From an uncultured Solirubrobacteraceae bacterium (GTDB lineage: Bacteria > Actinomycetota > Thermoleophilia > Solirubrobacterales > Solirubrobacteraceae): DNA of 64,000 nucleotides. The position numbers were made by a program, and so were the translations under genes. The notes below the pieces were generated by a model. The model saw nothing but the letters and a program-made list of their open reading frames with translations, had not been told where the DNA came from and ran no database searches. Below are positions 1-64,000 of this stretch, piece after piece; the first letter of the stretch is position 1, and every line of letters starts with the position of its first letter. The stretch is from positions 121,393-185,392 of the forward strand of contig CAZPQW010000003.1 in assembly GCA_964588985.1 (NCBI GenBank), written 5' to 3'.

Positions 1-174
1 GAGGACGGCGGATCGAAGGCGCTCCCCGGAGGACCGCTCGACCCTCACCCGCGCGCGCCGCTGCCCCGCAAACCGCGGCGCGGGCCGCACGGCTCCCCCA
101 GCCTGCCGCCTCCCGCGCGGGTGCGCACGACGGCGCGCAGCCGCAGCCGGCTCCCGGTGCGCGTCTCCCACTAG
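1..174 (+). CDS. possible 3' end of a CDS entering from the left edge (Pro/Arg-rich tail)
   Basis: Frame 1 is open from base 1 to TAG at 172-174 and converges on the next gene; no recognisable motif. Confidence 0.3.
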   Translation, partial: EDGGSKALPGGPLDPHPRAPLPRKPRRGPHGSPSLPPPARVRTTARSRSRLPVRVSH

Positions 175-198
175 CGCTCGCCGCCCGACGCGCTCTGC

Positions 199-720
199 TC
201 AGCGCTTGGCGCGGCTGGTGTTGCGCTTGCGCGACTGGCGTGCGGCCTTGGCTTTGGCGCGTCGCTTCTGGAGCAGCAGGGCGCGCTCCTTCGCCGCACG
301 GATCTCCCGCTCTTCGCTTTCGCCCTCCGTCGCCGGCGCCACCCTGCGCGCGTCGCGCGCGATCACGAAGCCGATGCCCAGGAGCAGCAGGATCGCCGCC
401 CCGCCGGCGAGCAGGATCGTGCTTTTCGAGTTGGTCGTTTCGGTGGTTTTCGTCACACCGGTCGCGGTGGAGGCGGTCGAAGCCGTGCTGGACGTCGATT
501 CGGGGGTTTCCGAGGACCCTTTGAGCGCTTCGCTGAACGCGCCCGGGTTGGGCGTGGCCGCCGTACCCGTGGTGCTCGTCGTGATGCTCGGCTTGCTCGC
601 GGCGGCGGCGCTCGCGCTCGACGCGACGGACATCGCGAGCAGCAGCACGGCCACCGTCAGAGACAGCAGACGCAGTCCCGCGCGCGACCCCGACGATGCC
701 AATGGCGACGAACCCCTCAC
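199..720 (-). CDS. secreted/membrane-anchored Ser/Thr-rich hypothetical protein
   Basis: C-terminal part of ORF 199..2226, from GTG 720: signal peptide (LRLLSLTVAVLLLAMSVASSASA), Thr/Ser-rich linker, TM helix (ILLAGGAAILLLLGIGFVIA), basic tail. Confidence 0.7.
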   Translation of the reverse strand: MRGSSPLASSGSRAGLRLLSLTVAVLLLAMSVASSASAAAASKPSITTSTTGTAATPNPGAFSEALKGSSETPESTSSTASTASTATGVTKTTETTNSKSTILLAGGAAILLLLGIGFVIARDARRVAPATEGESEEREIRAAKERALLLQKRRAKAKAARQSRKRNTSRAKR

Positions 721-819
721 GCGGCGAGCATACCGGCTGGGCGGTCTCGGTTCGAACGCGCGCACGCCGCATTCGCGAGCATCCGCGCCGCGGGCGCTCA
801 AACCATAGAATGGCCGCCG

Positions 820-1413
820 ATGGCACCCAAACAACGTCAGGTCAAGATGGAGCAGCGCGGCGCCTTCGAGGCGATCCAGGCGCTGGAGCAGCGCAGCGAC
901 GAGGAGCTGGAGGCCGAGACCAAGTTCAAGTCCGCCGCGATGGCGATCCTCGGCGCGCGCGCGTCGGAGCGCTTCGACGCGGAGGCCGCACGCGGCTACT
1001 TCCAGCGCGCGATCGCGGCCGCCCGCCCGCAGGAGCGGATGCAGATCAGGCGCATGGCGGACGCCTCGCTCGCGCTCGCCGAACGGCGCGCCGGAGACCT
1101 CAAGCAGGCGGTCGAGCGCCTCGGTCAGGCGCCGCCGAGCGGGCGCCAGATGTTCGCGCTGCGCGCGATGGGCCTGCTCATCCCTCCCTCCTCCGCTGGC
1201 ATCCTCGTGCGGATCCGCGGCGTGCTGCTGATCATCGCGCTGATCCTCGTGCTGCTCGCGATCGGCCTCGGCGTCGTCGAGCTCGTGTCGCTGCCGTTCG
1301 GCGGCCTCGGCCTCGCGCCCGGCATCCTGCTGGGACTGTTCGTGATGATCGCCGCGCTCGCGATCGTCGCCGCGATCGGCCGACGCCGGCGCGACAAAGC
1401 CCGCGCTGGCTGA
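820..1413 (+). CDS. hypothetical membrane protein (helical/TPR-like N-terminus, two C-terminal TM helices)
   Basis: ATG start, host-like codon usage, two long hydrophobic segments followed by RRRR. Confidence 0.75.
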   Translation: MAPKQRQVKMEQRGAFEAIQALEQRSDEELEAETKFKSAAMAILGARASERFDAEAARGYFQRAIAAARPQERMQIRRMADASLALAERRAGDLKQAVERLGQAPPSGRQMFALRAMGLLIPPSSAGILVRIRGVLLIIALILVLLAIGLGVVELVSLPFGGLGLAPGILLGLFVMIAALAIVAAIGRRRRDKARAG

Positions 1414-1473
1414 AGACGGCGCAAGCCCGCGAGCAGACCAGCTGATCCCCGCCCTCGCGACTAGGCTAGGCGC

Positions 1474-2427
1474 ATGCCAGCGCCCGTGTGTCTGATAGTG
1501 AACCCCGCCGCCGGAGGCGGTAAGGCCGGCCGGCTCGCGCCCGCCGTGGAGAGCGAGCTGCGCAGGCTCGGGCTGACGGTGCGCCGCGAGGACACCACGC
1601 ACCTCGAGCACGCCCGCGAGCTGGGGCTCGAAGCGGCTCAGGCCGGTGAGACGGTGGTGGCGCTGAGCGGCGACGGCATGCTCGGAGTGCTCGCGGACGC
1701 GCTGCGCGCCGTGCCGGGGGCGACGCTGGGCGTGCTGCCGGGCGGGCGCGGCAACGACTTCGCGCGCGTGCTCGGCATCCCCGACGACGCGGTCGCGGCG
1801 TGCGCCACGGTCGCGGCGGGCGTGGCGCGAGAGGTCGACCTGGGCCTCGTCACGACCGGCGCGGACCACGATGCGGGCGGCGTGGCGTTCGTGGGGATCG
1901 CGTCGTGCGGCTTCGACAGCGACGCCAACCGGATCGCCAACGAAGCGCCGGCGTGGCTGGGTGGGCTGGTGTATGCGTACGGGGCTCTGCGCGCGCTGAT
2001 CTCCTGGCGCCCGGCGCGCTTCGAGATCGAGCTGCAGCCGCAGGGCGAGCGCCACTCCTTCAGCGGCTACACCGTCGCGGCGGCGAACTCGAAGGCCTAC
2101 GGCGGCGGGATGCACATGGCGCCCGACGCGCTGCTCGACGACGGGCTGCTCGAGGTGGTGGTGGTCGAGCGGGTGGGCAAGCTGCGCTTCGTGGCGAACC
2201 TGCCGAAGGTGTTCAAGGGAGATCACGTCAAGCAGCCGTCGGTGCGGGTGTTCCGCGCGCGGGAGATCGCGGTGAGCGCGGACCGGCCGTTCACGATGTA
2301 CGCGGACGGCGACCCGATCGGCGAGCTGCCGCTGCGGGTGAGCGCCCTGCCGGGCGCGGTGCGGATGCTCGTGCCGGCCGGCGGCGAGGCCGACGGGGCG
2401 TTCGCGACGCCGACGGGCGCGAGCTGA
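1474..2427 (+). CDS. diacylglycerol kinase-family lipid kinase (YegS/BmrU/DAGK)
   Basis: Motifs IVNPAAG, SGDG, LPGGRGNDFAR, YGGG, DDGLLEV, ADGD. Confidence 0.92.
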   Translation: MPAPVCLIVNPAAGGGKAGRLAPAVESELRRLGLTVRREDTTHLEHARELGLEAAQAGETVVALSGDGMLGVLADALRAVPGATLGVLPGGRGNDFARVLGIPDDAVAACATVAAGVAREVDLGLVTTGADHDAGGVAFVGIASCGFDSDANRIANEAPAWLGGLVYAYGALRALISWRPARFEIELQPQGERHSFSGYTVAAANSKAYGGGMHMAPDALLDDGLLEVVVVERVGKLRFVANLPKVFKGDHVKQPSVRVFRAREIAVSADRPFTMYADGDPIGELPLRVSALPGAVRMLVPAGGEADGAFATPTGAS

Positions 2428-3800
2428 TGGCGGGCACGCTCGCGGTGAGGCTCGCGCGCGGCGTGGGCGCGCTCTCGCGGATGCGCGGCGGCGGCGCGAC
2501 GAGCGCCCCGGGGAAGGTGCTGATGCGCCTCGCTCCCGATGCGATCGGCGATCTCGGCGGACGGCTGGAGCGCGGCAGCGTGCTGATCTCGGCGACGAAC
2601 GGCAAGACGACCACCGCGGCGCTCACCGCGTCGATCCTGCGGCACGCGGGCATACCGCTGGTGCACAACCAGGCGGGCGCGAACATGGCGGGCGGGATCG
2701 CGACGAGCCTGCTCGATGCGGCTCGCCCCCACGGGCGGATGGCGGGCGAGCTGGGGCTGTTCGAGGTCGACGAGCTGTGGCTGTCATCGCTCGCCGCCCA
2801 GCTGCGCCCCCGCGCGATCCTGCTGGGGAACCTGTTCCGCGACCAGCTCGACCGCTACGGCGAGCTCGACACGATCGCCGAGAGCTGGGAGCGCGTGCTG
2901 GGCGAGCGCGACACGCAGCTGGTGCTCAACGCGGACGACCCGCTGCTGGCGGACCTCGGACGCGAGCACCCGGGCGCGGTGTTCTTCGGCGTGGAGGACG
3001 ACACGCTCGCGCTGGCGGGGATGGCGCACGCGGCCGACGCGAAGCACTGCCGCCGCTGCGGAGCGCCGTATGTGTTCGACGCGGTGTACCTCGGACACCT
3101 CGGGCACTACCACTGCGACAGCTGCGGCCAGGCCCGTCCCCTCCCCTCCGTGACGGCGACCGACTTGAAGCTCGAAGGCGTGCGCTCGGCGCGCTTCACG
3201 CTCCACACCCCCGCGGGCGAGTCGGTCGTGTCGCTGGCGCTGCCGGGCCTCTACAACGTCTACAACGCGCTCGCCGCGGCCGCCCTCGCGACGGCGCTGG
3301 AGATCCCGCTCGAGACGATCGCGGCGGGCCTCACCGCGACGCAGGCGGCGTTCGGGCGCGCGGAGGCAGTGACGCTGTCAGGCGGTCGCGAGCTGCGGAT
3401 CCTGCTGGTGAAGAACCCTGCGGGCGCGAACGAGGTGCTGCGCACGCTCGCGCTCGAGCCGGGCGAGCACGACCTGCTGGGGGTGCTCAACGACCAGATC
3501 GCGGACGGGCGCGACGTGTCGTGGATCTGGGACGCGGACTTCGAGCTGCTGGCGGGGCGCGTGCGCGTGGCGACGTGCAGCGGCAGCCGCGCGGCGGATC
3601 TGGCGACGCGCCTGAAGTACGCGGGGATCGACCCGGCGCGCATCCGCGTGGAGCCCAACCTCGAGATGGCGCTGCAAGAGGCGAGCGCCGACCGGCCCGA
3701 GGACGGCGCGCCGCTTTACGCGCTGCCGACGTACACGGCAATGCTCGCGCTGCGCGAGCTGCTCGTGGCGCGCGGGGAGGCGAGCAGCGCATGGGCCTAG
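2427..3800 (+). CDS. murT: MurT, lipid II isoglutaminyl synthase Mur-ligase subunit (DUF1727)
   Basis: ATG 2427 overlaps the upstream TGA; ATNGKTTT, GANM, EVDE, NLFRDQLDRYGE, CxxC..CxxC zinc finger, LVKNPAG, DGRDVSWIWDADFE, PTYTAML. Confidence 0.93.
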   Translation: MAGTLAVRLARGVGALSRMRGGGATSAPGKVLMRLAPDAIGDLGGRLERGSVLISATNGKTTTAALTASILRHAGIPLVHNQAGANMAGGIATSLLDAARPHGRMAGELGLFEVDELWLSSLAAQLRPRAILLGNLFRDQLDRYGELDTIAESWERVLGERDTQLVLNADDPLLADLGREHPGAVFFGVEDDTLALAGMAHAADAKHCRRCGAPYVFDAVYLGHLGHYHCDSCGQARPLPSVTATDLKLEGVRSARFTLHTPAGESVVSLALPGLYNVYNALAAAALATALEIPLETIAAGLTATQAAFGRAEAVTLSGGRELRILLVKNPAGANEVLRTLALEPGEHDLLGVLNDQIADGRDVSWIWDADFELLAGRVRVATCSGSRAADLATRLKYAGIDPARIRVEPNLEMALQEASADRPEDGAPLYALPTYTAMLALRELLVARGEASSAWA

Positions 3801-4609
3801 CGACCCGGGTCGAGCCCGCCGAAGGCGCTCCCGCGGCGGCGGTCGTGTGGCACGACCTCGAGTGCGGCCACTACCTCGCCGACCAGCCGCTGTGGCGCGA
3901 GCTGGCCGAACACGCGCGCGTCGATGCGCCGGGCGCACGAATCCTGGACGTGGGCGCGGGCACCGGCCGGGTGGCGCTCGACCTCGCGCGCGCGGGCCAC
4001 GCGGTGACGGCGCTCGACCTCGACGCGGAGCTGCTCGGGGCCCTCGACCAGCGCTCCGCCTCCGAGACGCTGACGATCGAGACGGTATGCGCGGATGCGC
4101 GCAGCTTCGCTCTGGGCGGCGATGGCTTCGCGCTGTGCATCGCACCGATGCAGACGGTGCAGCTGCTCGGCGGCTCGGCCGGACGCGTCGCGTTCCTCGA
4201 ACGCGCACGCGCCCACCTGCTGCCGGGCGCGCTGGTGGCGTGCGCGATCGTCACCGAGATCGAGCCGTTCGACTGCGCCGCCGGTGACCTCGGGCCGTCC
4301 CCCGAGGTGGCACGGATCGACGACGTCGAATACGTCAGTCACGCGGTGCGCGTGGAGCTGCACGGACGTGGCTTTCGCATCGAACGCGAGCGGACAATCA
4401 CGCAGATCGATAGATCCTCCCGAGTGGCCACGCCCAAGCGAGCCGTCCACGCACCCGAACGGGAGCGCGATGTGATCGATCTCGACCACGTGAGCGCGCG
4501 GGAGCTGAAGCGCGAGGGACTCGAGGCGGGACTGTCGTATGTGGGCGTTCGCGAGATTCCGGCGACCGATGACCACGTGGGCAGCGCCGTGGTGATGCTG
4601 GGTGCCTGA
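3791..4609 (+). CDS. class I SAM-dependent methyltransferase
   Basis: ATG 3791 lies in the frame of ORF 2777..4609; ILDVGAGTGRVA SAM-binding motif, VTALDLD, ADAR. Confidence 0.88.
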   Translation: MGLATRVEPAEGAPAAAVVWHDLECGHYLADQPLWRELAEHARVDAPGARILDVGAGTGRVALDLARAGHAVTALDLDAELLGALDQRSASETLTIETVCADARSFALGGDGFALCIAPMQTVQLLGGSAGRVAFLERARAHLLPGALVACAIVTEIEPFDCAAGDLGPSPEVARIDDVEYVSHAVRVELHGRGFRIERERTITQIDRSSRVATPKRAVHAPERERDVIDLDHVSARELKREGLEAGLSYVGVREIPATDDHVGSAVVMLGA

Positions 4610-5387
4610 GCGGATTGCCGACGTGTCCGCGGCGCTCCCCCGCCCCAGAGCGCTGCGCGTGTGCGCGCTGTACCCGGACCTGATGAACATCTACGCCGAC
4701 CGCGGCAACCTGCTCGTGCTGGAGCGGCGCTGCGCGTGGCGCGGGATCCCCTTCGAGCTGTCCTCCAGCGGTCTCGGCGAGCATCTCGACGCTGACGCGC
4801 ACGACCTGTTCTACATCGGCGGCGGGCAGGACCGCGACCAGGAGCTGTGCGCGGAGGACCTGATCGCGACCAAGCGCGCGGGCCTGCACGCGGCGGCGGC
4901 GCGCGGCGCGACGATCCTCGGCGTGTGCGGCGGCTACCAGCTGCTCGGCCACTCCTACACGCTCGGCGAGGAGGAGATCCCCGGCGTTGGGCTGCTCGAC
5001 GTGCGCACCGTGCGCGAGGACGGGTCGCGGCTGATCGGCAACGTCGCCATCGAGGTGTCACTGGACGGGGACGCCGAGCGGCCGCGGGTGCTGGCGGGCT
5101 TCGAGAACCACGGCGGGCGCACCCAGCTCGGCGACGGACAGGCTCCGCTTGGGCGTGTGCTGAAGGGGTACGGCAACGACGGGCGCAGCGGACAGGAGGG
5201 CGCGATCACGGCGAACACGATCGGCACCTACCTCCACGGCCCGCTGCTGCCGAAGAACGTGTGGTTCGCAGATTGGCTGATCGCGCGGGCGCTCGGCACC
5301 GGGGCCGGCGAGCTGGCGCCGCTGGATGACGAGCTCGAGCGCGAGACGCACGCGAGCGCGCGCCAGGCGGCGGGGCTGTCCGCCTGA
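4602..5387 (+). CDS. gatD: GatD, type 1 glutamine amidotransferase subunit of lipid II isoglutaminyl synthase
   Basis: LYPDLMNIYADRGN, GGGQD, GVCGGYQLLG (catalytic Cys), GFENHGG, TYLHGPLLPKN; in an operon with murT. Exact start uncertain. Confidence 0.92.
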   Translation: MPERIADVSAALPRPRALRVCALYPDLMNIYADRGNLLVLERRCAWRGIPFELSSSGLGEHLDADAHDLFYIGGGQDRDQELCAEDLIATKRAGLHAAAARGATILGVCGGYQLLGHSYTLGEEEIPGVGLLDVRTVREDGSRLIGNVAIEVSLDGDAERPRVLAGFENHGGRTQLGDGQAPLGRVLKGYGNDGRSGQEGAITANTIGTYLHGPLLPKNVWFADWLIARALGTGAGELAPLDDELERETHASARQAAGLSA

Positions 5388-5413
5388 CGCGCACGCTGCT
5401 CACGGCATGAGCG

Positions 5414-5983
5414 TCATTTCCATTCGACCGATCCGGCTCCACTGGCGAGTGCGAGCCACCACACGTCTTCGACCGTGCCTTTGCTTTCTTCCGCGTATTC
5501 GCAGGTTGCGCCCGTGCCAAAAGACGTCATGCTCGTCACAAACCACGTCATCGCGACCGCATTGCCCATCTGTGTGTATTTCATCGACGAAAGGTGCTGG
5601 TTTTTCGACGACGGCCATGTCATCAAGCACCCGGTGGCTTTCAGCGTCATCGTACGCACGAGGCTGACGCTGCCTTCGGCGTTGAACTCGTATTGCGCCG
5701 GCGAGAGCGTGGCGGCGAGGCCGAAGGCTTTGCAGCCGGAGTACTGCACGGTAAAAGCGGTCGTTTTGGCGGATAACGCCGCTTCCCCCGCGGTCAACTT
5801 TTGAACCGAGCATTCGATCGTGCCAGATTTGTTCACGAGCCTGAGGTTGATTAACGGTTTCAGCGTGAGTAAGCCCATCGCCGTGGCGCTGAATTCGTGC
5901 GCACCGGCCACGGGCATGGTCGTCGAGACGATCGCGCACACCATGACCGCGATGGTGGTAAGTGTTAGCCTGACGTGTGTCAC
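5414..5983 (-). CDS. secreted beta-rich hypothetical protein with 4 Cys (paralog 1)
   Basis: Signal peptide ending AGA-HEF; colinear with 6272..6832 (YSGCKAFGL, PSSKNQ, YAEESKGT, GSVEWK). Confidence 0.8.
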   Translation of the reverse strand: MTHVRLTLTTIAVMVCAIVSTTMPVAGAHEFSATAMGLLTLKPLINLRLVNKSGTIECSVQKLTAGEAALSAKTTAFTVQYSGCKAFGLAATLSPAQYEFNAEGSVSLVRTMTLKATGCLMTWPSSKNQHLSSMKYTQMGNAVAMTWFVTSMTSFGTGATCEYAEESKGTVEDVWWLALASGAGSVEWK

Positions 5984-6151
5984 TGCTCATTGTCCTTTGT
6001 GAGGGGATAGGAACAGCGTGTATAACATCCGACAACGGATGCGTACAGCACGCCGCGACCCGCCGGTCCACAGCCTCGCGTTCACGACGGCCAATCCGCT
6101 CGGTACAAGGGCTTTCACGGCGTGGGCGAGCGAGGACGCAATGCGTCGCGA

Positions 6152-6168
6152 TTGGGAAACGTTCCCAA
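6152..6168. promoter_or_regulatory. palindromic operator-like site TTGGGAA-ACG-TTCCCAA
   Basis: Perfect 7-bp inverted repeat upstream of 5414..5983; resembles LacI-family operators. Confidence 0.4.
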
Positions 6169-6231
6169 CTGACTCCTATGTACGATCCCGGCTCCAGACG
6201 TCCTCCAGCGTGAGGCCCACACGAACGCGCG

Positions 6232-6263
6232 GCGGGCCGCGAGGATCCAACCCCGCGGCCCGC
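6232..6263 (-). terminator. GC-rich hairpin downstream of 6272..6832
   Basis: GCGGGCCGCG ... CGCGGCCCGC 10-bp stem a few bases after the stop codon. Confidence 0.55.
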
Positions 6264-6271
6264 GCGATGCG

Positions 6272-6832
6272 CTATTTCCATTCGACCGATCCGACTCCGC
6301 TCGCGAGACCCAGTAAAGCGGTGTCTAAGAACGTACCTTTGCTTTCTTCGGCGTATGAGCAGGATGCACCTTCGCCTAACGACGTGATTGCGGCGAGATT
6401 CTCTTCCTCCACGATTTCTTTGCCCCTCTGTGAATATTTCACAGTTCCGAGATTTTGGTTTTTCGACGACGGGAAGGTGACAAGACACCCAATCGCTTTG
6501 GCTGTGGTGGTGTGCACGAGGCTTGCGGTTCCGTCGGCGTTGAGTTCATATCTCGCTGGCGACAGCGTCGCCGACAGGCCAAAAGCCTTGCATCCCGAGT
6601 ATTCGACAGTCATCAGCAGTGTTTTGGACGCTAATGGCGCATCGCCCAGGATGAGCTGCTCGCTTTTGCATTCGACCACTCCGCTGGCGCTCCTGAAGCG
6701 GGCGGTCCCAGCCTGTTTGAGCGTGAGTTTGCCCATTTCGGTGGCGTTGAATTCGTGCGCCATCGCCGCTGCCGCCGGCACGGCGCCCAACAGGGCGAGC
6801 GCCAGTGCGATCACGATCTTTGCGTGTTTCAT
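6272..6832 (-). CDS. secreted beta-rich hypothetical protein with 4 Cys (paralog 2)
   Basis: RBS GAAAGG before ATG; signal peptide MKHAKIVIALALALLGAVPAAAAMA; paralogous to 5414..5983. Confidence 0.85.
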   Translation of the reverse strand: MKHAKIVIALALALLGAVPAAAAMAHEFNATEMGKLTLKQAGTARFRSASGVVECKSEQLILGDAPLASKTLLMTVEYSGCKAFGLSATLSPARYELNADGTASLVHTTTAKAIGCLVTFPSSKNQNLGTVKYSQRGKEIVEEENLAAITSLGEGASCSYAEESKGTFLDTALLGLASGVGSVEWK

Positions 6833-7098
6833 GTCTACCTTTCATGGATAGGTTTTCGAGTACCGATTCTCCGATTCACATCCTGCTCGGTGAAATCGAA
6901 TACGGCACAACCTGTTTACCAGCAATTAAGTTAAGCGCATAGGGCTTGTCGCCGGTAAACGTTTCGTAGGTGGGCGGCGGAGATCGTGTTGCCCCCGATT
7001 CCAGGGCTGTTTCGGCTCACGAGATGTACGGGAGGGTGATAGAAACACGTCCGTCGAGCGAGCATCGCGAAGCTCGTTTGCCATACGATCAGCCGCCG

Positions 7099-7425
7099 AT
7101 GGAGTTCTCCGAGTACCAGCAGCTCTCCCGACGCACCGCGAAATACCCGCGCGAGGCGTGGCTCGCCTACCCCGCACTGGGGCTCTCCGGCGAGGCTGGC
7201 GAGGTCGCAGAGCACGCCAAGAAGGCGATCCGCGACGACGGCGGCACCGTCAGCGACGAGCGCCGTGCGGCCATGTCGAAGGAGCTCGGCGACGTGCTCT
7301 GGTACGTCGCCCAGCTGGCGAGCGAGCTCGGCCTCGACCTCGATGAGATCGCGCAGGCGAACCTCGACAAGCTCCTCTCCCGCCAGCAGCGCGGTGTGCT
7401 CTCAGGCAGCGGCGACGACCGCTAA
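7099..7425 (+). CDS. MazG-like nucleoside triphosphate pyrophosphohydrolase
   Basis: MEFSEYQ..., LGLSGEAGEVAEHAKK, ELGDVLWY, NLDKL..R. Confidence 0.9.
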   Translation: MEFSEYQQLSRRTAKYPREAWLAYPALGLSGEAGEVAEHAKKAIRDDGGTVSDERRAAMSKELGDVLWYVAQLASELGLDLDEIAQANLDKLLSRQQRGVLSGSGDDR

Positions 7426-8735
7426 GAAGCTACGGCAAAACGCGCGAAGCGCTCGGCAAGCCTTGCCGGCACCTTGGCGTGCACGCGCACTCCCTCGGCG
7501 GTGTTCTCGCGTGAGAAGTCGCCCGCCAGCTCGTGCAGCTCGGCGAGGCTGCCACCGTCGGCGTAGGGAACGAGCAGATCCACCGAGCGCAGCGTGTGTG
7601 CGAGCTCGCGCTCGATCCGCTCGCCCAGCTCCTCGAGTCCCTCTCCCGTGACACCGCTCACCAGGACCGCGTCCGGGTGGCGCAGGCGCAGGTCCTCGCG
7701 CTGCTCCGCGTCGAGCAGGTCGACCTTGTTGAGCACCAGCAGCCGCGGCCGCTCGCCGGCGCCGATCTCCTCGAGCGTTCCCTCCACCGAGCGCTTCATG
7801 ATCTCCTCCTGCTCAGCGGTCGCGGATGCGTCGAGCACGTGCGCGAGCAGCTCCGCGCGACGCGTCTCCTCGAGCGTCGCTCCGAACGCGTCCACCAGCT
7901 GGTGGGGCAGCTTGCTGATGAAGCCCACCGTGTCGGTCAGCAGGTGCGGGCGACCGCCGATCTTGAGCGTGCGCGTGGTCGGGTCGAGCGTGTGGAACAG
8001 CCGGTCGCGCACACCCACCTCCGATCCGGTCATCGCGTTCAGCAGCGTCGACTTGCCCGCGTTGGTGTAGCCCACCAGCGCGATCGTCGGAAGGGCGGCG
8101 CGCTCGCGCTCCGCGCGCTGCACCGCACGCGTTCCCTTCACGTGCTCCAGGCGTTTGCGCAGCACCGAGATGCGGTCGCGAGCCAGCCTTCGATCCGTCT
8201 CGATCTGCGTCTCTCCGGGGCCCCTCGTGCCGATCCCGCCGCCGAGGCGCTCGAGGTGGGTCCACAGGCCTCGCATGCGCGCGAGGTTGTACTCCAGCTG
8301 CGCGAGCTCCACCTGCAGCTTGCCCTCCGCGCTGTTCGCGTGCGAGGCGAAGATGTCGAGGATCACCGTCGTGCGGTCCACCACCGGCAGGCCCACCGCC
8401 TCCTCGAGGTTGCGCTCCTGGCGGGCGGTGAGCTCGTCGTCGCACGCGATCACGTTCGCGTCGCACGCCTTCGCCTGCGCCTTCGCCTCCTCCACCTTGC
8501 CCGGCCCCAGATACGTGTTCGGATGTGGTGCTTCGCGGCGCTGCACCATCTCCCCCACCACCGCCACGCCCGCCGTGCGCAGGAGCTCCTCGAGCTCGCT
8601 CAGGTCCTCGCCCTCCGCTAACGCCGCCACGCAGAACGCGCGCTGACGCGCGCGCGGCTCGGACTGAGACCCATCGCCCGCGTTTGCCGCCGGTCGTGGG
8701 GTGACGGCGCTGCGGCCGCTGCGAGATTTATCCAT
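7422..8735 (-). CDS. hflX: GTPase HflX
   Basis: QERNLE, DIFA, EGKLQVELAQLEY, GIGTRGPGETQIETDRR, GYTNAGKST, TLDPTTR, DTVGFI, NKVD. Confidence 0.97.
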   Translation of the reverse strand: MDKSRSGRSAVTPRPAANAGDGSQSEPRARQRAFCVAALAEGEDLSELEELLRTAGVAVVGEMVQRREAPHPNTYLGPGKVEEAKAQAKACDANVIACDDELTARQERNLEEAVGLPVVDRTTVILDIFASHANSAEGKLQVELAQLEYNLARMRGLWTHLERLGGGIGTRGPGETQIETDRRLARDRISVLRKRLEHVKGTRAVQRAERERAALPTIALVGYTNAGKSTLLNAMTGSEVGVRDRLFHTLDPTTRTLKIGGRPHLLTDTVGFISKLPHQLVDAFGATLEETRRAELLAHVLDASATAEQEEIMKRSVEGTLEEIGAGERPRLLVLNKVDLLDAEQREDLRLRHPDAVLVSGVTGEGLEELGERIERELAHTLRSVDLLVPYADGGSLAELHELAGDFSRENTAEGVRVHAKVPARLAERFARFAVAS

Positions 8736-8747
8736 TCCCCGTTCAGT

Positions 8748-9920
8748 CTAGGCGCTGCCCCCGAGCGTGCCCAGCCGTTCGACGGCCTCAAGCAGGCGAT
8801 CGTCGGGGGTTGTCAGCGAGATGCGAAACCAACCCTCCCCCGCGGGGCCGTACACGGCGCCCGGGGTGAGCACCACGCCGACCCGCTCGAGCACGTGCTC
8901 GCAGTAGGACTCCGAGGTGTCGAAGCCCTCCGGCACGGGAGCCCACACGTAGATCGTGCTTTTCGGCGGGCGCACGTTCACGCCGATCTCGCGCAGCGCG
9001 TCGCACACGAGGTCCCGCCGACGCCTGTACAGCTCGTTCATCGACGCGACCTCCGCGTCCGCGTCGGGCGACAGCGCCGCCACGCCGGCGAGCTGCACCG
9101 CCTCGAACAGCCCCGAGTCGATGTTCGTCTTCAACTGCCAATACGTCTCCAGCGCCTCCGCGTTTCCGACCACCACCGCGCAGCGCCAGCCCGTCATGTT
9201 GTAGCCCTTCGACAGCGAGAACACCTCGATGCCGACATCCTTCGCGCCCGGCGTCGCGAGGAACGACGGGGCGCGGTAGCCGTCGAACGTGGTCTCCGAG
9301 TACGCGTTGTCGTGCACCACGAGGATGTCGTAAGCGCGCGCGAACTCCACCACCCGCTCGAAGAAGCCCTCCGGCACCACCGCGCCGGTGGGGTTGTTGG
9401 GGTAGTTGAGGAACATCAGCTTCGAGCGGCGCGCAACGTCCTCTTCGATCGCGCCGAGGTCCGGCACGAAGCCGTGCTCGGGCTCCAGCGCCATCAGCAC
9501 CGGCTCGCCGCCCGCAAGCCATGGACCGCCAGTGTAGACCGGGTATCCGGGGTCGGCCGCGAGCGCGTAGTCGCCCGGGTCGAGGAACGCGAGGTTGAGG
9601 TTGAAGATCGCCTCCTTCGCGCCGATCGCGGGAATGATCTCGTTCGCCGGGTCGAGCGTCACGTCGAAGCGCCGCGCGTAGAAGTCGCTCACCGCTTCGC
9701 GGAAGTCCGCACGGCCGCGGTTGCTCGGGTAGCTGTGGGTCTCAGCCTCGCTCACCGCCTCCTGCATCGCCTCCACGATCAGCGCCGGCGTCGGGCGGTC
9801 CGGGTCGCCGATCCCGAGGCTGATCACGTCCACGCCCGCGGCGCGCTTGTCGGCGATCTTGCGCTCCAGCTGGGCGAACGCGTACGGCGGAATGCGCTCC
9901 AGGCGCTTACTCGGTTTCAT
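8748..9920 (-). CDS. dapL: LL-diaminopimelate aminotransferase (class I/II PLP enzyme)
   Basis: LGIGDPD, NYPNNPTG, DNAYSE, SLSKGYNMTGWR, KTNIDSG; directly downstream of dapF. Confidence 0.82.
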   Translation of the reverse strand: MKPSKRLERIPPYAFAQLERKIADKRAAGVDVISLGIGDPDRPTPALIVEAMQEAVSEAETHSYPSNRGRADFREAVSDFYARRFDVTLDPANEIIPAIGAKEAIFNLNLAFLDPGDYALAADPGYPVYTGGPWLAGGEPVLMALEPEHGFVPDLGAIEEDVARRSKLMFLNYPNNPTGAVVPEGFFERVVEFARAYDILVVHDNAYSETTFDGYRAPSFLATPGAKDVGIEVFSLSKGYNMTGWRCAVVVGNAEALETYWQLKTNIDSGLFEAVQLAGVAALSPDADAEVASMNELYRRRRDLVCDALREIGVNVRPPKSTIYVWAPVPEGFDTSESYCEHVLERVGVVLTPGAVYGPAGEGWFRISLTTPDDRLLEAVERLGTLGGSA

Positions 9921-10779
9921 GCAGCTCCTTTTCGAACTCCTCGCTCAGGCGGCCCTCGAACACCGGGCGCGCCCAGCCTGTCAGGTTGACGTGCAGATCC
10001 TCCCCCACCTCCACCTCGAGCTCCCCACCGTCGAGCAGCACCGTCACGCGCTCCGGGCGCAGCGGCGGGTCGTATTCGAGGGCGTGCGCGATCGCCGCCC
10101 CCGTCGCGCCGGTGCCGGAGGAGAGGGTCTCGCCCACGCCCCGCTCGAAGATCCGCGCGCGGATGCGGCCGGACGTGCCGGGTTCCAGTTCGGTGTACCA
10201 CGACACGTTCGTGCGGTTGGGGAACCGCGCGTCGCCTTCGATCTCGATGCCGATCATGGGCAGATCGAGCACCTCCAATTCCTCCAGTGAGCCGACGTGG
10301 ATCGCGCACTGCGGGTTGCCGATGGAAACGTGCTGGAACACCCACGAGCGTCCCTGCGAGACGATCGTGCCGCGCCCGTCTCCGGGACCGTCCGGGAAGC
10401 CCTTCGAGCGCAGGCTCGCCTTGCCCATGTCCACCGTGCACGTGTCCGGGCCGGTGATCGTGGGGCTGATCTCGCCCGCGACGGTGAGGATCGTGAACTC
10501 GTCGCGGTCGGTCCAGCGGCGGCGCAGGTACATGATCGCCTCGCGCGCGCCGTTGCCCGAGAGCTCCGCCTCGGAGCCGTCCGGGTTGAAGATCCGCAGG
10601 TCGGCCACGTGCGCCGCCGGGTCGGCGGGAGGCGAGAGCAGCAGGACGCCGTCGGCGAACACTCCGAAGTGGCCCTCGCAGAGCCTGCGCACGCGCGCGG
10701 GCGTGAGCTCGAACGCGAGCTCGGCGCGCTCGAGGATCAGGTAGTCGTTGCCGAGCGCCTGCCACTTCTCGAATCTCAT
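9907..10779 (-). CDS. dapF: diaminopimelate epimerase
   Basis: MRFEKWQALGNDY, NPDGSEAELSGNG, SIGNPQ, ERGVGETLSSGTGA. Both canonical catalytic Cys positions read Ser (SGNG, SSGTG). Confidence 0.92.
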   Translation of the reverse strand: MRFEKWQALGNDYLILERAELAFELTPARVRRLCEGHFGVFADGVLLLSPPADPAAHVADLRIFNPDGSEAELSGNGAREAIMYLRRRWTDRDEFTILTVAGEISPTITGPDTCTVDMGKASLRSKGFPDGPGDGRGTIVSQGRSWVFQHVSIGNPQCAIHVGSLEELEVLDLPMIGIEIEGDARFPNRTNVSWYTELEPGTSGRIRARIFERGVGETLSSGTGATGAAIAHALEYDPPLRPERVTVLLDGGELEVEVGEDLHVNLTGWARPVFEGRLSEEFEKELHETE

Positions 10780-11723
10780 CCCGCTGTGCTCCCGGCTGGG
10801 TCGTTGCTCGCGGTGTCCACGGCGCGGGAGTCTAGGGAGTCCACAATCTCGCGCGCCACCGCGGCGGGGTCGCGCCCGGTGACGTCGATCACCCGCACGC
10901 CCGCGAGCTTTCGCATCCACGTGAGCTGGCGCTTGGCGTAGTTGCGTGTGCGCCGCTTCATCCGCTCCACGTCACCCGCGAGCAGCTCCTCGAAGCCGAG
11001 CGCCTTGCGCGCCGTCTCCGACGCGCCCGCGGCGTGCGCGCGACGGACCTCCTCCGCTGCGCCCGCCGCGACCATCGCATCCACACGCGCGTCGATCGCC
11101 TCGTAGAGCGCCTCACGCTCCATGGTGAGCCCCGCGAGCAGCGTCGGATGGCGCATCTCCTCGCTCCACAGCTGCGAGGGGCCGTCGGGCGGCTCGAGCT
11201 CGCCCTGCTCCAGCGACTCGAGCGCGCGCACGATCCGCTGGCGATCATTGGGGTCGAGCTTCTCGGCCGCCCATGGCGCGTGCTCGGCGAGCCGCGCGTG
11301 CAGCGCGGGCGCGCCGTCGCGTTCCAGTTCGGCCATCAGGCGCTCGCGCAGGCCCTCGGGCGGCGGCGGGCGCAGGTCCAGGTTGGTGAGCGCGGCGCGC
11401 AGATACAGGCCCGTGCCGCCCACCACGATCGGCCTGCGACCGGCCGCGAGCAGGTCGTCGATCTCGGCGTGGGCGAGCTGCGAGTACTGCCCCGCGCTGA
11501 ACGTCGCGTCGATCGGCAGGAACGACACCAGGCGATGCTCCAGCGCGCCCTGCTCGGCCGGCTGGGCGACGCCGGTGAGGGTCTCGAGGCCCGCGTAGAC
11601 CTGAAGCGCATCCGCGGACACCGCCACCGGGTCCTCGCCGCGGGCGCGCAGCAGCTCGGCGAGCGCGACCGCCACCGCGGTCTTGCCGACGCCCGTGGGT
11701 CCGAACAGCGCGATGATCCGCAT
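10776..11723 (-). CDS. miaA: tRNA dimethylallyltransferase
   Basis: GPTGVGKT, SADALQVY, VGGTGLYL, RIVRALE, TRNYAKRQLTW. Confidence 0.96.
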   Translation of the reverse strand: MRIIALFGPTGVGKTAVAVALAELLRARGEDPVAVSADALQVYAGLETLTGVAQPAEQGALEHRLVSFLPIDATFSAGQYSQLAHAEIDDLLAAGRRPIVVGGTGLYLRAALTNLDLRPPPPEGLRERLMAELERDGAPALHARLAEHAPWAAEKLDPNDRQRIVRALESLEQGELEPPDGPSQLWSEEMRHPTLLAGLTMEREALYEAIDARVDAMVAAGAAEEVRRAHAAGASETARKALGFEELLAGDVERMKRRTRNYAKRQLTWMRKLAGVRVIDVTGRDPAAVAREIVDSLDSRAVDTASNDPAGSTAG

Positions 11724-11742
11724 CGGGATAGGCTCACAGGTC

Positions 11743-12534
11743 ATGAAGATCTCCGGCTCCACCATCCTGCTCACCGGCGCCACCGGCGGCATCGGCCACG
11801 CGATCGCGCGCGCGCTCCACACGGGCGGCGCCAAGCTGATCCTCACCGGCCGGCGCACCGACGTGCTCGAGCCGCTCGCCGCGGAGCTGCAGGCGCAAGC
11901 CCTCGCGGTGGACCTCACAGACAGGGCCGACCTCGAGCGGCTGCTCGAGCAGGCGGGCGACGTCGACATCCTGGTCGCCAACGCCGCTCTGCCAGCCGCC
12001 GGACGCCTCGACACGTTCTCCACGACGGAGATCGAGCGGGCGCTCACGGTCAATCTCACCGCGCCGATCCTCATGGCGCACACACTCGCGCCGAAGATGG
12101 CGGCGCGCGGCGCGGGCCACCTGCTGTTCGTCAACTCGCTCTCCGGCAAGACCGCCACCGCTGGCACCTCGCTCTACAACGCCTCCAAGTTCGGGCTGCG
12201 CGGCTTCGCCGCCGCCCTGCGCGCGGAGCTCGTCGACAGCGGCGTCGGCGTCTCCTCCGTCTTCCCCGGCTTCATTCGCGACGCGGGCATGTTCGCGGAC
12301 GCGAACGTGAAGCTCCCCCGGGGCGTCGGCACGAGCTCGCCCGAGGACGTCGCGCGGGCGGTGGTGAGCGCGATCGAGCGCAACCGCCGCGAGGTCGACG
12401 TGGCGCCGGCGATGATGCGAGCGAGCACCGTGTTCAGCAACCTCACCCCCGAACTCGCACTCAAAGTCGCCCGCATGGCCGGCTCAGACGAGATCACGAA
12501 GGCGATGGACGTCGGGCAGCGCGACAAGCGCTGA
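11743..12534 (+). CDS. SDR family NAD(P)-dependent oxidoreductase
   Basis: TGATGGIG, NAA, S...YNASK catalytic motif. Confidence 0.93.
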   Translation: MKISGSTILLTGATGGIGHAIARALHTGGAKLILTGRRTDVLEPLAAELQAQALAVDLTDRADLERLLEQAGDVDILVANAALPAAGRLDTFSTTEIERALTVNLTAPILMAHTLAPKMAARGAGHLLFVNSLSGKTATAGTSLYNASKFGLRGFAAALRAELVDSGVGVSSVFPGFIRDAGMFADANVKLPRGVGTSSPEDVARAVVSAIERNRREVDVAPAMMRASTVFSNLTPELALKVARMAGSDEITKAMDVGQRDKR

Positions 12535-12554
12535 GCTTTGCCGTAGGGCCTCCT

Positions 12555-12580
12555 TACACAGCCCCTACACGGCTCTACAC
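12555..12580 (+). promoter_or_regulatory. three TACAC direct repeats at 10-11 bp period (response-regulator-type site)
   Basis: TACAC at 12555, 12566 and 12576, about 80 bp upstream of ATG 12658. Confidence 0.35.
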
Positions 12581-12657
12581 CTCCGCTTAGGGCGCGCGCG
12601 CACGATGGATGGCAGCACATGACATCCGTCCCCCAGAACCCCAGGAGGTCACACCCC

Positions 12658-13011
12658 ATGCGCATCTCGAAGATGCTCGGCGCGACGATGGTCGCCGGAG
12701 CGCTCGCCACGGGCGGCGCGGCCGCCGGCATCGCCGGAGCGTCCGCCGCCACGAGCACGACCAGCACCACACCCACGACCGGGTCGAGCACGCAGTCGAC
12801 CGCTCCCACGACCTCCGCCCCCACGACCACGACGCCCGCACCCGGTACGCCGGCGCCCGGCCAGCCCGGCCAGAAATCGGGATCGACATCGAAAGTTCCC
12901 TGCCCGAACATGGGCTCCGGAAGCAAGAACGGCTCCCATCCCGGCCCTCCGTCGGGCTCCAACTCGGGCGCCGCATACGGCGGACCTGGCCCGGGCGTGA
13001 GCGCTCAGTAG
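12658..13011 (+). CDS. small secreted Thr/Pro-rich protein with CPNM motif
   Basis: AGGAGG RBS, signal peptide MRISKMLGATMVAGALATGGAAAG, low-complexity body. Confidence 0.8.
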   Translation: MRISKMLGATMVAGALATGGAAAGIAGASAATSTTSTTPTTGSSTQSTAPTTSAPTTTTPAPGTPAPGQPGQKSGSTSKVPCPNMGSGSKNGSHPGPPSGSNSGAAYGGPGPGVSAQ

Positions 13012-13045
13012 TACCCCGGCGCCGCAGACGAAGAGACGCACGGAT

Positions 13046-13085
13046 CGTGCGCGGGGTTGCAAGTGCGCTTGCACTCCCGCGCACG
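13046..13085 (+). terminator. long hairpin after 12658..13011
   Basis: CGTGCGCGGGG-T-TGCAAG-TGCG-CTTGCA-C-TCCCGCGCACG inverted repeat. Confidence 0.6.
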
Positions 13086-13258
13086 CGCGTCCATTCGGAT
13101 TTAGACCGCAATTTCCCCTGATTTTCCGGGACTTTGCGGCCGCGCGTCCGAGCTACCTTCGACCCAGTCGAACACGGGTTGTTTCTCTCTCGACAACGTA
13201 CGTCCAGGTGGGTTGTACGCGGTTATCGATCCCCTGTAGGGGGCCGAGCGAGTACCCC

Positions 13259-14356
13259 ATGGAAGCAGCCACCCAACCGCATGCGGAGCGCAAGACGTCG
13301 CAGACGTCATGGCTGTGTCGCGACGACTTCGACCGTGACCGGATGCTCGACATGGAGGAGCGGGTACGCCCCGTCCGGCGCAGGACCTTTGCGATCCTCG
13401 CGATCTCGATCACCGCGGTGTCGCCGTGGACCGGTTGGTGGCCGCTGCTGTTCCTGATTCCCGCGTCGGCTTTCTTCAGCGCCGCGGACATCTTCATGCC
13501 CCGGGTGAGCCGCCCGGAGTTCCTGATGTTCGCTGCCTGGATCGGCAGCGAGCTGGCGATCGCCGGCGCCGTGTCGCTCGAGGGGGGGCCTCGCGTCGCC
13601 GCGCTTTCGTGGCTAGCCATCCCGGTGATCACGCTCAGTTCGCGCTTCTCAATGCGCGGCGTGGTCGCCGGGGTGGTCATAGCGCTCGCGCTCGTGCCCG
13701 CGGTGGCGTTCGGAGTGGACGCGAGCTACGTGATCGAAGACCCCGAGCGGGTGATCACGCCGCTCGCGCTGATCCTGTCCGTCGCCGTTCTCTCCACGCC
13801 GCTGATGCGCTCCGACATCCAGCACCGCAGCGACGCCGTCATCGACCAGCTCACCGGGATGCTCAACCGCAAGGCGCTCGGCGTGCGCGTGCACGAGCTC
13901 GCGCAGCAGTCGGAGGTCACGGGCGAGTCAGTCGGGGTGATCGTGGCGGACCTCGATCACTTCAAGTCGGTCAACGACACATACGGCCACACGGTCGGCG
14001 ACGCGGTGCTCAAGGAGGTCGCCTACCTCCTGCGCAAGCAGCTGCGCGCGTTCGACCTCGCATACAGGCTCGGCGGCGAGGAGTTCCTGATCCTCGTCCC
14101 CGGCTCCGACCTCGACCACGCGGCGGAGCTCGCCGAGCGCCTGCGCGAAGCGGTGAGCGCGGAGCGCGTCGGCGGCGGAGTGATGGCGACGATGAGCGTC
14201 GGGGTGGCGTGCTCGCCGCACAGCGGGCGCTTCGACTACTCCGAGGTGTTCGCTCGAGCCGATGCGGCGCTGTACCACGCGAAGGATCTCGGGCGCGACC
14301 GGGTGTGTGTGGATGGGCGCGCCGAGGTGGAGGCGCGCGAGCCGGCGCTCGTGTGA
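13259..14356 (+). CDS. membrane-bound diguanylate cyclase (GGDEF)
   Basis: Several N-terminal TM helices; DQLTGMLNR, DLDHFKSVNDTYGH, RAFD I-site five residues before GGEEF, ADAALY.AK..GR. Confidence 0.95.
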   Translation: MEAATQPHAERKTSQTSWLCRDDFDRDRMLDMEERVRPVRRRTFAILAISITAVSPWTGWWPLLFLIPASAFFSAADIFMPRVSRPEFLMFAAWIGSELAIAGAVSLEGGPRVAALSWLAIPVITLSSRFSMRGVVAGVVIALALVPAVAFGVDASYVIEDPERVITPLALILSVAVLSTPLMRSDIQHRSDAVIDQLTGMLNRKALGVRVHELAQQSEVTGESVGVIVADLDHFKSVNDTYGHTVGDAVLKEVAYLLRKQLRAFDLAYRLGGEEFLILVPGSDLDHAAELAERLREAVSAERVGGGVMATMSVGVACSPHSGRFDYSEVFARADAALYHAKDLGRDRVCVDGRAEVEAREPALV

Positions 14357-14616
14357 CCTGGCCCGACCGCCCCGCGGAAGCGATCACCACGCCCACTTGA
14401 CAAACAACCCGACTATCAGCTCGAGCTTGCCGATTCGCGGCGTTGGCGATGATCGCTCGAACCCGCTTTTCGTCCGTTGCGGCACCTCGGAGTCCCTGAT
14501 CCGGATGTTCGCTCGTCGCGCGTAAAGCGGGAGCGGGACAGCGAACACGTACTCGCCCGCAGCGGTCGGGTAGCAGTGCCGAGACCAAGAGGAGTGCGCT
14601 GGTGTACCATGCGCGG

Positions 14617-14946
14617 ATGAGCGGCCCAAATTCCGATATCCAGGAGTTGGCCGAACTCGGACAGCGGGCGATCGGTGCGATAACTGATGGAGGCGGACAA
14701 GCCGAGATGCAGGCCTTCTTTGACCACGCTGAGCGTGTTCCGCGGGACGAACCAAACGACCCCGTACGACAAGAGGCACTCAGCCAGGTCGATTCGCTTG
14801 AAGCTGAGGCAACGCGCATTCTGTCGACGTTGACGCGCAGCGACCGCATCGCGGCGGATGAGCTGGCGCACTTCCGCGCGGGTGTTGAGGACATCGCGAT
14901 CGCGAGCCTCCGCGACAGCTTGCCGCCCCCTGAGGACATCACTTAG
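14617..14946 (+). CDS. small acidic helical hypothetical protein
   Basis: Protein-like helical ORF at the left edge of the accessory region; no motif recognised. Confidence 0.55.
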   Translation: MSGPNSDIQELAELGQRAIGAITDGGGQAEMQAFFDHAERVPRDEPNDPVRQEALSQVDSLEAEATRILSTLTRSDRIAADELAHFRAGVEDIAIASLRDSLPPPEDIT

Positions 14947-14993
14947 ACAGAGTTGTTCACTCCGGTGCCGTCGCTGTGACGACGCCGTACTAC

Positions 14994-15473
14994 CTAGGCC
15001 GGGTGTTGAGATCTCAAGAGGAGAGTCATGGTCCGTGATATCGGAGCACTCAGCTCAGGGTTGTAGCCGGCCTGAGTGCCCTGCACATCCGTCGACCCGC
15101 TGCTGCAGTTTGGGCCCGCCCGTCCGGATTGCTCATGGTGGCCGTGGTAGAAGCCGTACCCGTATCCACACTGCCATCCAGAGGGCGACCTGCCCGGCGA
15201 ACCCTGCGTGGGCTTCCCGTGCGTGAGGACGTACTCGATCACCCGCCGAGCGGTGGTGCATCGAACGTGTCCCTGGAGCACCGCGACGCTGAAAGACGTC
15301 CCGAGCCCCCGCACCCGACCACAGACCTGTTTCGGAACCACAGCGGCTTTACCGACTGCCCAGCCGGCTTGCCCGCTCACTGCGCCGACCGCCGCCAGAC
15401 ACGCGAGCGACACCACGGCGATCACCAGAAGGAGCCGGTGAGGTCGCCGCGACATGACAAGGATCCCGCTCAT
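14994..15473 (-). CDS. small secreted Cys-containing hypothetical protein
   Basis: ATG 15473 overlaps the upstream stop (ATGA; alternative ATG 15455); signal peptide; C..C..GWQC..C pattern. Confidence 0.7.
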   Translation of the reverse strand: MSGILVMSRRPHRLLLVIAVVSLACLAAVGAVSGQAGWAVGKAAVVPKQVCGRVRGLGTSFSVAVLQGHVRCTTARRVIEYVLTHGKPTQGSPGRSPSGWQCGYGYGFYHGHHEQSGRAGPNCSSGSTDVQGTQAGYNPELSAPISRTMTLLLRSQHPA

Positions 15474-16591
15474 CCGCGCCTGTAGATCAGCGCCTGATCG
15501 GACTGGCTCACACTCGAGAGGCAAACCGCCTCTTGTGTGCAGGAGAAGAAGTTCATGGCCACGCCCGCCGGGGGCTGGGCGATGGCTTGGAGGCGGACGC
15601 CATCGAAGTACTTGAAGCTGGACGCCGGGCCCAAGGTCGAGACGGTACAGAACGTCGATGAGCCGCACGCCCCAGGGCTCACGTCTATTATTGGGGGGAC
15701 TCCGTTCGCGCGCGCAAAGCCGCTCCCGCGATCTATCAGCACAACGCCCGCCAGCTGGCCTGCTCCGATACACAGAGGACCCGTCGCGCAAGCGATGCTG
15801 TTCATCGTGTCATCGCTGCCTTGGTAGTCGGACACTGAAACGTGCGCTGGCGCCGTCCATGAGACACCATTGAAGGTAAAGATCTCCCCTTCGTTCCCCA
15901 CGATGTGACAGTAGGCTTGGGAAGCGCACGCAACCTCAATCAACAATTGGCCTTTGCTTTCGAACGCGGTGCTCATCCAAGCACCGGCTGTGTATCGGAG
16001 CACGGATGCTTCTCCCTGCGCTCCGTCTTGACCGATCGCAAGGCAGTCGCCGTCGGCTGGACACGCGAGGTAGTCAGGGCCGCTACTGATTCCCGTGGGC
16101 ATGGGCAGCCTCTGTTCTCGACTCCAACCTGCACCGTTCCATGTGAAGTACGTTTCGGCTCGTGTCATGGCCATGCAGAAGCGAGCCGACGAGCAAGACA
16201 GCTCATACGAGTCGACCTCGGCCTGCGGAGCTCCAAGCAGCCCGGCTGTCGCAAACTGGCGACCGTCGAATGTCGCCGAGCGGTGGCCTGCGATCACCAT
16301 GCAGAACGGCCCCTGGGTACACGAGATCGCCGTGATTTCCCGGGCAGTCGCGTCGCCCGTAGCTCCCAAGGCCTTTTCGATATCCACCGTAGTCCAACCT
16401 GCCGCCGCACCCGGCTCCCCGGTTGTCCGCACTGCCGCGGCGGATCGAGAAGCAGCACCCCGCGAGCCACCACAGCCACCCACAGTGAGGATCGCCGCCA
16501 ACGCCACGAGCGCCAGGCGCAGCCAGCGCGTCGCCACCTTGCTTGTCGTCACCAGCAACCGCGCCACGGGAATCCTTGAGGCGATCGTCAT
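15470..16591 (-). CDS. lipoprotein with seven C-x5-C repeats (probable beta-propeller)
   Basis: Lipobox VGGC; repeats CTQGPFC, CSSARFC, CPADGDC, CASQAYC, CATGPLC, CGSSTFC, CTQEAVC; ATGA overlap with the upstream gene. Confidence 0.82.
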   Translation of the reverse strand: MTIASRIPVARLLVTTSKVATRWLRLALVALAAILTVGGCGGSRGAASRSAAAVRTTGEPGAAAGWTTVDIEKALGATGDATAREITAISCTQGPFCMVIAGHRSATFDGRQFATAGLLGAPQAEVDSYELSCSSARFCMAMTRAETYFTWNGAGWSREQRLPMPTGISSGPDYLACPADGDCLAIGQDGAQGEASVLRYTAGAWMSTAFESKGQLLIEVACASQAYCHIVGNEGEIFTFNGVSWTAPAHVSVSDYQGSDDTMNSIACATGPLCIGAGQLAGVVLIDRGSGFARANGVPPIIDVSPGACGSSTFCTVSTLGPASSFKYFDGVRLQAIAQPPAGVAMNFFSCTQEAVCLSSVSQSDQALIYRRG

Positions 16592-17199
16592 GGCTGTTCG
16601 CCGTCCGCGACCTTGTGGGCCTGTTCGGGCGTAGCGACGTCCGCAAGCGTCTTGGTTGCGGCTACGTCGGACTGCGCCGCTTCCTTGCAGCCCGTATCCA
16701 GCCAGCTATGGAGAAAGCTCTGTGCGTTCCCGACGGTCACTTCGTAGTGGCCGTGACCTTCCGGAGTTTCGCCAACGGCGCGGGCGGCGTAGTCTCCTCG
16801 CACTTCGATACCGGCCGCGTTCCAGTCTGCACACGTGGAGTCCGAAGTGAGCCGCGCCGACTGCGGCTTTGACACCTGGGAAGACGGTGCGGATTGAGCT
16901 GACGCTGACGACCCGTGCCCGAAGTACTGGCCGACGGTCAGATTCCGGTCAGAGCCGCAGGCCGCGTCCACGCTCAAGCCATACATGGGATTGCCGGGGT
17001 CGCTGACGCCAGGTATTTCGCTGGAGATGCGTACCGCTGCGTCGTGGCGCGCTTCTTCAGATTGTTCGAGGTACACCTCGCAGGACGTGCTCGCTGTGAT
17101 CTTGTTGCTGGCGCAGCCGCACATCAGCGCTGCGCCCAGCACCGTGACCAGCCCGGCCGCCGCGACGGATCGCCTTGTCAGCCGTGCACGCCGCGTCAC
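16588..17199 (-). CDS. lipoprotein with two internal Cys-bracketed helical repeats
   Basis: Probable GTG start 17199 (frame open to 17286); Arg-rich n-region, lipobox-like LMCGC; repeats ITASTSCEVY...DAAC and LTSDSTCADW...DTGC. Confidence 0.75.
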   Translation of the reverse strand: MTRRARLTRRSVAAAGLVTVLGAALMCGCASNKITASTSCEVYLEQSEEARHDAAVRISSEIPGVSDPGNPMYGLSVDAACGSDRNLTVGQYFGHGSSASAQSAPSSQVSKPQSARLTSDSTCADWNAAGIEVRGDYAARAVGETPEGHGHYEVTVGNAQSFLHSWLDTGCKEAAQSDVAATKTLADVATPEQAHKVADGEQP

Positions 17200-17290
17200 G
17201 TTGGTGCCCGCATTGTTGTCATGAGCCGCGCCAGTCGGTGCCAGCATGGATTCGCGAAGTCCGAGGGACGTAGAACGCATATCCAAGAGA

Positions 17291-18745
17291 TCAGGGCGTA
17301 AGCCGCTGGACTAGCTTGAAGGCGTGTTCTTCATTCAGTTCTTCAATGCCGTTAGGCAGAACGGACTGGCACTGCGGCCCGGAACTCGTGTAGGAGATCT
17401 GCTTTCCAGTGTGCAGGTTAAGCGTCGCGTATTGTCCGTTGATGAACATAAGGGTCTCGCTGCTTGAGACTCCGCAGACCGGTCCAGCCTCTTTTTCTTC
17501 GTTCGGTAGTTCCTTGAGTGACCACAGATGCTGGGCCGACCGGTCATCGAGTGCTATGAGGGCTTTGCCGCCGCTCGGTTCTTCTGCATATAGGAGGAGT
17601 ACCCCGCCTCCGTCAGCGACGAGCTCCGGCGGAGTACCGCGGGCAGCTTGGTAAGGAGCGCGCCATTTCCACACGAGGTGCATGCTCGGAAGCGCATATG
17701 CGGCGACACTCGCCTGACTCTCTTCGGGCGTTTCGGCCAAGATCACGCGACTGCCGTCACTAGATATAGCTGCCGGATCGCCCGGGAAATAGCCCGGTGA
17801 CGCGAGGGGCACCATCTGATGTGAGACATCGTCAACGAAATGACGGCTACGTGTGACCGAGAAGCTTCCCAGTGACGCCCCGGTCGCCGGACTAGTTACA
17901 TGTACAGCCGAGACCGGCTGGTCAGGGGGCGAATCGACCACGTAGCTACCAATAGTGCCGAGCAGCTGCTTGTCATGGCGAATAGCTCCGTCGGTGAGGT
18001 TGATGACCTCCCCGCCGGTCGCCTGACAGCTATTGCACGCGCCGTAGGGCACTTCCAGACTCCAAACTCCCCAGCGCGCGTCCGTGGTCGCCCCAAATGA
18101 CGTCGGGGAAAGATTGGCGTACGGGTTACATCCAATCCCCTCGGTGCCGGGCGACACGACGTTGGCGCTCCAGACGTGCGCTCCGCTGGAAGCGTTCCAC
18201 GCATCCAGGGTGGCTGAGTGGAGTTCCGGGTGAATTCCTTCGGCGGGCTTTGACGCTATGTGCTCGGTGAGGATGATGCGTCCGACACTGGGGACCGCCA
18301 AGTCAAGGGCCCCGCACGTCGTCGTCATAGCGTCAGACTGGATTTCCGCGAGCTGCTGCCCGGCTGGTCCGAATGTGATCACGCCGGTCGATGATTGGGG
18401 AGAGGAGGCGCCAAAGTAGCCCACGATCGCGAATCCCGCAGAAGGGTACGGCGATCCCGAAGTGCTGGTGATCGCCTTATCTGTCTCGTCGCCTTCCCTG
18501 GCAAGCAACATAGTGCCGGCAGCCGGCGGACTGGGGCTCGACTGCGTCGACGACGGCATGGGTTCAGCGATCGATCTGACCGACGCCGTGCTCCTCGTAG
18601 AGCTGGTCACATGAGGCTCGCCACTCGAAGACGACGAGCCACCCGACCCACAGCCCGAAAGGGCGAGCGCGGACGCAGCGGCGCCCAGCAAACCACGGCC
18701 TATCGAACATCGTCTGCCCACTCCCACCCCTCCCTGTCGAGGCAT
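17291..18745 (-). CDS. lipoprotein with PQQ/BamB-like beta-propeller repeats
   Basis: Lipobox LSGC, Ser-rich linker, repeats AWNASSGAHVWS, AYALPSMHLVWK, ALDDRSAQHLWS, LNLHTGKQI. Start 18745 or GTG 18721. Confidence 0.78.
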   Translation of the reverse strand: MPRQGGVGVGRRCSIGRGLLGAAASALALSGCGSGGSSSSSGEPHVTSSTRSTASVRSIAEPMPSSTQSSPSPPAAGTMLLAREGDETDKAITSTSGSPYPSAGFAIVGYFGASSPQSSTGVITFGPAGQQLAEIQSDAMTTTCGALDLAVPSVGRIILTEHIASKPAEGIHPELHSATLDAWNASSGAHVWSANVVSPGTEGIGCNPYANLSPTSFGATTDARWGVWSLEVPYGACNSCQATGGEVINLTDGAIRHDKQLLGTIGSYVVDSPPDQPVSAVHVTSPATGASLGSFSVTRSRHFVDDVSHQMVPLASPGYFPGDPAAISSDGSRVILAETPEESQASVAAYALPSMHLVWKWRAPYQAARGTPPELVADGGGVLLLYAEEPSGGKALIALDDRSAQHLWSLKELPNEEKEAGPVCGVSSSETLMFINGQYATLNLHTGKQISYTSSGPQCQSVLPNGIEELNEEHAFKLVQRLTP

Positions 18746-18997
18746 CGGAGCATAGCGGCAACCGCAATCTGGCTGTTGGCCTACTTCGACGGACTTGATC
18801 TTCCTCTCGAATCGAGCTAGGCGTGTGTCCAGTCCCGAGTCAGAACACTCGCTGCAGCAAGGACGGGTGATGCCCATAGCCACCGTGTCCTAGCCGCGCG
18901 GAGTGCGGAGCCTCGGTTGAGGCGATCACAACGGCAACGTCTGTGCCGGGCGTCGTTGTGCGGTTAGGCTTCGCTGACCATCGCGTCTGAGCCCTCC

Positions 18998-20386
18998 GTG
19001 TTGATCATCTCTCAAGCTCAGGCCGCAGAGATTAAGACGCTGCTGCCAGCCGTTGACGCGCCCCGGCGGGCGGATCAGCATATGGCTCGCGCCCGGCTGC
19101 GGAGTATCGGGTATCCGCTCTCCGCCGCGCCGACCGTAACCGACTATCAGGCGTTTGTCGCCTGCGGAGAGATCCGCGTCGATGGAACCGGGCGCGCGCG
19201 GATCGTTCGGCAGACGTCGACGCGGGTGTTCAAGGTCTCGGTCGGAGTCAGCGGCTTTCCCGTTGACCCGACGTGGTGGGCGTTTGATCAGCGCTATCAG
19301 TGGCTTGGCCGGCAGCCCCACCAGGTCGGCTCCGGTGATCATCTGTTTGCGATGGCGGTCGACCGTTGGCGCAGCGCCGTGGTAGGTCTGTACGAAGCCG
19401 TGTCACCTGGTGCTCAGGCTCTCCCTGGTTCTCCCGATCCGAAGCGCTGGCCGTTCGCGTTGGGCGTGCGGCCGCTAGCGGCGATCCTGCCTCCGGATGC
19501 CGAACGGGTCCCCGGGCTTTATGGGCCGCAGAACCCAATACCGGAGCACGTCAACAACCCGGACCATCAGACGGCGCTCTACGCGGCCGTGAGCAACAGC
19601 CCCCCTGCCCCATCTCCCACCACTGTCGAGGCTCGAATCCAGGAGGTGCAGTGGCGCGACTTGGGTGACGACGTCCTTCAGGCTGTCTACGAGCTCGGCA
19701 GCGAGGCGCGATTTGGCGAGGTGCTGGAACGGGCGATCGCGATCGGCCGATGGACCCCGGAGGAGCTCGGCGTGCTGGCCTGGTACACCAGCGCCAATGC
19801 CGAGCCTTCTCACATCCGCACAGTCGTGCGGCAGGCGATCGGCTTTGAGGAGAGCTTGACTCGGCGGATCCACCGCGACTACAGCAGCGGCCCGTACCGG
19901 ATCGTCGGTGACTATGCGCTGGTCGGCAGCGGGTTCGGCTCCACGTATCGGCCAGCCAGCGGACACGAAGCGACACAGCCGGACGACGCAGTGCTCAAGA
20001 TTGACCTCGCGGCACTTGAGGCGGCGACCGAACGACACATGAAGCTGCAGGACGACCTGGCTGAGGCATTGGAGGCACGGGGGATCGACCCTCGGTCGCC
20101 ATCCGGCTCCCAGCCGTTCTTTGACCTCGCCTTCGAGCACGACGGCCTCCGCTACGTGGTCGAGGTCAAGAGCGGCAACCCGGCAAGCCAGCAGCAGGTC
20201 CGCTATGGCGTCGGTCAGGTCTTGGAGTATGCCCACCTGCTCAGCAGCGCGGACGCTTCGGTGATTCCGGTGATCCTGATCGAGAGCGTCCCGCCGATGC
20301 CATGGGTGGATCTGGCGGGGCAGCTCGGCGTCCGGGTGCTTGTCGCGGCTGAGCTTGATTCCGCGTTGGACACATTGCTTCAGTAA
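18998..20386 (+). CDS. putative modification-dependent (type IV-like) restriction endonuclease: small N-domain + EVE/PUA-like + Mrr_N-like winged helix + PD-(D/E)XK nuclease
   Basis: EVE-like VGSGDHLFAMAV...VVGLYEAVS...RWPFALGVRP; wH-like DVLQAVYELGSEARFGEVLERA...GPYRI; nuclease HMKLQ...FDLAF...VVEVKS...QVRYGVGQVLEY. Confidence 0.7.
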   Translation: MLIISQAQAAEIKTLLPAVDAPRRADQHMARARLRSIGYPLSAAPTVTDYQAFVACGEIRVDGTGRARIVRQTSTRVFKVSVGVSGFPVDPTWWAFDQRYQWLGRQPHQVGSGDHLFAMAVDRWRSAVVGLYEAVSPGAQALPGSPDPKRWPFALGVRPLAAILPPDAERVPGLYGPQNPIPEHVNNPDHQTALYAAVSNSPPAPSPTTVEARIQEVQWRDLGDDVLQAVYELGSEARFGEVLERAIAIGRWTPEELGVLAWYTSANAEPSHIRTVVRQAIGFEESLTRRIHRDYSSGPYRIVGDYALVGSGFGSTYRPASGHEATQPDDAVLKIDLAALEAATERHMKLQDDLAEALEARGIDPRSPSGSQPFFDLAFEHDGLRYVVEVKSGNPASQQQVRYGVGQVLEYAHLLSSADASVIPVILIESVPPMPWVDLAGQLGVRVLVAAELDSALDTLLQ

Positions 20387-20441
20387 ACGGTGTGTCCGGC
20401 TGCGGCGCTCTGCGTAACTGTCTGACCGATCCCTCCCGTAG

Positions 20442-20577
20442 CTTTCCGACCGCGCCGTCCTCAGGCGTGTCTCCCCATCAACGTCTGGCCCACGCTTGGA
20501 CGCTGAGGAGCAAGGGCCCAAGGCTCGGGGAAGGTTCACCCATTCCGTGATCGTGAGCGTGGGACGCGATCGGAAAG
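20442..20577 (+). ncRNA. candidate pseudoknotted structured RNA (5' leader of 20587..21039)
   Basis: P1 20442-20454/20565-20577 (12 of 13 bp), P2 20458-20468/20500-20509, interleaved P3 20489-20497/20555-20563; P1 covers the RBS. Confidence 0.55.
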
Positions 20578-20586
20578 GTGGGCTGT

Positions 20587-21039
20587 ATGACTGAGTACTC
20601 CGGTCTTAAGCGCCAGGTCAGGGCGCGGATGGCGATCACTGGCGAGCCGTACTCGGTGGCTCGGCGAGCTATCCAGAACGCGGAAGTGGCCGTGTCTCAG
20701 CAGGAATTGAAGCGGCTGATCGCCGACATCCAGGAGTTTCTGGCCGGGCGCGGCCGCGTGATGGTGCCCCACGACTTCACGGTCGAGTCGGTCAAGGACG
20801 ACACGGCGGTGGTGCGGATGCCAGTGATCTGGAAGCCCCGGAAGGACATGATCATCGCGCTTGCGAGCGACACGCCGGCCGCCAAGAACGTGGATGAGCT
20901 GCGCAGCCTGTTCGAGCGCGGGCTGGGCTCCGGCGAGTATCTGCCCAACGCCAGGCTCGCGGATTGGGACGCCGTCATCGAGGACGGGCCGCGGCCCGGC
21001 AAGCTCGATTGGACGGTTCGGGTCCGCGTCAGCGCCTAG
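20587..21039 (+). CDS. hypothetical protein with N-terminal KRxVRARMxxTGExYxxARR motif
   Basis: GAAAGG RBS before ATG 20587; basic helical N-terminal motif followed by an unrelated alpha/beta domain. Confidence 0.8.
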   Translation: MTEYSGLKRQVRARMAITGEPYSVARRAIQNAEVAVSQQELKRLIADIQEFLAGRGRVMVPHDFTVESVKDDTAVVRMPVIWKPRKDMIIALASDTPAAKNVDELRSLFERGLGSGEYLPNARLADWDAVIEDGPRPGKLDWTVRVRVSA

Positions 21040-21541
21040 CCACCGAGGTTGAGCGAGTGCGGGCGGCCAGCGCCGCCCGCACTCGTCCCGCAGTCGAACG
21101 TCCGCTCGGCCCGGTTGTTGGCGTGGGTGCGGGCGTCCTCTTCAGCCACGTTCCACGCAACTGGCGGCGGGGAGCGCCCTCAACGGTGTGGGCGCGCCAT
21201 GCATTGCAGGATCGTCGCTGAGGTCAACTCGCTGTATGCCTGCGAGACACGAGAGCAGGGCGGTAATCGATCGCCGGTGCCTTCCCTCCTCCTCCTCGCC
21301 AATTGCAGGACTGCGGCGCCTGCTTCGCCCCGGCGAAGCGGAAGCCAGCGTCGGCACCGACGGCGTCGCTGCTTTGGACGAGTTGCAGTCGTCCTGGCGT
21401 CCACTCTGCAGACGCTCGCTTATGCTGGAGAAAGTGGCGTGCTACCCCGGCCCGCACCGCCCGTATGTTCGAACTGGGTTAGTGGTCGCACGTGGGGAAG
21501 ACACGCGTGGCGACCTGCGTGGGTCCGTTAGGGTTGGCGGG

Positions 21542-22804
21542 ATGGCGAATATCGAGTTGCGCAAGCGGTTCTTCGGAGCGGAGGTTGTGGGCAGCATCGA
21601 TCTCTCATCGATGCCGACGCTTAGCTGGAGCGAGCACCACGCGCTCCTTCGGATTGGGAGCACGTTCGAGGATCTCGGTATGGACGTCCGATCTGTGGCC
21701 CGGGCGATTGACGGATTGGAGGGGGAACTTGGCCTCAGGCTCGACCACCAGTCGCTGCTCCTGGACCGACAGGTCGATCTTCTTGCGGATATTGCCCAGT
21801 CGCTTCGCACGCCGGCGCGAGTTCGTGCAGCCGAGCGGCTATCTAGCGTCGGGGAGCTGCTGCGCCGTAAACGCTATGAGCGTGCGCTTGCCGCTGCCGA
21901 AGAGGCGATCGAAGACGACCCCAACAACCCGGCAGGATTCATAGCTGCGGGCTGGGCACAGATTGGTCTTGAGCATCTCGATGCGGCCCGCGCTCTCTTC
22001 ACGGAGGCTGCTGAGGCAAGCGACGTTGACGCGCGTAGCGCGGCGTTCCGCCAGGCTGCCCGTCTGACTCTGGCGCTCGACGGACCAGAAGCAGCCCTTA
22101 CTCGACTCGGCGAGGTCTCCGGTGCAAACAGCGTTACTGAGCGTGCGGCGGTGACCTACGACCGCGCCGTCTACCTGGCGGACCTTGGCGACACCGCTGC
22201 CGCTCTGGTGAACCTGCTTGACGCTGGTCGCGCCGAGCCGAGCTTCCTGTTCGCGGCGCTCGCGGATCCGCTACTTGCGTCGCACCTCGTCATCATCGAG
22301 GCTGCATCTGAAGAGCTCGCCGCGCGCCAACGGGCGGTCGTCAGAGACATCGCCCGGTATGACGAACTCATTCAACAGCTAGGCGAGCTCACGGCGCGAC
22401 TTGAAGGCGAGAACAAGACGCTTCGAGTTGCGGGCAGAAACGAGCGCCAGCAGGTTCTGGGCAAGCTCGTGGATGTAGCAACGCGTTGTTCGAGCGAGAG
22501 ATCAGATCTGGTAGCCCACGCCGAGCGTGCCCTACAGGTGCAGCAGTTGAGTGCTGCCATCAACGACATGGAGGAGACTCTGGAACACGCCAACGCTCGT
22601 GAGAGTGAGCTGTTTGAGTCTGCACGCCTCGTCATAAAGCTTGAACGGGCAGCTCTAGACTTCGCTCAACGAGAAGATGCCTGGCCGACGAAGTTGAAGG
22701 ACGGAACCTGGGAGATCACAAAGAAGCGACGGTTCGCGCAACAGATCACGTGGCGCGCAACGCTCGACGATCGCGGCGAGCCTGCAATCGAGCTAGCGAA
22801 CTAA
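21542..22804 (+). CDS. TPR-repeat / coiled-coil protein
   Basis: ATG 21542 (MANIELRK); TPR-like YERALAAAEEAIEDDPNNPAGFIAAGWAQ, YDRAVYLA; coiled-coil segments. Confidence 0.78.
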   Translation: MANIELRKRFFGAEVVGSIDLSSMPTLSWSEHHALLRIGSTFEDLGMDVRSVARAIDGLEGELGLRLDHQSLLLDRQVDLLADIAQSLRTPARVRAAERLSSVGELLRRKRYERALAAAEEAIEDDPNNPAGFIAAGWAQIGLEHLDAARALFTEAAEASDVDARSAAFRQAARLTLALDGPEAALTRLGEVSGANSVTERAAVTYDRAVYLADLGDTAAALVNLLDAGRAEPSFLFAALADPLLASHLVIIEAASEELAARQRAVVRDIARYDELIQQLGELTARLEGENKTLRVAGRNERQQVLGKLVDVATRCSSERSDLVAHAERALQVQQLSAAINDMEETLEHANARESELFESARLVIKLERAALDFAQREDAWPTKLKDGTWEITKKRRFAQQITWRATLDDRGEPAIELAN

Positions 22805-22908
22805 CGCAAGGTCAGAAGGTGGCCTATGACCTGGGTGTGGAGTGGAGTGGCACCCGTTTGACGGCCTCTTGATGGCTTTAGTGGCTTGGGTGCGAAAGCG
22901 CTGCAGCG

Positions 22909-24012
22909 TCAGAGCTCGATCACGCTGCGGATGCCCGCCTGGGCCTCCATCAGCTCGAAGCCACGGTTGACTTCGTCGAGCGTGAGGCGGTGCGAGATGA
23001 ACGGGTCGACGTCGATGTCGCCGGCGAGATAGCGGCGCACGAGCGCGGGCACATCTTCGCGGCCCTTCAGGCCGCCGAAGGAGGATCCGCAGATCCGCCG
23101 GCCGGTGATCAGCAGGCGCGGCACCACGTCGAGGGTCTCGCCGCGCCCCGCGACGCCGCACACCGTGCACAGCCCCCACCCCATCCGCGCGGCCTCGACC
23201 GCCTGACGCATCACCGCGACGCTGCCGGTCGCCTCGAAGGTGTAGTCCGCGCCGAAGCCGCCGGTCATCTCGAGGATCGTCTCGACCGTGTCGGGCCCGC
23301 CGATCAGCGTGTCGGTGGCGCCCTGTCCGCGCGCCAGCTCCAGTCGCGCGGGCGCCATGTCGACGCACACGATCCGCTCGGCGCCCTGCAGCCGGCAGCC
23401 GGCGACCGCCCCGAGGCCGACCATCCCCGCGCCGAACACCACGCACGTGGAGCCGGCGCGCACCGCGGCGGTCTTCATCGCGGCCCCGAGCCCGGTGGAG
23501 AGCCCGCACGCGAACAGGCACGCGCGGTCGAGCGGCGCCTCGGGGTCGATGCGCGCGAGCGCAATCTCCGGCATCACGGTGTACTCCGCGAACGTCGAGG
23601 TGCCCATGAAGTGGCGCAGCGGCTCCCCCGCGCGCGACAGGCGCGTGGTGCCGTCGGGGAGGTAGCCGAGGTTCTGCTGCTCGCGGATCGCGAGGCACAG
23701 GTTGGTGAGCGGGCTGACGCAGTGCACGCACTCGCCGCACTGGGGCGAGAACAGCGTCACCACGTGGTCGCCCTCGCTCAGCAGCGTCACATCGCTGCCG
23801 ACCCGCTCCACCACGCCCGCGCCCTCGTGGCCGAGCACCGTCGGCGCGTAGCCGGAGGGGTCGACGCCGGAGGCGGTGTAGAGGTCGGTGTGGCACACGC
23901 CGCACGCCACGAGACGCACGAGCACCTCCTTCGGCCCTGGCTCCGCGAGCTCGACCTCTTGGACTACGAGCGGAGCGGCGAACTCCTCGAGCACCGCCGC
24001 GCGGATCTTCAT
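22909..24012 (-). CDS. zinc-dependent alcohol dehydrogenase (class III/formaldehyde dehydrogenase-like)
   Basis: GVCHTD, LGHEGAG, CGECVHC...C, HFMGTSTFAEYTV, GAGMVG, GSSFGG. Confidence 0.93.
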   Translation of the reverse strand: MKIRAAVLEEFAAPLVVQEVELAEPGPKEVLVRLVACGVCHTDLYTASGVDPSGYAPTVLGHEGAGVVERVGSDVTLLSEGDHVVTLFSPQCGECVHCVSPLTNLCLAIREQQNLGYLPDGTTRLSRAGEPLRHFMGTSTFAEYTVMPEIALARIDPEAPLDRACLFACGLSTGLGAAMKTAAVRAGSTCVVFGAGMVGLGAVAGCRLQGAERIVCVDMAPARLELARGQGATDTLIGGPDTVETILEMTGGFGADYTFEATGSVAVMRQAVEAARMGWGLCTVCGVAGRGETLDVVPRLLITGRRICGSSFGGLKGREDVPALVRRYLAGDIDVDPFISHRLTLDEVNRGFELMEAQAGIRSVIEL

Positions 24013-25352
24013 CGGCTGGCGGTCGGGCTGGAGCCACCGACCCTCGCGAGCAGGCGTTCCTCGCCGGAGAGCGTCTGGCTGGTCGCGGCGAGGATCTCCA
24101 CCTCGGTCAGCTCTCCCGACTGGGCGAGTCCGCCGAAGTTGACGACCTTGTTGTGGCGGGTGCGCCCGCGCAGGCGCTCGGGGTCGTTGCGCGAGGCGCC
24201 TTCCACGAGCACCTCCACCGTGCGCCCGACGAAGCGCTCCGCGCGCTCCTTCGCTCGGCGCTGGACGATCTCGAGCAGCCGTTCCATTCGCTCCACCTTC
24301 ACGGGGTGCGGCACGAGGCCCTCGGTCAGCTCGGCCGCGTCGGTGCCGCGACGCGGGGAGAAGATGAACGTGAAGGCGCTGTCGTAGCCGACCTCCTCGG
24401 CCACTTCGAGGGTCTCCTGGAAGTCCTCCTCGGTCTCGCCGGGGAAGCCCACGATGATGTCGGTGGTGAGCGCCACGTCGGGCACGTGCTCGCGGATCAT
24501 CGCCACGCGATCCATGTAGCGCGCGCGGTCGTAGGTGCGGCGCATCGCCTTGAGGATGCGGCTGGAGCCCGACTGCAGCGGCAGGTGGATGTGCTCGCAC
24601 ACGCTCTCGAGCTCCGCGTGCGCGCGCACCACGTCCTCGCGCATGTCCTTCGGGTGCGGGCTCGTGTAGCGGATGCGCTCGATCCCGTCGATCCCGTCGA
24701 GCAGCCTCAGCAGCTCGGAGAAGCTCGCCCGCGGCGCCAGGTCGCGCCCGTAGGAGTTGACGTTCTGCCCGAGCAGCGTGACCTCCCTCACGCCGTCGGC
24801 GACCATCCCCTCGACCTCCGCCACCAGCTCACCTAAGGGCCTGCTGACCTCGCGTCCGCGAGTGGAGGGAACGATGCAGTAGGAGCACGCGCAGTTGCAG
24901 CCCACGCTGATCTGCAGCCACCCCTGGAAGGCGCGCGCGCGGCGTGCCGGCAGGTGGCCGGTGAAGCCCTCGAACTCGAAGAAGCCCTGTGCGGTCAGCG
25001 AGTCGCTCGTGAGGAACTCCGCCAGCTTGTGCACCTGCCCGGGCCCGAACGCGACGTCCACGAACGGGAAGCGCTCGAACACCTCGTCCTTGAGCGACTG
25101 CGCCCAGCAGCCGCCCACGCCCACGACCGTCCCCGGTGTTTCCCGCTTGAGCCTCTTCGCCTCGCCGAGGTGCGAGATGAAGCGCGCGTCGGCCGTCTCG
25201 CGGATCGAGCACGTGTTGAACAGGATCAGGTCCGCCTCACTGCGCGCGGGCGCCTCGCTGTAGCCGAGCGACTCGAGCATCCCCTTCATCCGCTCGGAGT
25301 CGTGCTCGTTCATCTGACAGCCGAACGTCGTCAGGTGGTAGCGCTTTGCCAT
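24009..25352 (-). CDS. miaB: tRNA-2-methylthio-N6-dimethylallyladenosine synthase MiaB
   Basis: TFGCQMNEHDSE, NTCSIRE, radical-SAM CNCACSYC, LLGQNVNSY, HLPLQSGS, DIIVGFPGET, TRAM domain. Confidence 0.97.
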   Translation of the reverse strand: MAKRYHLTTFGCQMNEHDSERMKGMLESLGYSEAPARSEADLILFNTCSIRETADARFISHLGEAKRLKRETPGTVVGVGGCWAQSLKDEVFERFPFVDVAFGPGQVHKLAEFLTSDSLTAQGFFEFEGFTGHLPARRARAFQGWLQISVGCNCACSYCIVPSTRGREVSRPLGELVAEVEGMVADGVREVTLLGQNVNSYGRDLAPRASFSELLRLLDGIDGIERIRYTSPHPKDMREDVVRAHAELESVCEHIHLPLQSGSSRILKAMRRTYDRARYMDRVAMIREHVPDVALTTDIIVGFPGETEEDFQETLEVAEEVGYDSAFTFIFSPRRGTDAAELTEGLVPHPVKVERMERLLEIVQRRAKERAERFVGRTVEVLVEGASRNDPERLRGRTRHNKVVNFGGLAQSGELTEVEILAATSQTLSGEERLLARVGGSSPTASR

Positions 25353-25422
25353 GGCTGCACAAGGGTACCGGCGCAAGCTCCTGTCGTTCGTCGGCATCGC
25401 CACCCGTCGCTACTCTTTTGGT

Positions 25423-25629
25423 ATGACGGCGAAGGAAAAGCTGCTTGAGGAAGCGCCCGGATGGACCGATGCACAGGCCATAGTCGCGCTGCGCGCTGTT
25501 GAGACCCAGGATGGGCTGGCCGCATATTTCGACGAGGAGGCAAAGCTCTCGGCCAATGCGCTGGATAAGCGCGAGGATCGATGGGCAGAGGCAAACGCCC
25601 GCGAGGCGGTCCGCGAAGAGCCTTGGTGA
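25423..25629 (+). CDS. small acidic putative antitoxin
   Basis: MTAKEKLL...EEPW; its TGA overlaps the GTG of a MazF-like fragment. Confidence 0.65.
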   Translation: MTAKEKLLEEAPGWTDAQAIVALRAVETQDGLAAYFDEEAKLSANALDKREDRWAEANAREAVREEPW

Positions 25630-25718
25630 ATCGCGGCGCTATCTTCTGGCTCGATCTCGAAGCCGAGGGCCGTCGTCCCGTATGCATCCTGACTCGCGAC
25701 GCGCGTGGTATGGCGTAA
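25626..25718 (+). pseudogene. truncated MazF/PemK toxin (N-terminal ~26 aa only)
   Basis: GTG...: VNRGAIFWLDLEAEGRRPVCILTRDA then RGMA-stop; matches the PemK N-terminal pattern RG.I.W......RP..l..D. Confidence 0.72.
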
Positions 25719-25853
25719 TACGGTCTGCTGGTCACATTGGATGAGGCCGCTGCGGATGAGGAGCCGCTCGAGCATTGAGGGCGACTCGCATTCAGCCTCG
25801 CCAGCCTTCAAAATACTGTGCTGCGGCGTTCATCAATGCATAGGAGGCGGCGG

Positions 25854-26114
25854 GTGGAAGAAGGCGCGATGCAGGTTCACAGGCGGAGGCCAAGAGGACT
25901 CCGTGCGGCGGTCATCGAGGTGCTTGAGGATGTGAAGGAGCCGCTCTCTCCGAAGGAAATTTGGGAGGAGGTCAGCCGCCGAAAACTTCACACGAGCCAG
26001 GGGAAGACGCCGGAAGCCACGGTCAGCGCCATGCTCTACCGCCGAAGCCATGAGTTCCAGAGAGTCGGTCGAGGTCGGTTCATCCTGATAGCCGCGTCAT
26101 CGGGGGCGGCCTGA
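25854..26114 (+). CDS. stand-alone HARE-HTH (HB1/ASXL/restriction endonuclease) winged-helix protein
   Basis: AGGAGG RBS before GTG 25854; AVIEVLEDVKEPLSPKEIWEE...GKTPEATVSAMLY...FQRVGRGRF. Confidence 0.8.
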   Translation: MEEGAMQVHRRRPRGLRAAVIEVLEDVKEPLSPKEIWEEVSRRKLHTSQGKTPEATVSAMLYRRSHEFQRVGRGRFILIAASSGAA

Positions 26115-26125
26115 GTCGCGGGCCG

Positions 26126-28423
26126 CTACGACTCGAACATCATGGCGACGAGGGCGTGTAGGTCGTCGGAGTGCTCTACGCGTGGTTCCATCGCGGTGCG
26201 AGGTAGTACAAGGCTCCAGCCCTCCTTGCCGTCCGCCAAGCCTCGGCTGAGGTCAACGGTCCCGCGTACGACGAGCGCCATTTTCGGCGACTTCAGCGCG
26301 AAGAGCTTGCCTCTGACCTTCGCGTCCAAGAGGTGGTGGCCCGTCGTGTCCACAGCCCAGCACACGCCTTTCTTCCAAATGAGGAAGTCGGGGTAGAACG
26401 TGAGGGAGTCGCCGACCTTCTTCGGCAGCGGCACGCCGTAGCCCTGGCTTCCCGTCGTGGGGTTGCGGACCCAGATCACGCCTTTCACGCGGTCAATGGC
26501 GTGCGCGAACGGCGCCTCGTCTTTGTTGAAGTCGTTCCGTGAGTACCCGGCATGCGCGGCATGCACAAACGAGATCATGTCCTCGCTGCGGGGCCTGTAC
26601 TCGCTTACGGTCCATGTCAGCCGGTCGGGGTCCGGGTCCTCCTCGTAGTCCACGCGTTGCTCGTAGTAGTCCACGATGCGCGCCGCGAGTGCCACTAGGT
26701 CGTCCTGCGCCTGCGAGCCATGGCAGCTGTACTGCTCAAACGCCGGACCGTTGAATCGGTCCGGATGAATCGCGATCAAGCAATTACGGTTGCGCTGAAG
26801 GATTCGCTGGTGGACGAACCTGCCGTTCCTAGTGCGGGCGCTGCGCAGCACGGCTATGTCCTCGTACTCCTCGCTGCCCTCCGTCAGCGACACAACGGCC
26901 TTGCGACCCGTTCCCGGCGCTTCCAGATCCTCGTCGTCCCATTTGCGTGACGATTGGCTGCGGAGTTCTTTCCTCGGTGTTGTCATGTCTGGTGCCTTCA
27001 GTGCCCAGCGCGTGAGCTTGAGTTGTTTCGCTCCGCGCTTCACCGGCACGGGTGTCAGCGGCTCCTTGCGCGTCTTCACGCGCACCGTGGCGAACGCGGG
27101 TTCGTCTTCGGGCGCGTACAGCCGCAGCTCGGCCTTCAAGTCTGAGACGACGGTTTCGTAAGCCGACGTTGGTGTCTCGAGAATCAGGGTGGCGGTATTC
27201 AGCTCTTCAGCGGCGAAGCGTCGGGCGCGGGGCTGCCGCAGCACTCGGCCAACGATCTGGCGTATGCGCACAAACGATTTCGTGACGCCGTCGAAATAGC
27301 AGACGTATGCCTCGGGGTCGTCCCAGCCCTCCTGCAGCGCTTGGTTGAAGATGATGTGTCGGTAACGAGGCTCAAGTTGGCTCAGGCTAGCGACGCGCTC
27401 CGCGCCCTCCGGCAGCTCCTTCGTGTCCGTATACACCGCGATCTCGTCCGCGGGCACGCCGCGCGAGAGCAGATGACGCCAGATCGCCACGGGCCGAGCC
27501 TCCTCGTTGGAGCCGCGCCGAGGATTGCTCTTCTCCACGACGTAGATCGCGCGCGGCGTTATGCCCGCTTCCTCCGCGTCGGTGGCGGCCTGCACGCGTT
27601 CCAGCGCAGCGAGTGCGCCGTCTAGGCTCTCCTCGGAGCCGCTCCGGTAGTCCACGACCTCAATCGTCGTCTTCAGAAGGTTCGCGTCCACCACGTCACG
27701 CGTCCTGATCGGGACTTTTCCAGCGGCCAGCAGTGCTTTCGTCTCCTCTCCCTGGTTCAGCGCCTCCTCCCATTTCACGAACAGGTCGTTCATGAGCGGC
27801 GTCGCCGATGCCATGAAGAAGCCGCGCGGTTTGAGAGCAGCGAGCTGGTCCAGCTGCACTTCGCTTTGGTTGTGGCTCTCGTCAGACACGATCCAGAGCG
27901 GTCGCCTCAGGTTCTCACGTAGCTGGTAAAACGGGGCGCCCTCGCCGGCCCAGTCCGCCTGTTCTCGGCGGAGGCGCAGGCGGGCATCACCGTCTCCTAC
28001 ACCGGCCTCGGCCTCGTTCCACGAGGCCACGGTCAATACCCAAATCGTGACCCCTTTCCTACTGTCAATCAGCTCGCGCCATGCAAGCTGGCTCGGGATG
28101 TCACGGATCACCTTCGCGCCCGGCGGCAGCAGCGAGCGGTACTTGCCGTTCAGGTTCTCGTAGGTCTGCTCCACGACAGCGCTGGATCGCGTCGTCCAGA
28201 AGATCACCGCATCGCCGAGTCCTGCGACCGTACCAGCGAGCACCGGCGTCTTCCCGGAGCCCGTGACGGCCTTCAGCTGCCCCAGGAATGGGATCGGGGA
28301 TTCGCCGTATTCCGGCGGGTGGCCGCGCCGGACGGCATACGCCACCCAGGACAGCGCGGCTTCCCTGAGCGACTGGGCGGCTTCTTCCTGGAACGGGAAG
28401 AGTCGGAAGCTATCCACCGTCAT
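26126..28423 (-). CDS. Type III restriction Res-like SF2 helicase with C-terminal PD-type nuclease domain
   Basis: LFPFQ, TGSGKT, DESH, SAT, LQEGWDDP, QIVGRVLR, FYPDF; overlaps the mod stop. Confidence 0.85.
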   Translation of the reverse strand: MTVDSFRLFPFQEEAAQSLREAALSWVAYAVRRGHPPEYGESPIPFLGQLKAVTGSGKTPVLAGTVAGLGDAVIFWTTRSSAVVEQTYENLNGKYRSLLPPGAKVIRDIPSQLAWRELIDSRKGVTIWVLTVASWNEAEAGVGDGDARLRLRREQADWAGEGAPFYQLRENLRRPLWIVSDESHNQSEVQLDQLAALKPRGFFMASATPLMNDLFVKWEEALNQGEETKALLAAGKVPIRTRDVVDANLLKTTIEVVDYRSGSEESLDGALAALERVQAATDAEEAGITPRAIYVVEKSNPRRGSNEEARPVAIWRHLLSRGVPADEIAVYTDTKELPEGAERVASLSQLEPRYRHIIFNQALQEGWDDPEAYVCYFDGVTKSFVRIRQIVGRVLRQPRARRFAAEELNTATLILETPTSAYETVVSDLKAELRLYAPEDEPAFATVRVKTRKEPLTPVPVKRGAKQLKLTRWALKAPDMTTPRKELRSQSSRKWDDEDLEAPGTGRKAVVSLTEGSEEYEDIAVLRSARTRNGRFVHQRILQRNRNCLIAIHPDRFNGPAFEQYSCHGSQAQDDLVALAARIVDYYEQRVDYEEDPDPDRLTWTVSEYRPRSEDMISFVHAAHAGYSRNDFNKDEAPFAHAIDRVKGVIWVRNPTTGSQGYGVPLPKKVGDSLTFYPDFLIWKKGVCWAVDTTGHHLLDAKVRGKLFALKSPKMALVVRGTVDLSRGLADGKEGWSLVLPRTAMEPRVEHSDDLHALVAMMFES

Positions 28424-30293
28424 CCGGGGCGGTTAGCAACGCGGTCTCCAGCGCCTCAACGGCGTCGGCGTCACCGTGGAGGGCAGCATCGTCGTCGTCC
28501 GTAATCTGAAGCGCCGCCAGGATCTCATCGGGGATCTGGCAGAAACGGAAGGATTCGGTCTCACCGATCTCGCACGTCGCGGCGTATGCCCGCAGCGGCC
28601 GACGTAGGCCCTTCGCCTTCGTCTCGTCGAACATCGCGACGAGCACGTCGCGTGTGATCGCCGACTCCTTCCTTCCGTTCCAGCACAGACAGATCGCCTC
28701 CTGTCGCGAGTTGTAGCCTATGACGTACTGGCCGGCGACACGCGTGATGCCGCGGCCCTTGCCCGTGGCATCCGTGTGCATGATGAGGTTCGCAATTGCC
28801 TCGCGCTCCAGCTCCAGGATCGCGCCCCTGTTAAGGCGACGACCCGTGCTTTCAAACGTGAAGCCACCGGGCAGCTTCTCCTTCTGGATCGCCGTCTTCA
28901 AACGTGGCGCGATGAAGGTGCGGCAGTAGCGGTCCTCGCGCGTGCCCTCCTCAATGAGGATAAATCGGCGCGAGCCACCGTCGGCGGCGTTGAGCCGCAT
29001 CACGGCTTGCCCTGTCGTTCCGGAGCCAGCGAACGGGTCCAACACGAGCGCGTCGGAGTCGCCTGCGAAGCCGATCAAAGTCTCAATTAGGGTTGTGGGC
29101 TTCGCGTTGGGGAAACGGCCGGCGTCTTTCGGAAGTAGCCTCTTCAAGTCGGCTGCGCCGCCACGCGAGCCCAGCTCAATCACGCCACGCAGCGGTGGCC
29201 GAAGCTCCCGTAGGTACTTCTTGAGCTGGACGAGCCGGCGCGCATCCCTCGGATAGATGATGCGCCCTTCCGACTCCAGGCGCCGCATCGTCTCCTCAGG
29301 GAAGCGGTAACCCCGCCCCGGCTTCTTGTGCACGAGTCCGGTCTCCGGGTTCACAACGTCGTAGACGTAGCCGCCAGGGTGCGGGTTCTCGGTCGTGCGG
29401 TTCGCGGCGTACGGGCCACGCTCGTCCACGAAGGAGTAGCGGGCGAGGTCGCCGAGGTCCACGATGCCTGACTCCTCTGCGGACTGCGTTGACGCGCCAT
29501 ACGCCGCAATGTGCTCCTTGATTGCGGCCTGGTACGCCTTCTCAATCACCGCGACCTCGCCGCGGTGCTTCTTCTTCAGCTGTTCGTACGTCTGCAGCAG
29601 CCAGAGCTGCGCCGGACTGTCGCCGGACCACACCCGAGGCACCTCCTCCTCGCGCTTCGCGTAACAGAGGATGTACTCGTGACCGACCGCGATCCTCGTC
29701 GGATTGTTGTCTGCTGCCTGCTTCCAAACGACGACGCCGAGGCGGTTACGCTCACCGAAGATCTCGTCCATGAGCATGCCGAGTCGGAAGAGCTCGATGT
29801 CGTTGATGGAGACGAAGCAGATGCCGTCCTCAGCGAGTAGCTGCCAGACGAGCCAGAGGCGCGGGCCGATGAAGTTCAGCCACTTGGTGTGTCGGCCGCC
29901 GTCCTCGTTGTTCACGTACACCATGTCGTCGGCATCGGCGTTCGGGTCGTGGAAGCGCGCGTCGGAGTAAGCGAAGTCGCTCTTCCCAGTGTTGTACGGC
30001 ACGTCTAGGTAAGCAACGTTGACCATGCCCTGGTACTGCGAGCGCAGCGACACCATTACTTGAAGGTTGTCGCCCTCAATCACGCGGTTGTCCCGCGGCT
30101 TCCCGAACGACAGCTTCGGCACGGCCTCCAGCATGCGCGGCGCCGGCATCCTCGTCCGGTAGCCCTTCCGGCCCTCCCAGTGGAGGTACATGCCGGGACC
30201 GCCGGGGCGGCCCGCGGCGCGCGTCACGGGGTCCAGCGAAACCCGACCGTTCGTGGGCTTTGTGGTCGCGGCTTTCTTGCGTGCTGTTGCCAT
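28410..30293 (-). CDS. Type III Mod-like adenine DNA methyltransferase (beta class)
   Basis: IEGDNL, DVPYNTG (motif IV variant), HTKWLNF..PRL, MDEIFGE.N, HEYILCYAK, KPTTLI, DPFAGSGTTG, RRFILIE. Confidence 0.9.
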   Translation of the reverse strand: MATARKKAATTKPTNGRVSLDPVTRAAGRPGGPGMYLHWEGRKGYRTRMPAPRMLEAVPKLSFGKPRDNRVIEGDNLQVMVSLRSQYQGMVNVAYLDVPYNTGKSDFAYSDARFHDPNADADDMVYVNNEDGGRHTKWLNFIGPRLWLVWQLLAEDGICFVSINDIELFRLGMLMDEIFGERNRLGVVVWKQAADNNPTRIAVGHEYILCYAKREEEVPRVWSGDSPAQLWLLQTYEQLKKKHRGEVAVIEKAYQAAIKEHIAAYGASTQSAEESGIVDLGDLARYSFVDERGPYAANRTTENPHPGGYVYDVVNPETGLVHKKPGRGYRFPEETMRRLESEGRIIYPRDARRLVQLKKYLRELRPPLRGVIELGSRGGAADLKRLLPKDAGRFPNAKPTTLIETLIGFAGDSDALVLDPFAGSGTTGQAVMRLNAADGGSRRFILIEEGTREDRYCRTFIAPRLKTAIQKEKLPGGFTFESTGRRLNRGAILELEREAIANLIMHTDATGKGRGITRVAGQYVIGYNSRQEAICLCWNGRKESAITRDVLVAMFDETKAKGLRRPLRAYAATCEIGETESFRFCQIPDEILAALQITDDDDAALHGDADAVEALETALLTAPDDGG

Positions 30294-30382
30294 CTTGCCT
30301 CCGATTCTCGCCGATTCCGCGGCGTCGCGGCCCCCCAGAGCCACGCCGAGCTAGCCACCTACCGGTTGTCCGTCTCGACCCA

Positions 30383-30398
30383 GCGAACACAAGTTCGC
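30383..30398. promoter_or_regulatory. LexA (SOS/Cheo) box upstream of mod-res
   Basis: GCGAAC-ACAA-GTTCGC, a perfect match to CGAAC-N4-GTTCG, about 90 bp upstream of the mod ATG. Confidence 0.7.
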
Positions 30399-30694
30399 AT
30401 CCGCACCGGACGTAGCAAGAGAGATCGACCTCATCAGGGCTCCGCGTGGGCCTTAACTCGACGCGTGCCCCCGTCGCATACTGGCCTGTGATGGCGACGT
30501 CGGACGGTTGCCCGTGCGCCGTAGCTAATCCCAACGGGGCCACGCCCCCGGCTGTTAGTAGCAGAGCGGGGGCACTTTGAATGGAGCCGCCGACGCTAGA
30601 CTCGGCCAGCCATGCCGTCAACCAGTTTCGCTAGCCGTTTCGCTAGGCCCTCCTAGTGGTGCCCGGCAGCGCGCCTGGTGGCTAACGTGTGGCT

Positions 30695-31615
30695 ATGTCT
30701 GCTTCGTGGCCTGCGCTCGCCTACAACGATTGGAGCGCGACGTGCGACACGCTCCACGCCCACACCCAGGTGCTCGGCAAGCTGGCCGTCGCGCTCGCGC
30801 CGCCCGAGCCGCAACTCCAGCACGCTGCGCTGCGCCTGACCGCGCGAGGCTGGGAGACCACCCCGCTTGTGGCGCCCGACGGCTCCGGGGCGTTCGTCGC
30901 CGCGCTCGACCTGCGCACCCACGAGGCCGTGATCGAGCACAGCGCCGGTGCTGTGGTGCGTATCGCACTGGGACCGGATAGGCCGGTGGGCGAAGTCACG
31001 CGCGCGATCCTCGATGCGATCCGCGGTCTTGCCGGAGCGGTCGAGATCGACCCGACACCGCAGGAGGTGCATTGGAGCGTGCCGCTCGACGAGGACGACG
31101 AGCACGCGCGCTACGACCCGGCGCAGGTCTCTCACTATTTCGCCGCGGCAACCCAAGCGGCGCTCGTCCTAGCAGCGTTTCGCGCGCCATTCCGAGGGCG
31201 CTCGACTCCGGTCAACGCTTGGTGGGGCTCGTTCGACATCGCGGTCAGCCTGTTCTCCGGGTTGCCGGCCGACCCGCCGTCGGATGACTTCATCATGCGC
31301 AACGCGATGGACGCGCAGGAGGTGGCCATCGGCTGGTGGCCCGGCGATCCACGATCCTCCAAGGCAGCTTTCTACGCCTACGCGCACCCGGCACCCGCTG
31401 GATTCTCAGGCGCCACGCTCTCCCCCGCCGCCGCGCATTGGGATGCAGCACTCGGCGAGTACATCCTCGACTGGGACGATGTCTGCTCGAGTCCTGAACC
31501 GCACGCGTTCGCGCTCGAGTTCGCCCACTCGGCGTTCCGCCACGCGTGCGCCGTGTGCGAGTGGGACCCAGCGCTCGCCGCCAGCGCTGAGGGTACGCCG
31601 CCGCCTGTCGCGTGA
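30695..31615 (+). CDS. DUF5996-family protein
   Basis: WPAL.Y.DW..TCDTLH...QVLGK, LTARGWETTP, F.GRSTPV..WWGSFD.AV..FSG, GWWPGD, AAFYAYAHP.P.G. Confidence 0.85.
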   Translation: MSASWPALAYNDWSATCDTLHAHTQVLGKLAVALAPPEPQLQHAALRLTARGWETTPLVAPDGSGAFVAALDLRTHEAVIEHSAGAVVRIALGPDRPVGEVTRAILDAIRGLAGAVEIDPTPQEVHWSVPLDEDDEHARYDPAQVSHYFAAATQAALVLAAFRAPFRGRSTPVNAWWGSFDIAVSLFSGLPADPPSDDFIMRNAMDAQEVAIGWWPGDPRSSKAAFYAYAHPAPAGFSGATLSPAAAHWDAALGEYILDWDDVCSSPEPHAFALEFAHSAFRHACAVCEWDPALAASAEGTPPPVA

Positions 31616-31624
31616 GTCGGCGCG

Positions 31625-31852
31625 TTACGCGGCTACGGCCACGCCCGCGGGGACGTAGTGCTCGAAAGCCAGGTCGGAGGGCACAGGAACGCCTTGCTCC
31701 TCATCCGCACAGGTCAGGGCAAACATCGCAGCCTCCTCCGCATAAGCGGGGTCGTAGATCTCTGAGCCGCCCACAAGGCCCGGGATATCTGGAGAGTCGA
31801 AGTTCCAGCCATAGCCTGGCTCGGTCTGGTGCAGGATGCGAATGGTGTCCAT
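31625..31852 (-). CDS. HicB-like (partial RNase H fold) small protein, orphan
   Basis: IRILHQTEPGYGWNFDSPDIPGLVGG...AEEA resembles the HicB N-terminal domain. Confidence 0.55.
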   Translation of the reverse strand: MDTIRILHQTEPGYGWNFDSPDIPGLVGGSEIYDPAYAEEAAMFALTCADEEQGVPVPSDLAFEHYVPAGVAVAA

Positions 31853-31914
31853 GTCAGCTCAGACAGTAGTACTCAAGAGGGACGCGACCTCTGTACCCGC
31901 GCTACGCTTGCGCT

Positions 31915-32091
31915 ATGGAGGAACGCCCAGGGTCGGCCTGGTTTGGCTTGCCCGTCATGATCGGCGTTCTGGCCCTTGTCGCAGTCTGGAGAGCGTTCCC
32001 CACCCTCATCGGCTTTGTGGGAGCCCTACTCGCCGTCCTCGCCGTCTTCCTGATAATCGGCGCCGCGATGACGCTCGTGAAGAGGCGGTAA
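31915..32091 (+). CDS. 58-aa two-TM membrane protein (not in the ORF track)
   Basis: MEERPGSAWFGLPVMIGVLALVAVWRAFPTLIGFVGALLAVLAVFLIIGAAMTLVKRR-TAA; two hydrophobic helices and a basic C-terminus. Confidence 0.6.
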   Translation: MEERPGSAWFGLPVMIGVLALVAVWRAFPTLIGFVGALLAVLAVFLIIGAAMTLVKRR

Positions 32092-32131
32092 GGGCGCTCA
32101 AATCGCTAGCGCAGTCCCGAGACTCCTATGC

Positions 32132-32157
32132 TGCTAGCATTGATAGCGTTGACAGCA
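32132..32157 (+). promoter_or_regulatory. putative FitA operator: three TG(A/C)(T/C)AGC repeats
   Basis: TGCTAGCA, TGATAGCG, TGACAGCA at 9-bp period just before the RBS; similar to the FitAB half-site TGATAGCA. Confidence 0.55.
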
Positions 32158-32172
32158 ACCCAAGGAGTACCG

Positions 32173-32418
32173 GTGGCGACCCTGACCATTCGAGGACTCG
32201 ATGATGAAACCAAGGCCCGCCTGCGCGTGAGCGCCGCGCGTCACGGGCGCTCGATGGAGGCCGAGGTGCGAAGCATCCTCGAAGAGGCGCTGCCCTCCCG
32301 GCAGGCATCGGGCGGTCTCGGCAGCCGCATCCACGCCCGCTTCGCGGACATCGGCGGCGTGGAACTCGATCTGCCCGGCCGGAGTGAGATGCCGCGCGCG
32401 GCGACCCTGCAGGCGTGA
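32173..32418 (+). CDS. fitA: FitA-like ribbon-helix-helix antitoxin
   Basis: AAGGAG RBS, GTG; ATLTIRGLDDETKARLRVSAARHGRSMEAEVRSIL. Confidence 0.88.
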   Translation: MATLTIRGLDDETKARLRVSAARHGRSMEAEVRSILEEALPSRQASGGLGSRIHARFADIGGVELDLPGRSEMPRAATLQA

Positions 32419-32834
32419 TCCTTCTCGACACGAACGTTCTCTCCGAGCTCATCCGTCCCGAGCCCGATGAAGGGGTGACGCGTTGGCTGGACTCGCAAGA
32501 CGCCGCTGCAGTCGCGACGACTGCGATCACGGCCGCCGAGCTGCTCTATGGAGTCGCCCGTCTGCCCGCAGGGCGGCGCAAGGAGCGACTGGGCGAGGCG
32601 ATCCGGGGGCTGATCGAGGAAGACCTCGACGGTCGCGTCGAGCCGTTCGACGCCACGGCCGCCGACCACTACGCGGCTCTTGTCAACGATCGAGAGACTG
32701 CCGGTCGTCCGATCAGCGTCGCCGACGCACAGATAGCCGCGATCTGCCGCAAGCTGGGGGCTACGCTCGCCACCCGCAACACCAGCGACTTCAAAGACAC
32801 CGGGATCGAGCTTCTCGACCCTTGGCAGGACTAA
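32415..32834 (+). CDS. vapC: FitB/VapC PIN-domain toxin
   Basis: ILLDTNVLSE, ELLYG, DAQIAAI, LATRN..DF; GTGA overlap with the antitoxin. Confidence 0.93.
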   Translation: MILLDTNVLSELIRPEPDEGVTRWLDSQDAAAVATTAITAAELLYGVARLPAGRRKERLGEAIRGLIEEDLDGRVEPFDATAADHYAALVNDRETAGRPISVADAQIAAICRKLGATLATRNTSDFKDTGIELLDPWQD

Positions 32835-32835
32835 C

Positions 32836-32866
32836 GAGGGGCGCCCGCGTAACGCGAGCGCCCCTC
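32836..32866. terminator. hairpin between convergent vapC and recA
   Basis: GAGGGGCGC-C-CGCGT-A-ACGCG-A-GCGCCCCTC. Confidence 0.7.
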
Positions 32867-32874
32867 AGCTGCTC

Positions 32875-33969
<1,095 letters not shown>

Positions 33970-34030
33970 GGCGATATTCCTCCGGTTCGAAATGGAGAGA
34001 GGAAGTTAGACGGCGCTTCGGACGGAACGA

Positions 34031-34042
34031 GAACAGACGTTC
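34031..34042. promoter_or_regulatory. LexA (SOS) box upstream of recA
   Basis: GAAC-AGAC-GTTC about 60 bp upstream of the recA start. Confidence 0.8.
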
Positions 34043-34109
34043 GCATGCCGTTCGTCCACCACACCGCCCCTCCATTTGCATCAACCTGGCTCGGAGACGA
34101 TGGAAGGAC

Positions 34110-34562
34110 ATGGCCTCCACTCCCCCCGCCCCCAGCCTCCGCCACCTCCTGCTGCTCGCCCTCACGGTCTCCGCGGTACTGCTGCTCGCGCTGCCCGCCG
34201 CCTCGGTCGCACGCGCACACAAGAGCAACTGCCATGCCGCCTCCACCACCCACTCCAAACACGCCGACCGCAAATGCTCGCGCCCCGCGCACAAGGCGAA
34301 GCCGACTCACGCCAAACGACACCACCCGGCGCACGCCCGCCCCAAGCACAAGTCGCACACTCCGACGACTCCCGGAACAGAAGAATCCGAAGGAGCCGGC
34401 GAAGCGCTCTGCGCTGACGGCAGCGCCCCGTTCGCCAGCGAAGAAGGCACCTTCGCCTGCGAAGACGGCTCGGCGCCGGAATGCGCCGCGGGACTCGTCG
34501 AAGTGATCTCCAGCGACGGGTCCACGCTGCTCTGCGAAGCATCCGTCGGCGAAGAAAGCTGA
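34110..34562 (+). CDS. secreted His/Lys-rich protein with CxDGSxP repeats
   Basis: Signal peptide, basic His-rich linker, CADGSAP / CEDGSAP / SDGSTLLC. Confidence 0.7.
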   Translation: MASTPPAPSLRHLLLLALTVSAVLLLALPAASVARAHKSNCHAASTTHSKHADRKCSRPAHKAKPTHAKRHHPAHARPKHKSHTPTTPGTEESEGAGEALCADGSAPFASEEGTFACEDGSAPECAAGLVEVISSDGSTLLCEASVGEES

Positions 34563-34596
34563 AGCACAGCGCGCTTCGAAGCCCACGCTCGCTACC

Positions 34597-35187
34597 TCAT
34601 TCGGGCCGCGCCAGCTCGCAGGTCTCAAGCGCCTCGTACGTAGCGCCGGCGGGCGACAGCCACGAGCGGTACAGCACGATCGACACCGGCTCGAAGCTCA
34701 ACTGCGGCGTGGGCTCCAGCGGGCGCGCGTAGGAGGCCCCGAGAGCACCCTCGCGCATGCGCGCCACCGTCACGTGGGCCCTGAAACGCCGCCGCTGCGG
34801 CTCCCAGCCGCTGACCTCGCACAGCGCCTCGCTCACCCGCGCCTGGATCCCGGCGAGCTCGCCGTCCCGGTCATCGATCTCCACCGACAGCGCGCGCGGA
34901 CGCCTCGGCGGCAGCCACAGCGGCGCTCCCACCGACAGCTCGCAGCTGGACTCGCGAGAGGATCGGAGCGCGTGCGCCAGCGCGTCGATCTCCCCCACCG
35001 GACGCTCGCCGAGGAAGCACAGCGTCAGGTGCAGATCGTCCGTATCCACGAGCCGCAGCGCCTCGCGCCCCCCGCCGCCCCTACCCGAGCCGAGGCTCGA
35101 CCGCACTCCGCGCGCCCAAGCCGCCAGCTGCTCGCGCACGCTCGCCGGCGGGTCGGCCGCCACGAACAGTCGGGCAGCAGCGCTCAA
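34597..35187 (-). CDS. thpR: RNA 2',3'-cyclic phosphodiesterase
   Basis: RLFVA, HLTL and HVTV 2H motifs; TTG start overlaps the cinA stop. Confidence 0.9.
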
Positions 35188-36482
35188 TGCTCGAGGAGCG
35201 CCCGTCGGATCATGTGCAGCGCCACCGTCGTCGCCCGGTCGCGCACGTCCGCCCTGCCGCCCGGCAGGCTCACAGAGCGCGTCATCGGCTCGCCGCCGTC
35301 CACCGCCACGCTCAGCCACACCAGGCCCACCGGCTTCTCCTCGCTGCCGCCTCCGGGCCCGGCCACGCCGGTGATTCCCACGCCCACGTCAGCTCCGAGA
35401 CGCGCCGCCGCGCCCGCCGCGAGCGCCTCGGCCACCTCCGCGGAGACCGCCCCGTGCTCCTCGATCAGCTCCCCGGGAACGCCCGCCTGTGCGACCTTCA
35501 CCGCGTTCGAATACGCCACGATCCCGCCCAGCACGTAGTCCGAGGAGCCCGCCAGCTCCGTCAGACGCCCCGCCAGCAGCCCGCCCGTACACGACTCCGC
35601 AGTAGCGATCGTGCGGAGCGGGCGATCGTTGGGATCACCTCTCAGCAGAGCCGCCACCTGCTCGTCGACGGTGCTCCCGTCCTCGGAGAAAAGCGTGTCC
35701 GCGTGGCGCGCTCGTACAACAGCCACGAACTCCTCATAAATATCTTCGACGTCCGGCTCGTAGCGCGTCACGATCTCCACCTCGCCGCGTTTCAGGCACG
35801 TCGTCACCTCCAGCTCGTCGAGCGCCACGCCGTCGCGTTCGGCCACGCGCAGGGTCTCCGCGATCTCCGACTCGGGGATCCCGAACAGGCGCATCGTGTG
35901 CTGGCGGTAGACCGTCGCGTCCGCCAGCACCGCACGCAACGCCTCGGTCTCGAGCGCCTGCGACCACATCGGCTGCAGCTCGCGCGGTGGGCCCGGCAGC
36001 ACCACCACCGTCGGGCCGGGGGTCTGCGTCGGCGGGACCACCAGCCCGGGCGCCGTGCCGACGGGCGCGAGCACCGTCGCGCCGTCGGGGATCGTCGCCT
36101 GCTTGCGGTTGCCCGCACGAACCGCCTCCATGTCGATGTTCGGCCAGCGTTTGGCGAGCGGACGCAGGATCTCCGCGATCTGCGCTTCCACAGCCTCGTC
36201 CACCACCATCTCACGGCCCTGGAACGCGCCCACGACCGCCGCCGTCATGTCGTCCGCGGTCGGCCCCAGGCCCCCGCTCGTGAGGATCACCCCCATCCCC
36301 TGCGCCGCCATGAACCGCAGCGCCCCGTCCATGTCCTCGGGCCGGTCCCCCACGATCGCCGTGTAGGCGAGGTCCACGCCGAGCTCGCGCAGCCGTTCTG
36401 CCAGCCACGGCCCGTTGCGGTCGCTCACGCGCCCCGTCAGCACCTCGGTGCCGGTGACGACGATGCCCGCGCGAAGGCTCAT
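35184..36482 (-). CDS. cinA: competence/damage-inducible protein CinA (MocF + PncC domains)
   Basis: GTEVLTG...[44 protein letters not shown]. Confidence 0.95.
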
Positions 36483-36489
36483 AGCCCGC

Positions 36490-37296
36490 TCATTTGCACG
36501 ACGGCAGGTGCGCGGCGGAGAGCGTCTGGCGCCCGTGCGCCCTCGTGATCGAGTAGCCGATCGGTTCACTCGACGGCGGCACAGTCCGCGCGGTGCCGTC
36601 GAGATACAGCGTCACCGAGCTGTTGCCGAGGTTGAGATAGAAGTGCTTCGCGTGGTAGGTCCGCGTCGTTTCCCCGGCCGGCAGGACCAGCCCGGGGATC
36701 ACCTTGCGCCCGCCTTCGCCGAGCAGGCACACGTAGACCGGTCCGGTCGTCTTCAACGACAGGCTCACCAGCGAGCTGCCGGTGCTCGTGCTCGTGGCGG
36801 TCCGTGTCGCGCCAGCTTGCCGCTTCACGCGATGGGTTTTCGTGCGGACCGCGCTCGTGGAGGTGCTGGTCGTGTGTTTCTTCGAGCCGCCCCCACCTCC
36901 GCCCGTGATCAGCAGCACGATCAGCACCACGATCACCACGCCGATCGCGCCGACCGCAAACGTGTAGCCGCGCGACGGTCCGTTCGGGGCCTGCCGTCCA
37001 CGGCCGCTGCCTGGATTGCGCTGCGGCTTGGAGACGATCGGCTCGAGCATCATGTCGCTCGAGCGCTCGTGTTCGAGGCGGTATTCCTCCACCAGCGCCT
37101 TGCCGTCGAGGTCCAGTGCCTGCGCGTAGGTGCGCAGGAAGCTCTTCACGAACGTAGGCCCGGGCAGCAGACCCCACTCTTCGTTCTCGAGCGCGCGCAG
37201 GTACTTGGCGCGGATCTTCGTCTGCGCCTCGATCTCCGACACGTCGATACGAGCGCGCATACGCGCCTCGCGTAGCGTTGCTCCGATCTCGGGCAT
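36490..37296 (-). CDS. rodZ: RodZ-like HTH / DUF4115 membrane protein
   Basis: [35 protein letters not shown] helix; next to ftsK. Confidence 0.85.
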
Positions 37297-37307
37297 CAGG
37301 CGAGAGG

Positions 37308-39821
37308 CTAGTCGCTGAGCGTCGGCGTGGCCGTCTGGGTGGGCGACTCGAGCGCCGCGAGCACCCGCGGAAGCTCCGCCTCGGTGATCAGCACCTGTCG
37401 CGGCTTGGAGCCCTCATAGCCCGAGATCACACCCCTGCGCTCGAGCATGTCGATCATCCGGCCCGCCCGCGTATAGCCGAGACGCAGGCGCCGCTGGAGC
37501 ATCGAGGTGGAGGCCGTCTGCATCTCCGCCACCAGCGTGATCGCGTCCCTCAGCAGCGGATCCTCGTCCGGGTCGAACTCGTCCGGCCCGCTCTCCGGTG
37601 TGTCCGGCTCGACCTGCTCGAGCAGCTCCTCGCGCAGTTCCGGCTCGCCCTGACGGCGCCACAGGTCGGTCAGCTTCGCGATCTGCGCCTCGTCGATGTA
37701 GGCGCCCTGGATGCGCTGCAGGCGCGAGCTACCGACTGGGCTGAACAGCATGTCGCCCTGCCCCAGCAGCGACTCCGCGCCGTTCTGGTCGAGGATCACC
37801 CGCGAGTCCGTCTGCGAGGAGACCGCGAACGCGATCCGCGAGGGCACGTTCGCCTTGATCATGCCGGTGATCACGTCCACGCGCGGCGACTGCGTGGCCA
37901 GCACCAGATGGATACCGACCGCGCGTGCCTTCTGCGCGAGGCGGATGATCGAGTCCTCCACGTCGGCGGGCGCGACCATCATCAGGTCCGCGAGCTCGTC
38001 GATCACGCAGAGGATGTAAGGGAGAGGGGCTTCACCCCTCTTGGCTCGGGCAGCGTTCAGCTCGACCAAGCCGCGCGTCCGCGCCAGGGACATAATCCCG
38101 TAGCGCTGCTCCATCTCCTTCACGAGGTTCTGCAGCGCGTTCGCCGCCATCCGCGGGCTCGTGATCACGGGCGTCAGCAGGTGCGGGATCGACTCGTAGT
38201 GGTTCAGCTCCACCTGCTTCGGGTCGACCAGCACGAGTCGCACCTCGTGCGGCGTCGCGCGCAGCAGGATGCTCGACAGCATCGCGTTGATCGCGCCGGA
38301 CTTGCCCGCGCCGGTGGTGCCCGCGACGAGGATGTGGGGCATCTTCGCGAGATCCGCGCCGATCGCCTTGCCGGCCACGTCCTTGCCGAGCCACACCGTC
38401 AGCGGCGACCAGTCCTTCGGCGGCTCCTGGAAGACGTCGCCGAGGCGCACCATCTTGCGGTGCACGTTCGGGACCTCCACGCCCACTGCCTGCTTGCCGG
38501 GGATCGGCGCGAGGATGCGGATGTCGGTCGCCGCGAGCGCGTACGCGAGGTCGTCCTTCAGCTGCGCCACCTTCCCCACCTTCGTGCCGGGCGCGAGACG
38601 CAGCTCGTAGCGGGTGATGTGCGGCCCCGCGACTGTGCCGATCACCTTCGAGTCGACGCCGAAGTGCCCGAGCGCCTCCACGAGGCTCGTCGCCGTCTTC
38701 TCCTGCCCCGCGGTGTCTGGGCGCGTCTGCTCGCTCGTCGAGCGCGTCAGCAGCTTCTGCGCGGGCGGCAGCTGCCACACGAAGTTCGGGTCATCGGTGA
38801 CCGCGCCGCGCAGCCTGCCCTGTGGAGTCAAGTCGGCCGGGTCGGCGTGCGCCACGCCCGCGATCGCCTCCTCCTCGACGTCTTCGCCGTCCAGCTCCGG
38901 CGGCTCGGCGTCCTCTCGGTCGCCGGTCGCAGAACGCGGATCCGTAGCGTCGTCCTCGGGTTCCGTCTCGTCGCGCCAGTCGTGCGACGGAGCCTCCACG
39001 TGGGTGGCGCGCACGATCAGCTCCTCCGGCGCCGGCTCGGGCACCAGCATCGGCTCCTCGCCATCTGCGTCGTCGAAAGCGCTCGTGCGGGACCGGCGCG
39101 CAGGTGATGCAGGAGCCTCGCGCTCACTCAGCCGGCTGACCATCCGCGTGGTGTCGATCAGCCCGTTGCCGGTCGCGCGGATCGCGCTCGCGAGCGACGC
39201 CCCGGTGAGCAGGATCACGCCTGTGAGCAGCAGGAACACCACGAGGATGTCCACCCCCACGGTCTGCACGAGGCGATTGGAGAGCTCGTAGATCGCCTGG
39301 CCGGCGATGCCTCCGTGCGACTGCAGATGCGCGGAGGTCCACGCCTGCGCCTCGCGCCCCGGACCCGAGCTGAGACCGAGCGTGCCGGCCGCGAGCGCGA
39401 GCGTCACAGACGCGAACACGCACACCGCGCCCGCGCGAAGCGGACGCAGCGCGGGCAACACCGGGCGCATCAGCAACGCGCCACCGCCGATGAACAGCGT
39501 CACCGGCGCGAGCACGCGCGCCCGGCCGAGCGTCCAGCCGAACGCGACCGCGAGACCGTGTCCGGCGCGGCCGCCGTTCCATTCGCCGTACAGGACGAAC
39601 CCCATGAAGATCCCGCACGCCATCAGCGCGAGGCCGAGGATGTCGCGCTCGCGCTGGTTGAGCACCGGCAGGCGCGGAAGCGCGAACAGCTCGCCCAGGC
39701 TCACCTGCTTGCGCGTCTTGCGCCGCGAGCGAGGACGAGAGGACGACCGCGAGCGTGCCCCGGTGGAGCGTTTGGCGGCGGGTTTACGTGACGCGGGAGC
39801 GCGTTTGCGGGCAGGTGCCAT
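37308..39821 (-). CDS. ftsK: DNA translocase FtsK
   Basis: N-terminal TMs, PHILVAGTTGAGKS, IDELADLM, RAVGIHLVLATQ, gamma domain STSMLQRRLRLGYTRAGR. Confidence 0.97.
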   Translation of the reverse strand: MAPARKRAPASRKPAAKRSTGARSRSSSRPRSRRKTRKQVSLGELFALPRLPVLNQRERDILGLALMACGIFMGFVLYGEWNGGRAGHGLAVAFGWTLGRARVLAPVTLFIGGGALLMRPVLPALRPLRAGAVCVFASVTLALAAGTLGLSSGPGREAQAWTSAHLQSHGGIAGQAIYELSNRLVQTVGVDILVVFLLLTGVILLTGASLASAIRATGNGLIDTTRMVSRLSEREAPASPARRSRTSAFDDADGEEPMLVPEPAPEELIVRATHVEAPSHDWRDETEPEDDATDPRSATGDREDAEPPELDGEDVEEEAIAGVAHADPADLTPQGRLRGAVTDDPNFVWQLPPAQKLLTRSTSEQTRPDTAGQEKTATSLVEALGHFGVDSKVIGTVAGPHITRYELRLAPGTKVGKVAQLKDDLAYALAATDIRILAPIPGKQAVGVEVPNVHRKMVRLGDVFQEPPKDWSPLTVWLGKDVAGKAIGADLAKMPHILVAGTTGAGKSGAINAMLSSILLRATPHEVRLVLVDPKQVELNHYESIPHLLTPVITSPRMAANALQNLVKEMEQRYGIMSLARTRGLVELNAARAKRGEAPLPYILCVIDELADLMMVAPADVEDSIIRLAQKARAVGIHLVLATQSPRVDVITGMIKANVPSRIAFAVSSQTDSRVILDQNGAESLLGQGDMLFSPVGSSRLQRIQGAYIDEAQIAKLTDLWRRQGEPELREELLEQVEPDTPESGPDEFDPDEDPLLRDAITLVAEMQTASTSMLQRRLRLGYTRAGRMIDMLERRGVISGYEGSKPRQVLITEAELPRVLAALESPTQTATPTLSD

Positions 39822-39903
39822 GAGGCGCAACTTCGACGCCAACGCCTCGGAACCTGCCTCGGCCCCTTACCATCGCTTTACGCGATCCATCTAAATAAAG
39901 ATC

Positions 39904-40590
39904 ATGAACGACTTCTCCAGAGCACCGCGCGTCCTGGTGGTTGAGGACGACGAGGACATCGCCCAGGCACTCCAGCGTTCGCTGCGGATGGAGGGCTACG
40001 AGGTGCGCACCTCCCCCGACGGCGCCGACGCCCTCGAGCAGGGCCGCACATTCGCGCCGGATCTCGTGATCCTCGACCTCGGCCTGCCGAAGATCGACGG
40101 CGTGGAGGTGGCGCGCGAGCTGCGCGGCGAGGACGACGTGCCGATCCTGATCCTCACCGCCCGCGACGCGCTCGAGTCGCGCGTCGAGGGCCTCGACGCG
40201 GGCGCGGACGACTACCTCGTCAAGCCGTTCGAGCGCCAGGAGCTGCTCGCGCGGATGCGCGCGCTGCTGCGCCGCCGCCCACCGCGGGGCTCCGCCCCGC
40301 TGCGCGTCGCGGATCTGCTGCTCAACTCCGACACCCACGAGGTCACGCGCGGCGAGCGCGCGATCGAGCTGACCCAGCGTGAGTTCGAGCTGCTCGAGTA
40401 CCTGATGCGCAACGAGCGCATCGTCATCTCCCGCCAGCGCCTGCTCGACGACGTGTGGGGCTACGACCCGTTCTCCACGACGAACACGATCGAGGTGTTC
40501 GTGTCGAACCTCCGCCGCAAGCTCGAGGCCGAGGGCGAGCCGCGCCTGCTGCACACGATCAGGGGAGCCGGGTACGTCCTTCGCGCCTAG
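39904..40590 (+). CDS. OmpR-family response regulator (MprA-like)
   Basis: VVEDD, LDLGLP, GADDYLVKPF, LTQREFELL, IEVFVSNLRRK, TIRGAGY. Confidence 0.95.
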   Translation: MNDFSRAPRVLVVEDDEDIAQALQRSLRMEGYEVRTSPDGADALEQGRTFAPDLVILDLGLPKIDGVEVARELRGEDDVPILILTARDALESRVEGLDAGADDYLVKPFERQELLARMRALLRRRPPRGSAPLRVADLLLNSDTHEVTRGERAIELTQREFELLEYLMRNERIVISRQRLLDDVWGYDPFSTTNTIEVFVSNLRRKLEAEGEPRLLHTIRGAGYVLRA

Positions 40591-40624
40591 TCCCCGGCTG
40601 CCGCCCGTCGCGCGCGGGCCCCTG

Positions 40625-42055
40625 ATGCGCCTGTCGGCGAGCTTCGACAGGCTCCCCATTCGCGTGCGCCTCGCGAGCGTCTCTGCGCTGCTGACGTTCG
40701 TGATCCTGTGCGGGTTCGCGGTCGCGATCGGCTCGCTGACCGTCCACCGGATCCGCTCGGACTTCAACCACGAGGTCCAGGACACCGCCGACCAGCTCGC
40801 CACCCAGCTGCGGATCACGATCCCGCCGCTGAAGATCGAACCCGCGCTGAGCTACTTCGCGTCGAAATCCGAGCACGCGATCATCAGGATCCTCACGCCG
40901 GGAGCGAGAGGCGACGTGATCGCATCCCAGCCCCGCAACGCGCCCTCGCTCGGCGAACCGCAGTTCGGCGCTCGTACCGTGCGCGGCTACCGGGTCCTGA
41001 GCCGCACCGCGCTCGTGTACGACAACGGCGAGCCGATCGGGCACGTGATCATCGAGTACGGCCGCCAGGTCTCAGAACCGGAGGCGACGGTCAAACGCGT
41101 CGAGCTGTTCCTGCTGCTCGGCGTGCTCGCCGGCACCGCGCTCGCGCTGCTCGCGGGCATGGCGATCGCGCGCCGGGCGATGGCGCCGATCGCCGAGCTC
41201 ACGACCACCGCGGCGGAGATCGCGCGCACCCGCGACCCGTCCCTCGGCATCCCCCAGTCCGAGGCCGACGACGAGGTGGCCGAACTGGCGCGCACGCTCG
41301 AGGGCATGCTCGGCGAGCTCGACGCCGCGCGCGGGGAGACCGAGGCGATGCTCGCGCGTCAGCGCCAGTTCGTCGCCGACGCCTCCCACGAGCTGCGCAC
41401 GCCGCTCACCAGCGTGCTCGCGAACCTCGAGCTGCTCGCGGAATCGCTGCACGGCGACGAGGGCGAGGCGGCCAGCTCCGCGCTGCGCTCCTCGCGGCGC
41501 ATGCGCCGCCTCGTCGGCGACCTCCTGCTGCTCGCCCGCACCGACGCGGCGCGAGTGCAGGCGCGCGAGCCGTGCGACCTCGCGCAGACCGTCATCGAGG
41601 CGGCCGGCGAGCTCGGGTCGGTGAGCACCGAGCACGAGATCTCACTCGACGCGCAGCCGGCGGTCGTGATGGGCGCCCGCGACGACCTCCACCGCCTGAC
41701 GATCAACCTGATCGAGAACGCCATCCGCCACACGCCGCCCGCGACCGAGATCCGGGTCGCGACGCGCACCACCGCCGACGGGCACGCGGAGCTGGTGGTC
41801 GAGGACGACGGTCCCGGCATACCCGAGGAGCTCGCCGCGACGCTGTTCGAGCGCTTCGTGCGCGGCGCCGGCGACCGCGGCGGCTCGTTCGGGCTGGGCC
41901 TTGCGATCGTGCACGCCGTGGCCGTCGCGCACGGCGGGACGGTCAGGTGCGAGCGGTCCACGAAGGGCAGCGGAGCGCGCTTCGTCGTGCGACTGCCGGC
42001 GATGCCGGTCCAGCAGACAGCGGCAACGGCGCCGGCCGCTTCGACGGCGGGTTAG
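40625..42055 (+). CDS. HAMP-domain sensor histidine kinase
   Basis: Two TMs, HAMP, DASHELRTPL, NLIENAIRH, DDGPG, FERF, GLGL. Confidence 0.95.
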   Translation: MRLSASFDRLPIRVRLASVSALLTFVILCGFAVAIGSLTVHRIRSDFNHEVQDTADQLATQLRITIPPLKIEPALSYFASKSEHAIIRILTPGARGDVIASQPRNAPSLGEPQFGARTVRGYRVLSRTALVYDNGEPIGHVIIEYGRQVSEPEATVKRVELFLLLGVLAGTALALLAGMAIARRAMAPIAELTTTAAEIARTRDPSLGIPQSEADDEVAELARTLEGMLGELDAARGETEAMLARQRQFVADASHELRTPLTSVLANLELLAESLHGDEGEAASSALRSSRRMRRLVGDLLLLARTDAARVQAREPCDLAQTVIEAAGELGSVSTEHEISLDAQPAVVMGARDDLHRLTINLIENAIRHTPPATEIRVATRTTADGHAELVVEDDGPGIPEELAATLFERFVRGAGDRGGSFGLGLAIVHAVAVAHGGTVRCERSTKGSGARFVVRLPAMPVQQTAATAPAASTAG

Positions 42056-43719
42056 ACCTCGACGACGACGGGCAGGACCATCGGCCGTCGCTTGAGACGG
42101 TCGTAGACGAGCTTCGCGAGGTCGTCGTGCAGCGTCTGCTGCAGGACGTCGACCTCACGGATCCCCTCTTTGGCGGCGTGCGCGAGCGAGCGTTCAACGG
42201 TCAGGCGGATCTCCTCGACGAGCTTGTCGGCCTCGTCCTGGAAGGGCACGCCGCGGAAGATCACCTCCGGGTCGGCGACCGAGCTGCCGTCGTCCTCGGC
42301 GATCGTGACGACCACGATGAAGATCCCATCCGCGGAGAGCATCCGCCGGTCGCGCAGCGCCGCATCGGCCATCTCGCCGATCTCCACGCCATCCACGAAG
42401 ATCATCCCCGACTGCTCGCGCGAGCCGAAGCGCGCGCCGCGCTCGGTGATGTCGAGCGGCAGACCGTTGTCGCCCTGGAAGATGTCCTCCGGCGGCACCC
42501 CGACCGCTTCGGCGAGCTGGGCGTGCAGCCGCAGCCGCTTGAAGTCGCCGTGGAACGGCATCACGTAGCGGGGCTTGACGAGGTTGAGCATCAGCTTGAC
42601 CTCCTCCGCGTAGCCGTGGCCGGAGGCGTGCACCGGGGCCTCGCGCGGCGTGATCACGTCGCAGCCGACGTGGTAGAGGCGGTCGATCGTCTCGTTGACC
42701 GCGCGCTCGTTGCCGGGGATCGGGGTCGCTGAGAACACGACCGTGTCGCCGCTCTTGAGCTCCACCTGGCGGTGGTCGCGGTAGGCCATGCGCCGCAGCG
42801 CCGACAGCGGCTCACCCTGGGAGCCGGTGGAGATGATCACGACACGCTCGTCGGGAAAGTCGTTGATCTCGCGCGGGCCCACGAGCATCCCGTCGGGGAT
42901 CTCGATGTGGCCGAGGGTGCGTCCGATGCCGACGTTCTTGCGCATCGAGCGGCCCACGAGCGCGACCTTGCGCCCGAGCGCCTCGGCGGCGTCGACGACC
43001 TGCTGGACGCGGTGGATGTTCGACGCGAAGCTCGTCACCACGATCCGGCCCTCGCAGCGCGCGAAGACCTCCTCAAGGTGCGGCCCCACGACCGACTCCG
43101 ACGGCGAGAAGCCCTCGCGGTCAACATTCGTGGAGTCGCCGCACAGCAGCAGCACGCCCTCGCGTCCGAGCTCCGCCAAACGCGAGACGTCCGCCGGCGC
43201 GCCGTCGACGGGCGTCTGGTCGAACTTGTAGTCGCCGGTGATCAGCACCGTGCCGAGCTCGGTGCCGAGCGCCACGGCGCTGGAGTCGGGGATCGAGTGC
43301 GTCATGTGCACGAGCTCGAGCGAGAACGGCCCGACCTCGAGCACTTCGCCCGGTTCGACCTCGTTGAGCTGGACGTTCTTGAGCTTGTGCTCCTCGAGCT
43401 TGGAGCGCGCCATCGCGGTCGTCAGCGGGCCGCCGTAGACGGGGGCGTCGAGACGGTCGCCGAGCTCGCGCAGGACCCACGGGAGCGCCCCCAGGTGGTC
43501 CTCGTGGCCGTGTGTGATGACGATCGCCTCGATGTCCTCCGCGCGCTCGCGCAGATAGGCGAAGTCCGGCAGCACGAGGTCGATCCCGACCATCTCGGGC
43601 GTCGGGAAGCGCAGTCCCACGTCGACCACCACGATGCGACCGTCCTGCTCGACGACGGTCATGTTCTTGCCTATCTCCCCCAGCCCTCCGAGGGGCAGGA
43701 CGCGCAGCTTGGAGCTCAC
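42052..43719 (-). CDS. rnj: ribonuclease J
   Basis: PLGGLGEIGKNM, THGHEDH, HSIPD, GSQGEP, HASGH. Confidence 0.97.
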   Translation of the reverse strand: MSSKLRVLPLGGLGEIGKNMTVVEQDGRIVVVDVGLRFPTPEMVGIDLVLPDFAYLRERAEDIEAIVITHGHEDHLGALPWVLRELGDRLDAPVYGGPLTTAMARSKLEEHKLKNVQLNEVEPGEVLEVGPFSLELVHMTHSIPDSSAVALGTELGTVLITGDYKFDQTPVDGAPADVSRLAELGREGVLLLCGDSTNVDREGFSPSESVVGPHLEEVFARCEGRIVVTSFASNIHRVQQVVDAAEALGRKVALVGRSMRKNVGIGRTLGHIEIPDGMLVGPREINDFPDERVVIISTGSQGEPLSALRRMAYRDHRQVELKSGDTVVFSATPIPGNERAVNETIDRLYHVGCDVITPREAPVHASGHGYAEEVKLMLNLVKPRYVMPFHGDFKRLRLHAQLAEAVGVPPEDIFQGDNGLPLDITERGARFGSREQSGMIFVDGVEIGEMADAALRDRRMLSADGIFIVVVTIAEDDGSSVADPEVIFRGVPFQDEADKLVEEIRLTVERSLAHAAKEGIREVDVLQQTLHDDLAKLVYDRLKRRPMVLPVVVEV

Positions 43720-44579
43720 GCGTGTGCGCTCGAAACTGACAACAGGCCGTGGCGCTCGAGCATCGCGCGCACAGCCGCGGTCTCCTGCTCGGTGGCCTCG
43801 ACGATCGGCAGGCGCACTCCGCCCACGTTGTGGCCCAGGAGGTTCAGCGCGGCCTTCGTGCACGTCGGGCTGGCGGTGAGGTACAGGGTCTCGTAGACGT
43901 CCTTGAGCGACGCGTCGATCTCGGCGCGGTTCTCGGGCTCGCTCACCATCCGCTGCATCTCGTTGCCGACGATGTGGCTGGAGACGCAGATGCCCCCCGC
44001 TCCGCCGATGTCGAGCGTGCGCGCGAAGGAGGAGTCGTCGCCCGCGTAGAGCGCGAGGCCGTCGATCAGTTGCAGCTCCTCGGCGTTGGCCTGCTTGACG
44101 CCCTCGATCCCGTCGATCTGGGCGAGCTCGGCGAGGAGGTCGGGGCCGATGTTCGTGGCGGTGCGTCCTGGGATGTTGTAGAGGATGACCGGTTTGTCGG
44201 TGGCGGCCGCGACGGCTTCGTAGTGGCGCAGCAGCCCGAGGCGGCTCGGCTTGTTGTAGTAGGGGGTGACCGACAGGGTCGCGTCGACGCCGAGCGCGGT
44301 CGCGCGCTCGGTCAGGTGGACGGCCTGGCGCGTGTCGTTCGTGCCGGTGCCCGCCACGATCGTGGCGCCCTCCGGACGCTCGGCGACGGCGAGCTCGATC
44401 AGCCCAAGCTGCTCCTGCTCGGTCATGGTGGACGCCTCGCCGGTGGTGCCGGCCACGACGAACCCGTCCGAGCCGTTCTTCGCGAGATGTCGCATCAGCG
44501 CGACGAAGGCATCCTCGTTGACGTTGCCCTGCTCGTCGAACGGGGTCACGATCGCCGTGAGGATGGTGCCGAGGTTCAT
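43716..44579 (-). CDS. dapA: 4-hydroxy-tetrahydrodipicolinate synthase
   Basis: TAIVTPF, GTTGE, TPYYNKP, YNIPGRT, GVKQA. Confidence 0.96.
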   Translation of the reverse strand: MNLGTILTAIVTPFDEQGNVNEDAFVALMRHLAKNGSDGFVVAGTTGEASTMTEQEQLGLIELAVAERPEGATIVAGTGTNDTRQAVHLTERATALGVDATLSVTPYYNKPSRLGLLRHYEAVAAATDKPVILYNIPGRTATNIGPDLLAELAQIDGIEGVKQANAEELQLIDGLALYAGDDSSFARTLDIGGAGGICVSSHIVGNEMQRMVSEPENRAEIDASLKDVYETLYLTASPTCTKAALNLLGHNVGGVRLPIVEATEQETAAVRAMLERHGLLSVSSAHA

Positions 44580-44607
44580 GTTCGTGAGTATCTCATGCGC
44601 GGGTGGC

Positions 44608-45288
44608 TCAGAAGAGCAGGTTCTCCAACCCCACGACGGGGGATTGCTCGAGCGTGCCGACTCGGCGCACGGCGAGCAGCACTCCGGGCATGAACGACTC
44701 GCGGCTGATCGTGTCGTGGCGGATCGTGAGCGTCTGGCCGAGATCCCCGAGGATCACCTCCTGGTTGGCCACGAGCCCCGGCAGGCGCACCGAGTGGATC
44801 GGCGGCGCGGGCTTCCCGCTCGCGGCTGCCATCAGCTCGGCGGTGCGGGCGGCCGTGCCACTCGGCGCGTCGAGCTTGCGATCGTGGTGCAGCTCGATGA
44901 TCTCCGCCTTCTCCATGTACTTCGCCGCCTGTTCGGCGAAGCGCATCATCAAGACCGCGCCGATCGCGAAGTTGGGGGCGATCAGCACGTTGCCCGGCTC
45001 GTGCCCGTCGGCGGCTGTCACGTTCTGCAACGGCGCGGGATCGAAGCCGGTCGTTCCTATCACGACGTGCACGCCGGCCTTTACGCACGCGAGCGCGTTC
45101 GGTAGGGCCGTGTCGGGCTGGGTGAAGTCGACCACCACCTGCGGCGCCAACCCGAGCACATCCTCGAGCGTCGTTTCCAGCAGCGGGTCGGCGCGGCCGA
45201 CGAGCTCCATGTCCTCAGCGCCCAGCACCGCCTCGCAGACGGTCTGGCCCATGCGCCCCGCGGCGCCCGTCACGGCGACCTTGATCAC
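44608..45288 (-). CDS. dapB: 4-hydroxy-tetrahydrodipicolinate reductase
   Basis: GAAGRMG, VIGTTG, APNFAIG, ELHHDRKLDAPSGTA. Confidence 0.97.
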   Translation of the reverse strand: MIKVAVTGAAGRMGQTVCEAVLGAEDMELVGRADPLLETTLEDVLGLAPQVVVDFTQPDTALPNALACVKAGVHVVIGTTGFDPAPLQNVTAADGHEPGNVLIAPNFAIGAVLMMRFAEQAAKYMEKAEIIELHHDRKLDAPSGTAARTAELMAAASGKPAPPIHSVRLPGLVANQEVILGDLGQTLTIRHDTISRESFMPGVLLAVRRVGTLEQSPVVGLENLLF

Positions 45289-46619
45289 AGCGTTCCCGCC
45301 GCGATCGTGGAGCGCGACCCGGCGCCGGCTGCGGAGAGCGGCTCGATCGCGGCGAGGAATTTCTGCTCGTCAGGGCCGACGCCCGCCACTGAGAGCTGCT
45401 CGGGCGCGAACAGCTGCGCCGCGAGCTCGCGGACCTGCTCGATTGTGACCGAGTCGATTCGCTCGATCATCTCGTTGACCGACAGGATCGGCAGTCCGTT
45501 CATGACCGAGGAGCCGAGACGGCTCATGCGCGCCCCGGTCGACTCGAGCGCCAGCACCACACGGCCCTTGAGGTTCTCGCGGGAGCGGTTCAGCTCCTCC
45601 TCGCTGGCGGGGTCTTCGACGCACCGTTCGAGCTCCCCGGCGACCACCGCGAGCGCCTCGACGAGGTTCTCCGGGCGCGTGCCGACGTACAGCCCAACCT
45701 CGCCGGTGTGGGCGTACAGGTTCGAGTAGGAGAACACCGAGTAGGCGAGGCCCCGGCGCTCGCGGATCTCTTGGAAGAGCCGTGAGGAGGAGGTTCCGCC
45801 GAGGACCCCTTCGAGCACGCGCAGCGCGAAGCGCCGCTCGTCCTCGCGCCCGATGCCCGCGCCGCCGACGCACACGTGGTACTGCTCGGTGTCTTTCGCG
45901 AGGAACCGCACGCGGCGTTGGAAGTCCGGGTGCTGCTCGTTAGCGGCCCGAGCCGTGTCGGCTGCGTCCGAGGACGGGGCGTCTCGCTGCGCCCGCGCGG
46001 CCTCGACGACGCGGGCCATCTGCACGAGCTCGTCGTGGTCGACCGATCCGGCCGCCGCGATCACGATGTCGCCGGGCAGGTAGCGCTCGGAGTGGAACTG
46101 CGCAAGCTGCTCGCGCGTGACCGAGCCGACGACCTGCGCGGTGCCGATCACCGGGCGCCCGAGAGGATGCTCTCCGAAGATCGCTTTGCCGAGCACATCG
46201 AACACGCGATCCTGGGGATCGTCTTCGTACATCGCGATCTCCTCGAGCACGACCTCGCGCTCCGCGTCGAGTTCCCCAAAGCCGGGGTGCCAGATCATGT
46301 CGCTCATCACCGCGAACGCATGGTCGAGATGACGGTCGAGCACCCGCGTGTAGAGCGAGGTCGCTTCCTTGTCGGTGCCCGCGTTGATCTCCGCGCCCAT
46401 CGCGTCGAAGATCTGATCTATCTCCTCCGACCCGTAGCTCTCGGTGCCGCGGAACAGCATGTGCTCGAGCAGGTGCGAGATGCCCGCCTGCTCCTCGTGC
46501 TCGGAGACCGAGCCGGTGGCGATCCAGAAACCGAGCGCCACCGAGCGCACGCTGGGCACGCGCTCGGTGACGACCCGCACGCCGGACTCCAGCGTGGTGA
46601 TCTGATGCTCGGTGCTCAA
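45285..46619 (-). CDS. M16 (pitrilysin) family zinc peptidase
   Basis: GISHLLEHMLFRGT (HxxEH), SSRLFQEIRERRGLAYSV; TTG start inferred. Confidence 0.93.
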   Translation of the reverse strand: MSTEHQITTLESGVRVVTERVPSVRSVALGFWIATGSVSEHEEQAGISHLLEHMLFRGTESYGSEEIDQIFDAMGAEINAGTDKEATSLYTRVLDRHLDHAFAVMSDMIWHPGFGELDAEREVVLEEIAMYEDDPQDRVFDVLGKAIFGEHPLGRPVIGTAQVVGSVTREQLAQFHSERYLPGDIVIAAAGSVDHDELVQMARVVEAARAQRDAPSSDAADTARAANEQHPDFQRRVRFLAKDTEQYHVCVGGAGIGREDERRFALRVLEGVLGGTSSSRLFQEIRERRGLAYSVFSYSNLYAHTGEVGLYVGTRPENLVEALAVVAGELERCVEDPASEEELNRSRENLKGRVVLALESTGARMSRLGSSVMNGLPILSVNEMIERIDSVTIEQVRELAAQLFAPEQLSVAGVGPDEQKFLAAIEPLSAAGAGSRSTIAAGTL

Positions 46620-46632
46620 GCGACCCTCTGGG

Positions 46633-48939
46633 TCAGTCGCGGCCGTGGCGTGGGCGGCCGGAGCCGCGCTCGCCACCGCGGTCACGGCGCGGGCCGCGGT
46701 CAGAGCGACCGTTGCTCGATCCGTCACGCGGGGGCCGTCCCCCGCCGCCGCCTCCGCCGGTGCCCACTCCCGCGAGCTCCTCGACGGTCTTGCCGGCGAT
46801 GTCGGGGTCGTGTGCGAGGCGCAGGCCGATGCGTCCGCGCTCACGGTCGACCTCGACCACGCGCACTTTCACCTCGTCGCCCTTGTTGAGCACGTCCTCG
46901 ACGGTCTCAACGCGCTCGCCGGGCGAGACGTTGGAGATGTGCAACAGGCCGTCGGTGCCCTTCGCGAGCTCGATGAACGCGCCGAACGTGGTCGTCTTGA
47001 CGACCTTGCCGTCGTATTCGTCGCCGACCTCGACCTCCTTCATCATCATCCGGATCCGCTCAACGAGCGCGTCGCCGAGCTCGCCGTTGGCGGAGTAGAT
47101 CAGCACCTGGCCGTCGTCGTTGACGTCGATCTGCGATTCGAACTCATCGGCGAGCCCGCGGATCGTTTCGCCGCCCTTGCCGATCAGCAGGCCGATCTGC
47201 GACGGGTCGATCTGGATCGTCTGGATGCGCGGCGCGAACTGCGAGAGCTGCTCGCGCGGCGTCTTGATGATCTCGGCCATCTTGCCGAGGATGAACGTGC
47301 GGGCCTCTTTGGCCTGCGCGAGCGCGTCGCGCAGGATGTCGAACGTGACGCCCGTGATCTTGATGTCCATCTGCAGGGCCGTGATGCCCCGCTCGGTGCC
47401 GGCGACCTTGAAGTCCATGTCGCCGAGGTGGTCCTCGACGCCGGCGATGTCGGTCAGGACGATGTAGTCATCGCCCTCCTTGATCAGACCCATCGCAATA
47501 CCCGCGACCGGACGCTTGATCGGCACGCCCGCGTCCATCAACGACAGCGAGGAGCCACACACCGAGGCCATCGAGGAGGAGCCGTTGGACTCGAGGATGT
47601 CCGAGACCACCCGGATCGAGTACGGGAAGTCCTCGATCGAGGGCACCATCGGCGCGAGCGCCCGCTCGGCGAGCGCGCCATGGCCGATGTCGCGGCGCTT
47701 GACGCCACCCATGCGACCGGCCTCCCCGACCGAGAACGGCGGGAAGTTGTAGTGGTGCCAGTAGTACTTTTTGGTCTCCAGGCCCAGCGTGTCGAGGCGC
47801 ATCTCCTCCTTCAGAGTGCCCATAGCGACGACGCTCAACGCCTGCGTCTGCCCACGCGTGAACAGCGCCGAGCCGTGCGTGCGCGGCGTGACGCCGACCT
47901 CGATCGTGATGTCGCGGATCTCCGACTCGCCACGACCGTCCGGGCGCTTCTTGTGGACGGCGATGCGCTCGCGGATGATCGACTTCTCGAGCTTGTCGAA
48001 CGCCATCTGCACCGCGGCGCGCTTCTCCTTGGCGGCCAGCAGTTCGTGCTCGGAAGCACCCTCGGGCGCCGCCGGAGCGTGGTGCTCGAGGATCGCCGCC
48101 TCGGCCTCCCTGGTCGCGTCCTGGCGCTCGAGCTTGTCCTCGACCTGCGTCGCCGCGTCGAGCTGTGAGCCGTGCGAGGCACGGATCGCGTCGAGCACGT
48201 CCTGGTCGACCTTGATCGCCTCGAAGACTTTCTTCTCCTTGCCGACTTTGGCCGCGAGGTCGCGCTGCAGCTCACACAGCTTCTTGATCGCCGAGTGGGC
48301 GATGTCGAGCGCGTCGAGGATCTCCGCCTCGGGGATCTCGTTCGCGCCCGCCTCGACCATCAGGATCGCCTCCTCGGTGCCGGCGACGATCAGGTCGAGT
48401 TCAGATCGACCCTCGGCGCCGTCGGTGAGCAGCGACTCCTCCTCGGGGTTGACGACGAAGTTGCCGTCGATCTTGCCGATTCGCACAGCGCCGACCGGGG
48501 TCGGCAGCGGGATGTCGGAGATCATCAGCGCGGCGGACGCACCGTTCATCGCGAGGATGTCGTAGGGGTGGACGTGGTCGATCGACAGCGGGATCGCCAC
48601 GAGCTGCGTGTCGTAGCGCCATTCCTTCGGGAACAGCGGACGGATCGGACGGTCGATCATGCGCGCGGTGAGCGTGCCCTTCTCGCCGGGGCGACCCTCG
48701 CGCTTGAAGAACGAGCCGGGGATTTTCCCGGAGGCATACATGCGCTCCTCGACGTCCACCGTCAGCGGGAGGAAGTCCACGTCGCGCAGGGAGCCTGCGA
48801 CGGCGGTCGCAAGGACCATCGTGTCGCCCTGGCGGACGACTACTGCGCCGGAGGCCTGCTTGGCCATCCTGCCGGTCTCGAACGAGATCTCGCTACCTGC
48901 GATCTCCACGGAAACCCGCGTAACAGCATCACTACTCAT
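46633..48939 (-). CDS. pnp: polyribonucleotide nucleotidyltransferase
   Basis: ETGRMAKQA, DFLPLTV, RPDGR, HGSALFTRGQTQ, SNGSSSMAS, GDMDFKVAG, KH and S1 domains. Confidence 0.98.
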   Translation of the reverse strand: MSSDAVTRVSVEIAGSEISFETGRMAKQASGAVVVRQGDTMVLATAVAGSLRDVDFLPLTVDVEERMYASGKIPGSFFKREGRPGEKGTLTARMIDRPIRPLFPKEWRYDTQLVAIPLSIDHVHPYDILAMNGASAALMISDIPLPTPVGAVRIGKIDGNFVVNPEEESLLTDGAEGRSELDLIVAGTEEAILMVEAGANEIPEAEILDALDIAHSAIKKLCELQRDLAAKVGKEKKVFEAIKVDQDVLDAIRASHGSQLDAATQVEDKLERQDATREAEAAILEHHAPAAPEGASEHELLAAKEKRAAVQMAFDKLEKSIIRERIAVHKKRPDGRGESEIRDITIEVGVTPRTHGSALFTRGQTQALSVVAMGTLKEEMRLDTLGLETKKYYWHHYNFPPFSVGEAGRMGGVKRRDIGHGALAERALAPMVPSIEDFPYSIRVVSDILESNGSSSMASVCGSSLSLMDAGVPIKRPVAGIAMGLIKEGDDYIVLTDIAGVEDHLGDMDFKVAGTERGITALQMDIKITGVTFDILRDALAQAKEARTFILGKMAEIIKTPREQLSQFAPRIQTIQIDPSQIGLLIGKGGETIRGLADEFESQIDVNDDGQVLIYSANGELGDALVERIRMMMKEVEVGDEYDGKVVKTTTFGAFIELAKGTDGLLHISNVSPGERVETVEDVLNKGDEVKVRVVEVDRERGRIGLRLAHDPDIAGKTVEELAGVGTGGGGGGGRPPRDGSSNGRSDRGPRRDRGGERGSGRPRHGRD

Positions 48940-49013
48940 ATTCACTGCCTTCCTGTTCCGCCCGTCGGTCGGCGGTCCGTTTCTCTTTTTCTCTTGTTCC
49001 GAACGGAAGGAGC

Positions 49014-49478
49014 TTAGCGGAGCGCGACAGCCATACCCTCGCGCAGCAGGTCCGGGCTCGGCAGATCGCCCGGCGAATCGGCCTGGTAGCTCCAGCGCAC
49101 CACCCCGTCGGGGCCTGTGATCACGAGCGCGCGCTCGGCAAAGCCTCCGGGATGCAGAACGCCGAACACGGCGCAAGCGGCGCCCTTGGGCTCGAAGTCC
49201 GAGAGCTGCTCGCTCGTGACGCCGAGCTTGTCCTTGAAGGCGCCCTGCGCCCATGTCGAGTCGCAGGAGACGCCGTACAGCACTCCCCCCTGCTCGCCCA
49301 GCTCACCGAGCAGAGGCTCGTAGAGCTGCAGCTGGTCGGTGCACACCGGGCTGAACGCGAACGGGTAGAACACGAGCACGGTCGTTCGGCCCTGCAGGTC
49401 CTGCTCGGTGAAGCTCTCGCCGTCCGCGCGGGCGAGCTTGAAGCTCGGCGCGGGTGTACCGGCGGGAAGAACAGCCAC
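49014..49478 (-). CDS. AhpC/TSA (AhpE-like) peroxiredoxin
   Basis: FYPFAFSPVC peroxidatic motif, GVSCDS, LSDF.PKG, ERAL. Confidence 0.85.
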   Translation of the reverse strand: MAVLPAGTPAPSFKLARADGESFTEQDLQGRTTVLVFYPFAFSPVCTDQLQLYEPLLGELGEQGGVLYGVSCDSTWAQGAFKDKLGVTSEQLSDFEPKGAACAVFGVLHPGGFAERALVITGPDGVVRWSYQADSPGDLPSPDLLREGMAVALR

Positions 49479-49480
49479 TG

Positions 49481-49753
49481 CTACTTACGCAGGCCGAGCT
49501 CTTTGATCAAAGCCCTGTAGCCCTCGAGGTCGCGCTTGGCGAGGTAGTCGAGGAAGCGACGACGTTTACCGACGAGCATCAACAGGCCACGACGTGAGTG
49601 GTGGTCTTTGCTCTGCGTGCGCAGGTGGTCGGTCAGGTGGTTGATGCGCTCTGTCAGCAGCGCGATCTGGACCTTGGTGGAGCCCATGTCCTTCTCGTTG
49701 GCTCCGAACTTGGTTGCGATCTCGCGCTTGCGCTCGCTTGTGAGGGCTGGCAT
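49481..49753 (-). CDS. rpsO: 30S ribosomal protein S15
   Basis: [38 protein letters not shown]. Confidence 0.98.
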
Positions 49754-49784
49754 AGCCGGGCACGGTAGCAGACGCCAGGCGGCG

Positions 49785-50660
49785 TCAATGGGCTGCCGCG
49801 ATCTCCCGTGTGCGCGAAACGTCCGTGTGCATCTGCTCGATCAGCGACTCCGGATCCTGAAAGCGCCGCTCCCCGCGCAGCCGCTCGAGGAACTCCAGGC
49901 GCAGCTCGCTGCCGTACAGATCCCCTTCGAAATCGAGCAGGTAAGCCTCGATCAGCTCCCCCCTGCCGGTCTTGAACGTCGGGCGCACGCCGATCGACAC
50001 GGCGGCCGGCTGACCATTGGCGAGGCACGCGTAGACGCCATGACCGGGGCACGCGAGCGCGTCGTTCGGGATCAGGTTCGCGGTCGGGAAACCGAGCTCT
50101 CGGCCGCGCTTGTCGCCGTGTACGACCTCGCCCGAGAGCTGGAAGGTCGAGCCGAGCAGCCGATTGGCCTCGGACACCTCGCCGGCGAGCACGAGGCCAC
50201 GGATGTGGCTCGAGGAGACGATCTCGCCGTCGACCTCCAGCAGCGGGTGCACGATCGTGGCAAACCGCGCATCCGCGAGCAGCAGACCCGGGTCGCCCTG
50301 GGCCTTGTGGCCGAAGCGGAAGTTCTCGCCGATCGCGACCTCGGTCGCTCCGAGCGCGCCGACGAGCACGTCCTCGACGAACTCCGTCGCCGAGCGCGCC
50401 GCGAACTCCGCGTCGAACGGGATCACGATCAGCTCCTGCACGCCGAGTGAGGCGACCAGCTCGGCCTTGCGCTCGAGCGTGGTGAGCAGCTTGGGCGTGT
50501 GCTGGGGCGCGACCACCGACACCGGGTGGGGGTCGAACGTGAGCACGCTGTCCGCGCCGCCGATCACCTCGCGGTGGCCGAGGTGCACGCCGTCGAAGGT
50601 GCCGACCGCGACGCTGCGTTTGAGTGCGCGCTCCACGTTGGGCAGCGATGTGACCTTCAC
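49785..50660 (-). CDS. ribF: bifunctional riboflavin kinase/FAD synthetase
   Basis: [46 protein letters not shown]. Confidence 0.96.
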
Positions 50661-50671
50661 GGACGCAAAGC

Positions 50672-51376
50672 CTAGTCCGAGCGGCCGGCGGCGGCGTGCA
50701 GCCTCGCCAGCTCGAGCGCCCAGTCGAGCTCGATCAGCGGCGGATCCTGCCACGGCTGCCCCCGCGGGGGAGGCGGAGACGCGTCGGCGACGTTGAACGG
50801 CCCGATCGCCGTACGCCTCAGCTCGAGGCAGTAGGCGTCGCCCAGGTCGGCGATCAGCGAGCGCACGTACGTGCCCGATCCGCATTCGATCGCGAATTCC
50901 GCGCGCGGCGGATGCTCCGGCCCGTCTCCGGGCTCGCGCCACAGCTGCTCGAAGCTGTGGACGGTCACGATCCGCTCCGGCATCTCGAACTCCTCGCCGC
51001 GCCGTGCGCGCTTGTAGGCGCGCTCTCCGCCGATCTTCACCGCGGAGTGCGCCGGTGGGCGCTGGCGCACCTCCCCTGTGGGCAGCTGCGGCGGATCGGG
51101 CGGGATGCGCCCGGTCTCGGTTATCTCGCCCTCGGTGTCGCCGGTGCTCGACAGCGCGCCCAGCCGCGCGACGGTCTCATAGCGCTTCGGCAGCTGCATG
51201 AGGGCGCTCTGCGATTTGGTGGCGCGTCCGACGAGCACCAGCAGCAGACCGGTGGCGAACGGGTCGAGCGTGCCCGCGTGGCCGGTCTTGGCGCCCGCGA
51301 GCGAACGTCGCACGGCCGCGACCACGTCGTGCGAGGTCATCCCGGCGGGCTTGTCGATCAGCAGCACTCCGTCCAT
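50672..51376 (-). CDS. truB: tRNA pseudouridine(55) synthase (short, no PUA domain)
   Basis: DKPAGMTSHDVV, GHAGTLDPFATGLL, SAVKIGG, GTYVRSL, LRRT. Confidence 0.96.
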   Translation of the reverse strand: MDGVLLIDKPAGMTSHDVVAAVRRSLAGAKTGHAGTLDPFATGLLLVLVGRATKSQSALMQLPKRYETVARLGALSSTGDTEGEITETGRIPPDPPQLPTGEVRQRPPAHSAVKIGGERAYKRARRGEEFEMPERIVTVHSFEQLWREPGDGPEHPPRAEFAIECGSGTYVRSLIADLGDAYCLELRRTAIGPFNVADASPPPPRGQPWQDPPLIELDWALELARLHAAAGRSD

Positions 51377-51415
51377 CTGGCTCGCCCCCGATCAGACGGG
51401 CGGGTGCAGCAACAC

Positions 51416-52462
51416 TCAGGCGACCGTGACGGTCGCGTGCCCGTTGTTGGCGGGGTGCAGCTGCGCGGCGATCTGCTCGCGCAGGAAGACGACCAGCTCC
51501 TGCGGGTCGAGCGTGGTCGAGAAGCCCGCCGCGCGGCGGTGTCCCCCGCCTCCCTGCGCACGCGCCACAATCGACACATCGACGTCGTCGTCGGTCGCGC
51601 GCAGCGAGACTTTGTGCTGCCCCTTGCGCTCGCCGCTGGAGATCTCGCGCACGAGCACCGCGACCTTCGTGCCCTGCAACGCGCGCAGCTGGTCGATGAT
51701 CCCCTCGGAGTGACTCTCCTCGGCTTCGGCGCGGTCGAAGTCCTGCGCGCTGAGCGCCACTAGCGTGATCTCGCCGGAGTCGTAGCGCTGGAACTGCCCG
51801 AGCGCGATCGCCATCAGCGCGAGCTTGCCCTGCGGCATGTCCTCGTAGAGGCGGCGGTTGATCACGGGCACGTCGACGCCCGCTTCGAGCAGCTCGGCGG
51901 CCATCAGGTGCGCGCGCGGGCCGGTGTTCTCGTACATGAAGCGCCCGGTGTCGGTGATCAGCCCGATGTAAAGCGCCTCGGCGACGGTGCGCGTGGGGCG
52001 CACGTCGAGCCCGCGCATCAGGTCCCACACGATCTCCGCGGTGCACGACGCGTCGGCGACGACGTGGTTGAGCGTGCCGAAGCGGGTGTTGTCGTGGTGG
52101 TGGTCGATGTTCAGCAGCTGCGCACCGTCGCGCAGCACGCTCGCGGAGTTGCGGTCGATGTTGCCGCAGTCGAGGAACACCACGGTGCGCTCGGCGATGT
52201 CCGCCGGCGCCTGCTGGATGAGGCCGTCGAGCGAGAACAGGCTGTACTCGTCCGGCAGGGGAAGGTCGGACGGCGAGATGAACATCGAGGTGTCCTTGCC
52301 GAGCGCGGTCAACAGGCCCTGCATCGCGACGAGCGAGCCGAGCGCGTCGCCGTCGGGGTTCTCGTGCGTTGCGAGCACGAACCGCTCGTCCTCGCGGATC
52401 CGTGCGAGCACGAGCTCGCGCGTCTGGGCGACGTCCGTGACGTCGGCGGTGGCGTTGCTCAT
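51416..52462 (-). CDS. nrnA: DHH-family bifunctional oligoribonuclease/pAp phosphatase
   Basis: HENPDGDA, NIDHH, TDTGRF, GGGGH..AAG. Confidence 0.92.
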   Translation of the reverse strand: MSNATADVTDVAQTRELVLARIREDERFVLATHENPDGDALGSLVAMQGLLTALGKDTSMFISPSDLPLPDEYSLFSLDGLIQQAPADIAERTVVFLDCGNIDRNSASVLRDGAQLLNIDHHHDNTRFGTLNHVVADASCTAEIVWDLMRGLDVRPTRTVAEALYIGLITDTGRFMYENTGPRAHLMAAELLEAGVDVPVINRRLYEDMPQGKLALMAIALGQFQRYDSGEITLVALSAQDFDRAEAEESHSEGIIDQLRALQGTKVAVLVREISSGERKGQHKVSLRATDDDVDVSIVARAQGGGGHRRAAGFSTTLDPQELVVFLREQIAAQLHPANNGHATVTVA

Positions 52463-52839
52463 GGCAGCTCGATCTCCTCGCCCTCTGCGGGCTCCGCGAG
52501 CAGCTCCTCGACTCGTAGCGCTCGGTCCGTTGTCTCGTCGTAGATGAAGTCGAGCGTGGGCGTGCGCTTGAGGCGCAGCTCGCCCGCGATGCGGCCCTGC
52601 AGAAAGCCGTGAGCGCTGCGCAGGCCGTCAAGAGTCAGCTCGCGCTCATCCGCGTCGGACTCCCCTCCGCCCGCGCCGAGAACGCTCACGTACACGCGAG
52701 CGTGGCGTAGGTCTGCGCTGGTTCTCACGTCGGTAACGGTCACGAATCCCACTCTCGGGTCCTTCAGGTCTCCTGCCACCGCATCACCGATCACCTGACG
52801 AATCGCCTCGTCAACCCGACGCATGCGTCCAGTGGTCAT
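52459..52839 (-). CDS. rbfA: ribosome-binding factor A
   Basis: LKDPRVGFVTVT, DLRHARVYVS, LKRTPTLDFIYD. Confidence 0.96.
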   Translation of the reverse strand: MTTGRMRRVDEAIRQVIGDAVAGDLKDPRVGFVTVTDVRTSADLRHARVYVSVLGAGGGESDADERELTLDGLRSAHGFLQGRIAGELRLKRTPTLDFIYDETTDRALRVEELLAEPAEGEEIELP

Positions 52840-52915
52840 CCTACCCCTCCAATTCCCTGCCGCGTTCTCGGTCCCTGCACGTTTGAGACGCGAGCAGCGC
52901 GCCGATCATCGCGAC

Positions 52916-55288
52916 TCAGACGCTTAGCTCGCGCTCCACCTGGCGTGTCTCGTAGCTCTCGAGCACGTCGCCCTCGCGCAGATCCTGGAAGTTCGTGAGC
53001 ACGATCCCGCACTCGAAGCCGGCCGCGACCTCGCGCGCGTCGTCGTTGAAGCGTCTGAGGCTGTCGATCGTGGTGTCGAAGATGACCGTCCCCTCGCGCA
53101 CCACGCGCACCCGCGCGCCCCGCGTGACCTTGCCCTCGGTGATGAACGAGCCGGCGATCGTGCCGATCTTCGAGGCTTTGAACAGCTGGCGAACCTCGGC
53201 CTGTCCGAGCGGGGTCTCGACCTCGGCGGGCTCGAGCATGCCCTGCATCGCCGCGCGCAGCTCTTCGATGGCGCGGTAGATGACTGCGTAGGAGCGGATC
53301 TCGACGCCCTCGCGGTCGGCGATCTGACGCGCGTCACCGACCGGGCGGACGTTGAACGCGAGGATCACGCCCTCCGAGGCGGACGCGAGCATCACGTCGG
53401 ACTCGTTGATTCCACCGACGCCGCGGTGGATGATGTTGACCTTGACCTCCTGCTGCGGGAGCTTCGCGATCTCGTCCTCGATCGCCTCGAGCGACCCCGC
53501 GACATCGGCCTTGACGACCAGGCCGAGCTCCTTGACGGTGCCCTCCTGGGCGAGCTTGAACACGTCCTCGAGGGAGACCTTGCGGCCGGAGCGGCGCGCG
53601 AGCGCCTCTGTCTTCAGGCGGTTGGCGCGCTCGCCCGCGAGCTGCCGTGCGCGGCGCTCGTTCTCGACCACGCGCACGTGCTCGCCCGCCTCGGGGACGC
53701 CGTCGAAGCCGAGCACCTCGACCGGCTGGCCCGGCAGCGCGCGCTTGAGCTTCTTGCCGATGAAGTCGTGCATCGCGCGCACGCGCCCGAAGTGCGCGCC
53801 CGCGACGAGCGCGTCGCCGACCTTCAGCGTGCCGCGCTGGATCAGGATCGTCACCACGGGGCCGCGGCCCGGGTCGAGCTTGGACTCGATCACCGCGCCG
53901 GAGGCCTCGACGTCGCGGTTGGCCTTCAGCTCCTCGAGGTCGGTGACGAGCTGGATCGTGTCGAGCAGCGAGTCGAGGCCCTCGCGGGTCTTCGCGCTGA
54001 CGTCGACGAACTCGATCTCCCCGCCCCACTCCGCCGGCTGCAGGCCGTGCTGGGTCATCTCGGTGCGCACGCGCTCGGGCTGCGCGCCCTCCTTGTCGAT
54101 CTTGTTGACCGCCACGATGATCGGCACTTCGGCCGCCTTCGCGTGGTCGATCGCCTCCTCGGTCTGCGGCTTGACGCCGTCGTCCGCCGCCACCACGATC
54201 ACCGCGAGGTCGGTCACTTTCGCGCCGCGCGCACGCATCGCGGTGAACGCCTCGTGGCCTGGCGTGTCGAGGAAGGTGATCTCCTTGCCGGCGTGGTGGA
54301 CCTGGTAGGCGCCGATGTGCTGGGTGATCCCACCGGCCTCGCCAGCGACCACCTCGGTCTCGCGGATCGCGTCCAGTAGCGAGGTCTTGCCGTGGTCGAC
54401 ATGGCCCATGATCGTGACCACGGGGGGACGTTCGATCATGTCCTCGTCGGCGTCCTCGAATTCAGGCTCGACCTCGACGTCATCGGCGGCGTGGACAATC
54501 TCGATCTGCTTTTCGAACTCATCCGCCAGCACCTGGATCGCGTCGTCGGAGAGCGTCTGGGTGAGCGTCGCCATCTCGCCGAGCGACATCAGCTTCTTGA
54601 TGATCTCCGGGACCGCCACGCCGAGGTACTCGGCGACGTCCTTGACCGTCGAGCCGGAGTTGACCCGGATCAGGTCGGTGGCCTCCATCGCGGTGTTGTC
54701 GATCGGGGCGATCGTCTCGTCGTAGGTGCCGCGACGGCGCCGTCCGCGGCGGGGACGGCGCTGGGGCTGGTTGGACGGTCCGCCCTGCTGGCGGCGCGAG
54801 GCCTGGGAGTCGATCACGACGCGCCTGCGACCACCCGGGCCGATGTCGCCCGGCGTGCGCTCGCCGGTGCGCGAGTCGCGAGTGGGTCGCACGCGCTCGC
54901 CCGAGGCGGTCATGCCGTCGACCGGTGGCGCGGTGGGCGCGGCCGGCGGGGTGGCGGGACCGGCGGCGCTCGCCTGCGGTGCGGGTGTCGCAACAGGTGC
55001 GCTCGCCGGGGCCTTGGCCTCGACCGGCGCGGGCGTGTTCGCCGCGGGCGGTGTCGGCACGGCCGCCTTGGCGGGGGCAGGAGGAACGGCGACCGCTGCC
55101 GGGGGTTTGCCGTTGGAGCTGCCCGCGGTCGCGGGAGCGCCGACGCCCAGTGCCTTCAGCGCGGCGGACTCGTCGACTGAGGACGCGGCCGCCTTGGCCT
55201 CCACGCCGGCGGCCTGGAGCTTCTCGAGCAGCTCCTTGCTGGAGAGCCCGTGCTCTTTGGCGATCTCGTGTACGCGCTTCTTACTCAT
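52916..55288 (-). CDS. infB: translation initiation factor IF-2
   Basis: [34 protein letters not shown]. Confidence 0.98.
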
Positions 55289-55563
55289 CAGCTCACCAAT
55301 TCTACGAGCTTGGGGTCGAGCATTACAGCCGAGCGCAGCGCACGCGCGATTCCGCCCCGGCGAACAGCTTGCGCCAGACAGTCCTCAGCGGGCGCTTCGG
55401 AGTCGCCCGCACGACAGACGTAGGCGCCGCGACCGGGCATCGAGCCCGCACGGTCCTGAACGGCACGGCGGGGGCCGCCGGCGCCATCGCGCGTGGCGGC
55501 GATGCGCACGAGCTCGAACTTGGGTGCGGTTCGTCCGCAGCCGACGCAGCGTCGGCGGGGCAC
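55288..55563 (-). CDS. ylxR: YlxR/RnpM (DUF448) protein
   Basis: PRRRCVGC, ELVR, GRGAYVC, C; lies between nusA and infB. Confidence 0.88.
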   Translation of the reverse strand: MPRRRCVGCGRTAPKFELVRIAATRDGAGGPRRAVQDRAGSMPGRGAYVCRAGDSEAPAEDCLAQAVRRGGIARALRSAVMLDPKLVELVS

Positions 55564-55571
55564 GTGGGCGG

Positions 55572-56963
55572 CTATGTCGCCTGCTCCTCAGCCGCGGCCT
55601 GGACCGGCTCGGCGGCCTCGGTCTCCTCGACCGCGAGCGCCTCTACGGCTGCGGCCGGCTCCTCGACCGGTGCCGGCGCCGAATCGTCGGCTCCGTTCTC
55701 GGGGGACAGGTCGGCGATGTTGTCGCTGTCGATGCCAGCGAGCGCCTGGTGGGTGTCGAGGCCGCAGTAGCGCGAGTTGGGCAGCGACGCGTTCGGGCAG
55801 CGGCGTCCGTTGGAGAGGATCGCGGCGCAGCGACCCTGCACCTCCTCCTCCTCGTAGCCGTGCTCGGCCTCCTCGGCCGCGAACTCGGTCTCGGAGCGGA
55901 TGTCAACGCGCCAGCCGGTCAGTCGCGCGGCAAGCCGCGCGTTCTGGCCTTCGCGGCCGATCGCCAGCGAGAGCTGGTCGTCGGGCACGATCACGGTCGC
56001 CTGCTTGGCCTCGTCGTCGACGAGCACCTCGCGCACGCGCGCCGGCGAGAGCGCCTTTGCGACGAACCTCGCGGGCTCGTCGTTGAACGGAATGATGTCG
56101 ATCTTCTCGCCGCGCAGCTCCGATACGACCATGCGCACACGCGAGCCGCGTGGGCCGACGCACGCGCCGACCGGGTCGACGCCGTCGGTGTGGGAGATGA
56201 CCGCGATCTTCGAGCGGTAGCCGGGCTCGCGGGCAACGTTGGCGATCTCCACGAGACCGTCGGCGATCTCCGGGACCTCCAGCTCGAACAGCTTCTTGAT
56301 CAGCTCCGGGTCGCGGCGCGAGACGATGATCGCGGGCCCCTTCGTCGACGGGGAGACCTCCTTGATGACGGCCTTGATCCGCTGGGAGTGGTCGTAGCGC
56401 TCGCCCTCCACCTGCTCGGACTTGGGCAGCAGCGCCTCGACGCGTTCGCGCAGCTGCACGAGCGTGTAGCGGGAGTCGGACTGCTGGACGATGCCCGTGA
56501 TCAGCTCGCCCACGCGGTCGCGGTATTCCTCGTACATCATATCGCGCTCCGCCTCGCGGATGCGCTGCAGGATGACCTGCTTGGCGGTCTGTGCGGCGAT
56601 CCTGCCGAAGTCGTCGGGGGTGACGTCGCGCTCGTCGATCTGGTCGCGGTATTCGGCGAACTTCTTCGGGTCGATTTCCGGTTCCTCGGGTTCGCGCATC
56701 TCCCCCGTCTCGGGGTCGATCGTCGTTTCCTCGTCGATCGTCTCGACGATCAGGTGCGCCTCGAGGCGCTCGGGGATGATCAGCTCGATGACCCTGAAGT
56801 CGGCCGTCTCGCGGTCCATCTCGACGCGCGCGTACTTGGCCGAGTCGGGCTGCTTCTTGTAAGCGGACAGGAGCGCGTCCTCGAGCGCGATCATCAGCTT
56901 CTCGGGCTCGATCCCCTTCTCGCGCGCAAGCGCATGCATGGCCTCAAGGATTTCGCGTGACAT
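55572..56963 (-). CDS. nusA: transcription termination factor NusA with extra C-terminal CCCH-type zinc finger
   Basis: FGRIAAQTAKQVI, FELEVPEI, REPGYRSKIAV, GACVG..G.R, AIGREGQNARLAARLTGWRVDI; tail C-x9-C-x10-C-x4-H. Confidence 0.97.
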   Translation of the reverse strand: MSREILEAMHALAREKGIEPEKLMIALEDALLSAYKKQPDSAKYARVEMDRETADFRVIELIIPERLEAHLIVETIDEETTIDPETGEMREPEEPEIDPKKFAEYRDQIDERDVTPDDFGRIAAQTAKQVILQRIREAERDMMYEEYRDRVGELITGIVQQSDSRYTLVQLRERVEALLPKSEQVEGERYDHSQRIKAVIKEVSPSTKGPAIIVSRRDPELIKKLFELEVPEIADGLVEIANVAREPGYRSKIAVISHTDGVDPVGACVGPRGSRVRMVVSELRGEKIDIIPFNDEPARFVAKALSPARVREVLVDDEAKQATVIVPDDQLSLAIGREGQNARLAARLTGWRVDIRSETEFAAEEAEHGYEEEEVQGRCAAILSNGRRCPNASLPNSRYCGLDTHQALAGIDSDNIADLSPENGADDSAPAPVEEPAAAVEALAVEETEAAEPVQAAAEEQAT

Positions 56964-56971
56964 GGGCTCCT

Positions 56972-57430
56972 CTACTCCTCGATCAGGTTCGAACGACGGA
57001 TCTCCGAGTAGGGAATCGCGATGACGCCCCCATCGGCGGCCAACGTGACCTCCTCCTCGGAGGCTCCCACAAGCTCTCCGGTGAAACTCTGAATGGCGCG
57101 GGCGCTGCCGGGACGGCGCTCGTCGGCGCTCTGGTCGACCGGCCGTGGATGACGGGTACGCACGCGGGCGCGGCGGCCGACGAAGCGGCGGAAGTGCGCC
57201 GGCTTGGTCAGCGGGCGCTCGCTGCCGGGCGAGGAGACCTCGAGCGAGTAGCGCTCGCGGAGGTCGTTCAGCAGCACGGTCACGCGCTCGCACATCGCGA
57301 GCGTGACGCCGTCGGGGTGGTCGATGTAGACGCGCAGGCAGCGGCCGCCGAGAACCTCTGCGAGCAGCAGCTCGATCTCGGGCTCGGTCTCGGCCAGACG
57401 GGTCTCGATTTCTGTTTGTAGTGGGGTCAT
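56972..57430 (-). CDS. rimP: ribosome maturation factor RimP
   Basis: LRVYIDHPDGVT, YSLEVSSPG.ERPL; immediately upstream of nusA. Confidence 0.95.
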   Translation of the reverse strand: MTPLQTEIETRLAETEPEIELLLAEVLGGRCLRVYIDHPDGVTLAMCERVTVLLNDLRERYSLEVSSPGSERPLTKPAHFRRFVGRRARVRTRHPRPVDQSADERRPGSARAIQSFTGELVGASEEEVTLAADGGVIAIPYSEIRRSNLIEE

Positions 57431-57447
57431 CAACTCACTCCTTACGC

Positions 57448-57474
57448 AAAAAAAGCGGGCTGGCGCCCACTCTC
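57448..57474 (-). promoter_or_regulatory. rimP leader hairpin with U-tract
   Basis: Minus strand GAGAGTGGGCGCCAGCCCGCTTTTTTT just before the RBS; the form typical of the conserved rimP-nusA leader. Confidence 0.65.
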
Positions 57475-57563
57475 GGTACTGCTGCCGACACCTGCGTGTC
57501 GGCACGAAAGCTCTGGATCGAGCATAGCATTGGCTTCACAGCCGCATAGCCTGCTCGACCGCC

Positions 57564-57932
57564 TCAGGCCCGTTCGGCGTCGCGGCGGGCGCGATCGCGG
57601 TAGAGGCGGTAATCGGCCCGCTCGGGTCGCAGCGAGCACGCGAGCGCCAGCGGCTTGCACGCCTCGCGGTGGCGGCCGAGCATCTGCATCGAGCGGCCCA
57701 GGCAGAACAGCGCGTAGTCGTTGGTGGGCGTCCTGGCGGCGATCTCGCCGAACTCCTCTGCCGCGCGTTCGTAGCGCTGGGAGTGGAACAGCGCCCGCCC
57801 GAGCGCCTCGCGGATCGAGGCCTTGTCGGGCTCGAGCTCGCGTGCTTTGCTCAGCGGGACGATCGCCGCCTGGTGGTCGCCGTGATCGAGCAGATCGCAA
57901 CCGCGCTGGTAGAGGTCATAGACACTCTCCAT
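57564..57932 (-). CDS. tetratricopeptide repeat protein
   Basis: Three TPRs (SIREALGRALF, YALFCLGRS). Confidence 0.88.
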   Translation of the reverse strand: MESVYDLYQRGCDLLDHGDHQAAIVPLSKARELEPDKASIREALGRALFHSQRYERAAEEFGEIAARTPTNDYALFCLGRSMQMLGRHREACKPLALACSLRPERADYRLYRDRARRDAERA

Positions 57933-57941
57933 GCACGCATT

Positions 57942-59189
57942 TTAACCGCTCGTGCGCAGTCGCACTACGGAGTCGAGGATCTGCTCGGCGACCTGCGCCT
58001 TGCCCGCGCGCGGCACGTGCTGCTCAGCAGTCTCCCCGCCTCGCGAGGTGACGATCGTGACCTCGTTGGCGTCGACGTCGAAGCCGATGTCCGTACGGGA
58101 GATGTCGTTGACGACGACCGCGTCGAGGCCCTTGCGGGCGAGCTTCCCGCGCGCGTGCTCGAGCGCCTCCGGGCCGTGCTCGGCGGCGAACCCGACGAGC
58201 GTCTGCCCCGCGCGGCGCTGTGCCGCGAGGCCGGCGAGCACGTCGGCGGTCGGCTCGAGCAGGATCTCCAGGCTCGAGCGGTCGGCCTTCTTGATCTTTC
58301 CGTTCGCGGGATCGGCGGGCGTGAAGTCGGCCACCGCGGCGCTCATCAGCAGCACGTCGCATTCCGGAAACCGCTCCTCGCAGGCCTGCTCGAGCTCGGC
58401 CGCGGTGCGCACGTCGTGGCGTTCGACTCCGGCGGGCGTGGACAGCGCGACGTTCGCCGCCACGAGGATCACGTGCGCGCCGCGTCGCTGCGCGGCGGCG
58501 GCGAGCGCGAAGCCCATCCTCCCCGAGGAGCTGTTGCCGATGAACCTCACGCTGTCGATCGGCTCGCGTGTGCCGCCGGCGGTGACGAGCACGCGAACGC
58601 CGTCGAGATCGCGCCCCCCTGCCAGCGCGGCCTCGCATTCGGCGAGCAGCCGTGCCGGCTCCGCCAGGCGTCCGACGCCCTCCTCGCCTTTGGACGCCAG
58701 TCGCCCCACCCCCGGCTCCACGATGCGCGCGCCTCGCTCGCGGAGCGTCCGCAGGTTGGCCTGCGTGGCGGGATGCTCGTACATGCGGTTGTTCATCGCG
58801 GGCGCGATCACGAGCGGAGCCTCGACGGCGAGCGCGCAGCTCGTCAGCAGGTTGTCCGCGATACCGGCCGCGAGCTTCGCGATCGTGTTCGCCGAGGCCG
58901 GCGCGATCAGGTACACGTCCGCGTTGGCGACCAGCTCGAGGTGGCTGAGCGGCTCGTGCTTCGGCGTCGGCTGGTCGGGGAAGGCCCCGCGCGCGGCGTC
59001 GCGCTCGAACTCGCTCACCAGCACCGGCGCGCCCGTGAGCGCGGCGAACGACGCCTCCCCGACGAATCGCCGGCTCGCGGGCGTCTGCACCACCCGCACC
59101 GAATGACCGGCCGCGGTGGCGAGCCGCACGAGCTCGAGCGCCTTGTACGCGGCGATCCCGCCGCTGACGCCGAGCAAGATTCGGGACAT
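57942..59189 (-). CDS. coaBC: bifunctional phosphopantothenoylcysteine decarboxylase/ligase
   Basis: GVSGGIAAYK, APASAN, APAMN, TAGGTREPID.VRFI.N.SSG.MG, AAVADF, VGFAAE. Confidence 0.97.
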   Translation of the reverse strand: MSRILLGVSGGIAAYKALELVRLATAAGHSVRVVQTPASRRFVGEASFAALTGAPVLVSEFERDAARGAFPDQPTPKHEPLSHLELVANADVYLIAPASANTIAKLAAGIADNLLTSCALAVEAPLVIAPAMNNRMYEHPATQANLRTLRERGARIVEPGVGRLASKGEEGVGRLAEPARLLAECEAALAGGRDLDGVRVLVTAGGTREPIDSVRFIGNSSSGRMGFALAAAAQRRGAHVILVAANVALSTPAGVERHDVRTAAELEQACEERFPECDVLLMSAAVADFTPADPANGKIKKADRSSLEILLEPTADVLAGLAAQRRAGQTLVGFAAEHGPEALEHARGKLARKGLDAVVVNDISRTDIGFDVDANEVTIVTSRGGETAEQHVPRAGKAQVAEQILDSVVRLRTSG

Positions 59190-59250
59190 ATTGCCTTAGG
59201 TTCTAGAGGGACCGTAAGAACTCCGCAACCCCCGGCCGAAGCCTTGCGCG

Positions 59251-59356
59251 GCTAAGACGGCCGAGGGGCAAGCGAGGCAACGACGCAGGAAGGTGGCGTA
59301 CTGCGTACGCGAGCGACCGAGGACGCAGCCTCGCGCCGCTCATCGGTCGTCTTAGC
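59251..59356. repeat. nested palindromic element (MITE/REP-like) between rpoZ and coaBC
   Basis: Terminal IRs GCTAAGACGGCCGA / TCGGTCGTCTTAGC (13 of 14), inner GCGAGGC/GCCTCGC, central GCGTAC-TGC-GTACGC. Confidence 0.55.
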
Positions 59357-59579
59357 GGTAGTGGTACTTCATCTTTCCCGCTGCTACCTCCTCGAGGGCG
59401 ATCGTGAGGTAGTTTTTGGAGGCGGTTTCGATCATCGGGGGCGGGAACTCGTCGAACGTGCCCTCGCCGAGGTTGTGGTAGTAGCTGTTGATCTGACGGG
59501 CGCGCTTGGCGGCCACGATCACGCCGGCGTAGTTGGAGTCGACCTGCTCCAGCAGGCGGTCGATGCGGGGGGAGATCAC
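59352..59579 (-). CDS. rpoZ: RNA polymerase omega subunit
   Basis: PRIDRLL...AAKRARQINSYY, TIALEE; follows gmk. Confidence 0.95.
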   Translation of the reverse strand: MISPRIDRLLEQVDSNYAGVIVAAKRARQINSYYHNLGEGTFDEFPPPMIETASKNYLTIALEEVAAGKMKYHYR

Positions 59580-59661
59580 AGTGGTGTTGCCCTTTCCTCG
59601 TTGAAGTCAGCAGTGTAGTGGGCTGCGGCTAGCGGCCCGGAGCCACGGAGCGGCGATTGGG

Positions 59662-60216
59662 TCAGTCGAGGCTGTCGGCGACGATGCTCGTGAGGCGATC
59701 GAGCGCCTCGTCGAGGCGGTCGTTGACGACCACGTGCGCGAACTCGGGTTGCGCGGTCAGCTCCTCCTCGGCGACTTTCAGGCGGCGCTCGACCTCGACC
59801 TGGTCATCGGTGCCGCGGCCCACGAGCCGCGTGCGCAGCGCGAACAGCGACGGCGGCGCGATGAACACCTGCAGCGCCTCGGGCATCGCCTCGCGCACCT
59901 GGCGCGCGCCCTGGACCTCGATCTCGAGCACCACCGGCACGCCCGCCTTCACGCGCGCCTCCAGCTCGGAGCGCAGGGTGCCGTAGCTGCGTCCGGCGTA
60001 GTCGGCGTGCTCGACGAACTCGCCCTTTTTGACCCGGCCGTTGAACTCCTCGCGGGTGAGGAAGTGGTAGTCGACCCCGTCGTGCTCGCCAGGTCGCGGC
60101 GCGCGGGTGGTGGCGGACACGGACAGCTCGAGCTTCGGAACGCGCTCCATCAGCCCGCGGATGAGCGTCCCCTTGCCGACCCCCGAGGGGCCTGTGATGA
60201 CGAACACGCGTGCCAC
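59662..60216 (-). CDS. gmk: guanylate kinase
   Basis: GPSGVGKGT, SATTRAPRPGE.DG.DYHF, YGT, LEIEVQGA. Confidence 0.97.
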   Translation of the reverse strand: MARVFVITGPSGVGKGTLIRGLMERVPKLELSVSATTRAPRPGEHDGVDYHFLTREEFNGRVKKGEFVEHADYAGRSYGTLRSELEARVKAGVPVVLEIEVQGARQVREAMPEALQVFIAPPSLFALRTRLVGRGTDDQVEVERRLKVAEEELTAQPEFAHVVVNDRLDEALDRLTSIVADSLD

Positions 60217-60267
60217 GGCGGAGACCCTAGTCACGGGTGCGGCGGGAATCGCTGATCCGCTCGAGGG

Positions 60268-60612
60268 CTAGTGATGCAGCAGCGAGATGAGCTCGGAGCG
60301 CTGACGCTCCGACAGCCCGCCGATGGTCTTGCTCGGCGCGATCCTGCAGTGGGCGAGGATCTTGTTGACCTTCACGCGCCCATACTTCGGAACAGCGAGC
60401 AGCATGTCGAATACCTTGGCGGTCTCGACGTACTCGGGCGGTTCGAGCAGGAGCGAGTGGATCGAGCGGCGGCCGGACTTCAGGTCGCGCTTCAGCTGTG
60501 CCCGCTGGATGCGGATCTGGTTGGCCCGCGCGAGCGCATCCATCCTCTGATTCAAGGACCGCTCAGGGGCAGTTGCGGAGTTCGAGGACGTCGTACTGGT
60601 CGCCGTCGCCAT
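60268..60612 (-). CDS. mihF: actinobacterial integration host factor (mIHF)
   Basis: RMDALARA..IR..RAQLKRDLK, KV.DML.AVPKYGRVK, KTIGGLSERQR; upstream of gmk. Confidence 0.9.
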   Translation of the reverse strand: MATATSTTSSNSATAPERSLNQRMDALARANQIRIQRAQLKRDLKSGRRSIHSLLLEPPEYVETAKVFDMLLAVPKYGRVKVNKILAHCRIAPSKTIGGLSERQRSELISLLHH

Positions 60613-60763
60613 GGGCGGCGAGTCTACACACCTGCGGGGGTCGAGCAAAGAAAAGTTCGACAATTCATCTCGACCTCACGTTGAGGTTTAGATTCATCGA
60701 GGCTTCTGGACGGTATCGCGGCGGGTTTGCAGGGGTTTTTAGGCCGCTTTAGATGTTCCTTTA

Positions 60764-61663
60764 TCACAGTTCTCGTGCGATTGTCGCCCCGATGGAGGGG
60801 TCGCGGAAGCTCTCCGTGCCGACCGCGACGAGGCGTGCTCCAACTGCCATCAGCTCGCGTGCGTGGGTCGCGTTCTGGACCCCTCCCATGCCGATCACGG
60901 GGATGCTCACGCGGGCCGCGACGGCCGCCACCTGGGCGAGCGCGACGGGGCGGATCGCGGGGCCCGAGAGCCCGCCCGTGCCGCCTCCGAGCCATCGCCT
61001 GGGAGGCTCTGAGTTGACAGTAGGCGCGAGCGCCATCGCGCGCAGCGTGTTTATCAGCGAGACCGCGTCGGCGCCGCCTTCCTGTGCGCCGAGCGCGCAC
61101 AGCGCGACGTCGGCCGTGTTGGGCGTGAGCTTCACGATCAGCGGCTTGGCAGTAGCGCCCCGTACCGCTCGCACGACCGCTTCCAGCTGTACGGGGTCGG
61201 CACCGATGTCAAGCCCCGTCTTGACGTTCGGGCACGACACGTTCAGCTCGATCGCCGCGATCTCCTCATGCGCCTCGCAGGCCTCCACGAGCGCGTGCAG
61301 CTCCTCCGCGGTCGAGCCCATCACGTTCGTGATCACCGGCACCGGCCACGTCTTCGCGTCGGGCCCCTCGCCGACGGTCGTGGTCAGGCCGACGAGCTGC
61401 GGCAGGTCCTCGGCGATGTAGCCGTGCAGGCCCCTGTTGGGCAGGCCGATCGAGTTGATCAGGCCCGCGGGCGCCTCCCACAGCCTCGACGGCGGGTTGC
61501 CGGCGCGCGGCTCGAGCGTGATCGTCTTGGACACGTACGCGGCGAACGGGAACCTGCTGCGCAGCCCGTCGCCGAAGGCTCGCGTCGCGGCGATCGCGTC
61601 GAACGTGCCCGAGCCGTTGACGATCGGGTGCGCGAGCTGCAGGCCGCAGAGCTCGACGCTCAC
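60764..61663 (-). CDS. pyrD: dihydroorotate dehydrogenase (family 1B), catalytic subunit
   Basis: GSGTF, NSIGLPN, ELNVSCPNV, KLTPN, SLINT, GGLSGPAI.P, GMGG. Confidence 0.95.
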   Translation of the reverse strand: MSVELCGLQLAHPIVNGSGTFDAIAATRAFGDGLRSRFPFAAYVSKTITLEPRAGNPPSRLWEAPAGLINSIGLPNRGLHGYIAEDLPQLVGLTTTVGEGPDAKTWPVPVITNVMGSTAEELHALVEACEAHEEIAAIELNVSCPNVKTGLDIGADPVQLEAVVRAVRGATAKPLIVKLTPNTADVALCALGAQEGGADAVSLINTLRAMALAPTVNSEPPRRWLGGGTGGLSGPAIRPVALAQVAAVAARVSIPVIGMGGVQNATHARELMAVGARLVAVGTESFRDPSIGATIAREL

Positions 61664-62487
61664 GCCGGCCCGCCGAACTCGGCGCCACCCACGGGCTCGC
61701 TCACACGCTCCAGCTCGCCCGCGTCCACGACCGGCCCGTCGACGCAAACCCTCAGGTAGCCCCCGCCGCGCTTCTCCACCACACATCCGAAGCACGCGCC
61801 GAACCCGCACGCCATCCCCGCCTCGAGCGCGAGCTGGGCGGGCACGTCGCGCTCGGCGCACAGCGCCCGCACGCCCTCGAGCATCCCGGAAGGGCCGCAC
61901 GCGTAGACGACCGCTTCGGGGTCGCGTTCGAGGTCCGCCGCGAGCAGCTCGGTCACCAGGCCGTGGTGTCCGGTGGAGCCGTCGTCGGTCGCGACGCGCG
62001 CGCCGTCGAGCAGCGCGGCCCCCTGCGCGTGGGCGCGATCGCGGAAGCCCAGCAGCACGGTCACCGATCCCGCGAGCTCGTCCTGGAGGATCGCGAGCGG
62101 CGCGATGCCGACGCCGCCGCCGACAAGGACCGCGCGCCGGCCCTCGCTCGGGGGCGTGAACCCGCGTCCGAGCGGACCGAGCGCCCAAACCCCGTCCCCC
62201 GCCCGCAGCTCGCACAGGCGCTTGGTGCCCGGCCCGACGTCCTCGAGCAGGAAGTGCGATTCCCCTTCGCTGTGGCGGGCGATCGAGAGAGCGCGCGCGA
62301 GGAAAGGGCGCTGCCCCTCCTCCGCGCCCCAGTGCTCGGCGGCGCTCAGCATCGCGAACTGGCCCGGCTTTGGAATGGATCCCCGCCCGCCCTCGTCGGG
62401 GTCGGCGACTCGCAGGACGCGGTAGGCGCCGAGCTCCTCCACCGCGGTGACGCTCAGCAGCCGCCGGGCGAACGGCGCCTCGCTCAC
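61660..62487 (-). CDS. pyrK: dihydroorotate dehydrogenase electron transfer subunit
   Basis: PGQF, GPLGRGF, GGGVGIAP, YACGP, MACGFGACFGC...VCVDGPV. Confidence 0.95.
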   Translation of the reverse strand: MSEAPFARRLLSVTAVEELGAYRVLRVADPDEGGRGSIPKPGQFAMLSAAEHWGAEEGQRPFLARALSIARHSEGESHFLLEDVGPGTKRLCELRAGDGVWALGPLGRGFTPPSEGRRAVLVGGGVGIAPLAILQDELAGSVTVLLGFRDRAHAQGAALLDGARVATDDGSTGHHGLVTELLAADLERDPEAVVYACGPSGMLEGVRALCAERDVPAQLALEAGMACGFGACFGCVVEKRGGGYLRVCVDGPVVDAGELERVSEPVGGAEFGGPA

Positions 62488-64000
62488 GCCACCCCCGCCC
62501 CGTCGCGTTTGCGTACGGGACGCGCGGTCTCGTGAAGCTCCTGCAGACACAGCACCTCCGGCTCGCCGTGTCTGGACGCGGTCGCGATCGCGCGTGCAGC
62601 GGAGACGCCGGCGGCGAGCGTCGTCAGGCAGGGGATGCCGTGGGCGACCGCCGCGCGGCGGATCTCGAAGCCGTCAGTGCGCGCACCCACCCCGGTTGGC
62701 GTGTTGACGACGAGGTGCACGTCGCCGCGCTCGATCCAGTCGAGCACGTGCGGGGAGCCTTCCGCGATCTTGTTGAGGCCCTGCACGGGAATCCCGCTGC
62801 GGGTGATCGCGGCGGCGGTGCCGTGCGTGGCGACGATCCGAAAGCCGCTGTCGTGGAGCAGCTGCGCGACGTGGCACGCCTCGGTCTTGTCGGAGTCGGT
62901 GACGGTGATGAACGCCGTGCCCTCGCTGGGCAGCGGCACACCGGCGGCGGCCTGCGCCTTGGCGAACGCGGTCGGGAAGTCGCGGGCGATGCCCATCACC
63001 TCGCCGGTGGAGCGCATCTCGGGCCCGAGCACCGCGTCGGAGCCCTCGAAGCGGTCGAACGGCAGCACGGCCTCCTTGACGGACACGTGCTCGCCGAAGC
63101 CCATCCCCTGGCGCTCCCGCGGCAGGTCCATGTCGGCGATCCGCTCGCCGAGCATGATCCGGCACGCGAGCTTCGCGAGCGGCATGCCGATCGCCTTCGA
63201 CACGAACGGCACCGTGCGCGACGCGCGCGGGTTGGCCTCGATCACGTACAGCTCGCCCGCGTGGACCGCGTACTGCACGTTCAGCAGCCCGACCACGCCG
63301 AGCGCGAGCGCCATCTCGCGCGTGGCGGTGCGCACCTGATCGAGCAGCTCCTCCGAGAGCGAGTGCGGCGGCAGCACGCACGCGCTGTCGCCGGAGTGCA
63401 CGCCCGCCTCCTCGACGTGCTGCATGATCCCGCCGATCCACACGTCCGTGCCGTCGCACAGCGCGTCGACGTCGAGCTCGATCGCGTCCTCCAGGAACCG
63501 ATCGAGGAAGATCGAGGGAGAGCCCTCCGGGCTCTGGGCTCGGGTTGCGTCGTCCGGGTCGACGCGCAGCTCGCGGCGGAGGTAGTCGGCGAGGCCGTCG
63601 CGGGAGTAGACGATCTCCATCGCGCGACCGCCGAGGACGTAGGAGGGGCGCACGAGCAGCGGGTAGCCGACCTGCTCGCCGCAGTCGAGAGCCTCGCTCA
63701 CCGAGCGCGCGGTGGCGTACGGCGGCGCCTTGTAGCCGAGGCGCTCCAGGAGCGCGCCGAAGCGCCCGCGGTCCTCCGCCATGTCGATCGCGTCGACGCT
63801 CGTGCCGAGCAGCGGCACACCCGCCTGCACGAGGCCCGCGGCGAGCTTCAGCGGCGTCTGCCCGCCGAACTGCACGATCACGCCATGCGGTTTCTCGACA
63901 TCCACGACCGCGAGGACGTCCTTGAGCGTGAGCGGCTCGAAGTACAGGCGGTCGGAGGTGTCGTAGTCGGTGGAGACGGTCTCGGGGTTGCAGTTGACCA
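62484..64000 (-). CDS. carB: carbamoyl-phosphate synthase large subunit (3' part; 5' end outside the window)
   Basis: NCNPETVSTDYD, QFGGQTPL, RPSYVLGGRAM, HSGDS, EANPRASRT, EMRSTGEVM, MGS domain. Confidence 0.98.
   Translation of the reverse strand, partial: VNCNPETVSTDYDTSDRLYFEPLTLKDVLAVVDVEKPHGVIVQFGGQTPLKLAAGLVQAGVPLLGTSVDAIDMAEDRGRFGALLERLGYKAPPYATARSVSEALDCGEQVGYPLLVRPSYVLGGRAMEIVYSRDGLADYLRRELRVDPDDATRAQSPEGSPSIFLDRFLEDAIELDVDALCDGTDVWIGGIMQHVEEAGVHSGDSACVLPPHSLSEELLDQVRTATREMALALGVVGLLNVQYAVHAGELYVIEANPRASRTVPFVSKAIGMPLAKLACRIMLGERIADMDLPRERQGMGFGEHVSVKEAVLPFDRFEGSDAVLGPEMRSTGEVMGIARDFPTAFAKAQAAAGVPLPSEGTAFITVTDSDKTEACHVAQLLHDSGFRIVATHGTAAAITRSGIPVQGLNKIAEGSPHVLDWIERGDVHLVVNTPTGVGARTDGFEIRRAAVAHGIPCLTTLAAGVSAARAIATASRHGEPEVLCLQELHETARPVRKRDGAGVA

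Follow-up and report, generated by a model that had tools for sequence, protein, structure and literature searches.

The Locus: A Two-Gene Cassette

The window, a 64,000-nucleotide stretch of DNA from an uncultured Solirubrobacteraceae bacterium, harbors two adjacent genes, ORF1 and ORF2. The genes and the main features between them are as follows (all coordinates are those of the window).

18998–20386, + strand: ORF1, 462 amino acids, the upstream gene in the same cassette as ORF2
20439–20444, + strand: TAGCTT, a −10-like hexamer (TANNNT) with a predicted transcription start at ~20450–20452
about 20451–20586, + strand: RNA element, the probable 5′ leader of ORF2
20572–20578, + strand: GGAAAGG, the Shine-Dalgarno (SD) sequence of ORF2, ending 8 nt before the ATG and paired in the predicted 3′ hairpin
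20587–21039, + strand: ORF2, 150 amino acids, start codon ATG at 20587, beginning MTEYSGLKRQVRARMAITGEPYSVARRAI
20587–20676, + strand: residues 1–30 of ORF2, an Arg-rich, two-helix N-terminal motif
beyond residue 30 of ORF2: remainder of alpha/beta type, without a family match

ORF1 and ORF2 form a cassette of 2.2–2.5 kb that is 93–94% identical in loci L009 and L010/L011, where the flanks are unrelated. ORF2 is intact in every copy of the cassette. Class and order genome searches returned full-length ORF2 copies only in G000, G639, and G564, while two more divergent homologs (P0013 and P0014) display 68% and 59% identity. A metagenome scan for divergent ORF2 homologs yielded matches to the N-terminal motif only, and a scan of viral sequences yielded none. 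Contigs from two sequencing runs that may be of RNA, X23 and X24, extend from ORF1 into ORF2, which does not demonstrate a transcript; they are used here solely as a source of sequence variants. The AlphaFold2 model of ORF2 places helices at residues 4–18 and 22–31, with a mean pLDDT of only 58.4. Some gene callers choose M15 as the start of ORF2 homologs, resulting in 136-amino-acid forms.

ORF1 has no match in Pfam, NCBIfam, or PADLOC, and a sequence search of the PDB gave a best match of only E = 0.12. The protein does possess a PD-(D/E)xK-like motif close to its C-terminus, and its look-alikes in a protein atlas, which are leads only, carry NucS_C, EVE, or ScoMcrA_N domains (scores 0.80–0.86). 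On these weak leads, the defense-like island suggested in the first-pass annotation is plausible.

Two other explanations for the spacer were rejected. The intergenic sequence is not a repeat or MITE: it is single-copy in its own genome, and other matches span 14–31 nt at E ≥ 0.6. A small ORF inside the spacer is ruled out by two separate 1-nt deletions in L010/L011.

An N-Terminal Motif on Unrelated Proteins

Residues 1–28 of ORF2 carry the pattern M-T...R-x-R-M-x-x-T-G-E-x-Y-x-x-A. The first-pass annotation placed this motif on otherwise unrelated actinobacterial proteins, and that proved correct: of 401 Actinomycetota genomes, 58 (~1 in 7 sampled) encode proteins headed by the consensus MTxQxxFKRRVRARMxKTGESYTxARR, on at least 9 architectures. 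The domains that follow it include DUF4287+AHSA1, BtrH_N+DUF4872, TPR, WD40, nitrilase, sigma-70, DUF1835, and DUF5701. Nine positions (M1, T2, R12, R14, T18, G19, E20, Y22, and A25) are invariant in motif alignment A3. The motif is under selection at the protein level, with entropies of 0.63, 0.55, and 1.03 bits at the three codon positions.

The motif has no close counterpart in the collections searched. Specifically, its Pfam matches to helix-turn-helix (HTH) family HTH_58 (E = 0.15; 12.4 bits, cut-off 23.8) and to KfrA_N (E = 0.0095; 17.1 bits, cut-off 26.1) both fall below the curated cut-offs, no NCBIfam model covers it, and a PDB profile search gave a best match of E = 0.92. In the protein atlas, the N-terminal part matches unnamed clusters only, at scores up to 0.85. 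A tblastn search of plasmids with the 36-amino-acid motif found none. In the window's own genome, 8 loose-pattern matches exist beyond ORF2, none of them N-terminal or motif-like.

A Structured Leader RNA Upstream of Motif Genes

Motif genes are nearly always preceded by a conserved RNA of ~165 nt that comprises four covarying helices, Pa to Pd, and two pseudoknots, PK1 and PK2. To describe the 5′ domain we use a covariance model, called R1, built from 28 seed sequences that exclude the window; the statistics of the R1 alignment cover 31 members. Of 34 motif genes, 31 have an R1 match upstream at E ≤ 1.1e-5; of 20 additional ones, 17 have a match at the anticipated position with E < 0.005. Searching 151 genomes with R1 in an unbiased way yielded 20 matches, of which 19 sit 75–100 nt upstream of an independently found motif ORF. 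Nonomuraea gerenzanensis, a cultured species (NZ_LT559118.1, around 3525163), is one named carrier of both the leader and a motif gene. These counts bear out the earlier suggestion of a structured RNA that travels with the motif while the motif is fused to varied domains. Exceptions exist in both directions: L013, L109, and L112 are motif genes with no detectable leader (R1 finds nothing in L013 at E ≤ 1), and L089 has a leader remnant with no motif gene.

In 31 of 31 members a TANNNT hexamer ends 5–8 nt before Pa, the first helix; in a control window 100 nt farther upstream, it occurs in 0 of 31.

Covariation upstream of motif homologs is present in the 5′ domain, in both pseudoknots, and in the 3′ domain. 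Across the R1 alignment, 94.5% of cells are paired versus 82.2% after shuffling (0 of 500 shuffles as high), and in 14 of the 23 pairs both partners have changed. Common descent of the sequences inflates the significance obtained from shuffle controls; slid controls, which are safer, are 37–53% paired. Among the individual helices, Pa is 94.2% paired, Pb shows both-sided changes in 3 of 6 pairs, all 6 pairs of Pc covary (99.5% of cells paired), and 4 of 6 pairs of Pd covary. One G.U pair in Pd is unchanged across all 31 members, which argues that the leader acts as RNA rather than as DNA. PK1, which joins the Pa loop to a GGGAC strand, is 93.5% paired versus 77.9% shuffled, and 4 of its 5 pairs covary.

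PK2 is a 7-bp kissing interaction between the Pc loop (consensus CyCACGC) and the apical loop of a 3′ hairpin (consensus GCGUGrG). The two loops pair over their full length in 33 of 33 sequences, by Watson-Crick pairs only in 27 of 33, and 5 covarying pairs of loop types occur. When loops of differing types are compared with one another, only 58 of 750 comparisons give a full Watson-Crick complement. The 3′ domain that presents the apical loop is 89.6% paired versus 82.6% shuffled, with 8 of 15 pairs covarying; within it, the helix between the anti-SD strand and the SD covaries at 3 of 5 pairs. Single-sequence MFE folds pair at least one AUG base in 28 of 33 members and at least 3 SD bases in 25 of 33. 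Most family members also possess a GGCGGGGC/GCCGCCGCC helix, which the window lacks.

The family apparently represents a widespread, undescribed class of actinobacterial 5′ leader. As the first-pass annotation supposed, no known Rfam family accounts for it: compared with Rfam 15, window positions 20387–20586 gave nothing at E ≤ 10, and 20 member loci gave, at E ≤ 1, only tRNAs and sub-threshold chance matches elsewhere. The leader did not appear in the literature searched, although supplementary motif lists could include it. A blastn search of phages with the leader found none.

The Probable Leader in the Window

We consider it likely that positions 20451–20586 of the window are the 5′ untranslated leader of ORF2 and a divergent member of this Actinomycetota family. 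The elements assigned or predicted are as follows.

20451–20469, + strand: Pa hairpin, arms 20451–55/20465–69 (covariance model) or 20452–56/20464–68 (MFE of 20452–20595), loop containing GUCCUC
20472–20509, + strand: Pb helix, 20472–77/20504–09, 5 of 6 pairs, enclosing Pc (R1 alignment)
20482–20502, + strand: Pc hairpin, CGUCUGG/UUGGACG, 7-nt loop CCCACGC at 20489–95 (R1 alignment)
20514–20526, + strand: Pd hairpin, GGGCC-CAA-GGCUC, preceded by conserved single-stranded AAGGG (R1 alignment)
20528–20531, + strand: GGGA, candidate 3′ strand of PK1, pairing with UCCU 20458–61 in the Pa loop, by homology
20533–20584, + strand: long hairpin of the 3′ domain, 20533–40/20577–84 (MFE of 20526–20595)
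20543–46/20572–75: anti-SD:SD helix of the 3′ domain, UUCC/GGAA
20549–55/20565–71: Pf, with apical loop AGCGUGGGA at 20556–64
20557–20563, + strand: GCGUGGG, 3′ partner of PK2, pairing with CCCACGC 20489–95; the core of stem P3 (see below)

With filters off, the best R1 match in positions 20300–20700 is 20448–20533 (+), at 13.7 bits and E = 0.0052, a value that applies to this 401-nt targeted search only. Clear family members score 42–98 bits, and R1 with default filters misses the window, L009, and L010 alike. In the R1 alignment, Pa, Pb, Pc, and Pd all find a place in the window and follow one another in the family order, AAGGG separating Pb from Pd. Three window pairs are nonstandard: C20475.A20506 in Pb, A20513.G20527 in Pd, and one flagged in the NC line of the alignment. 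We infer PK1 in the window from family homology, and only 4 bp can form there. PK2 is 7 of 7 Watson-Crick and lies 30 nt before the ATG (within the 25–45 nt set for the family); both of its loops are invariant in every variant of the window locus. TAGCTT ends 6 nt before C20451, within the family spacing, and TANNNT is kept in 5 of 5 sequence variants of the locus while neighboring sites vary at 7 of 13.

The predicted 3′-domain fold (MFE of 20526–20595, z = −1.65) recurs in L009 (z = −2.00) and L010 (z = −1.62), and leaves the window's AUG unpaired. Changes within the 3′ domain of the window's clade are mixed. Two in L010 (20566 G>A and 20581 G>A) improve pairs, converting U.G to U-A. Others break pairs, namely those at 20544 (L010) and 20535 (X23/X24), and the change at 20565 (X23/X24) opens the loop-closing pair.

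A Proposed Autogenous Circuit, and a Riboswitch Alternative

Our main reading, which we consider likely, is that transcription starts a few bases past the TANNNT −10 box, and that the 5′ domain of the transcript folds into Pa, Pb, Pc, and Pd, locked by the pseudoknot between the Pa loop and GGGAC. In the lower helices of the 3′ hairpin, internal strands pair with the SD and, in most members, with the AUGACC start region. The apical loop kisses the Pc loop through 7 bp. Folded in this way, the leader would hold the start region shut until some input tips the balance. Covariation demonstrates the fold, the start region is occluded, and the link to an ORF opening with the 30-residue Arg-rich two-helix domain is close to obligatory. 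We propose the N-terminal domain itself as the input because it is the only feature shared by the otherwise unrelated products. If so, the circuit would be one of autogenous translational feedback, a step that we regard as possible and somewhat short of an even bet. Tentatively, and with slightly more reserve, we extend the proposal to the family as a whole: the leader and the 30-residue Arg-rich domain may recognize each other and thereby constitute a portable, self-contained cassette for feedback or for mRNA tethering, grafted onto at least 9 unrelated architectures across Actinomycetota. The leader-family evidence fits peptide binding and any other input equally.

One such alternative makes the leader a riboswitch, or a site on which a common trans-acting factor works (a small molecule, ion, second messenger, small RNA, helicase, or temperature), and gives the N-terminal domain a separate job, for example as a minimal DNA-binding HTH or as a ribosome or nucleoid anchor. 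Co-occurrence would then reflect one regulon. With a compact 5′ domain that contains pseudoknots and, behind it, a hairpin that sequesters the SD, the architecture is that of a translational riboswitch. Moreover, the motif resembles a two-helix HTH, with the faint HTH_58 and KfrA_N matches described above, and TPR, WD40, SRPBCC, and sigma-70 partners are typical of regulators with DNA-binding output. However, those Pfam matches lie far under their cut-offs, the gene set suggests no ligand, and 19 of the 20 RNAs found without bias precede the motif domain. To our knowledge, what unites the genes of a riboswitch regulon is a common pathway, whereas the genes here have in common an N-terminal domain of 30 residues, carried by at least 9 unrelated architectures. 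We consider this alternative rather unlikely.

The Stems First Proposed

The first-pass annotation described a different fold: a 136-nt RNA at 20442–20577 in which an outer stem, P1, masks the ribosome-binding site (RBS) and stems P2 and P3 form a pseudoknot. All three stems can be drawn, and P2 and P3 do interleave in the sequence as claimed.

20442–20454, + strand: 5′ arm of P1, variable among the window, L009, and L010; pairs with 20565–20577, 12 of 13 paired, one C.A mismatch
20458–68/20500–09: P2, TCCTCAG-G-CGT with ACGCTGAGGA, 10 pairs and one bulged G
20489–96/20556–63: P3, CCCACGCT with AGCGTGGG, a perfect 8 bp plus one G.U

The stems are real, but the richness that made them appear exceptional is, by itself, no more than chance. 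The MFE of 20435–20600 is −64.9 kcal/mol (z = −0.51), and equally stable folds arise in 53 of 200 shuffles. Of 3000 random stretches of 136 nt from this genome, 427 equal or exceed the element in the number of runs of 8 or more pairs, and 1012 equal or exceed it in the length of the longest run. The MFE z-score has little power here; L055, a clear family member, reaches only z = −0.92.

The three stems met different fates. P3 is the covarying kissing loop of the leader family, paired in all 33 sequences. P2 is incompatible with the conserved helices Pa and Pb, whose covariation extends over 31 relatives, and it has no counterpart in relatives. P1 is not supported as the mask of the RBS: its 5′ arm overlaps the conserved −10 hexamer and the bases that separate this hexamer from the predicted transcription start, and no other segment of the locus varies as much (7 of 13 sites among the window, L009, and L010), with no compensation in 20565–77. 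The arm is probably promoter and discriminator DNA lying outside the transcript of this promoter. The broader claim that the RBS is hidden is supported, since the site is buried in a predicted helix. In relatives the masking strand is internal to the leader and not at its 5′ end.

The original fold could still form, at least in transcripts that read through from ORF1, which are possible given that the stretch from ORF1 to 20442 contains nothing resembling a terminator. P1 pairs at all but one position, the MFE fold of 20435–20600 uses both P1 and P3, a pyrimidine-rich anti-SD stretch is kept in some variants, and C20450>T mends the sole mismatch in L010 and X23/X24. Nevertheless, L009 keeps only 8 of 13 P1 pairs, one of them G.U, the 20566 G>A change that improves Pf breaks P1, and a 5′-terminal anti-SD strand occurs in no relative. 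Together with the overlap of P1 with the −10 box and the exclusion of Pa and Pb by P2, these observations render the original fold improbable.

Least probable of all is that the window's copy is a decayed, nonfunctional relic whose stems are due to chance and whose conservation reflects recent spread of the cassette: the R1 score is weak, such stems are common in this genome, and the 93–94% identity among carriers implies that little time has elapsed since the spread, but the intergenic core varies at only 6 of 123 sites versus 92 of 614 third codon positions (Fisher p = 0.002) while the adjoining 20387–20441 varies at 8 of 55, the kissing loops, −10 spacing, and helix order are retained, ORF2 is intact throughout, and a Micromonospora locus, L012, agrees with the window both in its divergent RNA subtype and in its peptide subtype.

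Relation to Known Systems

The leader family brings to mind three groups of known systems. First, autogenous translational operators control ribosomal-protein and related mRNAs, with the rpsO/S15 pseudoknot and the thrS operator as examples. Analogous to these operators, the leader family would place a structured, often pseudoknotted 5′ leader over the RBS, with the gene's own product as the proposed ligand and control at initiation. In contrast, the leader-family products are unrelated apart from the 30-residue domain (at least 9 architectures), binding is only proposed here, no rRNA mimicry is identified in the family, and no Rfam leader matched it. PMC8470358 concerns rpsO in mycobacteria.

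The leader family likewise resembles a second group in having an aptamer-like pseudoknotted 5′ domain and an SD-sequestering expression platform directly after the promoter. This group consists of translational riboswitches with loop-loop or pseudoknot contacts (purine, SAM-II, preQ1-II, and ZTP riboswitches, and the translational T-boxes of Actinobacteria). The genes behind the leader family, however, share a protein domain and not a pathway, and no ligand is assigned.

Finally, arginine-rich-motif peptides pair with RNA hairpins in phage lambda N/boxB, HK022 Nun, and HIV Tat/TAR. In those cases, as here, a short basic helical peptide is encoded near a structured RNA with conserved loops. The differences are that the present peptide would be a two-helix hairpin heading full-length proteins, that the RNA is a multi-helix leader of ~165 nt, and that the putative interaction is suggested only by co-occurrence. 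Within limited searches, we know of no other leader RNA family whose genes are linked by a protein domain instead of a pathway.

If the leader-family reading is correct, a large and well-supported structured RNA family, with four helices, two pseudoknots, and no Rfam 15 match, would be added to those known. The module would be directly testable, given a 30-residue peptide, an RNA of ~165 nt, and compensatory mutations that are evident from natural covariation. It would also offer a handle on proteins of unknown function, among them those with DUF4287, DUF4872, DUF5701, and DUF1835. The proposed recipients of the graft include a sigma-70 factor and WD40, TPR, nitrilase, and SRPBCC proteins, and, in the window, the small product of ORF2, part of a mobile cassette of two genes.

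Stems proposed within the spacer

The flagged stretch is a 200-nt spacer that separates two genes, ORF1 and ORF2, in a high-GC Solirubrobacteraceae genome in which the spacer sequence is single-copy. The genes are as follows:

18998-20386, ORF1, 462 aa
20587, ATG, most likely the start of ORF2 (150 aa), 8 nt past GGAAAGG

The first-pass annotation had proposed that the spacer RNA folds into an outer stem, P1, and two interleaved stems, P2 and P3. The stems can be drawn as claimed: 12 of 13 positions are paired in P1, P2 has ten pairs and one bulge, and P3 has eight perfect pairs and one G.U. The spacer matches no Rfam family. The minimum free energy z-score of the region is -0.51, and long pairing runs are at least as numerous in 427 of 3000 random 136-nt windows from the same genome. 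Taken alone, P1-P3 prove nothing about a structured RNA.

The spacer travels in a cassette

A search of a large protein collection at E <= 0.001 yields just 19 relatives of ORF2, three of which entered a DNA comparison. Between the window (18897-21086 or -21381) and contigs L009 and L010/L011, a 2.2-2.5 kb block is 93-94% identical, and the flanks are unrelated. Thus, ORF1, the spacer, and ORF2 are one moving unit. Within the order, three genomes out of 401 were found to have the full-length element, the window's own included. A large serine recombinase and LexA lie near one copy, and another adjoins an AAA_15/GajA-like ATPase. The copies are:

18897-21381, window
2167-4647, L009
3316-5589, L010

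Variable sites among cassette copies
20387-20441: 8/55
20442-20454, 5' arm of P1: 7/13
20455-20577, spacer core: 6/123
Third codon positions, both ORFs: 92/614 (Fisher p = 0.002 versus core)

Three more variants, from contigs of four public runs, add only 20535 T>G and 20565 C>G to the core. Substitutions in the 5' arm of P1 occur without compensation on the opposite arm, which speaks against the outer stem. P2 and P3 are invariant across the cassette clade and, because they never vary there, the clade alone provides no test of them.

An N-terminal motif on unrelated proteins

ORF2 opens with an Arg-rich motif that the first-pass annotation linked to the N-termini of otherwise unrelated actinobacterial proteins. 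Profile searches bear this out: residues 1-30 recur at the extreme N-terminus of such proteins, in 7 more genomes among 401 of the class. At the level of the phylum, A3, a profile of the ~30-residue motif, matches 81 times, in 58 genomes out of 401 (9 of the 58 are flagged unpublished). Six weak matches (E at least 9e-4) begin at model position 9-14 and all others at 1-5. Their open frames span 63-947 codons for the full set of matches, or 74-724 at E < 1e-9. Among the domains behind the motif are DUF4287+AHSA1 (16 and 15 of 34 proteins), BtrH_N+DUF4872, DUF5701, DUF1835, an AAA/HerA-like ATPase, TPR, WD40, CN_hydrolase, and a sigma-70 factor; some proteins carry no recognisable domain there.

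The invariant residues (e.g., R12, R14, T18, A25) use all synonymous third bases, and entropy at codon positions 1, 2, and 3 is 0.63, 0.55, and 1.03 bits. These patterns argue that the peptide, rather than the coding-region RNA, is under selection. AlphaFold2 models the domain, at low confidence, as helices 4-18 and 22-31. A MAITGEPY subtype is present on a HerA/VirB4-like ATPase in two metagenome contigs (L013 1388-2269, L014 4986-5867).

A leader RNA family upstream of motif genes

A conserved element is evident on inspection in the DNA upstream of motif genes. R1, a covariance model of its 5' domain, was built from 28 sequences, with the window, the Micromonospora locus L012, and three divergent members left out of the seed; R1 recovers the last three at 42-46 bits. 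The 5' domain comprises helices Pa, Pb, Pc, and Pd. In a 31-row alignment, 94.5% of their cells are paired versus 82.2% after column shuffling (0/500 shuffles reach 94.5%) and 37-53% when partners are slid by 1-3 columns; family sequences are not independent, and the slid controls and loop-type variety outweigh the shuffle counts. Both sides change at 14 of 23 pairs, and Pc covaries at 6/6. Pd contains a G.U pair that never varies (31/31 members), which points to an element acting as RNA rather than as a DNA site. Every member (31/31, versus 0/31 in a control window) has a TANNNT hexamer ending 5-8 nt upstream of Pa, and this spacing suggests that the RNA probably begins at Pa.

Two pseudoknots are superimposed on these helices. 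In PK1, the Pa loop (GUCCC) pairs with GGGAC 3' of Pd (93.5% paired versus 77.9% shuffled; 4/5 pairs covary). In PK2, a kissing loop, the 7-nt Pc loop pairs over its full length with the apical loop of the 3' hairpin in 33/33 sequences, 27 of which use Watson-Crick pairs exclusively. The loop pairs covary as CUCACGC/GCGUGAG, CCCACGC/GCGUGGG, CCCGCGC/GCGCGGG, UUCACGC/GCGUGAA, and CCCCAGC/GCUGGGG; a full Watson-Crick complement appears in another type's 3' domain in only 58 of 750 comparisons.

The 3' domain is a single long hairpin with helix Pf uppermost (89.6% paired versus 82.6% shuffled). An internal pyrimidine strand pairs the Shine-Dalgarno (SD) sequence, and 3 of these 5 pairs covary; additional helices come after this one. 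When sequences are folded singly, pairing of GGUC with the GACC in AUGACC is common. Of 33 such folds, 28 pair one or more AUG bases and, by hand count from the same table, 25 pair three or more SD bases.

Searching 20 member loci against Rfam at E <= 1 returned unrelated tRNAs only. No description of the leader was found in Rfam 15 or in text searches of a partial literature collection, and we call the family undescribed provisionally.

RNA and peptide are linked in both directions

From gene to RNA, R1, whose E-values are rough (short calibration), matches at E <= 1.1e-5 for 31 of 34 motif genes. In a second set of 20 motif genes, R1 matches in the correct place at E < 0.005 for 17 and at E = 0.053 for one more. 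R1 finds no leader at L109 or L112 in that set, nor, with filters off, at L013 in the first; L014 was searched with default filters only. From RNA to gene, 151 genomes searched blind with R1 yielded 20 matches in 17 genomes; for 19 of these, a motif ORF found independently by profile search follows 75-100 nt downstream (15 of 16 when four matches in unpublished genomes are excluded). The twentieth, L089 1501-1582 (-), is a truncated 5' domain (43.8 bits) upstream of an rpsO-like gene, with neither 3' domain nor motif ORF, and is probably a decayed leader copy. A plasmid-record similarity search provides a named carrier, Nonomuraea gerenzanensis, with R1 at 65 bits and an ORF starting MTDHKHLKRRVRERMARTGESYTT 88 nt downstream.

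Motif and leader also occur together on fusions at L113 304-1209, L108 309-1292, L110 307-1671, and L111 304-1314, the partners being a sigma-70 factor, a WD40 propeller, a TPR protein, and a carbon-nitrogen hydrolase. In a sub-group (L094-L097, L099, L105, L110), proteins open MP(T/R)DKDFKRLVRARMGKTGESYT, the start is ATGCC, not ATGAC, and the leaders are a variant scoring 20-35 bits with R1; Pfam, applied to three of the seven, identifies two as BtrH_N+DUF4872 proteins and L110 as a TPR protein.

The window's element, a likely divergent member

With default filters, R1 does not detect the window's element. With filters off (20300-20700), the best match is 20448-20533 (+; 13.7 bits, E = 0.0052), at the expected position and with all four helices placed. 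L012, where the window's peptide subtype, RARMAITGEPYSVA, heads another protein, behaves similarly (14.5 bits). Independent features agree: TAGCTT (20439-44) has the family spacing, CCCACGC (20489-95) is perfectly complementary to GCGUGGG (20557-63), and a fold from 20452 contains Pa and a 3' hairpin pairing SD GGAA, a hairpin also predicted in L009 and L010. In L010, substitutions at 20566 and 20581 turn U.G into U-A pairs in this hairpin, and one of the two disrupts P1. Counter to membership, pairs are broken at 20544 (L010) and at 20535 (the variant from public runs X23/X24), and the loop-closing pair is lost through the change at 20565 in X23/X24. On the R1 placement and the agreeing features, we consider it likely that the element is a divergent member of the family.

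Only part of the originally proposed fold survives. P3 stands, as the family's kissing loop. The 5' arm of P1 is probably promoter and discriminator DNA, although transcripts reading through from ORF1 might still form P1. The alternative pairing P2 is mutually exclusive with Pa and Pb, and relatives have nothing equivalent.

A possible autogenous switch

Sequence comparison shows the leader fold, its link with the N-terminal domain, and the predicted burial of the translation initiation region. We infer that the leader would keep translation off until remodelled. The simplest candidate remodeller would be the Arg-rich two-helix domain, the sole feature common to all products, and the outcome would be autogenous control that a portable cassette carries with it. 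In the main rival reading, the leader is a riboswitch or responds to another trans-acting factor, and the N-terminal domain has another job, e.g., DNA binding. Nothing here separates autogenous control from this rival.

Other features of the cassette and its surroundings

ORF1 has no match in Pfam, NCBIfam, PADLOC, or PDB. Near its C-terminus, a D...EVK motif, read by eye, resembles PD-(D/E)xK. Its atlas look-alikes, which are leads only, carry NucS_C, EVE, ScoMcrA_N, or Mrr_cat (scores 0.80-0.86). ORF1 may be a modification-dependent nuclease. Around the cassette (window 10776-12164, 24009-25403, and 26126-30341), miaA and miaB flank the variable stretch in which it sits, and farther along come a 764-aa protein without a family match and an N6_N4 DNA methylase (28410-30341). 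A 210-nt stretch (21087-21296) is shared by the window and L009 and missing from L010/L011. At the cassette end, 21055-21084 forms a perfect 13-bp GC-rich hairpin with loop CAGC and no U tail; other X23/X24 contigs match this hairpin alone and diverge beyond it, and it may be a repeated element.
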